Positions 1 through 64,000 of a stretch of DNA of 64,000 nt are shown one piece after another. The notes below the pieces were generated by a model. It worked only from the letters and a program-made list of their open reading frames with translations, was not told the origin of the DNA and did not search any database. Where the stretch lies: positions 35,216,001 through 35,280,000 of the forward strand of contig OZ231126.1 of the NCBI GenBank assembly GCA_965153355.1. Reading direction: 5' to 3'. How positions within the stretch are numbered: the first letter of the stretch is position 1; each line of letters begins with the position of its first letter. A program made the position numbers and the translations under genes. The DNA comes from Flaccisagitta enflata (Eukaryota).

Positions 1-3000
1 CTGAAAGGTTAGTTTTGAGCCTTTAGGCTGGTATTTGAGCCTTGAGGCTGGTATTTGAGCCTTGAGGCTGGTATTTGAGCCTTGAGGCTAGTTTTTGGGC
101 AGCGGCGCCAAAAGGGACAAAGTCCTGTAGAACACAGGATTGGATTTGGATTTAACATGCTTCTAGAACACAGGAGACTTTCGTTTGTTCGTCCATCCGT
201 TCGTTCATTCCCCCCGGGCCCTTTCAGGCCTTGAATCTGCCCTCTTAGGCCAGAAATTTGCCCTTTCAGGCCTGAAACCTGTCTTCTCAGGCCTAAAATC
301 TGCCCTCCCACGCCAGAAATCTTCCCTCTCAGATGCTAGGCCTGAGAGGGCAGATTTCAGGCTTGAGAGGGCAGATTTTAGGCCTGAGAGGGCCACAGGG
401 GGGGGGCGAACGGACGGACGGACGGACAAATGAACGAACGAAAGTCCCCTGTGTTCTACAGGACTTCGTCCCCTTTGGAGCCGCTGCCCTGCCTCTCATT
501 CCAATTTACAACCATGCAAAGCAGGCAACGGGTATCGCTGACCATGTATTGCCCTTGGGCAACCTGTTGAGCCTTGAAGCTGGTATTTGAGCCTTGAGGC
601 AGGTAGTTGAGCCTCAAGGATGGAATTTGAGCCTCTTGGCTGGAATTTGAGCCTCGGCCGCTGCCCAAAACGGCTTACCAAGTAGGCAGGAGCAATAAGG
701 CAATAAGGCCGCTGCCCAAAAAAGGGAACAACCAACCCACCGACCGACCAAGTAGGCAGGAGCAATAAGGCAATAACTGTCTGTAAATGTTGAGAAAGTA
801 AAGTTTGATGGATGGACTGATCAACGGATGGACCAAAGGTTGGACCAACAGGCGGTTTGACAAAGCATGTATTCGCGTGCATGGGACAAAATATCAGAAC
901 CAGTTGCTTAAGGGCAGATTTCAGGCTTTTTGCGGGCAGATTACAGGCCTGAGAGGGCAGATTTTAGGCCTGAGAAGGCAGATTTTAGGCTTGAGAGAGC
1001 AGATTCCAGGCCCACCCTGAAATCAAAAGCTGCTGATACCAGCAAAACCTTTATTGTGCCTGAAATATTCATTTTTAGAAATTCGGATTGGTTTTGTCTT
1101 AAAGCACATTACCTACCATTTATTTATACAAAATTTCATAGCACTGGCTCTAGCAGTTAAGCTTCCACACAGTTTTGGGTAAAAATATGATTTACCCCAT
1201 GTGAGGTTTCTGTAGAAATTGATAAACTGACCTCTGTAGCTTTAAATCGATGTTATATCTTTATGAATCAGTCATAAATGCTAAAAGAACAGAAAAGTTT
1301 CTGAAAAGAATTCGCAACGACACGTTTCTGGCTGGCTTGTTCTCGCCTTAATTCTCTGTACTTCAATTGATTATTGTACTATTTTCTATTTATTTATTTT
1401 TCTTTTGTACCACTACACTACTGCTGTGTGAATACATTGATTATAAATGGCCAGATTGGTCTTAAAAGTAAGACATTTAAAAAAATAAAATATCAAGATA
1501 CTGAAATTCATCATGCAATCCCAATTTTTTCCTCTGATTGTTTCTGTTTGAGTAGGTTTTGTCCCCTTTGGAGCCGCAGCCCAAAAACCAGAACATGGCA
1601 CTTTTTAGTGGCATGTTACGCGACTCAACACCCTGCTTAGTGCAATGGTGCTCACAAACCTAATTAAGCAGAAATCTCCCTGTGTTCTACAGGACATCGT
1701 CCCCTTTGAGGCCACTGCCCTGCTACCCATCAACTACATTGACAAACATCCAAAGCAGGGCAACAGGTATTGCTGACCACATATTGCCCTTGGGCAACTG
1801 GTTTTGACCTGAAGAGCAGATTTGAGATAAGGTGGCAGGCCTGAGGCTCAAAGGGCAGCTTTGAGGTCTTGAAAGCTGATTTGAGGCCTGGAGGGCTGAT
1901 TTGAGGACTTGTTTTTTAGTCGCATGCTACATGACTAAAACCTAATACAGTGGAACCCCGCAATAACAGCCTCGCTTTCAAAGGTTCCCCATCAATAAAG
2001 GTCAATATTTTGAGGCCAAATGGTAGTTTTTAATGTGATTTCACCTCTCATTAAAGGTTACCCTGAGATAAAGGTAAAAAATCTTCAGTTCCAATGGGAC
2101 TGATGAGGCGGGGTCCTACTGTATGTCTGTCCATCAGTTGGTTGGTTGGTCCCCTTTTGGGCAGCAGCACCAAAGGGGACAAAGTCCTGTAGAACTCAGG
2201 GGGGTGTGTGTTTGTTCGTTTGATTGTTCTTCGATTTGTTCGTCCCCCCCTATGGCAACTCAGACCTCAAATCAGGCCTCTCAGACCTCAAATCAGACCT
2301 ATAAGGCCTCAAATCAGGTCTCTAGGGCCTCAAATCGGCCCTCTCAGGCCTCAAATCCAGCCTCTCAGACCTCTTATACCTCAACTCAGCCTTCACAGGA
2401 CTCAAATCAGCCCTCACAGACCTCAAATCAGCCCTAACAGACCTCAAATCAGGCCTTGGGTCTCAAATGAGCCCACTCAGGCTTCAAATCAACCCAAAGG
2501 CAGTAAATGGTCAGCGGTACCCGTGTCCTGCTTGAGAAATGTGTGATTTAAGTTGAGGGGGAGCAGGGCAACGGCCCCAAAGGAGATGAAGTCCTGTAGA
2601 ACACAGGGGAATCTGTCCATCTGTCCATCAAAATCTAAGCAAAATGGCCAAAATCCAAGCATAACGGCCAAACTCAAGCAAAATGGCCCAAATCTAAGCG
2701 AAATGGCCCAAATCTGCTCAGAATCTTGATATCGGAGGCCACAACATAGGTCTAAGTGGCCAAAATGATGGACCTCAGGCCAAAATGGGGTTTGCTGGCT
2801 AGATTTGGGCCATTTTGCTTGAATTTGGGCTATTTGGCAGAATTTGGGTCAGAATAGTCCCCTAAGGAGACGAAGCCCTGAAGAAGAGGAGAGGGGGGGA
2901 CGGACGGACAAACGGATGTACGGAAGGATGAACAGATTCCCCCTGTGTTCTACAGGACTTTGTCCCCTTTAGGACCGCTGCCCAAAAAATCTTCTCAGGC

Positions 3001-3400
3001 CTCTTTGGGCTTCAAATTTGCCCCCTCAGCCCTCAGTTCATGGATGGATGGACAGGCCGCTTCCCTGCTACCCCCACTCAAATTCACAATCATGAAAAGC
3101 AGGGTAAGGGGTATTGCTGACCACATATTGCCCTTGAGTGACTGGTTTGGCCTGAATAGCAGTTTTGAGGTCAGGTGTCAGGCTTGAGGCCTAAAGGGCA
3201 GATTTGAGGTATTGAAAGCTGATTTGAAGCCTGGAGGTCTTGAGAGCAGATATGCAGTCTGGAAAGTTGATTTGAGGGCATGAGGGTCAAAATCAGGCCT
3301 GAGAGTGCTGATTTGAGGACCCAATAGTAGGGGGTGGACGGACGTCTAGAATTCACCCGTGTCCTACAGCCACTGCCCAAAAAGGGAACCAACCAAATGT
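1..3400. repeat. Host flank: cluster of SINE-like interspersed repeats with a 21-bp minisatellite (ggcctgagagggcagatttca-type), both orientations
   Basis: Recurrent blocks gtcctgtagaacacagg / cctgtgttctacaggac, (ggac)n/(gtcc)n tracts and gcagggcaacgggtatcgctgacc at about 120, 450-560, 1680-1800, 2180, 2500-2610 and 2940-3140. Tandem 20-21-bp units at 10-90, 340-390, 910-1010 and 2260-2490. ORFs here are translations of repeats. Confidence 0.8.
1948..2121. mobile_element. Tc1/mariner/pogo-type MITE
   Basis: TIRs cagtggaaccccgc ... gcggggtcctactg, flanked by TA on both sides (1946-1947, 2122-2123); no coding capacity. Confidence 0.75.
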
Positions 3401-3900
3401 ATGCAATGGGACCAATGACTTAAATGCTTCTAAAGGCATGTGGGCGATCATGGAGAATCTTTTTCGCTGTGGGATTGATCTAGAAACTCATATCCAACAT
3501 GGCAAATCATTGTGAGGTTTGCAGCAATCTTACTAACGCTGCAGGTTTCAATGCACACAAACTCAAAAAGATCTCTTTTATTACCCTGTAAGAAGCGGTT
3601 GACGAGGTGCTGGAGCATACTGATTATCTGAAGCGCTCATCCAGGCAATTACAACATATAAACAGATACCTATCCATGGAACTATATCACTTTCACGCTA
3701 AAAACAAAAGAATCTGACAAGGCACCTTCAAGAGTAAAGAAGATGCAGTTGATGACCCATTCCAGCATACCCTCCAGTAGGGACTAGAAATTGTCAGACC
3801 AAACAACCAAGTTGTTCAAAAGCTAATTATTTTGTACAATAATATCAATTTTAAGGGTCTAAACAGACCTTAATCATCAAAGTGACTCCTTCATGTTCAA
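3400..3900 (+). pseudogene. Possible decayed hAT-like transposase fragment (host)
   Basis: Broken-frame peptides such as FNAHKLKKIS, EAVDEVLEHTDYLKRSSRQLQHI and IHGT loosely resemble hAT CxxH / SxKR / xxTRW regions; many stops and frameshifts. Confidence 0.3.
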
Positions 3901-4175
3901 AACTGATTTGCATCTTCAATACTTTGGGTGGAGAGGGCGATGGACGAAAATATTACAGCTAAAAATATTTCGCGACGGTTTTCCGGCATTCAGCACACAG
4001 TTTTGAGGTGGAATGAAAAAGAATTGGACAATGGTCTGTTTGTAAATGTATTTCCCATTGATTACAAATCGTGCTCTGCCCCAGTATAAACTGCACCCAC
4101 CCACCTCCAATAATGTCCCTGGCCACTGCCCACTTATTCGCCGTATATCTGGATTGGTTATTAGATAAATCTTTA

Positions 4176-4732
4176 CAGTATGTTTCAACTCGTTTGGAAC
4201 ATTATACGACGGCATAACTCTAGAAGTAATAGAGATAATTTGATTCTGAAAAAAGTCTTGCATAGGTAATAGTTTGGCATTTTATAAACAATTCTCAGGG
4301 ATTTTCTATAGACGCTTGATACTTTTCACACCCTGAGGAAGTTAGGGTCAAATTATGCAAAAAAGGTTATTTTTTTCTCTTTTTTTCAATAAATTACATC
4401 AACAGACAATTTTCTCTCTATTTTCATAAACTACATCAAAATATCTTATATCTGAAACCTATCTGATATGAAAATCTCAAAATTTAAAAAAAATTAAAGC
4501 AAGATAAGTAAACAATTGTTTTCATTGAACAACATTATAGCTTGCTTTGCAAAGCACTATTTTTACTTTATGATATGTTAAGGGGATTAGATTTTTCCAA
4601 AAAATCGCGAGAATCAATCATCACAAAATGCCAAACTATTACCTATACAAGGCTTTTTTCAGTATTAAATCATCTCTATTACTTTTAAAGTTATGCCGTC
4701 ATATAATGTTCCAAACCAGTTGAAACATACAG
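4176..4732. mobile_element. MITE with about 110-bp imperfect TIRs and TA target duplication
   Basis: 4176-4285 (cagtatgtttcaac...gtttggcatttt) is the imperfect reverse complement of 4624-4732 (aaaatgccaaac...gttgaaacatacag); TA at 4174-4175 and 4733-4734. Confidence 0.8.
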
Positions 4733-5241
4733 TATAAAGATAATGTTAACCATATTGTAAACATAACTCATATTTCCTGCCCGTCAATCCCTGAAAGCGA
4801 TCTGTAGAAAGAAGCCAGTAGAATCAGACGAGGAAAAGTTTTAGTGGCTGCAGGGGAAAATGCGCACAAGCTCTGAGTTCTGACTTTTTTTTCTTTTTGG
4901 AACGGAAGGAAAGGAAATAAATAATCATGACGGCGCCTGGAGACCACGGAAGGGCGATTGCTTAGAGGCTGATGCAACATATAGTGCCTTCTTTGACTTT
5001 GTTGGGGTGCTGTCCAAATGAGTCCAACTGCCATTCCTGTTGAAATTTAATGAACTGTTGGTTAATTGCGTCAAAGTTCCCATTTCCTTCGGTTTTGTGC
5101 TTTTCTCTTTCAAGTGGTGAGGGAACACTGGGATGGGTCACAACCGTCGGCATTGAAGTGCATCCCGGTATGTATCCCTCTCTGGAGTGTCAAAGGGGTT
5201 GTTGGCTGTGTCAATAAGACGGCAAATTTTTGAAGGAAATT

Positions 5242-5280
5242 AGTAGTATGATATAGTACGCCGAACACCCTCGTTTTTTT
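5242..5280 (+). repeat. Terminal inverted repeat, polymerase end
   Basis: agtagtatgatatagtacgccgaacaccctcg matches 36104-36135 at 30 of 32 positions, followed by a T-run in both; similarity ends there. Confidence 0.8.
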
Positions 5281-5282
5281 AT

Positions 5283-5450
5283 GTTGATTTACACGTTGAT
5301 TTACACGTTGACATTTGTTTTTCTTTTATTTATTTTTACGTGCATGGGTTCACGATTGGCTTTGTTGATTTACACGTTGATTTACACGTCGACATTTGTT
5401 TTTCTTTTATTTATTTTTTACGTGCATGGGTTCACGATTGGCTTTGTTGA
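5283..5450 (+). repeat. Subterminal direct duplication (about 82-bp unit x2) with internal gttgatttacac 12-mers
   Basis: gttgatttacacgttgatttacacg...gtgcatgggttcacgattggctttgttgat repeated twice. Confidence 0.8.
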
Positions 5451-6341
5451 TATGAATCTTTATAGTGTAAAAGGTTTAAGATGCAATATGACTAGAAATA
5501 CAACAGCATTACATTTCAAACCTTTTCGTTAAAAGACGTTTTTAGTAGGAAGCCAATAAAGTGATATAAGACGATGGACGGACGCGTTTGAAGAAAAGTG
5601 AAATGACGCGTAATTTAGGAAGCCGCAGGAGGATACAAAAATATCTGTGGTTTGATCTTTATTTCCTGCGGGTTACTAAAAGACGCGGCGCTCAATTGGT
5701 GCGAGAGATAGGTTGCGAAGAAAGTGAATCACCGCGTAATTAAGCAATACACTGTGGGTATAAGAAGACCTGTGGCTGTTCCTATTACCCCAGCATGTTA
5801 CTAAAGGACGCGACGTTCGATGTACGCAAGTGACGAAGGAAGTGAAGGATTTACGCGAGAGATGTAGAAGGCGACACATATTTCCATACGAAAAGACTAC
5901 CAGATCGTAGTTATTTATTGCTTTGGGCTGATAATCCCTTCATACAAATTCATATGTCCGTCAATGAGTTACCATAAAAGTAGGAAACTATTTGTATCGA
6001 AACTCTCTTATGTGCGTAACCGGGAGATTGACGACATGTAAGCTCTCTCTCGTCGCGGTAGCTGAAAGTTTGACGATGACGAGATAAAATTTTGCGCGGC
6101 ATTCTTTCAGTTACGCATATGAGCGAGCGACAGTAGCAGCAATTATATGATCGCGATGTGAGGAAATATTTTTTTCTCGTATAATTTTATCGAAAGAAGA
6201 TGCTATTTGATTTTTGATGTTAGTATTAGACGCAGTAAAAGACGAAAATTTATAGTTAGCTCGCTGACCTTTAAGATGTAAACTGACATACTAGTCTTAC
6301 TAGACATACTAGTCATACTCAGTTTGCACCCTACATGTCTA

Positions 6342-6495
6342 CAAGATGAGACGCAGACGCAAGATGAGACGCAGACGCAAGATGAGACGCAGACGCAAGA
6401 TGAGACGCAAGATGAGACGCAAGATGAGACGCAAGATGAGACGCAAGATGAGACGCAAGATGAGACGCAGACACAAGATGAGACGCAGACGCAGA
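6342..6495 (+). repeat. Tandem array of 12/18-bp units (caagatgagacg[cagacg])
   Basis: About 10 units visible; flanked by a duplicated gacgaaaatttatagt.agctcg.tgacctttaagatgtaaactga (6241-6286, 6496-6541). Confidence 0.85.
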
Positions 6496-6811
6496 GACGA
6501 AAATTTATAGTCAGCTCGTTGACCTTTAAGATGTAAACTGAAAGGAATTCGGCGATTGGAACTCAGTTTGCATCTTACTTGTCTACAAGATGAAAACATT
6601 CTTTGAACGAACAAATAAACAAAAATGAATAAATCGACAAATGAATAAATCAACAAAATGAATAGATTAATAAATCGATGATTGCCAAATGAACAAAAAG
6701 GATGAATAAATCGATTTAATTCCAAATGAGCAAATCGCTTTGAATAATAAAATGAATAAATCGCATAACAAATGAATAAATTGTATAAAATGAATAAATC
6801 GCATAATAAAT

Positions 6812-7054
6812 TTAAACCGCTTTTAATTTCCTAATCACGTCATTCAGTTCATCATCACCACTTTCTTCGCTCTCCGCTTTCTTCCCTCTCCATTTGGTCC
6901 ATTTTCCCTCCCCATTATTCCCATCGAAAAAAACATTTTTCCCAGCTGAAACTACTTTCTCCTCCTTCACTTCCGTCCTTTTCTCCTCCCCCACCGATCG
7001 ATGCCGAACGCGACTCGGTTGTTTTGGGATATTTTCATTTTTCTGTGACGTCAA
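6812..7054 (-). CDS. Small charged hypothetical protein (80 aa; start uncertain)
   Basis: Open frame in non-repetitive sequence, co-oriented with neighbouring genes; no recognisable motif. Confidence 0.35.
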   Translation of the reverse strand: MTSQKNENIPKQPSRVRHRSVGEEKRTEVKEEKVVSAGKNVFFDGNNGEGKWTKWRGKKAESEESGDDELNDVIRKLKAV

Positions 7055-7409
7055 ACATGTGTTTGTGTGTGTGTGTGTATATAGGGTGTAATAGTCGAAA
7101 TGGAAAAAAATGTTGAAGATGGCAGAGGTTTTTTAGGGTTTTGTAGAAATGGAAAAAATGGTGAAGCGAGAAAGATTGAAAGGTACAGTTTCAGCGGTCA
7201 TGATTGAAAATATAAGAATTAGCTACCCACCATTTGTTTTACAATAATCTAGTCCCAAAGTGCAGAAAGAGCTATTAATAGTGTGGACATCATAACCCGT
7301 AATAGTTACAGGAAAAATTGCAGAAAAAAGCTTGAACCGGCTACAAGAATAGTCTAAAGCCACAAAAATCCCGAGAAAACTTATCTATTATTTTTTTGTA
7401 CCTTTCTTC

Positions 7410-8921
7410 TCACAAAGCAGTTGAACGAAAAAGTCCCACCAAACCATAATCCTCATCATCTCCACAAGTTCCCCTTCCTCTACCACTTGCTCCTCTCGGT
7501 CCTCCTCTGACTCCTCTGTTTCCCCCTCTATTCGCTCTGCCTCCTCTGTTTCCTCCTCTTGGTCTCCCTACTCTTCCACCTCTTACTCCGTTTCTTCTAG
7601 CCACAACTCTTTCCATTCTGTCTCTCTCCGACCTTGCCTCTCTTTCGTTTCTCTCCGCTCTAAGGGCACTCATCACCACTTCCAAATTTCTCAATTGCTC
7701 CTCATGTCTCTCCCTCGCCCTCTCCATCTCCATATCCATGCTCTCGTCAGATCTCAACTCCTGCGCCTCCTCATCCGCTGCAATCTCATTTGGCATCGTA
7801 GGATCAAAGGGATCATTACGCAACTGTTGTTGTCGCGTTAATGAATGGAATTAAAAACTTAAACTTAGTAAATATAACTAGATACAATTTAAGAGGCGTA
7901 TAAACTAAGATGCGTACAAACTAAGAGGCGTACAAACTAGGAGTATACAAACTAGATTAGGGTAGTCTCGTTTGTAACAGGCCTTGTAACTAAAAGCGTA
8001 CAAACTAGATTATGGTCGCTTATGGAAAAAATAATTACCAAGGCCGCCATATTGATGCCCTCCGGCAGCTCCGGCAGCTCCCTATCTCGGCGGCGGGCAA
8101 CAAAGCGGCGTGTAGCCGCACCGATTCCGACAAAGACGCCGAGAGCCAAAATTGTTACCGCGGACCCGATCCTTATGAGGATTTGAACCGAATCGCGATA
8201 AAGCAGATACAAAAACTTAATTCACGATATCTGATTTAGAACTATGAAAATTTGCGGTTCGAATACATGATTTAACTTACAATGCGCTTTTCCAATCGAC
8301 GATTTGCGGGTGGGGAAGGGCTTGTCCGACCGAATGCTCGTCCGATTGTCCATCGTTGATTGTAACGTCCGCCGTCTGTTCACGTTTATCCGATTGTTCG
8401 TAGCCGACCGTAACGTCCGTTGTCTGGCTGTTGTCCGATGAATTCTCGAGGTATGACGAGAACGCGGAAGAGGAGGAAGAGGATGTTGTGGTGGAGGTAG
8501 AGGCGGAAGCGGCGCGGAATGAGGCAGAAGAGGTGGAGGCGGATAAGAGGGACGGGCGCGTGGGCGATGCCGACGAAGAAGTTGATGAGGATGATGACGA
8601 AGATGTTGATGACGTTGTTTGTTGTTGTTTTGTCTTGTTTTTCTTTTGTTTGTGTTTTGAAACCAGTGTTTGTTGTTGTTGTTGTTGTTGTTGTTGTTCT
8701 TTCTGTTGTTTGTCTTCTTGTTGTTTTTGTTGTTCTTTTTGTTGTTGTCTGTGTTCTTCTTGTTCTTTTTGTTCTTGTTCTTTTTGTTCTTGTTCTTTAG
8801 GTTGTTGTTTTTTGTGTTCTTCTTGTTCTTCTTGTTTCTTTTGTTCTTTTTGTTTTTTCTGTTTTTCTTGGTCGTCTTGTTGTTTTTGTTTTTGATCCGT
8901 TTTCTGTTTAAATTCTTGTTC

Positions 8922-8956
<35 letters not shown>

Positions 8957-8964
8957 CAGTAGTA

Positions 8965-8995
<31 letters not shown>

Positions 8996-9924
8996 ATGAT
9001 GTTATTGATGTTGACGTTGTTGTTGATGTTGTTGTTGTTGTGATCGGCGGGGTCGAGAAGGACGATGAAGATGATGAAGATGTTGAAGAAGATGGTAACA
9101 AAATTGTTACCAACTCTTCTCTTTCTCTTTCTTTTTCTCTTTTACTCTCACTTTCTCTTTCTCTTTCTCTTTCATTCCTTTCATTTTCATTTTCGCTTTC
9201 ATTTTCGCTTTCATTTTCACTTTCATATTCACTTTCATTTTCACTTTCATTTTCACTTTCACTTTCATCGCTCTCATATCTCACCTCTCTTTCGCTTTCT
9301 CTTTCTCTTTCTCTTTCTCTTTCCCCTTCGTCCATCAACGTCGTTGTTGTTGTTGTTGGTGTTGATTTTGTTGATGACGATGTTGCTGTTGTCGTCGTGG
9401 CCGTCGAAGAAGAAGGAGGAGGAGGAGGAAGAGGATGAGGATGAGGTAGTGGATGAAGAAGTGGATGATGAAGAGGATGAAGAAGCGGGATCTCCACCCC
9501 AACCGCCACTTCCTCCACTCGTGGTGGCCAGCCTCTTCCAGGCGGGCCTCCGAGGACCGGCGTCGCCGAGAGAGAAGGCGAGAAGGAGGAGGAAGAATTC
9601 CTGTCGCCTGGAAATATCTGTTTCAAATACAGGTGCAGGTGCAGATGTGGAGGAGGAGAAGGAGGAAATTTTGTTATCTTTTTGGAAATAATTGTAATGA
9701 TGCCCATCTTTACAAAGCAATGAATAGAATCTCGAAGCCGTGTGTGTGAAGCGTATAACTTACCGGAGGAAAGGGCCTACGAGGGATGACCTCGTCGTAC
9801 GGGGTCAGGTTGAAGGATGACGACGCCCGTAAACGCCGCCAATCCATCCCCTGCCGTTGGCGCATCGCCTCCAACTCCTTCTTCCATTCGAGAATGGTTG
9901 CTTGTATACACACTTGAAGAGATC

Positions 9925-9994
<70 letters not shown>

Positions 9995-10544
9995 AAAAGA
10001 AGAAAAAAACATTTAGTTTATCAACGGAAAAGCGTAGGCGCAAAGTACCCAAGGTTTATGTGAACGTAAGGATCATTACTAATCTATTATTCCCGTGAGT
10101 GAGAGAGAGATAGAGAGAGAGAGATTGTGAGAGAAAAAAGAAAGAGAAAGAGAAAGAGATAAAGTGAAATTGCAGTACTTGTTTTCTCCCGCACGTTGCA
10201 GGCTTGATAGGCCTCATTTCTGTCCTTATATCTATTACGCGCATTGGGAAAGAAGAAATAAGGAAAAAAGACAAAGATACACAAGAAGTGAAACAAGAAC
10301 CTCAAGCGAGAAACATAAAATTAACAATTCGAGTACCAACATCACGACAAACTAACCCGCAATGCCCCGTCACTTCCTCGACGCAAAACAGCAGGAAGGC
10401 GTCGTGCTCATCCTCTGTTGAGCTGAAGGAGAGCGGCAGCGATGACGACGACGACGGCCATTGGAAGATGAAGGCGATGAAGATGACGACGACGGAGGCG
10501 ACGACAACGAAGCCGTCCCGAGGCAGCCGCGGCGGCGCCATCAC
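7410..10544 (-). CDS. Putative multi-exon membrane protein: hydrophobic N-terminus, long S/T/Q/E low-complexity region, TM helix, coiled coil, RGG-rich C-terminus (structure partly unresolved)
   Basis: Hydrophobic FVVVASVVVIFIAFIF near 10510; 476-aa low-complexity frame 8277-9707; TM segment ILIRIGSAVTILALGVFVGIGAA followed by RRFVARRR. A phase-0 GT-AG intron (7824-8038) joins this to the 7410-7823 exon with RGG repeats. Upstream junctions are not all in phase. Confidence 0.5.
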
Positions 10545-10894
10545 GATTGTTATTGTTGTTATTGTTTCTATTTTGTTATTGTTATTTTGTTATTGTTGTT
10601 ATTGTTTCTATTTTGTATTGTATTGTATTGTATTTTTATTGTTTTTATTTGTATTTGTTTTTTGCTTGTTTGAACACTGGATATATATAGAAAGACGGCA
10701 AGGGTTAGATGATAATGCGTGCAGGCTTAATGAGAGGTGGTAAATAAGCGAGTAATGATAATCACGTCATTGTTGGAAATTGGAAGTCGAAAAAGAATGT
10801 GCGCTCTCAAACATCACATAAAAAAACATCCCACGAGAATAGAATACGCTTAAAGCACATGTCAAATGTCCTTTAGTTGAACCCCGTCTTTCGT

Positions 10895-12587
10895 TTAAAC
10901 GCTCTCAGCTGAGCGGTTTTTTTTGTTTTCCATCCATTTTTCCACCAGCTCTCTGGAGCGGCTTATGGACCTTTTTTCAAATTTCTTTGTCGGGACAATA
11001 GGCCAATTCAGTTTTTTGAAAATTGCCTTTGAGGAAAGGCCGCCATAAGCGCGTTGCAATGAGACTCCACACATCTCTTCGTCCATTTTCTCGAAAATAT
11101 CCGGGTCGTACAGATCACACCACCGGCACTTTTCTTTCTGGCAATTTTGAAGATGAGATTGCCAGTAGTCTTCAAGATGCAGTAAAAATATGTTCACGGC
11201 CTAAACATAGAGTACAAACGAGCTTGTGTTTACATCTATATACACGGTGTGACAAAACAGGACTAAGCATAGCTTAAGGCATTCAAATAAGAAGAACGGA
11301 AATACGCGGACTAACCTGTTTCTTTCCTGTATTCTTGGCTCTAGCCGTTTCCGATGGGAAGATCTCTTCAAAACTGGCGCGTTCCTTTTTTGATTTCCTC
11401 CAAGGATCATCGTCGTCGTCGTCGTCGTCGTTTTCGTCGTCATCTTCCGATTGAGAAGCATTTGGAACCAATGGTTTGTCGCCATATCCTGAGAGAAGAA
11501 TAAGCAGAAAAAAAAACAGTTGGGACGACATGCGATGATACAACAAGACACGATGACATGACACGACATGATCCATTCACTTGACATGATCCATTCAATT
11601 GACATGATTCGTTCCCTTAACATGACAACACATTGACTTGACATGCTCACTTGTACGGTTGAATGTGGGCAAACAGAAAAGGGCATGGTAAATTTTTTGA
11701 TACGTCGTTATGCTCACGCAGATACCCCCACCAGTTGGCTTATTGTTCTCAAATTGAGGAACAAATTCTATGGGGGTATCCGGAAGAGGTCTTTTAATGC
11801 GGCGGAGTGTGACCATATAGTTGCTTGGAAGAGTTTCTCCCGATTTCAAAAGAATTTCACTTTTCCATTCCAAAGCAATACCATAACAACATCCTGGGAC
11901 GGCTATGGGCGGGATCTCATAGGCCTATCAATTGAATTAAGATATTGATATAAAAAAGAAAAACTTTTATCTTAGAATAATCCAAAAAATTCAAAACCAA
12001 AAAAGTTTTTTGTACTTTGAGGAGTTCGCGAGTTTCCTCATCAATGTGCTCCTGAGGATCCTTCTCCAAGCTCTCCAAGGTTGAAAAAATAGCATTGGCG
12101 TTTGCCATAATAATTTGGAAAGCCTGCGCCTCTTTCAGTTTTAAAAACTCTGTTAAGGGCAGGCTCCAACATAAAAAGCCATCCGACGACTTAAATCCCC
12201 TGAGCGGGTAATAGAAGCAAAAGAATAAAAAGTGAATAAAAGTGATTAAAACGAATAATCATTCTAGAATTTTAATGAAGAAAATCTTACTTTGTTTGCC
12301 AATTGGCATCACATTTCTGGGTGTCAATTCGCATGATTGCAAAACCCAAAGACGAATCTGTTTCGTAGAAAGTGCACCATCTGAAGGGCAAGGGTAAGGG
12401 CAAGGGCAAGGGCTTGAAGGGCAAATATTCGAATATCGAATACCGAATATCAAATATTCAAGATCTTAATACAAAAATATTGAACTAACCGGTCAAAAAG
12501 AAGTCGAACACTTTTGGTTCCTTCCGAGTCAAGCGGAAATCGATAAAAATCATTTTTATTGACGTCAAATCCAAGACCTGAGGCCAT
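10895..12587 (-). CDS. Six-exon 374-aa protein with tandem PC4-like (ssDNA-binding) folds, acidic linker and Cys/His C-terminal region
   Basis: Exons 12587-12490, 12380-12291, 12199-12016, 11924-11651, 11488-11316 and 11200-10895; all introns GT-AG and phase-compatible. VTLRRIK...KPTGGGICVSITTYQKI resembles the PC4 IDIR..KP.KGISL..W..L pattern. Gene model confident; fold assignment by eye. Confidence 0.65.
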
Positions 12588-12715
12588 TCTTTTAGGGAAA
12601 AAATCTGTAAGAGACTAAGGGTAAAGTTAAAGTAAAGTTGATGAAAAGTTGATGAAAAGGCATATAGAGTTGTGAAATATTGCTAAAAGAAATGAAGTAT
12701 ACATACAGGTAAAGG

Positions 12716-15700
12716 CTACAAAAATGGTTTTAGATGTAAAGGAAAACCAAAGGCTGAATCTTTACGGAAATTGCGAGAGGAAAAACATCTTTTGCTAGTG
12801 AACAAACTAAGAATTCTTTTATTCACCATGGTAAGGTAAATAGTGCCTTGCACTCTTTTAAAGCCAAATTGTTTTACACGCTTGGGCATTTTTTCGGCCT
12901 TGGCTACATCAAGAAATGCTTTATAAGAAACACAGTTTTTTATTAAAACCCGTTTTAAACCTTTAGTTTTTGTCATGTAGGGTGTCTTTTGTTTGTTAAC
13001 TAGCTGATATTGTTTAACAGAAGCTCCAAGAAAAGCCTCCATAGGCTGATTTTTGCACTCGTCTTTTACATAAAATGATCTAGACCGTCTTAGAGTGGAC
13101 AGGGATTTGTAATTCTTGACTGTGTTTTGATCACTCGCAAATAATGTTTGATAGATATGCGAATCTTCAGTAATACAACTAAAATCTAACAAAGGAAGCA
13201 TTGAGCGCACATATGCCCTGGCCATATTTTTTGATGTTAACGACGAAACCGGCAACTGGCTTAGGCCATCAGCCTTAGCTTCATAAGCCTCATCTAGCTC
13301 TTTTGAAAATTTCCTTCTTATCAGGCTGAGGGACCAGGAGTCGGTGTCCGAAAAGAGCGCGCGACAATCATAGTTTCCAAAATACTTAAATCGGGCCGCT
13401 AATGTGTAAAAAAGGCGCCATAAATAACACTTCGAGCTTGAATAAGTAAGAGCTGAAATCGCAGGCACGTTTTTGCTTGTTATTGTCATCATGTCAAAAT
13501 TCAATATACACGCGTTTTCATTCAAAAAGGTGAAATCGTAGAAGTTATCCCTTGCGGTATATCTCTCAAAAGACCTGCGGTTTAAGCATAGTTTTGATTT
13601 GACAAGGTTGTCAAGACGAGTGTGACACTTCCCTGCAAGCGAGTTGCCACAACTTTTCAGATAACGCGTTATTATCGGCGACACACTTTTATTTTTTGCT
13701 TTTTCAAGCTTGAAAAGCCAATCTGAAAAAATGGGAAATGCCTTCGTCCTTACAATTTTAATCACTTTTCGAATTCTTATATTATGGAAACCTGAAACAT
13801 ACAACAAATTACTCGAAAAATCCGCTGTCCGTAAATTTTTTTTCAAACTCGAAATCAATTTTTCTGGTTCCCTTGACGGATCGCGGTGTAAGCGTTTCCC
13901 CCTTACCACTTGCTCCTTTGTTAGCTGGTCGAAACTTACAGTTTCGTAAAAGGGAAAGTTACTTATTTCAATATTCTGCTTCACAAAAAGAGCATCGTTA
14001 TCATGTGATAAAATAACGACAAAAAAAAAGAGATTATCGTGCAGATGAAGTTGCTCCGAAAAAAAATCAACATCAAGATTCATTAACCGCTGAGATAAAT
14101 CATGAAACTGCCCAGAATTTTTCTTTTTGGAAAAAAATACAAATTTTCCTACACTCATTCGCTGTTGGAGAATTGATGCATAAAGCCCATTGACGTCATG
14201 CAAAGTAAAAGCTTTTAAATAGTGTTTAGGCACTTCATTTGTTTTGTTAACCTCAAGATGTCTAAATGTGCAGTAATTAGAGTTTAAGAAGGAAAAGCCT
14301 CCTCTAAGACCCAGCCCATACAGATCGTGAATAAATTTAGATGGAATTTCAATTTCTAAGGGTCGCGACTTGTTAAATGGACTTCTGCTGTTAAACAACG
14401 CCGCTGAAAGCGCGAACGAGGCATTTGTTACATAAGAAAGTGGGGCCAAACCGCTTAAACTAAAAAAATAATTGAAATAGTAATTTAAACAATCACAAAG
14501 TATTGCAGAATCTAGACCACTGTACAAAACAAGCATAGAAAAATAGTTAGCTGCACCAATTTTTTTCCAGATTTCAAGAAAGTTGGTATAATCAGATTGC
14601 GAGACGCTGGCTTTACCACTGATATGATCGCCCTTTAGACGGCTGAAAAAATGCGTCTTTGGGGGAGGCTCGGTCATATTGAGCGCGTAGCGAAGATTAC
14701 AAAGTTTTTCAAATGGCTGTAAAAAAAAGGAAAAAATCGAAAATAGAAAAACCGATATTCGAAAACCGATATTCGAAAACCGATATTCGAAAACAGATAT
14801 TCGAAACGCGTTAGAACATATTAGAAACGCACCTGTGGGATTTTTTTTGCGATAACAGCCTCAAAAACATCATCCGAGTATTTGAGCTGTTTTGTAATCA
14901 ATTCATATGATCTTCCAAAAACAATTTTCATGTCCTGGCCTTTGTGAATGTTTCTGACATCTTGTATCATGTCGTCTAAAGAGGCTGAAATATGTAGGGC
15001 TGAATCAACAAATGTCAGTCGACGAAGATATGGGCATGAACGGGTGGCTTTATTTCTCATTACGCCAACTGTTTCCGTACACGAGTGAAACGGGCATGTA
15101 TTTATGCTTGGGCAGTTAAAGGAAACACTCAAACTGAGCAGTGTATTCTTGTCCTTATAGAGTACACGAGGCTCTCCCTTGATAATGGGCATTCTAACTA
15201 TTAGTCCATTTTTGTCCTCTTGTGTAAACATAGTGTGTCCAACACGTGCCAACATATCATGCAGGTAACAAAAATCATAATTTTTCCCATTATGAACGGC
15301 CACAAACAACTCACTACGGGGGATGAATCCATCACTTGTGCAATTGATATTGCAAAACTGGCATAGTGTAATTACGTCATGGTTTGATGCTTCTCCACCT
15401 AGGTAACCTTTCTTGGCCAGGTTTGGTAAGCGAATCACGTGATTGTGATGTCTACACTTAACAGCAATGATTGGCCGTTTTCGTACAAAAGTAGACATTC
15501 TCCGAGAAACTTTATTTGAGGGAAATGGAACCCCGTATCGTATTCCACAGAAACTACAGTTTGTTGATCGTTCAAACGCCAATCTATCAGCATCACATAA
15601 ATCGGCTAAGTCGGGTGGACCGGAATCATGGTTTAACGTGTCTCTTATAAAGTTGTAGACGTCAAAAAGTGCCTGTCTAAGTGTTTTTAGTAATTGGATG

Positions 15701-17382
15701 TAAAATTGATCAAGCGTGGCTTCTTCATCATTAAAAAATTTTATATGCGTTTTAGCCAAAGATGGCGGCAGTGTTAGGTCGTAGGGACTTACAAAGGCCA
15801 AAGAGTAGCCTAAAGGTTGCTGCTGAAAGACGCTATTATTTGGTACAGAATGGTCAATGTTTCCTAAGTCTATTTCTTTATTGCTCGCTTCAAAGTCGAG
15901 GCATGCGAAAAGCATTGTTTGGAACGTCTTTGGATAATCTCGGGGCTTGAATTTCAGTACGTTCTTCTGCGTTTTACCGGTGTGTTTATTGCAGACAGTA
16001 GGACGGTGAACAATATGATTACGTAACTTTCTAGGGCCAGTACTCCCGCCTGATCCAGAACACTGAGAAATATGCTTGCTCAGACTGGTCTGCTGAAAGA
16101 ACGCTTTGCAGCAGCCATGACAGGCGCGGAATTTGCCTGATTTCTTGGACGTAGTCCTTAATCGGGACACGATCGCATGGAAATTCAAAATTAATATTAC
16201 ATGATCAACAGATGTGTTCTTGGTCACGATATTGGAAATATCTAACAAATGAACTTGCAAAAAATTGTTTTGCTTCCAGTGTTCCGATAAGTAGGTGTTA
16301 ACAAGATGATAGCTTTTCGAAGCCTTGACCATTTTAAAAAGGCACAAAGAAAAACCATCAAAAGCCTTTAAGAATGGGTACTTGAATAGCAAGGATTTGT
16401 TGAATTTTAAGTTTAGCTGTTCCAAGATGCTTATGTCTGATTTAGAAATCCCGTGCTCCGGCCTGACAATCTCTTGGTATCTTAGATAGTGTAAAGCTTC
16501 AGCCATGTCCTTAGTACTAATTTTATCAAGATTGTTATGTTTTATATGTTCTAATTTGAGTGCGATGCACGCAGGAATGCATATATTCAAGGCTTGTAAG
16601 GACGGATCTAAAAACCGCTCCGGAAACGCGGTTATTCGTCTGCAAATCTTCTTAGGAATCTCCATCAAATCATAGCTGCACTGATTGAAAGTCCTCGCGT
16701 AAGCGGCAATGATAGGCTCCCTCTCAATTTTTACAATATTAATCTGCCTGATATTATCGAAGATCCACCCACTCTCTCTTTTGTTCATTACTGCCTCCAC
16801 ATCGTCGAGAAACAATCGCGTGAAATGAAGTAACATCTCATCCGCTAGACCCTGACGGTACTCTTGATCCAATCTTTCCACAAGGAGCCAGCGTTCGTTT
16901 CTGTACCCGGACATAATGGTTATATGGTCAGTCGGGTCGGTCAGTTTGACAAACTGGATTTCGGCGTTAATGAAACAGATATATTCGTGGTCGGGCTGGA
17001 GTAAATGAAGAAGCCTCGGCCTCAAATAAAAGTTAGAATATATATAAATTTCCACTTCCGGAAGAAAACTTTTCCAGAGCTCTGATTGTGCTCGGACAAA
17101 AACGGTTTTTGAAGACACACCTAAGAGACAAAAGAAGATAAGAGAGACAATAAGAGACAAGACAAGAGAGCGGCATAAGACAAGACAAGATAAGACAAGA
17201 AGAGACAAGACAAGACAAAGAGACAAAATTTATAACTTCTCTGATACGTTTACATATTAATACTCACCACCATAAAAGCAATCAGTCACGTAACTAGACA
17301 CGCGCAACGTGTCCTCATCCAAGGCATCCAGGTCATTTTCATCAAACATTTTGTTCTCCAAGCAATCACCATACCACAACAT
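12716..17382 (-). CDS. Protein-primed family B DNA polymerase (Maverick pPolB), 3 exons, about 1467 aa
   Basis: Exons 17382-17268, 17120-14833 and 14716-12716. Motifs: ESGW; OTU-like NICIPAC...DHVIL; C2HC finger CHGC...HISQC; ExoI LDFEA; HNH/EndoVII-like insert CSFC...HHNH...CQFCN; ExoII HNGKNYD; FVDS; KKIPQPFE...EPPPKTHFFSRL across intron 2; ExoIII YSGLD; pol motif A DVNGLY, motif B KSCGNSLAGK, motif C SDTDS. Confidence 0.93.
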
Positions 17383-17858
17383 AGAAAGTCAAACGAAAGG
17401 TTTTTTTTTCTTTTTTTTACGTTTCATTTTTGCAGGTTTCAAAATAAGGGTACTCCTATGTGGGATTGATAGACAGAGATATGTATATATATATATATAT
17501 ATACGCGAGCACACAACATAAAATCAAATGACGTGAAAACCAATACACAGCGCACATTATCAGCAGCATAGGCTCATACATAAGCACACACATTCAAAGC
17601 AAGACAACAACATTTACAAGCACACACATTCAAAAGCAAGACAATAATACTTCCAATGTCCCAATGATAACGTGATAAAAGCAAAAAAAAAAAAGGGGGA
17701 TAAATGTAGATATATATATATATATGGATATCAACTACGTAGGCTGTGGTGTAGAAGCAATAGAGTGCCGTCAAAATATACTTAGAAGCATCTTGATAAG
17801 CAGTAAATCCTTATGTCGGAAACAGGAGGCCTGAATGACAACAAGACAGTAATTACAT

Positions 17859-18516
17859 TTATTTATGTTTCTTTTTATTCTTGCCAGCGGGTATCATCTT
17901 TGATTTTTTAGCGGGCGAGGAAGAATGGGGTGATGAAGAGGCCGAGGGAGAAGAAGAAGAAGAAGAAGAAGAAGAAGAAGAAGAAGAAGAAGAAGAAGAA
18001 GAAGAAGGAAGTATGATTCTTCTTCTTGGCTTAGGTGTTGCTTTCTTTGGGCATTTCGCCTTTTTAGGGTATTTGGATGTATTTTTTGATCTATGTTTTC
18101 CTAATGACGAACCTCCTGATGCATCATCCTGGTCGCTGTGCCTGAGAATAACAGAGGATGAGTTAGATAATCGCTTTAAGGTTGGCGTTTCCTCTGCTTC
18201 CTCATCTGATGAATTAGGGGATGAATTATCGTCGGAAGATGAGCGGTTTTTTTTCGCCAATCGAAGCTTTACCTTGCTGGCTTTTCCGGTCCCACCGCCG
18301 GTGCTTGCATTTCTCAGACTACGCATTTCGCCCATATCGCGTTGCATTTCGTCATCTGTTTCATTTCCGTCATCATCATCGTCGCCATCATCATCATCTT
18401 CATCCTCAGCATCATCATTATCATCATCATCCGCATCATTACCATCATCATCATCACCATCATCATCATCACCATCATCGTCATCACCATCACCATCATC
18501 ATCACCACCATCATCC

Positions 18517-18549
<33 letters not shown>

Positions 18550-20765
18550 CCGTCATCATCATCGTCATCACCGTCGTCATCATTTTCGTCGTCGTCATTT
18601 TCTGCTTCCTCGTTATTCCCTTCCTCCTCATCATCATCATTTTCATCCCCTTCCTCATCTTCGTCGTCTTGGTCAGCTTCATCCTCATCACTGTCGTCGT
18701 TTTCATCGTTGTTGTCGTCGTTTTCATCGTCGACCTGTTTCTTCTGAGCCTTCACCGACTTTACATCACTTTTCCCTCCCACTTTTTTGCTGCGTCGTTC
18801 CTTCCCACCAGCGAATTCTTTCTCCACGCGAATATCCGGTTCATTATCCTCGGTTTCGCCATCTTCATCATCATCATCAACGTCGTCGGGGTTCGCCTCT
18901 TCGGCCTCACGCAGCAGAAATTGGACTGCCGAGCTGCTTTTTTTACCTTTTTTTCTCGTTTTTTGCTGTTCCTCATGTTTCGACGAGGAAGATTTCTTTT
19001 TTGCGTTTTTAGATGGCTCGTTAGAAACCTTGGCGTCATTTTCCGCTTTTTTCCTTGAATTCATCTCTTCAGAAATAAACTTGTTACTGTCATGCGCATC
19101 AGAAGGTAAAGAATTCCTAGATGTTTTAAGCATATATTTCTTATTTCGTTTAAACACAAATCTTTCAAAATTCTTACTACAAATCTTACCATCCTCAGCA
19201 GTCTGTTTTGCTTCTTTCCCAACACTACAGCCTACCCCTTCCCCCATGTTGTCCTCGTCCTCGGCCTTTAGTTTACTCAAAAATTTTGCGGTTTGGGAAC
19301 ATGCGTGTGTTTGCTCATTCTCTAAAGAAAGTTTTTTGGTGTAAGAACAGGAAAAAAAATCAGGGACAATCCGATGACCATAAAAAGCACAGGCGCTTAG
19401 GGTTCGGGCAGTGCATACTGAAATGTGTCTCTCCATGGATATTTTTGAATTAAAAAGAAACCCACAAACATGGCATTTACATAAAAACATTTGGTCGGCC
19501 AGCTTAAGGTCTAAAGAATGTTCCGTTTGTATAACATACTCACGGACATCTTTATAAAGACCTAATAAAAGATCGCTTTCCCCGTGAAGCAGGAAGTGGT
19601 GAATTTTCAAACACGAAATACAACAAGAAAAACTGTAAAACCTATAATCGTTTTTCCCTTCTGCAACCAACTTCTTACAAGTGGGGCAAGCGATTACATA
19701 GGAATGGCCGGCCTTGTTGTGGGGGGCTGATCTGTCCGTATGGTACGCGATGTAATGCCGATAAACTTCTTCTGGATTTGTTCTGACCAAAATCCTATGA
19801 ATATTAACATCTCCATGCAACGGATCTAAAAACACGTCCCTCTTTGTACCTTTCTTGGTCCTAGGGACATATGGGGGACAAATCATGCAATTGAGGAAGA
19901 CTGGGGAGTTGCCAGATACAGGGACATCCAACTCCAACGCTTCTTTAGAGGATAAATATTTTTTCATTTTAGTTATTTCTCTTTCAGGGAAGTTTGTGAT
20001 GATACAGTGCGCTGCATTTTCCTTGGCCGCATACTGCCCCAACGATAAAGTAGGAATTTTTTTTTCGTTCAAAAGGTAATTCATGTTTTTTATTACTCTT
20101 ATTCTCTGCTCTTTTAGTCTCCCCAGTTTTGACTGAGCCAATTCAGAAAATGGCGATGTAGTAGGCAACGGCGTGTTTGTGTATGAAGTCGCTTCATCTC
20201 TAAGACTTTCCAGAGGGCTCGGATCGAGTAAATTATCTACTTTGTTTATAAGAGCTAAAAGAAACAAAGGAGTAAGTTTCAAGTTACGGGATTTGTCGCT
20301 ATTCAAAACATCCTTACTGTTAAGGAAACAATTTAAAGTGTCCCCATCTGGAAAGCCTAAAGATTGAGCTTTTATGTCTGTTTTTTTTTGTTTTAAATTC
20401 CCCAAAAAGTTGACATCGGAAGAGGGGCTCAAACTAGGAAGATTAGCCAGAATCACTTCATGTGGAATACGATCCCGTAAACAGGAAAAGATTTTTGTCT
20501 TTAAACTGTTAGGAGCGTCACTGTCACTAGGACAACCCTCCCCATATTTAACATAATCCTGAGCCAAACTCAGCCCGATTTCCGCTGCCGGAGAAAGAGA
20601 AGCTTCTGAGGGACTAAGTATAAATCCCTCGGTTTGATTCCTCCCGTTGTTGACAATCATATTATCTATTTTTTGTAAAAAATTTTTTAGGTTAGTATTG
20701 GATATCAAACTATCGGAATACTCCTTAAAGGAAATGTGGTTCTCCTCAGTAAATAAGCCCTGCAT
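17859..20765 (-). CDS. About 968-aa zinc-finger-like protein with a very long Asp/Glu tract and basic Ser-rich tail
   Basis: Uninterrupted ORF with CMIC...HYIAYH, CPTC...CCISC...HHFLLH and CHVCGFLF...HISVC clusters, about 170 aa of D/E-rich sequence and K-rich NLS-like C-terminus. Acceptor ttcag immediately upstream of the ATG. Confidence 0.75.
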
Positions 20766-21137
20766 TCTGAACATAAAACACGCGCGAATGCATAGAAAAA
20801 GAGAATGAAAACGAAAAAGGAGTAGGGATGAAAATGAAAAAGAAAATGAAAATGAAAATGAAAATGAGGAAGGAAGCTAAGGACGAGAGGAAAGGGTGGA
20901 GGAGGAAGAAAAAAAAAGGGGGGGGGGGAGGAAGGACAGAGGATGATTTGAAAACTCTCACACATCACTTAGACACTAGATCAGCGCTTTCTGACACTCG
21001 ATCTCGTTACCCCAACCCACCCCTGCATAATTTGCCACCTACCATTTACAGTTGATGCGCCGATTCTCTGGTTCTGTAGATGCGCACGATCGTCGTGCGT
21101 GGTTTTAAAGCGCTGTCACTCTTTATCACGACGCGAA

Positions 21138-21922
21138 ATGGATAACGAAGAGGACCAGGATCTCGTCCGTTGGTACCTTAAGTTGCAAGAGAAGTCAACA
21201 AGAGAAGCTATAAATTCCGAGGAGTATGGATTGACCAGCCACGAGAGGTCGTTTTTTAGAAAGCTATGCGGCTACGAGGGAAGGCAGCCTCATAAAACTA
21301 TAAGTTCTGCTGGTTGGTATACCAGGGAAGCTTTAAAATTGGAAAGTGAAATACAATCAAACAAAGACAACACGCAAAAGGAGGACGTTCTAGGAGAAAG
21401 AATGAATGAGCAGGGTCAAATACCATCCATTTTTACACAGGTTTGCAATGAGAGTACCTTTTGGATCTTGTCGGGCTGATTGGTTGTTGGATTGTCGGGC
21501 TGATTGGTTGTTGGGCGAGGGCTTCTGTTTTTGTTTTATTTTTTGTTTTTTGTTCCGGCACGCGAAAGTTTGTTTGTTTGTTTGTTTGATTTCTTAATTG
21601 TTAATTGTTCGCGTTTTTATTTGTCTGTTTAATGTTTCTATTTGTTGGTTTTTTTTTTCCTCACGCGAGGATACAAGAAAAAGCATCTATAATCATTTAT
21701 CTGCCAGAGGAAAAGAAAGATCGTGAAACAAAAACAATAAGAAATCGTTCTTATTTTTATAATCAGGATGAAGCAAGGACAATTCTAGAAAAAGCAAAAC
21801 ATCTTAATAATGACGCCGAGGTGGCCCTGCTTAGAATGGCCAGCAAATTTGATCGAATTTTTCAATGCGAGCTGGCAATTACACCGAAATCTAATGTATC
21901 TCACTACCTACTCGGCCCGTGA
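21138..21922 (+). CDS. Hypothetical protein, probably two exons (about 21138-21440 and 21670-21922)
   Basis: Two protein-like open frames separated by a T-rich intron-like spacer; exact junction not resolved. Confidence 0.45.
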
Positions 21923-22184
21923 GTATTATCTAGCAAAAGACTAAATCGAATTCTGGCTTTCTTTTTTTTAACGGGCAAATGTTGTTTCAGTTTTCATACG
22001 TATGAGCGTTAAAAAGAAATTTTAAGTTTCTGCCCCGTGTGCATGCAAACGTGTGTGTAAACATACATGTAAATATACACATATATCTATATATATAAAA
22101 AAGCGGCTTAAAGCAAATTTAAGTTTCAGGATATAGGGATATAAGCGTTCTTTCTTGCAATGTAACTACAGGATAAAAAGGACA

Positions 22185-22525
22185 GTCAAGGCGGCTTATA
22201 AAAGCTTAAAGACATAAGCCAAGCTCTTGTCAAAATCTATAGAAAGCGGCGGCTTATAAAAGCTTAAAGACATAAGCCAAGCTCTTGTCAAAATCTATAG
22301 AAAGCGTTTCCTCTTGAGACGTTTAATGAAAAAAGCTGTGGTACGCGGGAATCTATAAGAACCAGTCAAGCCGGGTTACAGACGTAAGCCAAGCTCTCGT
22401 CAAAATCTACAAAAGTGTTTCCTCTTAAAACATTCAAACGATAAGCAGTCAAGCCGAATTACAAAAGCTTTAACATGTAATCCAAGCTCTCGTCAAAATC
22501 TATTAAAGCGTTTCCTCTTGAGATA
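22185..22525 (+). repeat. Degenerate tandem repeat (core aagccaagctc.tgtcaaaatcta, 4 copies)
   Basis: Core at about 22216, 22274, 22386 and 22479 in a non-coding interval between convergent genes. Confidence 0.75.
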
Positions 22526-23228
22526 TTCAAATGATATGCACGAATCTATAAGAATCTACCAGTAAATCATTCTTTCGCCATTCCTTCACCTCTAAATATG
22601 CGAGACTGTAACCTGATGACCATTTGTTGATCATTCTTTCACCGCGATTTATTTGTAACTCTAACCCGTTTTGTCCTTTTTTTTATATTGCATCAAACAT
22701 AACCATGGTTATCACATAAGAAAAAAAGATCTTTTTGACTCATGTACCATTGAACTGCGTATGTAAAAGTAGCACAAAGACATTTGGTTAATGACAAAAA
22801 GCCAACCAACATTGCTGTCAATGTCAGTTTTGAAAGAAGAGTAGTAGTAGTAATAGTCGAGTAGTTAATATTGTCCATCTTTCATATATAGGGTAATCAC
22901 AACCTTAATGATAATTGTTAGTACTACTTCTGTACATAACGAATGATATCATTTATGTATACAATTTATAGTACAACGTAATACAAGGTAAATACATAAT
23001 ACTACGTACTACTTCGTACTAGGTAATTACAAAATACAACGTAACACTACTTTTGAATAGCACCAATGATACCATTTATGTAAAGAATCAAGTACTATTT
23101 ATTACATTTTATATTAGCATTCAAAGATCTACGGGGCCTTATAAGGGCCCCCTAGAGAGTGTTTTTTTTTTACACACTACGTACAATGGTACTGTTAAGA
23201 AACAAAAGAAATTGCCTTCACACACACA

Positions 23229-23335
<107 letters not shown>

Positions 23336-23388
23336 TAGACGCCGCCGCCTCTTCCTATGTACACGTTGACGCGACAAATAAAGTTCCG

Positions 23389-23772
23389 CTAACCAGTTTT
23401 ATCCTCTTCCGGTGGGGGCGGTGAAACGCAAACATTTGGACACACATGTGAAGAGGCGCGTTTGAGGGTAGCGGCGGAGGCGCACGAAGCGGCGGAGGCG
23501 CTCGAAGTTACCATGGGAGGCATGCGATGACAACCGATTTTTGCATGCAGCGGATGCAGCGGTATGGGTCGTAATATCGCAGCGGGTGCATCGTGGGAAC
23601 TTTCGTTGGATTGTGGTTGCTGTTGCTGTTGTTGCTGTTGTTGCTGAAGATAGATTTGGATCTCCTCTCGGCGTTGTGGATTCGATTGCGGTTGACGCTC
23701 TTGTTGTTGTTGTTGTTGTTCTTGTTCTTGTTCTTGTTCTTGTTCTTGTTGTTGTTCTTGTTGTTCTTGTTC

Positions 23773-23861
<89 letters not shown>

Positions 23862-26800
23862 CTTGTTGTTGTTGTGGGGGCGTTAAATTATCCGTCGAAG
23901 GCGGACGCAGCTGCTCAAGCAGCGCGAAAGCATCCGCGCATTGTTTATGTTGTTGCAGTAGATGCTTATTTTCTCTTTTTTCCTCTTTCTCTTTTTTTCT
24001 CTTTTCTTTGTACCGAAGCATTTTTTGTTCAAAACGCATTTGGGCTTTTTCTTCCTTCAATTTTTCGTCTTCTTTTTTTTTCTTTTCAAAAAGTATTTGG
24101 TCTTCTTTTTCCTTCATTTTTTCATGTTCTTTTTGCTTTACAAAGTCCATGTAGACCGCCGGAAATCCGGCGCTGTGGTCGATTGTCGAAGAAAGCGTTA
24201 TCTCGTTGTCACTCATGAAAGTGGCAAGGTGGGCGCCGTGCCGGTCGGAAAGAGATAAATTCGTTAATGAGGAAATCGGCGATGATTTCGCCGGCGTCAA
24301 CGACGGTGTAGACGTATATGGATACGCGAATGTATGCGATGAGCGGGAAGCGGCTGATGTTATTGCTGCTGTTGGCGCTGCTGCTGTTGCAGTGAATGAT
24401 GAAGTTTGCTGCTGATCAGGGCATATCGATGATCTGAAGAAAAAAATGATAAATAAGCGAAAGAGATGGTGGATAAGCGAGACAAATGAGACGAGTGGGA
24501 CAGATGGAACAAGCGAGAAAAAGAATGGGACAAGCGAGACAAGCGAGACAAGCGAGACAAAGAAAAAAAGATTTTGTTGCCCCGTCAGTCTGTTAGTCAA
24601 GGTGTGTAAAGAGAGAAAAGAATGAAATTACCCGATTTGCTGGAGTTGCTGCAGTTGCTGCTGTTGCTGCTGTTGCTGTTGATGCGGGTCCTGCAAGTCA
24701 TGCCCTGGTCGCTGCTGCGGCTTCGGTGGAGGCGTTGGTTTTGGCGTCATTGGCGTTGGTTGTATTTGTTGTTGCAATTGCTGTTGCAGTTGCCGTGGTT
24801 GCGGCTGCGGTTGCGGAAGAGATGTTGGTGTTGGTGTCGACGCCGCCGCTTGCTGTTCTTTCACTCTCTCCCAGTCCCAATTTATCCTTCGACGTGGTGG
24901 CTGCGGTTGCGGCAGGAATGTCGATGTTGGCGTTGTGGGCGCTTGATTGGTCGGCATCGGCGTTTCCGGCAGAAGGGATAATGGTAACGAGCCGAGTATG
25001 GATGGAAGCGTTGGGTAAAGGAGATTATAGTAATACGGAAATAGAGCCGAGTATGAATTCTCGGTTGATGGAAAAGGATAAGATGCTGATGTTGAGGCTG
25101 TTGTTGAGGAGGCCGTTATCGAGATTGTTACCGAGGCGGTTGTAGAGGTTGTCGTCCTTGAAATATAAGGATATGATGCATACGGATTAGGCGGAATCGC
25201 GTTTGTAGTCGCAAAGGAGAAATTGGTAGGAGGAGGAGGAGGAGGAGGAGGAGACGGTGAAGATGAAGAGGATGAAGAAGACGCGGAAAGAGAGAGATGG
25301 GATGTAGTCAAGTCGGTGGGGTATTGTATAAAGGAAGGACCAGAGGGGAAAGAAGAATGGATAGGAGGAGCGTGCAACAGATTCCCTGCGGTAGGAGGAG
25401 TAGAATGGATAAGAGAAGAGATAGGAGGAGCTGTGGGGATAGGAAGAGAATAAGGGGGCGTGTGTCTAGGGATGAGGTGTGAGGGATAAGGAGAAGGACA
25501 AGGAGGAAAGGACACCCGTGACGAAGATTGAATTGTAGAGGAAGGACGTGGTGGAGGAAGGCGCAGTAAAGGCTGCTGAGTGGAGGAAGGACGTTGAGGA
25601 GGAGGAGGAGGGGTAACTGAAGGAGGGTTGTTGGGTATCGCGTAATGAGATTCCAATGAGGAGGAAGGTAGTGGGGGAAGAGGAAGAAGAGGATGAGGAG
25701 GAGGAGGAAGTTGATGACGATCGTCGGGTAGCGGAGGAGCCGGAGGAAGAGGGGGAGGAGGATGAGGAGGAGGAGATGTGTAAGTGTTTGTTTTTGGTGG
25801 AAGAGGAGGAGGATGAAGAGGATGACGTGGGTGAGAAGAGGCGGCGTTATTGGCCGGCACGTAAGCGGGATTGTCAATCATCGGTGGTGAAACGGGAGCG
25901 GATTCTCTTGGCGAGAGGTTTGGCGCGAAAACAAGATTATCCGGTGTCATTGGTTCATCAATGACACTCGCCTCTCCACAGACGTCAATGAGCGGAGAGC
26001 CTAAGGGGATAGATGTCGCGTCTGGGCCCTTCCGTATCCTTTTTTCAAGTTCGTCCACTGTGCCGCAGGTCCTCCGCGCAATAGTTTCGACCGTTTCCAC
26101 CCATCCAGAAGGAGCATGGAAACGAGCCAAATTGATGATTGAATTTAAATCCTCTTTGGCGCTGGCTGATAAGCATAGTATATCGGAATTGTGGGCTTTG
26201 ACTTTGGGATCGTCCCATTTCCCCCTCTCGCTTGCTGGAGATAAATATCCTGGAGATAAATATCGGGTCCCGACATCCACTTCCGCTTCCACTGAAACCG
26301 GTGGTGAGGTTGGGCATTCCCGAGTCGGAGATGGAGCGCGAAGAAAATACCGAGTCGGAGACGGAGCGCGAAGAAAATAGAGGTTTTTTGGGGTTGTTGT
26401 ACCAGCGCTTAAATCTATTGGAACGGGAGACGAAGGCAGTTCGGAAACGGGAGAAAGATGAGGCGGTTGAAGATGAGGCGATTGAAGATGAGGCGGTTGA
26501 AGGTGAAGAGAGGACGCGGCGGGAGAAAGAGAAGGCGGTGGAGGGCAAAGGGGGGATGAAGAGGAGTCGGGTGTTGTCGCTGGCGGATCGGCGACGAGGC
26601 TTGTGTTGCATCCCATCGCCGAAGTTGCTTGTAGAAGTTGCTGTTGAAGCTGTTGAAGCTGTTGAAGTTGCTGTTGCTTGTAGAAGTTGCTGTTGAAGCT
26701 GTTGAAGTTGCTGTTGCTTGTAAAAGTTGCTGTTGTTGCTGTTGCCGCTGTTGTTGTTGAGGCTGTGGTGGCGGTTGTTTGGTCGTGTGGCAACGAAGAT

Positions 26801-29660
26801 GTGTCAACGAGATGGTTGTTGTTCGCTTTGTTAGATTGTTCGTTATTCGCTGTTGTTGGGTTTACGTGCGAGCGAGAGGAACACGCAGAAAACGATTGAG
26901 AATAGGTCAAGGACGACGAGGACGATCCAGAGTAGGAACAGATTTTGTTGGTCTCGTTTACAGTATTCTGCGGTGGTGTAAAATCGTCGTTTTTCGTCGT
27001 TGATGCAACTCTTGTCGCCATCGTCGTCGTCGTCGTCGTCGTCGTCATCATTGTCGTCGTCGTCGTCGTCGATGTTAACGAGGTAGCTGTCATCGTCGTC
27101 ATCGTCGTCGTCGTAGTCGCTAACCGTCTCGTCTCCATCGCCGTCGTGGTTGAAACCAGCGGGTCCGGCGCTTCCTCCGCCTCTATGTCGGATGTACAAT
27201 GATTCAAATTCGACGAATCTGCGTTTCCTGCAGGATTTTCGTCGTTGTTGTCGTCGACATTGTCGTCGCTCCCCTTTTGTGGGTTCGACAACGACGATTT
27301 TGATGTCGTGGTTTCGTTTTCGATGTTGACGTTGTTGCTGTTGACGTTGTTGGCATTCAGGCCGTAGAGATCCCTCACAGTTATTTCCTCCTGGATTATT
27401 TCGATTTCCCCGATTGACGAGTCTGGAATCTGTTGTCTCGGGGATTTGAATGGAGACTGATGTTGGCTGTTGGATGATGGCAGCTGGGAATGATGGCAGC
27501 TGGGGATGATGGTTTCCAGACATTTTGATGACGAACGGGTAGCTGCTTTCAGACGCTTCGGGGTAGACTCCAGAGTCTCGTTTGATCGTTTTGGCGCAAT
27601 TTCTCTTTCTCCCGGTCTGGTGCTTGTCACGTTGTTGGGAAGAATGAATCGATTAGTTGATTGATTGGGCTCTTGGTGCTCGCTCGTTGGAGATGAGTAT
27701 CGGGTGGAAAGAAATATTTCCCGAGGCAGGCCTGCCCTGCGCGTCGACCTTATCTTATGGTCGCGCCATTTCTCCACGCTGGCGATTGAGTGTTGAATTT
27801 TCTTTGCGATGTCTCTAGTTTGCTGTGGCGTCGGATACGGGTATTGACGGTGCCACAGCGTGAGAATCCTATCATACGCCAGGAGAAGAGAAGGACCCGT
27901 GTAAGGCATCCATCTCAGGCAACGCTGCCGTTGGTCCCTAAACCAGCTGTCCACATACAACCTTGTTTCAATAAAAAAAAAGAGGGATAATTGAAAATGA
28001 TGTTATTCAAAAATGATGTCATTCAAAATGTTTGACTGATCGACTGATTGATTGATCGACTGATTGATTGATTGATTGATTGATTGCTTGACTGCTAGAC
28101 TGATTAAAAATGATTGATTGAAAATGATTGGCTGGTTGACTGATTGTTTTACTGATTGATTGACAAAAAATGATTGCCAATGTCTGACAAGGATCGACAG
28201 AAATTATTCTGTAAAAACAACAGCTCAAATACGGTTTCGACAAGAATTACCTGTTCAGTGTAAGGTGACGCTGTATACACGCGATCTCAAGTGGACGTGG
28301 CCTTGGAGAGAATCTTTCGAAAACCGACAGTAGGATGCATTCGACCCTTTGATAAATGGGCCGAATGTTTTTTTCTTCGAGGAAAATTTTCTTTTCGTTG
28401 CAAAATCGTTTCCGCTTCTTTTGGATCCATCTTCGTAGACACCTTTCGGAAATGTTGTAGCGTCGTTGTAAATACGGAATTGCAGATTCGCTGAGGTATT
28501 CTGCATCCTCGAAATCGTCGGCTAGAACATGGAGATTCTCTTGTTGTACTTCTTCATCTATCCATTGTTCTTTTGCGATTGGTTTCTTTTGCCTTCGTAT
28601 GTAGTCTTTTGCGTCGTCGAAAATTTCCGCGATACTTTCGAGCTCCGCAAGGAGCTCAAAAGTTTGATTGGCAGCGATGTCAACGTTCACTGTAAAGCCC
28701 AACGTGTCTGTTTGAATGGCGAAGGCTGCAGCCTGTTCAAGTTCTTGATGAGATTTCTGATCTCGAAGAAGCGCCTGGTACCGCTCTTCCGCCTCCTGCT
28801 GCGACTTTTTTTTCAATGGCATAGGCTCTTTCTTTTTAACGTTGTTCAATTTTTGCCATTCACGCCGATACCTTTCCTTTAACCGTTCCTTCCGCTGCGT
28901 ATCATAAGGTTTTTTTTCAACCTTCTTTTTGAAATAGTTGGTCCCGGACTCAACTTTGGAATTGAAATTGAAGGTCCCAGACCTATGTTGAAGCCCCGCT
29001 TGCTGTTAAGCCTATTAACGGCGCCCGGTCCCCGATTTTGCGGTAGGATTGCGGAGCGGGGCCAGGAAATGGTAGAGGTTGAAGTGACAGATGAGGTTGT
29101 TGAGTTAGTAGAGGCGGCTGTAGAGGCGGCTGTAGAGGCGGCTGTAGAGGTAGAGAAAAAGGCGGTAGAGGAAAAGGCGGAAGAAAAGGCGGAAGAGGCG
29201 GCTTTTGAGGAGGAGGAGGAAGAGGTGGAAGAGGAGGTAGTATAGGAGGAGCAGGAGGAGGAGGCACTTGAGAAGGAGGTAGTTTAATTGTCTCATTCGA
29301 AGCAGTTGAGAGGCTGTTTCGCTTTGTTAAACTGGTTCTTGATTCATTCGTTGGTGGTGATGACAATGTTGATGATGCGTAAGACGATGGATAAAGCACG
29401 CGCATTGATGAGTTTGGGTGGTGAACGGCGGATAGTGAAGAATAACGCGAATAACGCGCAGAATTTGTTGGGCCTGCATGAGTTGCTGCATGACCGAGAA
29501 GAGAAGAACGACGACGATGGTCAGAGTTGTTATGAGAGTTAGCGATATTGCGAAGTTGAAGGTGGGAGTCATATGGACAAAAAGGTCCGTCCACGATGTT
29601 GTCATGTTGCTGGTTGTCATGTTGCGAGTTTTGCTGCTGGATTACTTTTTCGTTTTCCAT
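23389..29660 (-). CDS. Triple-homeodomain-like protein, copy A (3 exons, about 1900 aa; exon 1 frameshifted near 28980-29070)
   Basis: Exons 29660-28251, 27961-24632 and 24433-23389 with phase-2 GT-AG introns. Three homeodomain-like repeats near 27730-28570. Long P/S/T/Q-rich disordered regions. Confidence 0.75.
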
Positions 29661-29701
29661 GATGTTGAGGTAGAGAGAAAGAGAAGTAGAAAGAGAAGTA
29701 G

Positions 29702-31059
<1,358 letters not shown>

Positions 31060-33246
31060 AGAAAACAGAGAGACAAAGAGAGAGACAGAGAGAGAAAGAG
31101 AAAGTGAGACAAAGAGAGAGAATGGCAAAGAGAAAAAAAAAAGACGTGATCCGCATGAACGGAATGAAAAATCAATGTGCAAAAAAGTACAACTACCCCT
31201 TCCTTATATACCCGAATCTAAAGAGGAAAGGGGGGGGGGGAAGAAAGGCCAGTTTTGTTTTCCTAAAAACCCCCCTAATACAAAGAAAAAACGACAAAGC
31301 CCCTCTATATATATATATTTTACACAAAAAACAAAAAAAACAAAAAAACCGAAGCCTAATCTAAATAAGGAAAAAATTTGGAATCAAAGAAATAACAAAA
31401 ACCAGATACCCCTAAATAAAACAGATTAAGACAATATTTTATCACCTTCAATAACATTCCTTTCCACCGTTTTCTTTGTTATCTCAATTCGAGGACTCCA
31501 TTTGAATCTCCAATGTCCGGGTTTTTTTCTCCATTTCTCCATTATCTCTGTATTTCTTTGGTTGACTTATTCCTCAGCTCCTCTCGACTCCCAAATTTCT
31601 CAATTTTCGACTTCTTCGACTTCTCACTCTCTCTCACTTCTCTCTCTCTCTCTCTCTCCCCCAAACACCTCCCCTCCCTCCCACCACCACCACCACCACC
31701 ACCAACACCAACACCACCTCCACCACCCACCACCCACCACCCACCACCACCAAAGGGGGAGGAAAAAAGGGGGAAGGGGGAGGGGAGGGAGGGGGAGGGG
31801 AAAAGGAGGGGGTGGGGGGAAAAGGATGGGGAGGGGAAGGGGGAGGGGAATGTTTAGGGGTTCCCCCTTATTCCCTTTTTTAAAGATTACCATGGCCGGT
31901 TATCACGTAATCTTTATACTTATTATTTCATTAATGAATAGACAAATTTTTTTTTTTTTTAAATTACCAGCGGCCGAAGGCCGCTGGTAATCACACACAC
32001 ACACGGACTATATGAACGATCAAAATTATATTTATGGTAGTCTTGATTTCCCCTTCGATACCATATATGTGTAAGAAAGAAAAAAAAGAACCGTCGTCGT
32101 GGTGTAAGTACTAGACCAAGTACATACGTACATACATACACCATACAACATATACACACATCGAAAGCAATTACACGCCAGATTGCCATCATCACGCCGA
32201 GTAGAATCATCGGATTATCACCTGTATGTTTCTTCATTAAGAATATATCCGCTTTGTGTCTTCTTCTTCCGCGATCGATATCGATAGCGGCGTAACGCTC
32301 CGTCGTCGTCTCGCATCTTCATCGTCGTATTCGTCGTCGTCGTCGTCGTCGTCGCCTTCTCAATCGATCGATCGATTTGCCGCTAAAAATCCCGCTGTAT
32401 TTCGCCACGAACTCGTTCTTTTGAGGTCGCCACTGTAGCCGTTTTCCGCTCTCGTCGTCGTCGTCGTCGTCATCGTCGTCGTCGTCCAAAGATTCCTCGA
32501 CAATGATTCCTCCGTATATATATATATTTTCGTAGACACGGAGGAGATGATGATGATCGAGGGATGATCGAGGGATGATCTGTTGTGAGGCGCCGCTCAT
32601 CATGAGCACCGAGTTGTTGTCACGAGCGGGTCGTCACGAACACGAGTTTGTCCTCCGTGTGACCTCCATTCCGCACCTTGTTGTCCCGCTTCCGCTCCGC
32701 TCCGTTCCATTCTGCCAGAGGTTGTTGTTAGACAGGGACAAGGACAAATTATTCAATTATTATTCTGCCAGAGGTTGTTGTTAGACAGGGACAAGGACAA
32801 ATTATTCAATCACGCCAAAATTTAGAATCAAACAAAGCGCGTATTCATTTAAACTAATCAAATATGGCTTTTTTGTTTTGTTTTGTTTTAAATCTGTTTC
32901 TTTTTTTCTCATTCTCTGTCTCTCTCTCTGTCTCTCTGTCTGTCTCTCTGTTTCTCTGTCTCTCTTTGTCTCTCTTTGTCTCTCTTTGTCTCTCTCTGTC
33001 TCTCTTTCTTTGTCTCTCTCTGTCTCTCTCTGTCTCTATGTGTCTCTCTCTGTCTCTATGTGTCTCTCTCTATCTGTCTCTCTCTGTCTCCTCTCTCTTT
33101 TTAAAAGAATTTTTTAAAGGGCAACAACATTATGTGTGTTGTTTTTTTTTTCACTCCAAACGCACCTGCCAAACGCACCTGGCATTTCCACTCAAAACGC
33201 ACCTGGCACCATCGCTTCTTATTTTGTTTATGTAGCTTTTATCGTA

Positions 33247-33788
33247 TGGTATTATCATTTGACATCTGGAATGTGAAATTCCTGCGTCAAGCTCTCTTTC
33301 TTTCTTTCCTTCCTCTTTTTCTTTTTTTTCTTTCTTTCTCTCTTTCTCTCTTCCTTTCTTTTTCTCTTCCTTTCTCTCTTTCTATCTTTGTCTCACTCTT
33401 TAGATCTTCAGCGGGAAAGACAACGTATTGCGTATCAACGCTTTTACGTTATTTTATGCCCTTATTTAGTACATTGCCACCAACAGCCTTAATCTACTTA
33501 AGCCATACGACTATATCAGACCGTGTAAGAAGTGAAATTCACAAAAACGCCAAATTCTGGGGCGTACCGGCCTATATCTACGAAGGGTAAGAGTAGCCTT
33601 TTGAGCATTTTGAGAGAAAAAAGAATCAATAAAAATTATCTATTGTTATGATCAATATTATTTTTGGCCGCCCAGTGCTCTAACTGAAACAACCCCCCCC
33701 CCCCTTTTTTTTGTTTCTCCTCGTTACAGAGGACTTTTGAATCCTCAATTCTTACAATCACTTGCCCTTACAAAATCGAAAAGATTAC

Positions 33789-33837
<49 letters not shown>

Positions 33838-35061
33838 CCATGAGCATTCATTAGAGGGGGAAGAGAACGAGGAAGAGGAGGAAGAGGTGGAAGAGGAGGA
33901 AGAGGTGGAAGACGATAATAAGGGAGGGGATGAAACTAAACATAGGGAGAAAGGGAACCAAAAACAACATCGGAAACGCCCATTCAAATCCGGCAAAAAA
34001 TATTGCGCCATGACAAACGCAGATGACTCAGAGGATAACACCAATGACGATGATTATTGCAAAGCTTTTATAAAGCAAGTAATTAAGCCTCGTCGTGAGC
34101 CAAAACATAAAGACGATGATGTTATTATGGACGGGCTGGGGAGCAAAACCACCAATAGTAACAACGAACAACGACGGTTACGCAATAACATACCAAGACA
34201 ACGGATAAAACGCTGGAGTAATTACATGACATTGCAAGACAAACCGATGAAATACAAAAGTTTCCTGCTTTCGGACTCTAAATTTGCGCCGGAAACAAAC
34301 ACGACAACAACAACAACGACAACAGAAATGACAAAAAACAACGACAATCGGCCTTCTCACCTTCTCGACAAAAAGGGTGGACGTGTACAGACACGTTTCA
34401 TGCGCAGTAAGCTCCAAGACAAAGAAGTGGAGGATGATGATGAGGATGGTGAGGGACCAACGACCTCCGCTGATAAATTGCGTCGTTCCAGGAGGCCGAA
34501 ACGAAGGAAACTCGAGAAGGAAGGCGATGAGCAGGAGGAGGAGGAAGAGGAGATTGAGGATGATGAAGAGGAAGAGCGGAGGAAGGCGAGATCGAACGAC
34601 GATGATGATGATGATGACGATGAAGGGAGGAGGGTGACGGGGGAAGAGGAGCGTGAAGGAGAGGAGAAGGGCGCCCCTGGCGCTATAAATAAGAGTACAA
34701 CGGATAAGGACGAGAAACGTAACACCGCGCCTGTCAGAGAGGAAGATAACGAAGAAAGGCAAAAGATTAAATCCGACGAACACGCAAATCTCATCAGGGA
34801 TGCTGTAAAAAAAAGAATCAATTATGAACGCGAACGTGAAAGGCAAAAAGACAGCAACAAACCAAACGCAAACACTCAAAGACAGGATAATATTATATTC
34901 CCACCACTCTCTATTTTACTAGTGGACGATTACATGTTGGTCAACAGTTCTAACTCAACGGGAAATCAAGACTACCATGAGGATATAAACGCGACATTTC
35001 GCCGTGACGTCACTGCAACCTACAAGACGTTATCCAACATTTTTAGCTCCCTTTCCAACCA
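33247..35061 (+). pseudogene. Packaging ATPase, copy A (partial; exon-1 3' end deleted, truncated by gap)
   Basis: SSAGKTT exon at 33403-33587 and ILLVDD Walker B near 34910-34930. Relative to copy B, the segment after gcgtcaagct (about 33293) is missing. Confidence 0.7.
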
Positions 35062-35094
35062 NNNNNNNNNNNNNNNNNNNNNNNNNNNNNNNNN
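35062..35094. other. Assembly gap (33 N)
   Basis: Run of N. Confidence 1.
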
Positions 35095-35108
35095 CGGGAA
35101 AATTGTAG

Positions 35109-35189
<81 letters not shown>

Positions 35190-35193
<4 letters not shown>

Positions 35194-35428
35194 GTCTATG
35201 ACTCTACACACCGCTATGTCGGTCCGTCGGTCGGTTGGTCCCCTTTTTACTTTTTTGGCATTTTTAAATCTTTTTAAGCATACGGCTCCTGCCCAGGTGC
35301 CCTAGTGACCTTCTTCAGCACTGCTCCTGCCCACCCGCACGCGACTAGGGTAGCCGTGTATCCGGCCTTGTTTCTCTCTCTCTTTCTTTCATTCATTCAT
35401 TCATTCATTCATTCATTCATTCATTCAT

Positions 35429-35471
<43 letters not shown>

Positions 35472-35505
35472 CTCTCTCTTTTTTTTCTTTCTTTCTTTCT
35501 TTCTT

Positions 35506-35590
<85 letters not shown>

Positions 35591-35875
35591 GTCTTTTTTT
35601 ATCTTGTTTGAGGCCTTTGGGCGAATCAGGAAGTGACAAACATCATAAAATGGGAAAGAAGAAATAAAATCAAGCAAAAACAAGGCCAACACCTATAAGT
35701 CGCGTGCGAGACTTACAGATTGACTTAGAATATCTTAGAATGACTTGAAATGACTTAAAGAAAGAAAAATTAATAAAAAAAGTAAAATGGGGACCGACCG
35801 ACTGACCGACCGACCGACCAACCGACAGACGGACAAAGCGGGGTGTAGCGTCGCGTGCACGCGACTAAAAAAAGA
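35190..35875. mobile_element. Host SINE-like repeats flanking copy B
   Basis: gactctacacaccgctatgtcggtccgtcggtcgg (35200) and reversed gcggggtgtagcgtcgcgtgcacgcgactaaaa (35840); same family as fragments near 1600 and 1915. Confidence 0.7.
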
Positions 35876-36103
35876 AAGAGCTTTTTCTTTCGTTGGACGA
35901 CCGCATATCTACCGATTGTGAAATGATGTGAAGGTTGTGATGTGCTCTTAAATTCTGTACATCAAGTGCTTTTTCTTCTGCTCAATTTCCATAAGGACAC
36001 GTTAGACGTCATGTTCTGCAGTCAAAAAGTTCGCAGATTATCTTTGGAGGGGATGTTGCAACAAATCTGTAAATTCGTTCAAGGACGAGTATATGGGGAC
36101 AAT

Positions 36104-36145
36104 AGTAGTATGATATGGTACGCTGAACACCCTCGGTTTTTTTTT
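36104..36145 (+). repeat. Terminal inverted repeat, capsid end
   Basis: Matches 5242-5273 with two mismatches. Confidence 0.8.
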
Positions 36146-36515
36146 ATATTTTTTTAATTATTTCAAAGCCGCCTGCGGCATTTGGGGCGGAAAAATTATC
36201 CACCGCCGAATTCATTTTGCCTCGATATTGTTTATACAAGAATGTTTCAATTTTTAAATGATTTCCTATTTGTCTGTCATTGCCATGCATGATATAGCTA
36301 GATAATAAATAAATAAAAAGTGGCGTTATATAGACTGAAAAAAAAAGGTTTTTCATTTTTTATGTTATTTATTTAGGTAGTAATTCTTTGTTATTTACAA
36401 CGGTTACAATTATTATCATTTACAACTGTTATTCGCAACTGCCCTTTTATTTACATAGACATAATTACAGCCGTATATAGCTATAATCAACATAGACTGG
36501 ATAAAAAAACATAGT

Positions 36516-36644
36516 TTAGCGCCGTCGTTTACGAGTTTTTGTTGTTTTAGCTTGAAATCTTTTAACGTATTTTCCTCCCCGCTTTCGTTGCCGACGTCTT
36601 CTCCCTTTTCTTCGTCTTCGACCTCTTCTTCTTTTCCGTCCCAT
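36516..36644 (-). CDS. Protamine-like Arg-rich peptide (42 aa), putative virion core protein
   Basis: MGRKRRRGRRRRKGRRRRQRKRGGKYVKRFQAKTTKTRKRRR; last gene of the structural block; acceptor aacaag about 22 nt upstream of the ATG. Confidence 0.55.
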   Translation of the reverse strand: MGRKRRRGRRRRKGRRRRQRKRGGKYVKRFQAKTTKTRKRRR

Positions 36645-36783
36645 TTTCTCGTTTTTCAGAAGATCCCTTGTTATTTTAATGAATTTAGAAAAAACATCTG
36701 TTATTGGCCCGTCCAAAAAAAATTTATTTAAAGGACCACTTATCTTTTAGTACCTGTTTAAAGCACTAAGCTGAAGAGAATTA

Positions 36784-36999
36784 TCATAGTACATTGGGTG
36801 TTTTTGTCTCGTTGTTGACCATGAAGGCGTTAGTATTGTTATTTCTCAACATGCAAGAAGTAAGTCTATCAAAGGAGAAGTCTGTCACAAGTAGCCCAAG
36901 CACAATGATAATCAAAAGCACTTTTAAATACTTTGTATTAGATGTTATTGTGGTGCGTATGTTGAGAAAAACAGATGGGATGTTCTCATCAACATCCAT
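36784..36999 (-). CDS. Small single-pass membrane protein (71 aa)
   Basis: Hydrophobic YLKVLLIIIVLGLLV; ATG at 36999 preceded by tttttccag|ata. Confidence 0.55.
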   Translation of the reverse strand: MDVDENIPSVFLNIRTTITSNTKYLKVLLIIIVLGLLVTDFSFDRLTSCMLRNNNTNAFMVNNETKTPNVL

Positions 37000-37035
37000 T
37001 ATCTGGAAAAACAAAGCACAATGACGCACAGGAAA

Positions 37036-37590
37036 TTAAACCGTGCACAATTTGTAAGCTCTTTTAAGAATATAGTTTTCAATTCCAAAAAGCCTGTATT
37101 TTTTTAGCAATGTTTTTAATTTATATACACCTTTCAAACCATGATGTGCAAAATACCACACAAAATAAACAATTTCAAAGCCACAATAGTTTGAGTTAAT
37201 TCTTTGCGTCTTCACATTCCAGACATCAAGGTATAAGTCGTTATATTTACAAAAATTATCAATATCCTTTTTCAAGTCTTGATTTGAACGATAGTTTGAT
37301 AATAATCCATCAACGAATATACATCTACCAGTTTTACCAGTTATTCTCTCTATAAGAAGGACAGTCCAGTGACCAACTTTGCCAGTGTTAGTTTCCGAAC
37401 TATGCATAGTATTAATAATCACGGCAAGCGACTTTTGTTTTTTACACACTCTTGACAGTTGAGGTAACTTATCATAATTCACTACAAATCTTCCCTTTCC
37501 AATAGCGTTATAGGCTTTTTTAAACTTGCTCAAATAATGGATTAAATCTGAATCGCTGGTAATGAGTACATCAGATGTGAATAATGCCAT
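37036..37590 (-). CDS. Adenain-like cysteine maturation protease (184 aa, intronless)
   Basis: AVIINT...GHWTVL (His), FVDGL (Asp), QRINSNYCG (oxyanion Gln and catalytic Cys), typical of Maverick/adenovirus proteases. Confidence 0.92.
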   Translation of the reverse strand: MALFTSDVLITSDSDLIHYLSKFKKAYNAIGKGRFVVNYDKLPQLSRVCKKQKSLAVIINTMHSSETNTGKVGHWTVLLIERITGKTGRCIFVDGLLSNYRSNQDLKKDIDNFCKYNDLYLDVWNVKTQRINSNYCGFEIVYFVWYFAHHGLKGVYKLKTLLKKYRLFGIENYILKRAYKLCTV

Positions 37591-37592
37591 AT

Positions 37593-39628
37593 TTATTGTT
37601 CAGCTTCATAGCCTTTAAATGTCGTTCTATCATGCTCAATAGCTAAAGACCTCAATTGAGAATAAACGACCGTGAGCCTCAAAACTTTTTGAACAGGATT
37701 TTCAAACTTACAGTAGATACTGAAATCATTACTTGGTGAAATAGACCGTGGTTGTGTTTTGTTCATAAGTCCTGCATTAGCCCCCCCAACATTATTATTA
37801 GCGCTTAAACAAAAAGGCAACAAAAATTTGTCCTCCAACCAAAGATTGTAAGGCAAGCTGGCCGAACCTTCTTCATTAAGTTTGCCGAATTGTTGCAGTA
37901 CGTAAAAATATGAAGCTTTTTTACCAGCGTCTGTCGAGAAATCATAACCCTCCAGTTGACCCCCATTATTGCTATAAGCTAAGCTGGGTATTTTAACGGC
38001 GGAAACTCCACTTGAGACGTAAGTATGAACAAGACCATTTCTTTGGAACCGATAAAAATCTTCCTGGTATCTACCAACATGTGTCTGAAAACAAAATGTT
38101 AAATTGTTATTTAATGTAATCCATGTCGATAGCAGTCGATAACGTAACTCAATGTATAACAGAGTTATTACCGTATTTGGAGAAAGAAAGACTATGATGT
38201 TTGATATCGGATCTCGTGTCGAAATGTTAAACGATTTCTCCAATATTCCAGTTTCAATGCTAGTACATAAGACAAAAAAGACAAGAGACAAAAAGACAAA
38301 AGATAAAAAAAACATGTCAATACCAGTCGTACTCTTGGCTGGCTAAAAGACAAAAATTGGAAAAGACAGACATGAGTACCTAAATGACTTGACAAATTTG
38401 GCTAGGAAGTCAATTTGCAGGAAAGATTTAGCCAAACGACTTTCCATGGCTTGAAGGAGAACTGGTTTTAACAAAATAAACTCAACAAGTAGTTTAGCAT
38501 CCAAAATCTTAAATGTTGGTTTACTGGCCGCAGATGTGGTTGTAAAATACTTCTCAGGCGATGTTAGATATATACGAATCCCAACTTCAAGATTCGATGG
38601 TAATAAACTGTTGAAGTTTAAGAATGCGCTTTTTAAGGACATGAAAAATTCCTGTTTTTGTTTTTTAAGAATTTTTAAAGTTCTCCTTCCCCTGCCATTC
38701 TTTCCTGTGTGGGTTGTTTCCCCGTCCACAGTTTTGGCGATTAATGCCAGTGCTGGCGTTGTATACTTTTCTGCTTCGTCTTCTTCAAACCCTAAACAGA
38801 CAAATAAACAAACAAATAGCCACCAGTTGTTGATGGACGACTAAGGGCGTTTTCTGCATGGGTAGGGGTGTGTCCGCAGGGGGACCAACGGACCGACGGA
38901 CGGACGGACGGGCAAAGCCTTTTATAGAGTCGCGTGTCTGCAACTGAAAATGTTTTATCGTTTACAGTATTTTTTAACAAACCTTCAAAAAATTGAAGGT
39001 AGCTGTCTTTTTCTTTTTGGGTCCTTTCAAAAAGCATCTCAAGATACGTGATTAACGCAAAATACTGTGACTGGCGGTCAAGTGTGGATTCGCCTATCGT
39101 TACCTTTGAAAAAAAATGATGATTATAAATGAAATGGACCAGATAAACAAAAAAAGACATTTTTTCCAGGATAAATTTTACACTTACAGAAACATCGTCA
39201 ATCAAACCATGGGACATAATTGGGCATGACACTGTGATATTATCATCAGCTGTTATTGCAGCATCTCCTTCTTTTTGGTATTGCACCGTTAACGAGAGAT
39301 AAATCCTGTAGATAATAGATTAGAAAAAAAATTGTGTGAGGGTTATCGGTTACTAAAAAAAAAGGGTTACTGGTTTTTTGCGGTTATTGAAGAAAGTCAA
39401 ATTCGGTTACCTATGTGGATTAAGCAATGCAACCTTATCCAATATATAAAACGAAATCGAGCGAGAATGCACTGAAAGCTCTTGAGGGTCGACGGGTAGG
39501 ATAGTTTTAAAAGTACGGTAGAGTATACCATCCAAAATAAATGACTGCTCGTTCAACCCCCCTAGTACTTCAGGTGTTTGAATTAGTTTTGGCGCGTGAA
39601 AAGTCGGTGGCGCTCTTGTTTCAGCCAT
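37593..39628 (-). CDS. Major capsid protein (double jelly-roll type), 6 exons, about 482 aa
   Basis: Exons 39628-39411, 39305-39188, 39103-38983, 38791-38380, 38259-38172 and 38084-37593, all GT-AG and phase-compatible. Spliced product shows Maverick MCP-like motifs ISFYI, HGLIDDVSVTIG...YFALITYLEMLF, LLPSNLEVGIRI, AKLLV...LKP...ESRL, GRYQEDFYRF. Confidence 0.82.
38830..38950 (-). mobile_element. SINE-like fragment inside MCP intron 3
   Basis: Reverse strand reads cacgcgactctataaaaggctttgcccgtccgtccgtcggtcc, same family as 35200. Confidence 0.65.
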
Positions 39629-39631
39629 AAT

Positions 39632-39904
39632 TCACAAAAAATTTTTCTTTGTGATTTTATCTTTTTTCTTTTGTTTTTTAATTTTCTTAGGCGTTTTTTT
39701 AGGCAATTTTTTACTTGTTTTTTTTGATAGATTTTTAGGGTTTCCTTGTGTCTTTGTTTGTTTTACTGTTTTAGTTTTGGATTGTCTATTTGGTTTTTCA
39801 CCACTTTTGTTGTTTTCACTGATGGAAGGTTCGGGGCTCAGGTGATTTTCGGTCACGTCAGCGATTTTAAGTAAAGGTTCCAATAATTTAAGTAGATTAG
39901 CCAT
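39632..39904 (-). CDS. Lys-rich basic protein (90 aa), putative core protein
   Basis: KKTSKKLPKKTPKKIKKQKKK; lies between minor and major capsid genes; acceptor ccttag 6 nt upstream of the ATG. Confidence 0.6.
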   Translation of the reverse strand: MANLLKLLEPLLKIADVTENHLSPEPSISENNKSGEKPNRQSKTKTVKQTKTQGNPKNLSKKTSKKLPKKTPKKIKKQKKKDKITKKNFL

Positions 39905-39967
39905 ATCTCTCTAAGGATTTGTACAAGAATAACAAAAAATAGGTAGGCATCTTAAAACAATGATAGG

Positions 39968-41755
39968 CTAGGTTAATGGGCACGGTCTGAACGTAAGAGC
40001 GATTTTTACAATTGTGTCCCGCGGAAAAAGCAGGAATTCTCCATTTTCATCAAAAAGCATCACTTTGAAGGAGTTAAGATGTGTGCGTGCCTTATGTACA
40101 CGGAAAAACGGCTGGGATGGCATTTTAGAGGCTTCAATAGCAATAAACTGTGTACCAAGAGTTTTGGGTTTTAGAGATACTTTAAAAAAGCTGACCATAT
40201 CGTTCCTAGTAAAGAAAGTTTGCTCCTTCTCCATTTGTCGAGACTGTTCAGATAATATGTCACATGCAATAATCAATAATTTTGGGAAAATACGCATCGA
40301 AGCGCTAAGCCTTTGTTTGGGACTCATTATATTGTGAGCAACTCCTGTTTCATTTCTTTTCACGTCTGCCAACGAAATAGGCCCGATTGTGATTTTGTTA
40401 TAATTTTGCGTTGTGATGTCACGGCTTGAACCGAGTTTGTAAGACAAGATAGGAGAGAAAACAATAGATATATGGCTACGCTCTGCCAATTTTGTAAACT
40501 CTAAGTAAAATTTGACCTTGGTTTCGCTTATATCTAGACCTATTGCGGCAAAAGGTCGCGTAAATAGTTGAGAGTTTGAACTATTTTTCAGGCGCTCAAT
40601 TTCAATAGCGATTAAATCCCTAATTTTTTGGCCGATTTTGAACAATTCGATATTATGAGAGATAATCTCCTCAGCATATTTTTTGGACTCTCCAACAAAT
40701 ACGGTTTGAGCCTTTCCGTCTATTTGCTTTACCTCTGTAGTCGCCTTGTCTATAATTCTCAACTTTCTAAACAACCTTGATGTAATTTTACGTTTATTTT
40801 CGGTAACCTTGGCAGCGTTATTGGCGTTTGCTTCCGCCCCCCTTTTTCGTTTATTCGAATCAAGTTCTACGTCGTAATAATCACTGAGATCAATAAGGGT
40901 ATTTGGTTGTACGGCACTACCATCCTCAATGATTATACTAGAGCGATCGGCTAGCGGTAAAAAAAACTTTGAGGGCCTTAAAATCCCAGCTTCAAAATCA
41001 CTAGTCATGCTGGGTCTTAAGTATGTTACATTGTATGGAATCAATTTGGTTATTGGCCTAAGAGGCTCGGACAAGCCATTGAGATACTGGATAATTTCAA
41101 ACCTGGCAAAAAAACCGATATCCAAATATCTTAAAAGAAGCTCAAGTTCGGTTCTAGTTACATTCATAATATTTTCCCCATCTAATTTATCAAATACCCT
41201 AAAATCAAAAATTCCGTGATGGTCTAGGAATAACTCTGAATATCGCGCGATAAGAAACATATTTGATCCGTTTGAAAGGAGAGTATTGACGTGTCTGACA
41301 GCTTGATGAATGTCAGCGCTGTAGAAGTCCGATAAGTTAACCACTAGAGGTGTATTGTTTTTTATTTCCAACTTCCTTTCGCTAAATATAACATTGTCCC
41401 TTGCCAAATGTGTGGCTAATGTTACATATGTTTTTATGTTTTCATCAGGATCAGCCCGAAAAAGAAGAGGAGAGGAGTCGATCAATAGCGTGTCAACGCG
41501 AACCTGAAGGGGGGAAATGGTGGCATTGTTAAGAGCTGGGGCTATGTGTCTGTAATTAGCAGGCTGGTAAAGTATGCCACGTACCTCCACGTCGGGACTC
41601 TGAAGAAAACTGAGTTGGGCTAAATCAAGTGGCGGATTTAAGTCAACTTCGAAATTGCTACCGCTCGAAATACGTTCTGGCGGCAAGCTCATTTCAGTTT
41701 TTTCGTTAGACACATGCAGCGTGTAACATTCCGATGAATTCGCGTTGAAATTCAT
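39968..41755 (-). CDS. Minor capsid protein (penton-like) with large central insertion; probable 81-nt in-frame intron 41504-41584
   Basis: N-terminal YTLHVSN...SNFEVDLNPPLDL...EV and C-terminal FFRV...LNSFKVMLFDENG..LLF...IALTFR match the Maverick penton pattern. Confidence 0.75.
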   Translation of the reverse strand: MNFNANSSECYTLHVSNEKTEMSLPPERISSGSNFEVDLNPPLDLAQLSFLQSPDVEVRGILYQPANYRHIAPALNNATISPLQVRVDTLLIDSSPLLFRADPDENIKTYVTLATHLARDNVIFSERKLEIKNNTPLVVNLSDFYSADIHQAVRHVNTLLSNGSNMFLIARYSELFLDHHGIFDFRVFDKLDGENIMNVTRTELELLLRYLDIGFFARFEIIQYLNGLSEPLRPITKLIPYNVTYLRPSMTSDFEAGILRPSKFFLPLADRSSIIIEDGSAVQPNTLIDLSDYYDVELDSNKRKRGAEANANNAAKVTENKRKITSRLFRKLRIIDKATTEVKQIDGKAQTVFVGESKKYAEEIISHNIELFKIGQKIRDLIAIEIERLKNSSNSQLFTRPFAAIGLDISETKVKFYLEFTKLAERSHISIVFSPILSYKLGSSRDITTQNYNKITIGPISLADVKRNETGVAHNIMSPKQRLSASMRIFPKLLIIACDILSEQSRQMEKEQTFFTRNDMVSFFKVSLKPKTLGTQFIAIEASKMPSQPFFRVHKARTHLNSFKVMLFDENGEFLLFPRDTIVKIALTFRPCPLT

Positions 41756-41833
41756 GTTTGGCCTAAGTATCTGTGGTAACTAAAGATACAATACAATACA
41801 ATACAATACAGTACAATATAATCCAATAATAAA

Positions 41834-43462
41834 CTAGATAATATATTTTTTCAAATGAGAGTCATTCAAAATGTCCTGATCATAGGTAAGGATTTTGGGA
41901 CCAAAGAGTCGTTTATATAGCTTTAATGTGTTTCCATCCACAAATTGCCTGGTACCATTATTTGTTATATCATAACTCATTTCAAAAGCGTGCGCATATT
42001 TCTTTCCACTTCGGAGTTTTGATTCAACTTGTGGAATTATGTTGTTCACTACAATCACTGGTTTACTTAGGGATTTTTCCTTTATGGCTTTATTTTCATG
42101 CAAGTCATTTTCCTTTTCAATAAGAGGGTTTACTTTCATTAAGCTCCAAGCGTAAAACTTCTCATCGGTGGGCCTATTTTCCAAAATATATTGGTATGGC
42201 AAGCGCTGGGTCAAAATTTTTTTTATGACATATGTCTCTTCAGATACTTGTGGATAGAAGACAGATGATTCCTTTCGAATCAATTTTTTTGGATATCTAA
42301 TTCTAACAACATCATTTATTTTTAACTTTCTATTTTCATGAAGTGTTTGATAACGAAGAAATGCATCGCTCTGGTGTTTCTCATATGTAACCAGCGATTT
42401 CCTAAAAACTACACTTGCAGCGTAATCAAAATGTTGAACTAGATGAGGATTAAATTGAAATAGGCCTTTATGACTTTTAGAGTTAAAAGCGATTTGGGTT
42501 AAATGAATGAGATGTTCATAATTCTTTACTGTAGGGAACCGTAGTAAAAATCGAAAAAACAGCGCTTTCCAGCTTCTGATTTGTCGTTCTATAAGCGAAA
42601 CTTTCTTATGTGGCCCAGTTGACAAATACACATGCTTAAGACCCAAACGTTTTCCAAGTCCCTTTCCGAATTCGCCACCTCTGTCTGTAACGAGAGTCGT
42701 GTAATGGTTATTTGGAGCAAAAAAAGGGAGACATTCTTGAAATTTTTCATAAATTTCATCGGCGGTTGCCGTTTTGCAGACGCGGAGTTGGCAAAATCGA
42801 CTAAAACAATCGATAAGACAGAATATGATGGTTGGAGCGGCGCCTTTGGTGACCTCAGTCCTCTTGACTATGGAAATTGGCCTCAAAAAAGCCAAATCGC
42901 TGGCTATTTGATTCCCTTTTTTTTGGAAAGAAAAAAATATTGTATCACGTATTGTATTGTTTTGGGTATTGTATTGTTTTGTCATGTGTATTGTGTATTG
43001 TATTGTATCACGTATCGTATTGTATTGTATTGTATCGTGTATTGTATTGTATTGGGTTTTTTATTGTATTGTATCACAAAATGTATTGTATTGTATTGTA
43101 TTGTATTTTATGATTTGTATTTATTGTATTATACTCCAAATTTGTTTTGTATTGTTTCGTAATGTATTGTATTGTATTGTATTGTATTGTATTGTATTGT
43201 ATCGTATACCTGGCCCGTAACATTCCCACTTTCTTGTACTTTCGTAACGGCGACGGCCTCGTAATTCGCGTGCTTCCACGGAGCGGGATATATTGTAAAG
43301 ACTCGCACGATAATCCAGCACATCTTGTGAGGTCAAATTGTAATCAGCATTTGCTCTGGCATCCTCTAATATTGAAGATGTGTTTGGATGCAAAAAAATA
43401 TCTTTTTCAGAGTCGTAATATCGCGTCAATAGTCTTTGTAGGCTTGCTGTCTTTTCATCCAT
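41834..43462 (-). CDS. Retroviral-like (rve) DDE integrase, 2 exons, about 444 aa
   Basis: Exons 43462-43210 and 42915-41834 (phase 1). QIASDL (D), LIDCFSR, VTDRGGEF (D), SLIERQIRSWK (E), FNSKSHKGL, INDVVRI...SEETYVIK. Confidence 0.93.
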
Positions 43463-43511
43463 GTTAAAAATTCCCTGTGTTTATAAAAAGAAGCTTTACA
43501 GAAAACAATCC

Positions 43512-44477
43512 TCATTTGACTAGGTGGCGTATAAATTTGCAAGGGATTCGTTTTTTAGAGACTGGACAGTTTTTAAGAAAAATAGCCAAACAATGTTTTT
43601 CAGCCTTGGTAAATGGTTTGACTGTTTCATAACGATATTGCAGAAACTTAAAAAGTTTAGATCTATTGAAAGATATACAAGCCAATAAATTTGCTAGGTC
43701 CAAAGAATGTGGAGATTGCTCATTATCCTTTAAGGGAAAATACACAAAGCGTTTCTTTAAGTAAAAGCGATTTTTGGGGAGATGAATACTGCTAGTTTTT
43801 CTGTCAAAAGCACCTCTGTTTTCTACAAATTTTTGTAATGCCGAGGCGTGATTCCGCAAGTTGTCTAAAAAGATAGTATTCACCTTATTTTTCATGTAAG
43901 TTAAAACCACATTAACAGCATCCTGTATCCAAATGGCTGATGAATTTCTAGAAGTATTTTTTGACATAGATACACGACTGTCATCAGAGTTATGATTATC
44001 AAGTTGTAATACCCCTTTCAATTTAGAATTTTTCCCAGTTTTTTTCTTTTCGATAACAGTATTATCAGAGCTTGGTTCAGTTAATACCGAATTTGTGGTT
44101 TGAATTTCACTGCCACCCTTCATTACATTTGGATGGGCTGCCTCATGATCAGCCATGATTTCTCGTTCTTTTATTAATGTTGATTGTAGTTTATGTCTGT
44201 TAAAACAATCTGTTAATAAATAACTTTTCGCTTCGTCGTTGAATGATTTACTTTCAAGAATTTTAAGACATTCCTTTCGTAATTTCTCTATGTCCATTTT
44301 TGCTATGTCATTACTTTTATTAACATCACCAGCTCCTTCTTTTATATCAATATTTTTATCCTCGGTAGACTGCGTTGGTTCAGGCACGAGTTCCTTTTTA
44401 TTTTCTGTTTCACTACTTTTTGTTTGTTTGTGGAGGTGTTGAATAGCAAGCAAAACGATCGATAAAAAATCGTGTTC
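43512..44477 (-). CDS. Hypothetical protein (about 320-aa terminal exon; upstream exon unresolved)
   Basis: Long open frame directly upstream of the integrase, with an acceptor cag near 44478. Contains MKGG, a possible adenain cleavage motif. Confidence 0.6.
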   Translation of the reverse strand, partial: EHDFLSIVLLAIQHLHKQTKSSETENKKELVPEPTQSTEDKNIDIKEGAGDVNKSNDIAKMDIEKLRKECLKILESKSFNDEAKSYLLTDCFNRHKLQSTLIKEREIMADHEAAHPNVMKGGSEIQTTNSVLTEPSSDNTVIEKKKTGKNSKLKGVLQLDNHNSDDSRVSMSKNTSRNSSAIWIQDAVNVVLTYMKNKVNTIFLDNLRNHASALQKFVENRGAFDRKTSSIHLPKNRFYLKKRFVYFPLKDNEQSPHSLDLANLLACISFNRSKLFKFLQYRYETVKPFTKAEKHCLAIFLKNCPVSKKRIPCKFIRHLVK

Positions 44478-44724
44478 CTGAATGAATGAATGAATGAATT
44501 CATTTTCGACGACAAAGGAAAATTACAATATTGGGCATTGTAAAACTGTTATATATATACCTCTATAATAAATTTTCGTGTAACGTTAGTTGCAGCTGAA
44601 AGAAGATTTCTTCTTATGTTTTCTGATAAATCCGTTAGCTTCTTTTTTATGACTTCATTTTCCTTTTGGCTATCCATTTAAAACATTGGGCATTCCTGTT
44701 GTGACATGAAATAAAAATATAGTA

Positions 44725-47492
44725 TTAACTAGTTGGAGCTTTATTCAAATCATAGAAACCATATGATAGGAAATGCATGAAATCACGAATAGCTTGTGAA
44801 TTATCAATAAGTTGATCGTTAGGGGCAACAGGGGCTAAGACTCTGTAGGGGCACATCTTGGAAAGTTTTGCGTACGAGGCCATAAAACAGCCATTTTTTC
44901 GCCATCTTCTACTTCTAAATATAAGGGCAGAAGTGATTAAGGACGCATTGTCATGCTGTCGTACAAACGTGTAAGGGAATTGTTTGCGTTTAGTTGGGAC
45001 CGCAAAGACGTCTCGTGAGGCTAAAGAAATGGCTGGTTTGGTCTTAGATAGAATAAACCTTCTCCTATTTACAAAAAAAGTAGCATCAAAGATCCATGCA
45101 CTCAACTGCTCATCAGACAGATCATGAAATGATGTCGATACAAGCCATGGCTCACAAGTCTTAGAGGAATGAGCCGCTAACACTTTTTTGGCTATGTTAA
45201 GTTGGCTGGCAAGTTTGTATTTTGTAAGGAAAAAGTCTAGTTGTGATGCAATTTCTGGATAGAATATATCTTGCAAAAATTGATACCGGCTCTTGCCAAA
45301 AATTATCTCAGATGTTTTAGATAGAATATCAAATTCCAATTTTCTTGTGAGTTGCAAACGAATGATCTGTGATAAAGTTGGAAATGGGACTTCTTTGTTG
45401 ATGTCACAAAGCCTCCCTCCATCAACTGTCTCGATTTTAAACGTAAAACCCGAGCAGGCAGCCAGCGTTATGTAAAAGCGGCAATCAAACATTTCATCCT
45501 CGTTAGCGTGTTGAGATTCTACATTTTTATAATGTGGTGGTCGAATATTGTGAAAGACGGATTTGTAGCATGTATCAAGTCTCGTAGAACCGGGAAGAGA
45601 GGCAGATAGGTTAAAGGAAAGGGTGCCTTTTTGTGGATTGAAAACACAACCCATGGTTTCTGGGAGGCTGCCGGACCTCTGCGTTGCAGTACTATAATCC
45701 CTATGATAGGAAAGATAGATAAACCACTTTAGAATAAAAAGACCAACAAAAAAAGACCAACAAAATTATTTTTGAAAGAATAACAGGACAGTGTAAAGAA
45801 AAGAAAAAATTCTACCTAAGAAGATCTAGTACTCTGGAATCTGGATTAAGGCCACTTCTGAATAGGAGGTTAGTCTTTTCTTCTGTTGAAACTATTGTTG
45901 AGGACATACAATCTTCAGCCAGTTCCTCCACCCTGTTAGGTACTGGTTGTCCGGGCCCATATCTGAGAAAAGACAAGAATTGGTCATATTGGTATTGTAT
46001 TGTATTGTATTGTATTGTCGTAATAAGTATTGGGTATTGGTATTGTATTGTATTGGGTATTGGGTATTGGGTATTGTATTGGGTATTGGGTATTGGGTAT
46101 TGTATTGTATTGTTATGTTTTGTATTGGTTTAAGGATATTGTGCGCTTGGTGTATCACGGCATGTACCTGCTGCATTCGTCGCAGGGGTCAAGATTCTCG
46201 GATACACATGATTTGTCGCCCTCTTGAATTGGAATACTTTGGCACATTTCTTGACGCGAAACAAGGCTTGCCGTCTTATTTCTACTGAGCGCCAGACCAT
46301 AACTCCGCGCGAAAAGACAGCTAGACAAGTATTTGGGGTCCTTATGAAAGAGAGAGGTCGAGTAGACCTGCGCCTGGTCTGTTGACTGGCAAATGATAAA
46401 ATTGTCAGGAAAATCATATAACGGAGGAATCTGTTTTAACCCGCTGGCTTTTTCCAAATTGATGCAGGCTTCTTTTTCACATGCATCGCCAAACATAGTA
46501 TTCCAGAAATAAGGCCAGTCTTGGTTTTTCTCTCCTCTATAAGAAGTAGATGCCGTCATGTTTTTCAGCTTCTTTTCCTCAAATTTACCCATTGTAGCCA
46601 CCGATGGTGTTAAACTGATATTCAAATCGCATAAAGAGTTAGGCGGTGGAGGTTCTCGCCTTGTTCCAAGATGTTCCTCCAATTCACAGAAACGCTCAGG
46701 GCGTGGGCCCATATTTGACCTGATTTGGTTATTCAACTGTTCCTCGTTGTCGAGAACTAAGGGCTTCTCATTCAAAACATTTTCAAGTAATTTAGCTGTG
46801 ATTCTATCACGCTGCTGACGGTTTCTCTCACTAATTGGTGAGTCGCCAACAAAATCTTGCGCGGCTTGGCTCCCATTGATGCGGGTTAGCATGTCAGGAA
46901 TCGGGGGCAGTATTTGATGCTGCCAGCGTTGGACACGTCTAGGAGTTCTTGTGTGTCTCAGGGCAAAATTCACATCATAAATTTTCTGATGAATCGACGG
47001 GGCAAAGAAAGCTTCTTCGTTCCAATCACCCATGCGAATTGAGGAATAAATGTATTGCGTCGCTGCCGTGAGCTGTGAGGGTGTGGGCCAATTTCTTTTA
47101 AACCGGTCACGTTTGTTCGTTATCGCGTCCAACTCTGCCTGAAACCTAGGCGACTGATTCAGATACTCGCTATTGCTCTGGTTAAGCAAGCGACGACTGT
47201 GGTCTAATTTTAGCGCTGAGTAACTGCCAGAATGTGGGTACCAGATACCAAACTCAGCCGACGAAAACATTTGGTTTCTTATAGCGTGTTCATCAACACG
47301 AGCAGAGTTCTCTTTCCTGCTCACAGTATCCGCACTCAATTTGTAAACAGAGGGGCAATTTCGGGAATTAATTTGCCAGCTAATAATCAAATAACTAAGT
47401 CTTTGAGCCCCGGACGCGTCACGCGCCATGAGATTACGCGCAGAGACTAGATGTGGCCTTATATCTTTGTTTTGTTCGCAACCTTTAGACAT
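44725..47492 (-). CDS. Three-exon hypothetical protein, about 815 aa (start uncertain)
   Basis: Exons 47492-46168, 45962-45816 and 45700-44725 joined by phase-2 GT-AG introns into one open frame; no motif recognised. Confidence 0.7.
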
Positions 47493-48590
47493 CGAGGTCT
47501 TCAAATTATGTTTTTCTTTGCAGCAAAAGCCTGAGAGTGGAAAATCCTAATCTCAATCTGGCAAGCATTGGAATAAGCGTAAAACAGGATGGATTGACAG
47601 ATAGATAAATCGATAGACGGACTGTTTCCAAAGAGAAGGAAGGCAAGGGATGGACGGTAGGCCAGGGCGGACAAGCTCAAGGGCGGGCAAACTGTTTTTT
47701 CACACACACCTGAAAACCGCTTTTTCTCGGTTTCGCTGCAATTGCTTAGAAAACTCCATGTGTTAACTGAATTTCCTGTAAAATTTTGACTGACGTCGCC
47801 TTCCAGGTTGGATGTATGACGAGTCAGAATTGGCGTCAGAGTCCAATGATTCGCTGAAGGACAGAGGGTGTATTTCACAAAAAGCAAACCCAAGTCGTTT
47901 TATGCTTGAGTTACTAAGATATCATTTACATATCATAAAGACATCATTCAGATATCATATACAGATATCCTTTATATTTGAATTATGAAGATATCAGTTT
48001 GAAATGTCTACATATATATTATGATTATATAAAAGTGAACATATATATATATGAATATATATGGTAGTATGAGGAGTTCACTTAATGTGAAATTCACCTA
48101 AGTGAGCCTTAGTGAATCCCGGGGGACAAAAATTTAAAAAGCTAAAACCGACATCTACGAGTTCTTTTGACATATTGGGATCCGTAAAGGAAAGATTTTT
48201 TTGTTGGCCAAAAAAAAAGTCATGAATGGATTCAGCCGAAGGCACGGCGAGGGCAGCCAGATTGAATTCCAGCCCTGCGCGCGGGAGAGCCTTAGAAAGA
48301 AGAAAAAGGGAAAGCGTTAGATAGTTCCATATTCTGGGGTGTTCTTATAAAGAATTCAAGTGCATTGATAAAAAAGAAAGTGCAGTGAGAAAGAGAAAGA
48401 GAAAAAAAGAACATTGGATTCGTCTTCTTTGATCTTTTGTTTTTCCATTTTGGTCTCGTTCATGCGCAGGCGCTTAACGCCTATCGGCGGTTAGAATAGG
48501 TACTACAAGTTAGCTTTTGAACAAAAGCAACCAATCACTCTGCAGTCATTCCGCGCTACGTAAAAATGCTGCTCTTGTTGCGTTTTTGCA

Positions 48591-48930
48591 AATGCCAAAC
48601 ATGTTTTTGCGGCTCTACTATCGAAACTTATTAAGCGCAACATAGTGAAATACAAAGCTACAGGCATGCAACTCTACAATCGAGGCTTCTTCGTCCGTCG
48701 GTCTGCTTCGTCGGTCGGTCGGTCCGTCGGTCCGTCGATCGGTCCGTCGGTCCGTCGGTTGGTCCGTCTCTCGTTTGTGCCAAACATGTTTTTGCGGCTC
48801 TACAGGCATGCAACTCTACAATCGAGGCTTCTTCGTCCGTCGGTCTGCTTCGTCGGTCGGTCGGTCCGTCAGTCGGTCGGTCGGTCGGTCGGTCGGTCCG
48901 GTCCGTTGGTTGGTCCGTCTCTCGTCTGTG
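48591..48930. repeat. Local duplication containing SINE-like (gtcg/gtcc)n repeats
   Basis: ctacaggcatgcaactctacaatcgaggcttcttcgtccgtcggtctgc occurs at about 48658 and 48800. Confidence 0.7.
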
Positions 48931-49216
48931 CCTTTTTTGTGTGTTTTTTGTGTGCCCATTTATCCAAAATTGATATATTGCGGCCTCGACTGATTGTTTA
49001 TATTTGGTATCGAGTCTGGTGTTAAGGTGTTTATTTTCTTTAGTCCCTTCCCCTCCTTTCGTTTTCATTCCCAGATTTCAAACCGGAATGTAAATCGGTG
49101 GTCTTTCATCGCGATCCTAACACTAACACTAGACCCTCCGCCCGGGTATTTTGTTTAAAGATTATTTGTTATTTCAAAGAAATCATCCTGTTTTTGTAAA
49201 GTGTTCGTTTTCCGTG

Positions 49217-49404
<188 letters not shown>

Positions 49405-49493
49405 TTTCTCTCTCTTCTCTCTCTATATCTATCTCTCTGTTTTCTCTTTTCGTTTTTATTTTTCTTTCTTCTTTCTTTTTTTTCATTCTTCTA

Positions 49494-49618
<125 letters not shown>

Positions 49619-49961
49619 CTTTTTTTTTCGCGTCTTCCATTGCCGGTTTAATTCCTAATTTTTCCCATCCCAAAGTTCCGATACGAACTTCAATCGTTTA
49701 ATTCTCTAATCGCGGTGAAATTTTTAGCTATTCGTTAATTGTAGATATTATTCTTATCACTTCATTCTAAAAATCGATGATGCCACCGTGAGAAACTCGC
49801 CCGTGAGAAATGAGAATGTATCTACTTCCTGGCATGGCCGGTCATCTTTGTTTATCGATACTCGTCTTTTCACCCATCATTTTCTTCCATCGGGGAGAAA
49901 ATTCTCATCCCTCGGATTATTCCATTCATTGATTTTTTGACCTGTCCGTCTTCCGTCGAAT

Positions 49962-50024
<63 letters not shown>

Positions 50025-50349
50025 TTTTCTTCTTCTCTTTGCATTTATCTCTCTCCCTTTTATCGACGGTATCATGAGATATAAAAGCTCTAACCAATTT
50101 CTTTCCTTCACATTTACAGGTTACAATTTAAGAAACCAAAATGCCAATTGACTACGATCTGGAAATTCTGCTTTTCCAATTTTTTCTATCTCTCTTCATC
50201 ATCGTCCACCAATTAATCATCTACAAATTGTTTCTAGAGGCTTTAGCATCTTTAACATGAGCTTCCTCAAATCGTGAAGATCGTGAAAAATCGTGAAAAT
50301 CGTGAAAATCGTGAAAATCGTGAAAATCGTGAAAAAAAAACTTTGCATC

Positions 50350-53173
50350 ATGGAAGATTTTACGAAAGAAGTTATCACCATCTTGCAGGGTGGGGAATCT
50401 ATGTCTCAATGCAACATCAATGCGTCGACCATCCAAAACAATGTCGCGAGCGCAAGAGACATAGATTACCCGCCCGCCGCCATTGAGTTTTTATATAAAA
50501 ACATTCTCTCCGAAAAAATTATCAACACAACCATCAATACCATCAAAGAACGTTCAAAACATAACAATTTCCATCCTTTAGACGAGAATGAGAAACTTTA
50601 TCCGATTCATGCGGCCTGCCGTGCGATGAGAGAAACAGTCAACCAGAGTCTTACGCAGGCGGAGCAAAATATCAGATACACCTTTCGGCTTCCGGCTTTC
50701 AACGAGGGACCGAGCGATAACACCCCTCGCGCATCCGCTTATCCATCTGCATCGGCAGATGCGTTAATGGCAGATGCAAACGCGTCGACCTCTCTGACCG
50801 ACGGCGCGACTGCACCCGGGTTTTTATCTCCGCCTGGACCCTCGTTTGCCTCGGAATCGGCATTCTCGTCTCCGTTCGCGGCGGCACTTGCGTCGGCACC
50901 TGCGTCGGCACTTGCGTTGGCACCTGCGGCGGCACCTGCGTCGGCACCTGCGGCACCTGCGGCACCTGCGGCACCTGCGGCACCTGCGGCGCCACCTACG
51001 TTGGCTGTGGCATATGACGAGACTCACTCCTCAGGGACGGAAAGCGCCGATTCACTTCACATTGCTGAAGGTGAAGACGCTCTCCATATCGGCGAAAATG
51101 GCGACGGAGAAGATGGCGAAGATGGCAGCGAAGATGGTGATCTTGGCAGCATCACCAGCAGCTTTTTCATCCCACCGCAGTCGCAGCCGCAGCCGCAGCC
51201 GCAGCAGCAGCCGGCGTTCTTCGACCCTAGCCGAGGCCAACACGCTCCCTTGGTTTATTACGCCTCCCAAACGACGGCGACCGCGTCGCATAACAACGAT
51301 AGCGTCAAACCGACAACAGCCGACGCTGTTATCGGTGCAGAGTGCCATTGGCGCCATTCATGTTACAATCATCCTCTACATCAACAAAACATGCTGCGTG
51401 GTTTTGGGGGAAGAGAAAAACTTCAACCCCCATCAAACGATTGGTGCTCGGCGATCAAGGCCGACCAAAGACAACAAACCGCTTGCGTCGGCTATGTTGG
51501 CGATGAAGATACATCATGCGTCGTCGCCAACAATGGAACATTCAAGCGTAAGAACGCTGAAAATCATCAAACTTCGAACAAAAAAATCAAGATCAACGAA
51601 TACCCAAACCCTTCCTTGAATCCTTTTGTGCGTCTTGAACGCAACGAAGTCGGCGCTGAATGGGGCGCTGCAGGGGCAACTACGGCAAGGGCCGCTGGCG
51701 CCAACGTTGCCGCTGCGTACTGGCAAAACCATGATGGAAACCATGATTTCATCACCCCGGCCCTGGCCCCAACCTCGGCCCCGGCCCCGACCTCGGCCAC
51801 AGCACCTCGGCCCGTGGAGCCCGACCAATCTATCCAAGCTCCTCGCAAACCTCCGCAGCCGAAATTAAAAGAGATTCTGCCGGCGTTCGACCGTAAAACC
51901 CACATTGGGCTGAGGAGACAAAGCGCCAATTTCGACACAATGAAGCCTGTTGCACGATTCATCTACGAGGGACACTTAAAATACACCGATCCGGTGCAGC
52001 AAGTAATGTGTCTCAACGTGGTCCGTCGCCCTACGAAAAAATGTACTTCCTCAACCGGATGCTGGCCAATCCCCGGAATATGCCGCAATTACCTGAGGAA
52101 CGAATCGTTGGAGAACGAGGCGACAACGAGAGCCCAGGATCCGAACTTTAACCCTATCTCACTTTGCAAGGATCGTATCAATGGTCTTTGTACGGTCCTT
52201 GAGAATAGCTCCAACCCCGCCGGACACTTGGTGCGCTTCACACAACTTTTCCGAAGCTGCGTGGAGAGAATCCACGATTCCTTCAAGGATATGGGCGTCA
52301 AGAAAATAGGCGTCAAAATAGATTTGGACGCGAAAGAAGCAAATGCCGACGCGGAAGATATCCGCACAAACATGCGTCGATTGAAGGCATGGGTGGCAGA
52401 AGCCGAAGACCTCAGATGCACAAAAGGCCCACGCGTTTTTATCAAAAATCTCGAGTTCGAGCAACGCTTTAGGAACACCGTCGAAAAGGAGTTGGATCGA
52501 GAGTATAATTACCATCATTCGCTATTTCTAGCGTGTTCAGGCAGGCCCTCACTCTCGTGCATCGTGTGCGAGAAACCCATCGGCGATTCCCAATACAACA
52601 AAAAACATCTAACATACTGGTAAGGATATCTCTCCTTCTTATTCTTGTTCTTGTATCTTGTTTTTTTTGTTTTTGTTTTGTTTTTGTTTCTTTAGTTCAT
52701 ATATTTTGTTTTTGTTCTTGTTTCTTTTGTTTTTTTCGTTTTTGTTTCTTCAGTACATATTTTTGTTTTTGTTCTTGTTTTTTGTTCTTGTTTTTTGTTT
52801 CTTGTTTTTTTTGTTCTTATTCTTGTTTTTGTTTCTTAGTTCTTATTTTTTTTTTTTGTTTTTGTTCTTGCTCTTGTTTTTTTTGTTTTTTGTTCATTCA
52901 TTCATTCATTCATTCATTCGTTCATTCATTCATTCATTCCTTCATTTTTGTTTTTGTTTATTCATTCATTCGTTCATTCATTCATTCATTCATTCATTCT
53001 TTCATTCATTCTTTCATTTATTCATTCGATTATTCATTCATTCATTCCGTCATTCATTTTTATCTTTTATTTCTATTTTATTTCTGGGCCTTTTTACCCC
53101 CCCCCATCCCCCCCCAAAAAAAATCCAAATAGAATGTTTAAGCGTTGAAGCACACACGACTTTGGCACGCATG

Positions 53174-53249
<76 letters not shown>

Positions 53250-53257
53250 TTGGTGGA

Positions 53258-53298
<41 letters not shown>

Positions 53299-54157
53299 AG
53301 ACTGATGCGATGATGGAATGATGTGTTGATGGAATGATGATGAATGATGATGATGATGATGAATGATGTGTGATGATGATGTGATGATGATGTGATGTGT
53401 GATGATGTGTGATGATGAATGATGATGAATGATGAATGATGAATGAAGTGTTGATGGAATGATGGAATGATGAATGATGGAATGATGTGTTGATGGAATG
53501 ATGGAATGATGTGTTGATGAATGAATGATGGAATGATGTGTTGATGGAATGGTGGTAGATTGATGTGTTGATGGAATGAATGAACGAATGAATTCATTCA
53601 TTCATTCATTCATTCATTCATTCATTCATTCATTGAACTTTAGGTGATATTTTTGTGTGTTTTCCACTTTACAATTAAGGTGCCACGTCATGAAGACAAT
53701 CGCTCCGACGTCGCGATTTTGGGCGGAATTCGTACTGCCAACGTTCCTCAGCGAAGAGCAAATCCCCATGACGATGATGGCCGTTGAAAAGGACATCGAA
53801 GTCGTTTTGGCTCAACTCGTGAATCTACCGATGGTCCGCTTCCGGGATATCATCATCAAAGCGAAAGAAGCCGACGAGAACGGTACGGCGACCATCGCCT
53901 TCAATCGCGTCTTGGAAGACTTTGAGAGTTACAAGCAAACCGCAGACACCGCAGGCGCCAATCCGGTCTACATGCCGCCAACAGCGCCAACAGCGCCAAC
54001 AGCGCCAACGGCGCCAAGGATGGACAATTTCTGTCTGTTTACGGTAACATCGGCGTCGACGAGCAGCTGCATCGGCAGCCCACTGCCACAACTGTTGTGT
54101 ACATTGTGTACTGTTGTCTCCGGGGCACTGGAAACCCCCCAGGGACTAACAGACTGA
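50350..54157 (+). CDS. About 915-aa protein with Ala/Pro-rich disordered regions and a C2HC zinc-finger-like motif split by an intron
   Basis: Exons 50350-52619 and 53680-54157 (TG|gtaagg...aag|G, phase 2) give CIVCEKPIGDSQYNKKHLTYWC; the 3' end may splice further. Confidence 0.65.
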
Positions 54158-54243
54158 CAGTGGCAACATTGCCTTGTGCTTCTCTTCCCTTCTCGTCGCC
54201 AACAACACCGTCAACATTAAATCGCCTCGTCGAGGACGTCGGT

Positions 54244-54298
<55 letters not shown>

Positions 54299-55744
54299 TT
54301 TTCTCCCTTTCTCTTTCTCCTTTCTTTTTGCATGAATCGCCTCTTCGCCAGCAGATATTTGCCCAGTTTTTTTTTTGTCTAGATAATTTTGACTTTGTCG
54401 CCTCTGTCTGTATGTTTTGTCGGTTTTGTTAGCCCACAATTGCCTATACTTTGCCTAAACATTGCCTATAATTTGCCGCTTATACTTTGCCCATATTTTG
54501 TTTTGTTTATGTTTTGCATGATTTTTGATATATTTGTACAGAGGAATATTCTATGCGTTGTTTTGCCTATATTTTGCCTTTAATTTGCCTGTAATTTGCC
54601 TGTAATTTGCCTGTAATTTGCCTGTTTTTGTTTGTACATAGAAGAGTTTTACGCGTTGTTTTTTCTGTTTTGTGTTTTCTTTTTTGTCCCCCTTTTTTAT
54701 TTCCTTTTATTTTTCTCTCCTATTTTATTAGATTGTATACAGTTATTGTTTTCTGTTTATGTTTTTTCTGTGTTTGTGCCTAAATTCTGCCCTATTTCTC
54801 GCACCCCTCCCCTTCCCACCCACCCCCCCCCCTCCTTCCTACTCTACCTCATGCTTGTGTTATTGCGTTATTGATCCGTTGTTTACCCAAATAATCTTTC
54901 CCCCTCTCCCCCTTTTCCCCCATCACTCTCTTTCCTCCCCCCCCCCCCCCACCCGTCACCTTTTTTTATCGTTTTGACTATTTTTTTTTTCTTTTTCGCC
55001 CCTAATCACTTTACTCTGTGTGCTACTATAGTTCCCGTTTCCCCCTCCCATCCCCACATTCCCTTTGTTTTTTCAATAGAAGCACACTTTTTTTTTTTTT
55101 TTTTTTTTTAAATAAGTCGGTTTAAATCATTTAAAAAAATTTCTGTTGAAAAACTTTTTTGAAAACTTTTCGTTGAAAATTTTTTTTGGTAATTACTCTT
55201 ACAACTTTTAAAACTACGTCTGTAAATGATGAGCAATAGAATGTCGCGAGTTTTGGTTTGTTTCAAAACATGGATTTCTTCATTACACCAAAAAAAAAAG
55301 GGGAAAAAAAACTACTAATTAGGCTATCATAAACTACCCTAGCCGTACATTTGAGCTACTTCAGCTATTTAGCGAATTTCATGATTTTCGTGATTTCATG
55401 CAAAAGCTTCATGCATAACAGATGTTAAGCGTCAATAACGAACCATACAGACAGATCTCTTATAGCCGCTGTACTACAGAATACTTAACGCTGTAAACGG
55501 CATCTTGCAGGGGAAAATTCTGGGCGCTATACGCCAAACGGCGATTTGAGGGTCTGTCGTTGCGAAACAAATTACAGCTGACTTCGAATGGGTAGATCGC
55601 TTCTGTAAATAAGCGGAAATATGTTTCGCTAGAATATGTCTGAATGTCTTGATTTACATTTTGAATAACTTAGTCTTCATTTAAACTTCTGGTTACACAC
55701 CTGGGTGGACATCGTTGTCCATTGTTCTATTGTGGTCCAATTCA

Positions 55745-58333
55745 TCATTCTCCATTGTTCTCATTGGCGAATAAGCGATGTGTGAGAAAGGACAGGGGTT
55801 TTAACCGTTTGGACGAGTCCTCTGCGTCCGTAATATATCTGTTTGTTTCCCTGAAATTTATGAAGTTTGTTCCTTTTGTTAGAGACGGAAATGTCAATGT
55901 CACCGCGCCGTGGCCGTCAGCCTCCAAAAGTCTTCTCGCGCTCAGCGCTTCTTTCTCCCGCTGATCGACGGACGCCTGCAACGTCGATTTGATGGCGCTG
56001 AAGCTTTCACCGGTCGCATAGTTGAGTATCAAATTTTTTTGCTCCCTTAAGCGGAGAGTGATTTTATGTTTATTAGGATAGCGCGTGAAATGATGGGCGG
56101 ATGGATGAATGTATGGATGGATGAATGTATGGATGGATGAATGTATGGATGGATGGATGGATGGATTAATGGATGGATGAATAGATATTTGGATGGATGA
56201 ATAGGCCATGAGGCCCGGAATTTACCTATACAGAGTAAACAATGGCAAAGTATGGAGAATTAGGGCAGGCTAAGGCCGTTTGTACATGTACCTGTCATGA
56301 GTGGAAAGAAAGAGTGTATAGCTTTTGATGCTATTCTTGATTAAACGTGTCAATTGCGCGACCGAAGAATTGTTTGTGGCTCCAATGCTTTGAGAGTGGC
56401 CTGTTTTTTAAAAAAATTAAGAGGGGAAGAAAAAAAAACTGATAATTTCCTCTTTTCTTCCTTTTAGGTGGATGCCAGGCCGATCCGGTTGATTCCCGTC
56501 GGCTGATTTGTCGGTTGATTTGCCGGCCGATTACCGGCCGATTTCCGGCTGATCACAACGGCAGGATTAACAATGGGTTTCATATATTCACGTGATTTCT
56601 TACCTAAAGCAATCACGTGGATTTGAAGATGGTTGGAAAGGGAGCTAAAAATGTTGGATAACGTCTTGTAGGTTGCAGTGACGTCACGGCGAAATGTCGC
56701 GTTTATATCCTCATGGTAGTCTTGATTTCCCGTTGAGTTAGAACTGTTGACCAACATGTAATCGTCCACTAGTAAAATAGAGAGTGGTGGGAATATAATA
56801 TTATCCTGTCTTTGAGTGTTTGCGTTTGGTTTGTTGCTGTCTTTTTGCCTTTCACGTTCGCGTTCATAATTGATTCTTTTTTTTACAGCATCCCTGATGA
56901 GATTTGCGTGTTCGTCGGATTTAATCTTTTGCCTTTCTTCGTTATCTTCCTCTCTGACAGGCGCGGTGTTACGTTTCTCGTCCTTATCCGTCGTACGCTT
57001 ATTTATAGCGCCAGGGGCGCCCTTCTCCTCTCCTTCACGCTCCTCTTCCCCCGTCACCCTCCTCCCTTCATCGTCATCATCATCATCATCGTTCGATCTC
57101 GCCTTCCTCCGCTCTTCCTCTTCATCATCCTCAATCTCCTCCTCCTCCTCCTCCTGCTCATCGCCTTCCTTCTCGAGTTTCCTTCGTTTCTGCCTCCTGG
57201 AACGACGCAATTTATCAGCGGAGGTCGTTGGTCCCTCACCTTCCTCATCATCATCCTCCACCTCTTTGTCTTGGAGCTTACTGCGCATGAAACGTGTCTG
57301 TACACGTCCACCCTTTTTGTCGAGAAGGTGAGAAGGCCGATTGTCGTTGTTTTTTGTCATTTCTGTTGTCGTTGTTGTTGTTGTCGTGTTTGTTTCCGGC
57401 GCAAATTTAGAGTCCGAAAGCAGGAAACTTTTGTATTTCATCGGTTTGTCTTGCAATGTCATGTAATTACTCCAGCGTTTTATCCGTTGTCTTGGTATGT
57501 TATTGCGTAACCGTCGTTGTTCGTTGTTACTATTGGTGGTTTTGCTCCCCAGCCCGTCCATAATAACATCATCGTCTTTATGTTTTGGCTCACGACGAAC
57601 CTTAATTACTTGCTTTATAAAAGCTTTGCAATAATCATCGTCATTGGTGTTATCCTCTGAGTCATCTGCGTTTGTCATGGCGCAATATTTTTTGCCGGAT
57701 TTGAATGGGCGTTTTCGATGTTGTTTTTGGTTCCCTTTCTCCCTATGTTTAGTTTCATCCCCTCCCTTATTATCGTCTTCCACCTCTTCGTCATTAGCCT
57801 CCTCCTCTTCCTCGTTCTCTTCCCCCTCTAATGAATTCTCATGGTTGTTGTTGTTGTTGTTGTTGTTGTTGCTGTTGTGTAATCTTTTCGATTTTGTAAG
57901 GGCAAGTGATTGTAAGAATTGAGAATTCAAAAGTCCCCTGTAACGAGGAGAAAAAAAAAGGGGGGGGGGGTTGTTTCAGTTAGAGCACTGGGCGGCCAAA
58001 AATAATATTGATCATAACAATAGATAATTTTTATTGATTCTTTTTTCTCTCAAAATGCTCAAAAGGCGACTCTTACCCTTCGTAGATATAGGCCGGTACG
58101 CCCCAGAATTTGGCGTTTTTGTGAATTTCACTTCTTACACGGTCTGATATAGTCGTATGGCTTAAGTAGATTAAGGCTGTTGGTGGCAACGTACTAAATA
58201 AGGGCATAAAATAACGTAAAAGCGTTGATACGCAATACGTTGTCTTTCCCGCTGAAGATCTAAAGAGTGAGACAAAGATAGAAAGAGAGAAAGGAAGAGA
58301 AAAAGAAAGGAAGAGAGAAAGAGAGAAAGAAAG

Positions 58334-58400
<67 letters not shown>

Positions 58401-58548
58401 AAAAGAATGTTGTTAATGGTGTATTGCTAAAATAATAGCTTCTTAAGTTTATTGGGGGGGGGGGGGAGAGGGTTAGCAAGGCAAGGAATGTTGTTGCTTT
58501 AGCTTGACGCAGGAATTTCACATTCCAGATGTCAAATGATAATACCAT
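55745..58548 (-). CDS. A32/FtsK-family genome packaging ATPase, 5 exons, about 665 aa, with a large low-complexity insertion
   Basis: Exons about 58548-58478, 58259-58077, 57937-56604, 56400-56292 and 56045-55745. Walker A (A)LSSAGKT, Walker B ILLVDD, SNHLQIHVIAL, RLIKNSIKSYTLF, HDREQ. The first donor would be non-canonical (GC), so exon 1 is uncertain. Confidence 0.78.
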
Positions 58549-60649
58549 ACGATAAAAGCTACATAAACAAAATAAGATAATGCCAGGTGCGTTTTGAGTG
58601 GAAATGCCAGGTGCGTTTGGAGTGAAAAAAAAAACACACATACAAAATGTTGTTTTGCCCTTTAAAAATTCTTTTAAAAAGAGAGAGACAGAGAGAGACA
58701 CAGAGAGAGACACATAGAGACAAAGAGAGACAGAGAGACAAAGAGAGACAGAGAGAGACAGAGAGAGACAAAGAGAGACAGAGAGACAAAGAGAGACAAA
58801 GAAAGACAGAGAAACAGAGAGACAGACAGAGAGACAGAGAGAGAGACAGAGAATGAGAAAAAAAAGAAACAGATTTAAAACAAAACAAAACAAAAAAGCC
58901 ATATTTGATTAGTTTAAATGAATACGCGCTTTGTTTGATTCTAAATTTTGGCGTGATTGAATAATTTGTCCTTGTCCCTGTCTAACAACAACCTCTGGCA
59001 GAATGGAACGGAGCGGAGCGGAAGCGGGACAACAAGGTGCGGAATGGAGGTCACACGGAGGACAAACTCGTGTTCGTGACGACCCGCTCGTGACAACAAC
59101 TCGGTGCTCATGATGAGCGGCGCCTCACAACAGATCATCCCTCGATCATCCCTCGATCATCATCATCTCCTCCGTGTCTACGAAAATATATATATATACG
59201 GAGGAATCATTGTCGAGGAATCTTTGGACGACGACGACGATGACGACGACGACGACGACGAGAGCGGAAAACGGCTACAGTGGCGACCTCAAAAGAACGA
59301 GTTCGTGGCGAAATACAGCGGGATTTTTAGCGGCAAATCGATCGATCGATTGAGAAGGCGGCGACGACGACGACGACGACGAATACGACGATGAAGATGC
59401 GAGACGACGACGGAGCGTTACGCTGCTATCAATATCGATCGCGGAAGAAGACACAAAGCGGATATATTCTTAATAAAGAAACATACAGGTGATAATCCGA
59501 TGATTTTACACGGCGATGATAGCAATCTGGCGTGTAATTGCTTTCGATGTGTGTATATGTTGTATGGTGTATGTATGTACGTATGTACTTGGTCTAGTAC
59601 CACGGTTCTTTTTTTTCTTTCTTACACATATATGGTATCGAAGGGGAAATCAAGACTACCATAAATATAATTTTGATTTTCATTAATGAAATAATAAGTA
59701 TAAAGATTACCAGCGGCCTTCGGCCGCTGGTAATTTAAAAAAAAAAAAAAAGCCAAACCCGGGGGGGGGGGAACCCCCCCCCTTTATTCCCCTCCCCCCC
59801 CTTTTCCCTTTTCCCCCCACCCCCTCCTTCCCCCTCCCCCTCCCTTCCCTCCCCCTTTCCCCTTTTTTCCTTCCCCTTTGGTGGTGGTGGTGGTGGAGGT
59901 GGTGTTGGTGTTGGTGGTGTTGGTGGTGGTGGTGGTGGGAGGGAGGGGAGGTAGGTGTTTGGGGGAGAGAGAGAGAGAGAGAGAGAGAGTTGAGAGAGAG
60001 TTGAGGAGTTGAAGAAGTTGAGAATAATCGAGGAATTTGGGAGTCGAGAGGAGCTGAGGAATAAGTCAACCAAAGAAATACAGAGATAATGGAGAAATGG
60101 AGAAAAAAACCGACGAAAGGCGAATTGGAAACGGATATGCGTTTTATAAAAACCCGGACATTGGAGATTCAAATGGAGTCCTCGAATTGAAATAACAAAG
60201 AAAACGGTGGAAGGAATGTTATTGAAGGTGATAAAATATTGTCTTAATCTGTTTTATTTAGGGGTATCTGGTTTTTGTTATTTCTTTGATTCCAAATTTT
60301 TTCCTTATTTAGATTAGGCTTCGGTTTTTTTGTTTTTTTTGTTTTTTGTGTAAAATATATATATATAGGGGCTTTGTCATTTTTTCTTTGTATTAGGGGG
60401 GTTTTTAGGAAAACAAAACTGGCCTTTCTTTTCCCCCCCCCCCTTTCCTCTTTAGATTCGTCTCGGGTATATAAGGAAGGGGTAGTTGTACTTTTTTGCA
60501 CATTGATTTTTCATTCCGTTCATGCGGATCACGTCTTTTTTTTCTCTTTGCCATTCTCTCTCTTTGTCTCACTTTCTCTTTCCCTCTCTGTCTCTCTCTT
60601 TGTCTCTCTCTTTTCTCTTTCTCTCTCTCTCTCTCTCTTTTCTCTCTCT

Positions 60650-60811
<162 letters not shown>

Positions 60812-61144
60812 AAAATGGGATTCGATTCTATGTATGTATGTATGTATGCTATTTATTTATATAACATTGATCATCCCCTCCCTTGTTCTCCCTCGTCTCG
60901 GATCACGGGGTCGTAAATCTGGGGGTCGTAAATCTGTCTTACCCTCTTTGTTTTTTTTTCTTTTTCAAATTGATGATTATTTGGGCTCGCGCCGTTAAAA
61001 TAATTGCTTTGAATCTCGGTACAACGATTTGTGAAGTCGATTAATGATTATTTTTCTTGGTGTCCGTTTCATTCTCTGTTTTCTCTCTCTCTTTCTTTCT
61101 CTCAGTCTTTCTTTGTCTTTCTTTCTTTCTTTCTTTCTGTCTTT

Positions 61145-61175
<31 letters not shown>

Positions 61176-61225
61176 CTGTTTCATTCTCTGTTTTCTCTCT
61201 CTTTCTTTCACTCATTCCTTCTTTT

Positions 61226-61259
<34 letters not shown>

Positions 61260-61760
61260 TTTCTTTCTTTCTTTATTTCTTTTCTTTCTATTTCTTTCTT
61301 TCTTTCTGTTTCTTTCTTTCTTTCTGTTTCTTTCTTTCTTTCTGTTTCTTTCTTTCTTTCTTTTTTTTCTTTCTTTCTATTTCTTTCTTTCTATTTGTTT
61401 CTTTTCTTTCTCTCTTTCTCTCTGTTTCTTTCTTTCTTTCTGTTTCTTTCTTTCTGTTTCTTTCTTTTCTTTCTCTCTTTCTCTCTCCTTCTTTCTGTTT
61501 CTTTCTTTCTTTCTCTCTTTCTCTGTCTAATTTTCTTTCTTTCTTTCCTCTTTCTCTGTTATTTCTATTTGTCTTTCGACGCCGGTATGTCTGATTTTGA
61601 AAAAAAAAAAGTTGTAAAAAGAAAATTCTTTTTCTCTTTCTTTTTTTTCCCCTTTACCTAATTTGGCGTATTCTCTTTTAATTCGATGATGGGCGATTTT
61701 TATTTCCCGAAAATAATTTTACTATCGTCGTGTTAACATTGTTCTCCAATTCTCCTTAAT

Positions 61761-61930
<170 letters not shown>

Positions 61931-61971
61931 CTACTTCTCTTTCTACTTCTCTTTCTCTCTACCTCAACATC

Positions 61972-64000
61972 ATGGAAAACGAAAAAGTAATCCAGCAGCA
62001 AAACTCGCAACATGACAACCAGCAACATGACAACATCGTGGACGGACCTTTTTGTCCATATGACTCCCACCTTCAACTTCGCAATATCGCTAACTCTCAT
62101 AACAACTCTGACCATCGTCGTCGTTCTTCTCTTCTCGGTCATGCAGCAACTCATGCAGGCCCAACAAATTCTGCGCGTTATTCTTCACTATCCGCCGTTC
62201 ACCACCCAAACTCATCAATGCGCGTGCTTTATCCATCGTCTTACGCATCATCAACATTGTCATCACCACCAACGAATGAATCAAGAACCAGTTTAACAAA
62301 GCGAAACAGCCTCTCAACTGCTTCGAATGAGACAATTAAACTACCTCCTTCTCAAGTGCCTCCTCCTCCTGCTCCTCCTATACTACCTCCTCTTCCACCT
62401 CTTCCTCCTCCTCCTCAAAAGCCGCCTCTTCCGCCTTTTCTTCCGCCTTTTCCTCTACCGCCTTTTTCTCTACCTCTACAGCCGCCTCTACAGCCGCCTC
62501 TACAGCCGCCTCTACTAACTCAACAACCTCATCTGTCACTTCAACCTCTACCTTTCCTGGCCCCCGCTCCGCTTAATCCACCACCGCAAAATCGGGGACC
62601 GGCGCCGTTAATCGACTTAACAGCAGCGGGGGCTTCCAACATCGAGTCTGGGACCAACAATTTCAATTCCAAAGTTGAGTCCGGGACCAACTATTTCAAA
62701 AAGAAGGTTGAAAAAAAACCTTATGATACGCAGCGGAAGGAACGGTTAAAGGAAAGGTATCGGCGTGAATGGCAAAAATTGAACAACGTTAAAAAGAAAG
62801 AGCCTATGCCATTGAAAAAAAAGTCGCAGCAGGAGGCGGAAGAGCGGTACCAGGCGCTTCTTCGAGATCAGAAATCTCATCAAGAACTTGAACAGGCTGC
62901 AGCCTTCGCCATTCAAACAGACACGTTGGGCTTTACAGTGAACGTTGACATCGCTGCCAATCAAACTTTTGAGCTCCTTGCGGAGCTCGAAAGTATCGCG
63001 GAAATCTTCGACGACGCAAAAGACTACATACTAAGGCAAAAGAAACCAATCGCAAAAGAACAATGGATAGATGAAGAAGTACAGCAAGAGAATCTCCATG
63101 TTCTAGCCGACGATTTCGAGGATGCTGAATACCTCACCGAATCTGCAATTCCGTATTTACAACGACGCTACAACATTTCCGAAAGGTGTCTACGAAGATG
63201 GATCCAAAAGAAGCGGAACCGATTTTGCAACGAAAAGAAAATTTTCCTCGAAGAAAAAAACATTCGGCCCATTTATCAAAGGGTCGAATGCATCCTACTG
63301 TCGGTTTTCGAAAGATTCTCTCCAAGGCCACGTCCGCTTGAGATCGCGTGTATACAGCGTCACCTTACACTGAACAGGTAATTCTTGTCGAAACCGTATT
63401 TGAGCTGCTGTTTACAGATTAATTTCTGTCAATCCTTGTCAAACATTGGCAATCATCTTTGTCAATCAATCAATAAAACAATCAGTCAATCAGTCAATCA
63501 TTTTCAATCAGTCAATCATTTTCAATCAATCACTTTCAATCAGTCAAGCGGTCAATCAATAAATCAATCAATCAATCAATCAGTCGATCAATCAATCAGT
63601 CGATCAGTCAAACATTTTGAATGACATCATTTTTGAATAACATCATTTTCAATTATCCCTCTTTTTTTTTATTGAAACAAGGCTGTACGTGGACAGCTGG
63701 TTCAGGGACCAACGGCAGCGTTGCCTGAGATGGATGCCTTACACGGGCCCTTCTCTTCTCCTGGCGTATGACAGGATTCTCACGCTGTGGCACCGTCAAT
63801 ACCCGTATCCGACGCCACAGCAAACTAGAGACATCGCAAAGAAAATTCAACACTCAATCGCCAGCGTGGAGAAATGGCGCGACCATAAGATAAGGTCGAC
63901 GCGCAGGGTAGGCGTGCCTCGGGAAATATTTCTTTCCACCCGATATTTATCTCCAGAGAGCGAGCGCCAGGAGCCCAATCAATCAACTAATCGATTCATT
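61972..64000 (+). CDS. Triple-homeodomain-like protein, copy B (intact exon 1 61972-63377; exon 2 from 63682, runs off window)
   Basis: HD1 NLHVLADDFEDAEYL...LQRRYNISERCLRRWIQKKR; HD2 ILLSVFERFSPRP...IQRHLTLNR|LYVDSWFRDQR; HD3 ILTLWHRQYPYPTPQQTRDIAKKIQHSIASVEKWRDHK. Confidence 0.78.

Follow-up and report, generated by a model that had tools for sequence, protein, structure and literature searches.

In adenovirus and adomavirus late transcription, a leader donor is joined to alternative acceptors. For the marbled eel adomavirus, the available part of the report describes a leader of three exons and, directly before the ATGs of LO4-LO7, acceptors that are used, and its authors regard the order penton, core, hexon and adenain as syntenic among adomavirus, adenoviruses and adintoviruses (10.1101/341131). 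Among mobile elements, the available text on intact vertebrate Mavericks calls them intronless (PMC8097293), and a term search of the available text of the adintovirus description paper found 'splic' to be absent (PMC8502044).

The element and its genes

The 64,000-nucleotide stretch analyzed here (the window) contains a Maverick/Polinton (adintovirus-like) element that looks intact and carries introns. Its recognized genes, with low-complexity genes in between, occupy a span of at least 46 kb; terminal inverted repeats were searched for at the element and not found, so its borders are undefined. The element resembles the Maverick/Polinton/adintovirus group (Preplasmiviricota) in having a protein-primed family B polymerase, an rve-like integrase (E 0.0023 and 18.6 bits against Pfam rve, below the cut-off of 32.6), a clan CE protease, a penton-like protein (as a lead only) and, by reading of the sequence, a Walker-A ATPase exon. 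A DNA_pol_B_2-containing family set was common to 29 of the 30 Atlas matches listed for the polymerase (score 0.96). Unlike Mavericks and adintoviruses as described, this element has spliceosomal introns in its genes, one of them position-conserved among relatives. Transcription would be nuclear, with the host spliceosome processing the RNA.

The features considered are collected in Table 1. The penton-like ORF has six homologs (44 to 99% identity), and its Atlas neighbors were Preplasmiviricota proteins, the Sputnik V18/19 family ranking fourth (a lead only); its AlphaFold model was poor (pLDDT 47.8). In the protease, residues H74, D94, Q129 and C136 were invariant across six sequences, and a Foldseek search with its model (pLDDT 52.1, low) placed adenovirus proteinase 4ekf at rank 18 (E 5.1e-3) among listed matches that we take to be mostly clan CE proteases. 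Pfam searches with gene A and with the putative capsid gene gave no match. The Lys-rich ORF is a candidate virion core protein, judged on position alone; it shares one frame with the first exon of the next gene, with a single TGA between them. Three homologs of the TM ORF were found (97, 75 and 74% identity).

Table 1. Genes and candidate splice sites of the element, with positions in the window
Feature	Positions	Strand	Details
PC4-like gene, candidate intron in polymerase-PC4 spacer	12605..12706	-	donor 12706, AG 12606-12605; fills most of the spacer; AG 17 nt before ATG 12587; acceptor score 3.9-4.1
Polymerase	12716..17349	-	three exons, 1456 aa; frame open after in-silico splicing
Zn-finger/acidic gene, candidate 5'-UTR intron	20767..21042	-	donor 21042, AG 20768-20767; AG 1 nt before ATG 20765; acceptor score 1.2-1.6
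Arg-rich ORF, AG	36667..36668	-	22 nt before ATG 36644; score -4.0 to -4.3
TM ORF	36784..36999	-	71 aa; conserved small membrane protein
TM ORF, acceptor-like AG	37003..37004	-	3 nt before ATG 36999; score 3.5-4.3
Clan CE (adenain/Ulp1-like) cysteine protease	37036..37590	-	invariant residues, Foldseek
Putative major capsid gene	37593..39628	-	six exons; 482-535 aa
Lys-rich ORF	39632..39904	-	90 aa
Lys-rich ORF, AG	39911..39912	-	6 nt before ATG 39904; weak, score 0.6-0.7
Penton-like ORF	39968..41755	-	in-frame 81-nt intron 41584-41504; 568 aa spliced
Penton-like ORF, acceptor-like AGs	41763..41772	-	41772-41771 (15 nt before ATG 41755; score 3.4-3.5) and 41764-41763 (7 nt)
Integrase (rve-like)	41834..43462	-	two exons, intron 43209-42904; 440 aa; frame checked
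Integrase, acceptor-like AG	43475..43476	-	12 nt before ATG 43462; score 6.4
Gene B	43512..44677	-	two exons, intron 44560-44478; 360 aa
Gene B, acceptor-like AG	44696..44697	-	18 nt before ATG 44677; score 3.6-3.7
Gene A	44725..47492	-	three exons 47492-46168, 45962-45816, 45700-44725; 815 aa; M-to-stop frame open
Gene A, candidate 5'-UTR intron	47531..47709	-	donor GT 47709, AG 47532-47531; 179 nt; AG 38 nt before ATG 47492; acceptor score 3.0-3.3
Presumed ATPase start, AG	58559..58560	-	10 nt before ATG 58548; score 2.2-3.0

Introns inside the genes

Fourteen frame-consistent GT-AG introns, 81 to 306 nt long, were curated in element genes. Their removal in silico left complete M-to-stop ORFs in all six genes tested (gene A, gene B, integrase, penton, polymerase and the putative capsid gene, whose frame stays open with several possible intron-3 donors). 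Judged from these reading frames, the genes of the element are clearly spliced. Comparison of translated gene calls indicated that the position of the 81-nt penton intron is kept in relatives. The gene calls P0003 and P0004 run through the entire intron, the conserved exon ending in E-V-R and giving way to a variable stretch, rich in F/S/L, with Q as its last residue, and P0002 and P0005 start within it, with its 3' end alone visible; in all of P0002 to P0005, a Q closes the intron stretch before the conserved next exon. This signature was the positive control for splice signals read from translated gene calls. The integrase intron contains an (ATACA)n microsatellite.

Acceptor-like sites upstream of the gene starts

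The original prediction had proposed a pyrimidine-rich tract plus AG immediately before eight start codons of tightly packed, co-oriented genes. All eight AG-ATG pairs were correctly placed on the minus strand, 1 to 22 nt apart, but the tract, taken as at least 8 pyrimidines in the 12 nt preceding the AG, was found at only four of them. The pyrimidine fraction was 0.92 for the TM ORF and 0.75 for the PC4, Zn-finger and ATPase sites, compared with 0.58 for integrase, penton (the proposed AG, at 41763) and the Lys-rich ORF; the Arg-rich AG (0.33) is not pyrimidine-rich. For the presumed ATPase start at 58548, reading of the sequence found no GT-AG intron joining its ORF to the Walker-A exon at ∼58090-58260. 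The tight packing was borne out for spacers of 47, 49, 78, 63, 36 and 139 nt, to which two that had gone unmentioned must be added: the putative capsid ATG lies just 3 nt past the Lys-rich stop, and the protease ATG 2 nt past the capsid stop. As an observation, splice-acceptor-like sites before gene starts are thus partly confirmed.

Finding an AG in the 22 nt before an ATG is by itself a matter of chance. Such an AG precedes 0.68 of 1068 minus-strand and 0.65 of 1110 plus-strand ATGs, as well as 13 of 13 gene starts, while AG plus tract precedes 0.085 and 0.079 of the ATGs, respectively, and 4 of the 13 starts. Sites were scored with an acceptor model built from the 14 curated introns, and the null came from shuffling the 60-nt sequence before each start 2000 times with dinucleotides preserved. 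A score of at least 2.5 was reached within 25 nt at 5 of the 13 starts versus 1.50 on average in the null (P 0.0075), and within 40 nt at 6 versus 2.31 (P 0.0045); an earlier 13-intron model gave 5 versus 2.05 at a score of 3.0 (P 0.0245). At 4.23 or above, the lower quartile of true acceptor scores, there was no excess (1 of 13 versus 0.76-1.16; P 0.56-0.74). The enrichment depends on the threshold; therefore, moderate acceptor-like sites are in excess and strong ones are not. Spacers carried sites scoring at least 3 at tenfold the density of coding sequence (5 in 417 nt versus 11 in 9353 nt).

The candidate sites are weaker than the real acceptors of the element. The integrase AG had the top score of all candidates (probability of a shuffle reaching it, 0.046), and the Lys-rich AG was readily matched by shuffles (0.56). 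Two short upstream ATGs lie between the gene B site and its start. Four starts were siteless: those of the putative capsid gene (top upstream score, -9.0 to -9.4), the polymerase (-7.4 to -8.3), the protease (-4.6) and the Arg-rich ORF.

These figures bear on the possibility, nearly as plausible in our view as leader splicing, that the motifs reflect chance or composition, that is, T-rich spacers with idle AGs, the genes being served, singly or in small groups, by their own compact promoters or by unspliced polycistronic RNA with re-initiation. The frequency of AGs before ATGs and the lack of excess at real-acceptor strength favor it, as do the per-gene shuffle probabilities, which were for the most part unremarkable (0.035-0.78; below 0.05 at 4 of 13 starts). 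Moreover, the 3-nt and 2-nt stop-start gaps show that expression of at least two genes has to proceed without a dedicated acceptor, and TATA-like words are present in some spacers, by reading. However, the moderate sites exceed the shuffles and are concentrated in spacers, and the TATAAA before the integrase lies just 19 to 24 nt from its ATG; at the usual TATA spacing, a start site directed by it would land at or past that ATG.

The TM ORF, whose site is the sole candidate with comparative support, also argues against chance. The sequence upstream of it translates as ...LFFQIM in the window, ...FFFPQIM in P0013 (the 75% identical homolog) and ...LFSLQIM in P0014 (74%). The Q-I-M signature means that the pyrimidine tract is retained together with CAR, ATH and ATG, as read through amino-acid letters, which do not distinguish CAA from CAG for Q. 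Here the motif is a pyrimidine tract, CAG, ATA and ATG, in a spacer of ∼31-36 nt, too short for a promoter.

Donor sites and a candidate leader

We tentatively favor the reading that the tract and AG motifs before a subset of starts (gene A, gene B, the integrase, the penton-like and TM ORFs and the PC4-like and Zn-finger genes) are real 3' splice sites that serve leader-to-ORF splicing. Splicing at these AGs would drop the upstream sequence, and the AUG of each ORF would become the first after a short noncoding leader. The use of any candidate AG, and the donor with which it pairs, is proposed here from sequence features. The spliced genes, the TM motif, the donor at 47709 and the adomavirus precedent partly support the leader splicing put forward in the original prediction, whereas the threshold-dependent enrichment and the four siteless starts weaken it.

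The donor at 47709 (score 9.1-9.4) is strong and unpaired, is the best across 47500-49300 and falls within the leader region suggested originally (47500-48500). At 3000 random element positions, no equally good donor was found in the distance range used for gene A. The minus strand has 0.20 donors per kb that score at least 9, so meeting one within a few hundred nucleotides is not rare. For the packed virion genes, 47709 would be the most economical partner, with alternative acceptors; the putative capsid and the protease would be translated from the mRNAs of their upstream neighbors by re-initiation or leaky scanning. Introns that join a leader ending at 47709 to these ORFs would span about 3 to 10.7 kb, versus at most 306 nt in the 14 known introns.

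Like the adomavirus LO genes and the adenovirus late unit, the cluster appears to have the order penton-like, basic core-like, capsid-like and clan CE protease, assigned by position, with fold support for the protease. It also has acceptor-like motifs a few nucleotides before several ATGs and a donor-bearing candidate leader upstream. In contrast to these late genes, the putative capsid and protease ORFs here lack an acceptor at their starts, and 14 short introns lie inside the genes of the element. The replication module, which combines a protein-primed polymerase with an rve-like integrase, differs from those of adomavirus and adenovirus, and the sites here are known from sequence alone, unlike the used acceptors reported for the adomavirus.

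Transcripts, poly(A) signals and spliced leaders

No joint or loose end was observed at the candidate AGs in the poly(A) RNA of X4 (12,162,974 records, some 6% of the run). Of these, 529 reads aligned, all partially and nearly all on a GGAC-type repeat at 38880-38930, outside of which the depth was at most 0.22. X1 to X3 yielded one exact 228-nt contig, within the penton ORF, and none at candidate sites. Canonical poly(A) hexamers were found near the 3' ends of four of the nine cluster genes (gene A, the putative capsid gene, the TM ORF and the Arg-rich ORF). Such sparse hexamers fit nested, 3'-co-terminal mRNAs, but with 21 of them in 12.8 kb of AT-rich sequence the hexamer argument is weak.

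The leader might instead be supplied by the host, an SL RNA being joined by trans-splicing to the AGs of an operon-like precursor, which we regard as unlikely. Spliced leaders are used by several marine invertebrate and protist groups, and the only holders found for element sequences were marine metatranscriptomes. As in the SL operons of nematodes, tunicates and others, the genes are co-oriented, with spacers of tens of nucleotides to ∼140 nt, and acceptor-like sites lie close to ATGs (3 to 18 nt before several of them). No long cis introns would be needed, all known introns of the element being at most 306 nt, and sites also occur before the PC4, Zn-finger and presumed ATPase starts, outside the main cluster. 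However, an Rfam search of the window gave no match to any family, spliced-leader RNAs included, and none of nine starts of neighboring low-complexity, host-like genes had a score of at least 3 within 40 nt (top score, 2.7; two start pairs are copies in an inverted repeat). Also unlike SL operons, two cistrons, the putative capsid and the protease, start without an acceptor, and most gene ends (five of nine) have no canonical hexamers nearby. Literature searches, within the portion of the text available, found no report of SL trans-splicing for Maverick/Polinton genes.

Local donors

Under leader-to-ORF splicing, the gene A, Zn-finger and PC4 sites would have a local donor partner and be ordinary 5'-UTR introns. 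Donor-like GTs lie ∼101-276 nt upstream of these AGs (gene A, ∼178; Zn-finger, ∼275; PC4, ∼101), and the candidate intron of gene A falls inside the sizes seen among the curated introns. Short 5'-UTR introns with local donors account for these three sites more simply than a common leader. It is improbable that every gene is driven by a separate promoter and begins with a short noncoding exon located within the upstream gene, followed by a short intron that stops right before the ATG, with no shared leader: donor-like sites do occur 60 to 350 nt upstream of each candidate acceptor, distances that match the 81 to 306 nt of known introns, but, gene A aside, they are not clearly above random element positions (null fractions, 0.07-0.73; hand-computed Fisher combination, ∼0.1), and promoters would be forced into the coding sequence of the upstream gene. 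The best local donor scores were 9.4 for gene A, 7.5 for the integrase, 6.8 for the TM ORF, 6.6 for the Zn-finger gene, 6.3 for the Lys-rich ORF and 5.4 for PC4.

Gene content of the element

The firmest result of the analysis was a side finding, namely, that the locus is an apparently intact, intron-bearing Maverick-like element. The order of genes in its compact co-oriented cluster was gene A, gene B, an rve-like integrase, a penton-like ORF, a Lys-rich ORF, a six-exon putative capsid gene, a protease, a TM ORF, and an Arg-rich ORF.

Positions, predicted products, and acceptor scores of the genes (the score is the best within 40 nt upstream of the start, pooled-tract model)
Feature	Position	Strand	Product after in-silico splicing	Acceptor score
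Protein-primed family B polymerase (predicted)	17349-12716	minus	3 exons, 1456 aa	-8.3
PC4-like gene	start 12587	minus		4.1
Zn-finger/acidic gene	20774-17859	minus		1.2
Compact co-oriented cluster	47492 to about 36516	minus		
Gene A			815 aa	3.3
Gene B			360 aa	3.7
Integrase			440 aa	6.4
Penton-like ORF			568 aa	3.4
Lys-rich ORF				0.7
Putative capsid gene			482-535 aa, varying with the intron-3 donor	-9.4
Protease (predicted)				-4.6
TM ORF				3.5
Arg-rich ORF				-4.3
Presumed ATPase start	58548, in the region 58090-58560 (copy at 33132-33590, plus strand)	minus		2.2

The protein-primed family B polymerase expected of a Maverick/Polinton is supported: 29 of 30 Atlas matches carried a common set of families, DNA_pol_B_2 among them (score, 0.96; recognition, 2618), and a DTDS motif could be read from the sequence; neither ORF piece had a Pfam match at E values up to 0.01. 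An adenain-like (clan CE) maturation protease is likewise supported. Its residues H74, D94, Q129, and C136 were invariant in all six aligned sequences, and its low-confidence structural model (pLDDT, 52.1) gave five Foldseek matches at E values up to 0.001. The listed matches are mostly clan CE proteases, and the adenovirus proteinase 4ekf stood at rank 18. At the sequence level, no match to the protease was obtained in the PDB (best E value, 0.99) or Pfam. For its part, the integrase matched Pfam rve with an E value of 0.0023 and 18.6 bits, under the curated cutoff of 32.6, and the spacing of its D, D, and E residues was judged by eye only.

The virion protein labels are weaker. The Atlas neighbors of the penton-like ORF came from Preplasmiviricota, the Sputnik V18/19 family ranking fourth (recognition, 1600), and they provide only a lead to the penton label; its AlphaFold model (pLDDT, 47.8) was too poor for a structure search. 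The capsid gene is putative and so called from its position alone, the three exons checked against Pfam giving no match. No inverted match was detected by blastn between the candidate border regions when terminal inverted repeats were sought, and no tRNA genes were found in the window.

The only large inverted repeat in the window paired 27643-35061 with 56630-64000, with long arm pairs that were 96 to 100% complementary. It extends to the end of the window, is bordered at its inner left edge by a scaffold gap of 33 N (35062-35094), and contains host-like low-complexity genes plus the Walker-A ATPase exon. Either a true inverted duplication or an artifact of haplotigs or scaffolding may account for it. 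The ORF starting at 58548, presumed to be the ATPase start, could not be joined to the Walker-A exon by any GT-AG intron of the right phase, and a (CT)n array lies between the two.

Introns in the core genes

Reading of the minus strand across the core genes (window positions 12200-47709) yielded 14 curated GT-AG introns of 81 to 306 nt, and their in-silico removal gave complete frames, from M to stop, in all six genes tested. Given the GT-AG boundaries and the restoration of these frames, decay insertions were rejected as the source of the gene interruptions.

One of the introns, that of the penton-like ORF (41584-41504), is 81 nt long and keeps the frame open without a stop, which lets gene callers read through it. 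In the penton homologs P0003 (64% identical) and P0004 (44%), a conserved exon ending in E-V-R was followed by an F/S/L-rich stretch of variable length up to a Q and then by the conserved next exon, and the P0002 and P0005 homologs start within this stretch and likewise end it in Q. We read this pattern as the translated donor, pyrimidine tract, and CAG, which shows at the protein level that the intron position has been kept across relatives down to 44% identity. Such conservation shows that the lineage has long depended on the nuclear spliceosome.

An intact-looking element with 14 spliceosomal introns in its core genes is out of the ordinary, as PMC8097293 describes the intact Mavericks of vertebrates as lacking introns. 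In dinoflagellates, introners inside Polinton-like proviruses are reported in PMC12166617.

Microsatellites of the (ATACA)n/(GTATT)n type were observed in the integrase intron (42949-43207), in gene A intron 1 (45987-46127), and in the integrase-penton spacer (41786-41828), the spacer copy having the orientation opposite to that of both intron copies on the minus strand.

Acceptor-like sites before start codons

The original prediction had placed a pyrimidine tract plus AG 1 to 22 nt before eight ATGs. All eight AGs and ATGs were located where it had put them. Proximity of an AG to an ATG was attributable to chance, since an AG lay within 22 nt upstream of a fraction of 0.68 of the 1,068 minus-strand ATGs. 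The pyrimidine tract held at four of the eight sites (at least 8 pyrimidines in 12) and failed at the rest, the fraction at the Arg-rich site being 0.33.

To score the sites, a position-specific acceptor matrix built from 13 acceptors was noisy, and a pooled-tract model from the element's own introns was used instead; under leave-one-out scoring, true acceptors had a median of 5.5 and a lower quartile of 4.2. At a threshold of at least 2.5, five to six of the 13 starts had a site, compared with 1.5 to 2.3 in dinucleotide shuffles (P, 0.005 to 0.008); at 4.23 or more, there was one start of 13 compared with 0.8 to 1.2 (P, 0.56 to 0.74). The excess of acceptor-like sites over shuffles therefore depends on the threshold. 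Sites scoring at least 3 occurred at 12 per kb in spacers versus 1.2 per kb in coding sequence, the penton intron being counted as coding, and acceptor-like motifs were present at 5 to 7 of the 13 starts. Taken as a sequence pattern, the pyrimidine tract with AG is genuine at roughly half of the sites, one of which is conserved.

The conserved site is that of the TM ORF. The letters preceding its Met were ...LFFQIM in the window, ...FFFPQIM in the homolog P0013 (75% identical), and ...LFSLQIM in the homolog P0014 (74%), whose gene calls, like that of P0013, begin upstream of the conserved Met. These letters correspond to a pyrimidine tract, CAR, ATH, and ATG kept in three lineages, within a spacer of about 31 to 36 nt; the comparison is one of amino acid letters, which do not reveal the third base of the Q codon, and P0013 and P0014 are possibly not independent. 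The signature is the same as that at the true penton acceptor. A profile search with the TM ORF alignment matched only its own cluster (one protein), and no DNA of the relatives was found in viral, metagenome, and genome contig collections. A protease-TM ORF fusion by splicing was rejected: the two share a frame in the window, but letter comparison points to about 5 nt less spacer in the lineage of P0013.

The spacers between co-oriented genes measured 47, 49, 78, 63, 36, and 139 nt. The putative capsid gene and the protease begin just 3 and 2 nt past the stops before them, and neither start is preceded by an acceptor-like site. In frame with the Lys-rich ORF, the capsid first exon is separated from it by one TGA and one codon (39628-39635), and the protease ATG comes 2 nt after the capsid-gene stop (37590-37595); both junctions suggest coupled translation or read-through.

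Possible modes of expression

A donor model derived from the curated introns gave the donor at 47709 (minus strand) a score of 9.1 to 9.4, the best in 47500-49300; donors scoring at least 9 occurred at 0.20 per kb on the minus strand. The gene A acceptor follows this donor at a distance of 178 nt. Similarly, donor-like sites were present 101 nt ahead of the PC4 acceptor, an interval that takes up nearly the whole polymerase-PC4 spacer, and 275 nt ahead of that of the Zn-finger gene. Because of these nearby donor-like sites, the sites before gene A, PC4, and the Zn-finger gene are most simply taken as belonging to ordinary 5'-UTR introns. At gene B, integrase, penton, Lys-rich, and TM, local donors scored 4.3 to 7.5, not clearly above chance. 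The candidate leader exon (47710-47757, minus strand) has an ATG at about 47757 with a frame open to the donor at 47709; if it were spliced to 47531, the result would be a short upstream ORF that stops ahead of the gene A ATG.

A splicing reading of the acceptor-like sites is plausible but unproven. The favored proposal, though somewhat doubtful, is that a subset of starts may have real 3' splice sites, with 47709 as the donor of a leader common to the packed virion genes. It is modeled on two precedents, adomavirus and the adenovirus major late unit. For adomavirus, 10.1101/341131 describes a three-exon leader and acceptors in use directly before the LO4-LO7 ATGs. Weighing against the proposal are the weakness of the candidate sites, their absence at four starts, the ATGs between the AG and the gene B start, and the length of the leader introns, which would span 3 to 10.7 kb versus no more than 306 nt for the known introns. 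Nearly as likely as splicing at a subset of starts is that the sites are due to chance and that the genes have separate promoters or are translated by re-initiation. An improbable explanation is that the virion genes form one polycistronic precursor cut by host spliced-leader trans-splicing at conserved acceptors 3 to 18 nt before the starts, which would dispense with long introns; however, Rfam gave no matches in the window, none of the nine neighboring host-like gene starts had a site scoring at least 3, and downstream cistrons did not all have an acceptor (capsid, -9.4; protease, -4.6; Arg-rich, -4.3).

If shared-leader acceptors were used, the late-gene strategy of adenoviruses and adomaviruses would extend to presumed Polinton-like relatives, and kinship with those viruses would span virion proteins through to gene-expression strategy. 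Were spliced-leader trans-splicing true instead, a virus would have adopted the host operon-processing system in place of per-gene promoters. Literature listings and abstracts, together with term searches of PMC8502044, PMC8097293, and PMC10748475, yielded neither a transcript map of a Maverick, Polinton, or adintovirus nor an account of splice sites in Mavericks or adintoviruses; other literature may exist. In the searched text of PMC8502044, 'splic' had 0 occurrences, and that of PMC10748475 contained neither 'operon' nor 'trans-splic'.

Comparison with RNA sequencing runs

Four RNA sequencing runs were mapped on 35850-42940 only, a stretch preselected to avoid long (ATACA)n arrays and not reaching the leader region or the sites of gene A, gene B, and the integrase. 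Over this stretch the genes had no coverage, and no joints or loose ends were observed at the AGs, so the runs were uninformative either way. The poly(A) run, X4, contributed 529 partly mapped reads from 12.16 million records, and almost all of these fell within a GGAC-type repeat (38880-38930); 525 of the 529 were only 90 to 95% alike, on the repeat, and the run may come from a different organism. In X1, a marine metatranscriptome, a 228-nt contig (depth, 3.4) was identical to the penton ORF at 40050-40277; its source may be RNA or carryover DNA in the library.

The GGAC-type repeat (38880-38950), inside candidate capsid intron 3, was abundant in all four runs at 90 to 95% likeness, which marks it as a dispersed, transcribed repeat. 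Positions 1-3500 of the window are densely occupied by a tandem or dispersed repeat of similar appearance.

Follow-up and report, generated by a model that had tools for sequence, protein, structure and literature searches.

The window, a 64-kb stretch of DNA, very probably carries parts of a Maverick/Polinton (adintovirus-like) element of strongly diverged sequence, integrated into the genome of a eukaryote, in which the capsid, integrase and polymerase genes, together with at least one accessory gene, are cut by U2-type GT-AG introns. The element genes, four to six in number, are arranged head to tail with spacers of 50-340 nt. The range singled out in the earlier note, 37593-43462, extends exactly from the stop codon of the capsid gene (MCP, 37593) to the ATG of the integrase gene (43462). 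The polymerase gene (pPolB, 12716-17349) lies about 20 kb outside this range, away from the capsid block. The family assignment is weak at the level of sequence; the polymerase, the protease and the capsid were without a match in Pfam, and sequence searches against the PDB gave none.

The MCP gene (37593-39628, minus strand) is made up of six exons of 29-163 codons and five introns. Concerning the identity of its product, we examined a fold model of the MCP homolog P0028, in which only residues 140-305 were confident and the first jelly roll was missing. Against 48,161 PDB representatives, the top nine matches of this model were all DJR capsid proteins aligned on their second jelly roll, with middling Z scores below 8 (adenovirus hexon 7.6, Sputnik 7.0, mavirus 6.0, PRD1 5.6; the other DJR proteins among the nine were those of EhV, PBCV-1, faustovirus, ASFV and FLiP). 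In a Foldseek search of BFVD with the capsid model, only one match, to an uncharacterised bracovirus protein, reached E <= 0.001; proteins of a bracovirus and a MELD virus and the capsid of an adintovirus were among the top seven.

In the integrase gene, the second exon (41834-42915, minus strand) encodes an rve-like core and a C-terminal region, as judged from an alignment of homologs. The exon matched Pfam rve with an E value of 0.0027 and 18.3 bits, under the cut-off of 32.6, and rve was recognized at a similar level in all three integrase proteins scanned (E 0.0026-0.004, 17.8-18.4 bits against the cut-off of 32.6), one of which also matched rve_3. Candidate D/D/E residues were read by eye as the D of ASDL, the D of TDRG and the E of IERQ. 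Nothing was found in the PDB with an integrase profile. In the polymerase, we noted by eye LDFEAS, HNGKNYDF, DVNGLYAS, KSCGNSLAGK and SDTDS, which resemble the consensus patterns of Exo I, Exo II and motifs A, B and C, respectively. Neither the polymerase exons of the window nor the homologs P0018 and P0019 were matched by Pfam, a PDB sequence search likewise found nothing, and the fold model of the polymerase was unusable (pLDDT 33).

The remaining genes are less readily named. A protease-like ORF (37036-37599, minus strand; 187 codons from stop to stop, ATG near 37590) is one uninterrupted open frame; the earlier note had listed it as intronless. It had neither a Pfam nor a PDB sequence match, and displays by eye the order H...D...Q...C, which may be the motif of adenain/Ulp1 cysteine proteases. 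ORF603 (39968-41779, minus strand; 603 uninterrupted codons, ATG near 41755) possibly encodes a minor capsid (penton) protein; its neighbours in the Atlas are hypothetical proteins of 614-617 aa from Preplasmiviricota and a Sputnik V18/19 cluster, which serve as a lead only. A penton intron had been proposed previously, but the sole penton candidate within 37593-43462 is this uninterrupted frame, inside which we found no strong donor motif and two acceptor-like sites. Upstream of the integrase gene are an unnamed gene predicted at 43512-44677 (minus strand; exon 1 44561-44677, exon 2 43512-44477), referred to here as the ORF336 gene, and an unnamed ORF (44725-45654, minus strand; 309 codons from the first ATG) without a Pfam match.

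An FtsK/A32-type packaging ATPase was not found in the window regions scanned, both with Pfam on 228 ORF pieces (13+12+115+100 minus overlaps, each of at least 28 aa, so that small exons could escape) and with Walker-A (GK[ST]) scans. The four ATPase introns previously counted could consequently not be reproduced; the gene may be situated outside the window. The sequence SSAGKTT, found at 33414 and 58241, was considered as an ATPase Walker A motif and judged to be a chance occurrence in the low-complexity sequence of inverted-repeat arms. These arms (27643-35061 and 56630-64000) form a large inverted repeat that contains no recognised element gene and adjoins an N gap. The gene block itself is flanked only by microsatellite-like inverted arrays, (GACC)n at 35792-35839 and (GGTC)n at 48705-48899, and neither terminal inverted repeats nor a target-site duplication were found within the 64-kb window.

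Intact, intron-bearing genes in a window where terminal repeats, target-site duplications and the ATPase were not found would suit domesticated host genes of Maverick origin that acquired introns as any host gene does. We consider this highly unlikely, taking into account the head-to-tail arrangement of four to six element genes with short spacers and the many near-identical and diverged copies in public assemblies (in the P0001 cluster, each of the 7 members lies on as many as 15 contigs; the P0018 cluster comprises 52 members). Two of the copies, P0118 and P0111, are frameshifted, which is typical of a repeat family.

Predicted introns and their junctions

Nine GT-AG interruptions could be defined, all on the minus strand: five in the MCP gene, one in the integrase gene, two in the polymerase gene and one in the neighbouring ORF336 gene. 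They are short (83-294 nt) and AT-rich. The numbers given earlier for the MCP and integrase genes were thus confirmed, introns 2-5 of the former being exact against uninterrupted relatives and the single integrase interruption being predicted from signals and frame.

For the MCP gene, each exon was compared singly by blastp with 74 relatives. In the P0066 cluster, exon 3 corresponded to residues 7-46, exon 4 to residues 48-186 and exon 5 to residues 188-216. Exon 1 (39411-39628) starts with the ATG at 39628 and is followed by intron 1 (39306-39410; 105 nt, GTAACC...CTACAG, phase 2), which is predicted only, its junction being covered by no homolog. Between exon 2 (39188-39305; 39 codons and one base) and exon 3 (38983-39103; 40 codons and one base, with homolog matches) lies intron 2 (39104-39187; 84 nt, GTAAGT...TCAAAG, phase 0), which is in frame without a stop. 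The junction DVS|VTIG pointed out in the earlier note is present in the minus-strand translation (IDDVS 39188-39202, VTIG 39092-39103). In P0066, P0075 and P0081, (M)IDDVS is directly followed by VTISESTLDR, indicating that intron 2 is absent. The exons of these three relatives are at least 90% alike, and they diverge immediately after PNT|V.

Intron 3 (38792-38982; 191 nt, GTTTGT...GTTTAG, phase 1) contains a (GTCC)n repeat; at its site, 14 of the 15 members of the P0066 cluster read straight through, a single residue separating the matches to exon 3 and to exon 4 (38380-38791; 136 whole codons, with homolog matches). Intron 4 (38260-38379; 120 nt, GTACTC...TACTAG, phase 2) splits the Ser codon AG|C. 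In the P0066 cluster and in P0028 the sequence is uninterrupted here, and the two exon matches are separated by a single residue, S, a spacing displayed by 11 of the 15 cluster members. In P0024 and P0087, homology starts exactly at exon 5 (38172-38259; 29 codons and one base of the split codon), preceded by pyrimidine-rich read-through. Intron 5 (38085-38171; 87 nt, GTAATA...TTTCAG, phase 0, in frame without a stop) occurs at the identical site in the P0066 cluster and is absent from P0024, P0087, P0034 and others, in which exons 5 and 6 abut with no residue between them. The introns of 84 and 87 nt could be tolerable even when unspliced. Exon 6 (37593-38084; 163 codons and the stop) matched 50 homologous protein fragments; longer relatives of this exon were sought and none were found.

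The polymerase gene starts with exon 1 (17268-17349; ATG and 27 codons) and intron 1 (17121-17267; 147 nt, GTGAGT...TCTTAG, phase 1), both predicted only. Exon 2 (14833-17120) is colinear with residues 1-767 of P0018 at 41% identity, with the largest gaps spanning a few residues. Exon 3 (12716-14716) starts with PFEKL, carries the SDTDS motif at 13337-13348, and aligns with P0018 over 686 aa at 51% identity without gaps. Between the two exons lies intron 2 (14717-14832; 116 nt, GTGCGT...TTACAG, phase 0). P0018 (1433 aa) and P0019 (1365 aa) read KKIPQPFE without interruption, whereas the window has CAG|GTGCGT...TTTTTTTTACAG|CC, 116 nt, between KKIPQ (14833-14847 in the minus-strand translation) and PFE. 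Of the two polymerase introns listed in the earlier note, the second was therefore exact against homologs, including the KKIPQ|PFE junction that had been cited; the first, 5' one is predicted only, and the gene is situated outside the range that had been given for it.

The integrase gene consists of exon 1 (43210-43462; 84 codons and one base, ending in ...WECYGP), a predicted intron (42916-43209; 294 nt, GTATAC...AAAAAG, phase 1) and exon 2. Most of the intron (259 of 294 nt, 42949-43207) is an (ATACA)n microsatellite. The reported string YGP|GNQIASDL could be read in the minus-strand translation (CYGP 43211-43222, NQIASDL 42893-42913), and no uninterrupted homolog of this junction was found among the relatives. 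Exon 2 has 17 homologs. The near-identical copies P0001, P0136 and P0137 carry the same acceptor-side sequence of the intron; P0001 is 100% identical in exon 2 and differs in the intron read-through. Here, as in P0066, P0075 and P0081 for the capsid gene, the differences between copies are located in the introns. P0136, with the integrase interruption as in the window, occurs on 15 contigs, and the interruption is thus not private to one copy or assembly. The predicted intron of the ORF336 gene (44478-44560, minus strand) has 83 nt, GTATAT...ATTCAG.

We then evaluated the splice signals and frames. All nine introns start with GT and end with AG; the one exception to GT-AG counted in the earlier note was not found. 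At least 70% pyrimidine in the 20 nt before AG was observed in seven of the eight introns measured, against 8.3% of 446 AG sites in the region; the value was 65% in the integrase intron and, by eye, about 75% in the ninth intron, that of the ORF336 gene. Five of the nine junctions were testable against uninterrupted relatives, namely those of MCP introns 2-5 and the KKIPQ|PFE intron of pPolB, and at all five, exact removal of GT...AG brought the exons back into residue-by-residue alignment with the relatives, also where a codon is split. Signals and frame alone support the other four (MCP intron 1, the integrase intron, pPolB intron 1 and the ORF336-gene intron). Each of the four gene models has an ATG start, a length that is a multiple of three and a single terminal stop.

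Spliced RNA was looked for in four RNA runs over 36900-47950, a region with seven of the predicted introns. No exon-exon joins were found, and coverage of the genes was almost nil. The matches fell nearly entirely on simple repeats, and runs X2 and X3 matched nothing but repeats. In X4, a poly-A library of which about 6% was sampled, 534 of 538 matched reads were 90-95% alike and lay on (GTCC)n and (ATACA)n repeats. Run X1 contained three true contigs, none of which joins exons across a predicted junction. One, at 44509-44854, follows the genomic sequence without a break through the donor site of the ORF336-gene intron and may be DNA carry-over or unspliced RNA. An RNA-library contig was identical to 40050-40277, inside ORF603.

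A contig colinear with DNA over a predicted donor is what would be expected if the interruptions were post-insertion junk, such as microsatellite growth and small insertions, in a dead copy whose pseudogenes were never spliced. The (ATACA)n content of the integrase interruption and the (GTCC)n in MCP intron 3 point in the same direction, and several interruptions are missing in related copies, an outcome named beforehand as refuting introns. Random insertions, however, would not give GT...AG behind a pyrimidine tract in nine of nine cases (the joint GT x AG background frequency in the region is 0.0023), nor flanking codons exact to the residue at every testable junction. The exons contain neither stops nor frameshifts in 483+445+1457+361 codons, and these interruptions are found again in other copies as well as in diverged relatives. 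We regard decay as very unlikely; that the interruptions are spliceosomal-type introns is well supported at the sequence level by the uninterrupted relatives, the exact GT-AG ends and the intact frames.

The intron mosaic among relatives

The relatives come from public, mostly marine, assemblies, and all comparisons with them were made at the protein level. Their DNA was not found in viral_contigs (ORF603 and the polymerase alignment), metagenome_contigs (integrase and MCP alignments) or genome_contigs (P0018). The relatives form a mosaic, some having the interruptions of the window and others being interrupted where the window is not. At EG|Y, the G codon is interrupted in 8 of 27 relatives and contiguous in the window; P0005, P0007 and P0009 have an interruption ahead of VERQIRS that the window lacks. 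Identical intron positions are common to relatives that are only 54-68% identical in protein.

A presence/absence mosaic would also fit recent insertions of introners, intron-generating transposons with their own splice signals, in which case the introns would be due to introner activity of the host and not to slow intron evolution. There is a precedent in the Maverick-polinton-like elements of dinoflagellates, where about 25% of viral introners are described as lying in coding regions (PMC11957031/PMC12166617). In the window, eight introns that were compared had no similarity to each other or to the rest of the 64 kb, microsatellites aside, and no terminal repeats stood out. The positions common to diverged relatives suggest age. 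Judged on these 64 kb, introners are an improbable source of the introns.

When well-supported branches are considered, at least two changes at a single site are needed to explain the mosaic; the best tree needs six. Because the tree is unrooted, gain and loss are not separable, and introns of old origin that were precisely lost several times would explain the data as well as intron gain; of the "widespread intron gain" advanced in the earlier note, the mosaic is what is left. Because related elements carry different intron subsets, the intron set probably turns over within the lineage, with the exons kept under selection. As the element would be copied as DNA, going by the established biology of DNA-copying elements, daughter copies would inherit the introns, unlike those of retroelements, where introns are erased. 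The mosaic across relatives also provides a natural series for intron turnover in a DNA-copying mobile element.

Expression and detection of the lineage

Intron-split virion genes would imply nuclear, spliceosome-dependent expression: intact proteins would need nuclear transcription and the host spliceosome, and a long nuclear residence of the element, as proposed in the earlier note, may be envisaged. It is conceivable, if on balance doubtful, that the window represents a deep, diverse Maverick/adintovirus-like clade, probably of marine animals or protists, whose capsid, integrase and polymerase are made only via host splicing and whose introns are both gained and lost while the elements remain active. 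Such a clade would be a DNA-virus lineage with host-like gene evolution, able to move introns between genomes, and would go unseen in ORF-based virus discovery.

Surveys of endogenous DNA viruses commonly use prokaryotic gene callers, on the explicit premise that these elements have no introns (PMC10120064). The escape from ORF-based searches foreseen in the earlier note is in agreement with our results, as Pfam gave only the sub-threshold rve match and, among the 51 relatives found in the database for the last MCP ORF, 50 are fragmentary (49-305 aa). Taking into account the six-exon capsid gene, its exons unseen by Pfam and the fragmentary relatives, the whole lineage may be systematically overlooked or called 'degraded'.

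Comparison with known systems

Nuclear DNA viruses, adenoviruses and others, express genes via host splicing, and the capsid genes of some giant viruses contain introns. The coding sequence of the adenovirus hexon itself is not known to be interrupted, unlike the capsid gene of the window with its five coding-region introns.

The window resembles animal Maverick/Polinton elements and adintoviruses (PMC8097293; Starrett et al. 2021, PMC8502044) in its head-to-tail set of candidate genes for a family-B polymerase of protein-primed type (from motifs read by eye), an integrase of rve type and a capsid protein with jelly rolls, together with a cysteine-protease-like ORF. It differs from them in sequences too divergent for Pfam save the weak rve match, in the ATPase, terminal inverted repeats and target-site duplications not found in the window, and in a polymerase 20 kb from the capsid block. 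Intact vertebrate Mavericks have been reported as intronless (Barreat & Katzourakis 2021, PMC8097293), whereas the window has nine introns in four genes.

Spliceosomal-type introns in integrated Maverick-like elements with capsid genes have a counterpart in the introner-bearing Maverick-polinton-like (eupolintoviral) elements of dinoflagellates (Gozashti et al. 2025, PMC11957031/PMC12166617). The introns of the window differ in being unique short sequences in core coding regions, several of them at positions common to diverged relatives. The Ginger1 elements of Hydra and others, according to Bao et al. (2010, PMC2836005), are DNA transposons with 1-4 mostly GT-AG introns at positions conserved among families, and thus resemble the window as DNA-copying elements with an rve-like enzyme gene split by introns. 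Ginger1 is a cut-and-paste element with a single gene (PMC2836005), whereas the introns of the window fall in the capsid (structural) and replication genes of a virus-like element. DNA transposons with introns and the introner-bearing Maverick-like elements of dinoflagellates are thus precedents, and intron-cut core genes are unusual for such elements.

Gene order and identity of the gene products

The range 37593-43462 on the minus strand runs from the stop codon of the capsid-like gene (MCP) at one end to the start codon of the integrase at the other. In minus-strand order, the block comprises an unnamed ORF (45654-44725), an unnamed two-exon gene (44677-43512, the ORF336 gene), the integrase (43462-41834), the 603-codon ORF603 (41779-39968), a small ORF (39635-39901), MCP (39628-37593) and a protease-like ORF (37599-37036), which is a single ORF without introns as the earlier note had stated. 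Between ORF603 and MCP, the small ORF encodes a product whose C-terminal half is very rich in lysine and which may be a DNA-condensing core protein. The putative family-B-type polymerase (pPolB) had been placed in the same range, but the gene carrying KKIPQ|PFE lies outside, at 12716-17349 (-). Between the polymerase and the left arm of a large inverted repeat, 17862-28002 (-) holds three ORFs, none with a family assignment: one of 1005 codons, whose cysteine/histidine motifs are C2H2-like and whose tail is long and acidic; a poly-Q ORF; and one of 1124 codons with a weak homeobox-KN match. The repeat arms (27643-35061 and 56630-64000; at least 7.4 kb, 96-100% identity, the right one continuing beyond the window) enclose a 21.5-kb stretch with the capsid/integrase block. 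On its inner side, the left arm ends precisely at the sole N run of the window (35062-35094), and this arrangement may therefore partly reflect scaffolding. The gene block at 37-46 kb is also flanked by inverted arrays, (GACC)n at 35792-35839 and (GGTC)n at 48705-48899.

The integrase matched Pfam rve with E-values of 0.0026-0.004 (about 18 bits, below the cut-off of 32.6) in all three proteins scanned. The polymerase, protease and capsid gave neither a Pfam match nor a PDB sequence match. By eye against consensus patterns, the polymerase has what we take to be Exo I, Exo II, A, B and SDTDS motif C; its fold model had a pLDDT of 33. For the capsid, the fold model of the contiguous homolog P0028 (capsid-relative alignment A2, 22 rows) was confident at residues 140-305 only. 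When compared with 48,161 PDB representatives, its best nine matches were all double jelly-roll capsid proteins aligned on the second jelly roll, namely adenovirus hexon (Z 7.6), Sputnik (7.0), mavirus (6.0) and PRD1 (5.6), values under 8 being middling, along with EhV-201, PBCV-1, faustovirus, ASFV p72 and FLiP. In a Foldseek search against BFVD, an uncharacterised bracovirus protein was the single match at E <= 0.001 (E 2.5e-4), with a MELD-virus protein at rank 2 and an adintovirus capsid at rank 7. As leads only, the protein-neighbour resource Atlas placed P0028 in DJR-like/Capsid_N clusters, and ORF603 beside Preplasmiviricota hypothetical proteins of 614-617 aa and the Sputnik V18/19 penton cluster.

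ORF603 is as long as these Atlas neighbours. It is the sole penton candidate within the range, and is uninterrupted with no strong donor motif inside, contrary to the one penton intron previously claimed; the intron of the ORF336 gene may be what had been counted. The four introns ascribed to an ATPase likewise found no counterpart, as neither Walker-A scans nor Pfam searches of ORF pieces of 28 aa or more, covering most of the window, detected an ATPase. The gene set is very divergent Maverick/adintovirus-like, a membership only partly shown by formal tests.

Interruptions of the coding regions

Nine interruptions were read from the DNA of the minus strand, from donor G to acceptor G. All nine are GT-AG, and the one non-canonical intron proposed earlier was not seen among them. 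As the earlier note had counted, MCP has five: I1 (39410-39306, 105 nt, GTAACC..CTACAG), I2 (39187-39104, 84 nt, GTAAGT..TCAAAG), I3 (38982-38792, 191 nt, GTTTGT..GTTTAG), I4 (38379-38260, 120 nt, GTACTC..TACTAG) and I5 (38171-38085, 87 nt, GTAATA..TTTCAG). Its counts of one in the integrase (43209-42916, 294 nt, GTATAC..AAAAAG) and two in the polymerase (I1, 17267-17121, 147 nt, GTGAGT..TCTTAG; I2, 14832-14717, 116 nt, GTGCGT..TTACAG) also held. The ninth is in the ORF336 gene (44560-44478, 83 nt, GTATAT..ATTCAG). MCP I2-I5 and polymerase I2 were checked against homologs; MCP I1, polymerase I1 and the integrase and ORF336-gene introns are defined by signals and frame, since no homolog spans them.

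Among the eight introns measured, G+C was 0.24-0.34, I3 excepted at 0.47, compared with 0.35-0.43 in exons. In seven of the eight, pyrimidines make up at least 70% of the 20 nt that precede AG, versus 8.3% of the region's 446 AG sites; the joint frequency of GT and AG in this region is 0.0023. Each exon was checked in its own frame, and only split codons were considered across junctions. All four gene models open with ATG, close with one terminal stop and have lengths divisible by three (483, 445, 1457 and 361 codons). Six of the nine introns have a length divisible by three (binomial p about 0.04). I2 and I5 are without in-frame stop, so that their retention would add only 28-29 residues.

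Five of the nine junctions are exact to the residue against relatives that span them. A search with the C-terminal polymerase ORF retrieved P0018 (1433 aa) and P0019 (1365 aa), both full-length, uninterrupted and 51-52% identical, and KKIPQPFE reads through in each. In tblastn, P0018 matched the window from residue 1 to 1433 in two blocks that join precisely between KKIPQ and PFE and otherwise lack sizeable gaps. The last MCP ORF retrieved 51 proteins in a full HMMER search, 50 of them of 49-305 aa; in the remaining one, of 4702 aa, similarity is confined to the intron read-through part. MCP exons were then compared one by one with 74 capsid relatives by blastp. In the P0066 cluster, exon 3 corresponds to residues 7-46, exon 4 to 48-186 and exon 5 to 188-216. 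A single residue separates exons 3 and 4 in 14 of the 15 members and exons 4 and 5 in 11 of the 15, as split codons in phases 1 and 2 require. Between exons 4 and 5, P0066 and P0028 have Ser, which is also what the window's split codon AG|C encodes. I2 is bridged by P0066, P0075 and P0081, where IDDVS is directly followed by VTISESTLDR. Exons 5 and 6 abut with no residue between them in P0024, P0087 and P0034; six further proteins are contiguous there within two residues (seven for P0048), as are P0028/P0085 by tblastn. The claim that removal restores motifs exactly at the junctions stands for KKIPQ|PFE and DVS|VTIG, where relatives are uninterrupted; at YGP|GNQIASDL, which no homolog spans, restoration is predicted from signals and frame. 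The comparison with relatives, the main line of evidence, gives good support to the reading of the interruptions as true introns, which is probable.

Interruption sites among relatives and repeats in the window

Comparing intron positions across relatives, a check that the earlier note had proposed, revealed both sites common to several relatives and sites interrupted where the window is contiguous. In the P0066 cluster, homology stops exactly after PNT|V, the I5 site of the window, past which members at least 90% alike in exons diverge at once. In P0024 and P0087, homology starts exactly at exon 5 behind phenylalanine/serine-rich read-through, which fits an interruption at the same I4 site. 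P0001, P0136 and P0137, found on up to 15 contigs, are 100% identical to integrase exon 2 and share the acceptor-side sequence of the window, with a slightly different repeat. Conversely, P0005 has 49 additional in-frame residues between KVSI and VERQIRS, where the window is uninterrupted, and P0007 and P0009 start at VERQIRS.

At a G|Y.F motif, 8 of the 27 capsid relatives holding it lose homology exactly in the G codon, behind pyrimidine-rich read-through. P0024 does so as well, its protein ending just past the site so that the motif is absent. The site is contiguous in the window and at least 16 other capsid relatives. On an unrooted maximum-likelihood tree of the capsid part downstream (28 rows, 115 columns), with P0040, P0044 and P0070 set aside beforehand as ambiguous and P0024 omitted for want of the downstream exon, interruption at this one site needs 6 changes (bootstrap range 6-7), and at least 2 are unavoidable if only well-supported branches are counted. 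Interrupted and contiguous forms cluster on the tree no more than shuffled labels do, a count as low being reached in 121-139 of 500 shuffles. As the tree is unrooted, the count indicates turnover, not direction. The intron 'gain' and 'long nuclear residence' put forward earlier are inferences. In the polymerase cluster of P0019 (at least 90%), some copies, P0111/P0108 and P0118/P0121, are split by apparent frameshifts rather than introns, which is typical of decaying repeat-family members. NCBI assigns P0094 (649 aa, cluster of P0018) to a Tenacibaculum metagenome-assembled genome, apparently through mis-binning of a eukaryotic or viral contig.

Microsatellites aside, the eight introns compared have no sequence in common with one another or with the rest of the window, and nothing in the 64-kb window pointed to an introner family among them. 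The integrase intron is mostly microsatellite, which bears on how it grew and not on how it arose. (ATACA)n arrays occur at 41786-41828, 42949-43207, 45987-46127 and 10613-10636; integrase exon 2 lies between two that run in opposite directions, and one of these fills the integrase intron. The GACC/GGTC unit recurs at 38883-38918 in MCP intron 3 and draws most RNA-library matches.

RNA libraries and comparison with known elements

The stretch 36900-47950, with seven predicted introns, was compared with three runs of marine metatranscriptomes and one poly-A run, and almost all matches lay on the (GTCC)n and (ATACA)n repeats. Three contigs of the marine metatranscriptome run X1 (40050-40277, 44509-44854 and 45114-45343) differ from the element at 0-1 positions, besides a 14-base gap in an intron repeat, which places the element or a near-identical copy in an environmental sample. 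None of the three joins two exons. The contig 44509-44854 (depth about 5) is colinear with the DNA over the ORF336-gene donor and crosses the spacer between two genes. The library can hold DNA, and this contig is weak evidence on splicing either way; splicing of the nine introns is inferred.

The literature searched, without Kapitonov & Jurka 2006 and Pritham et al. 2007, described no Maverick/adintovirus-like capsid gene with several coding-region introns at positions common to diverged relatives. In the relevant passages, giant-virus insertions are mostly intron-free (PMC11244446), and genes were called with prokaryotic methods in a large survey of endogenous viruses in protists, on the ground that the elements 'do not contain introns' (PMC10120064). 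Intact vertebrate Mavericks are likewise described, in the passage concerned, as having no introns (PMC8097293), whereas the element in the window has predicted introns in its capsid, integrase and polymerase genes.
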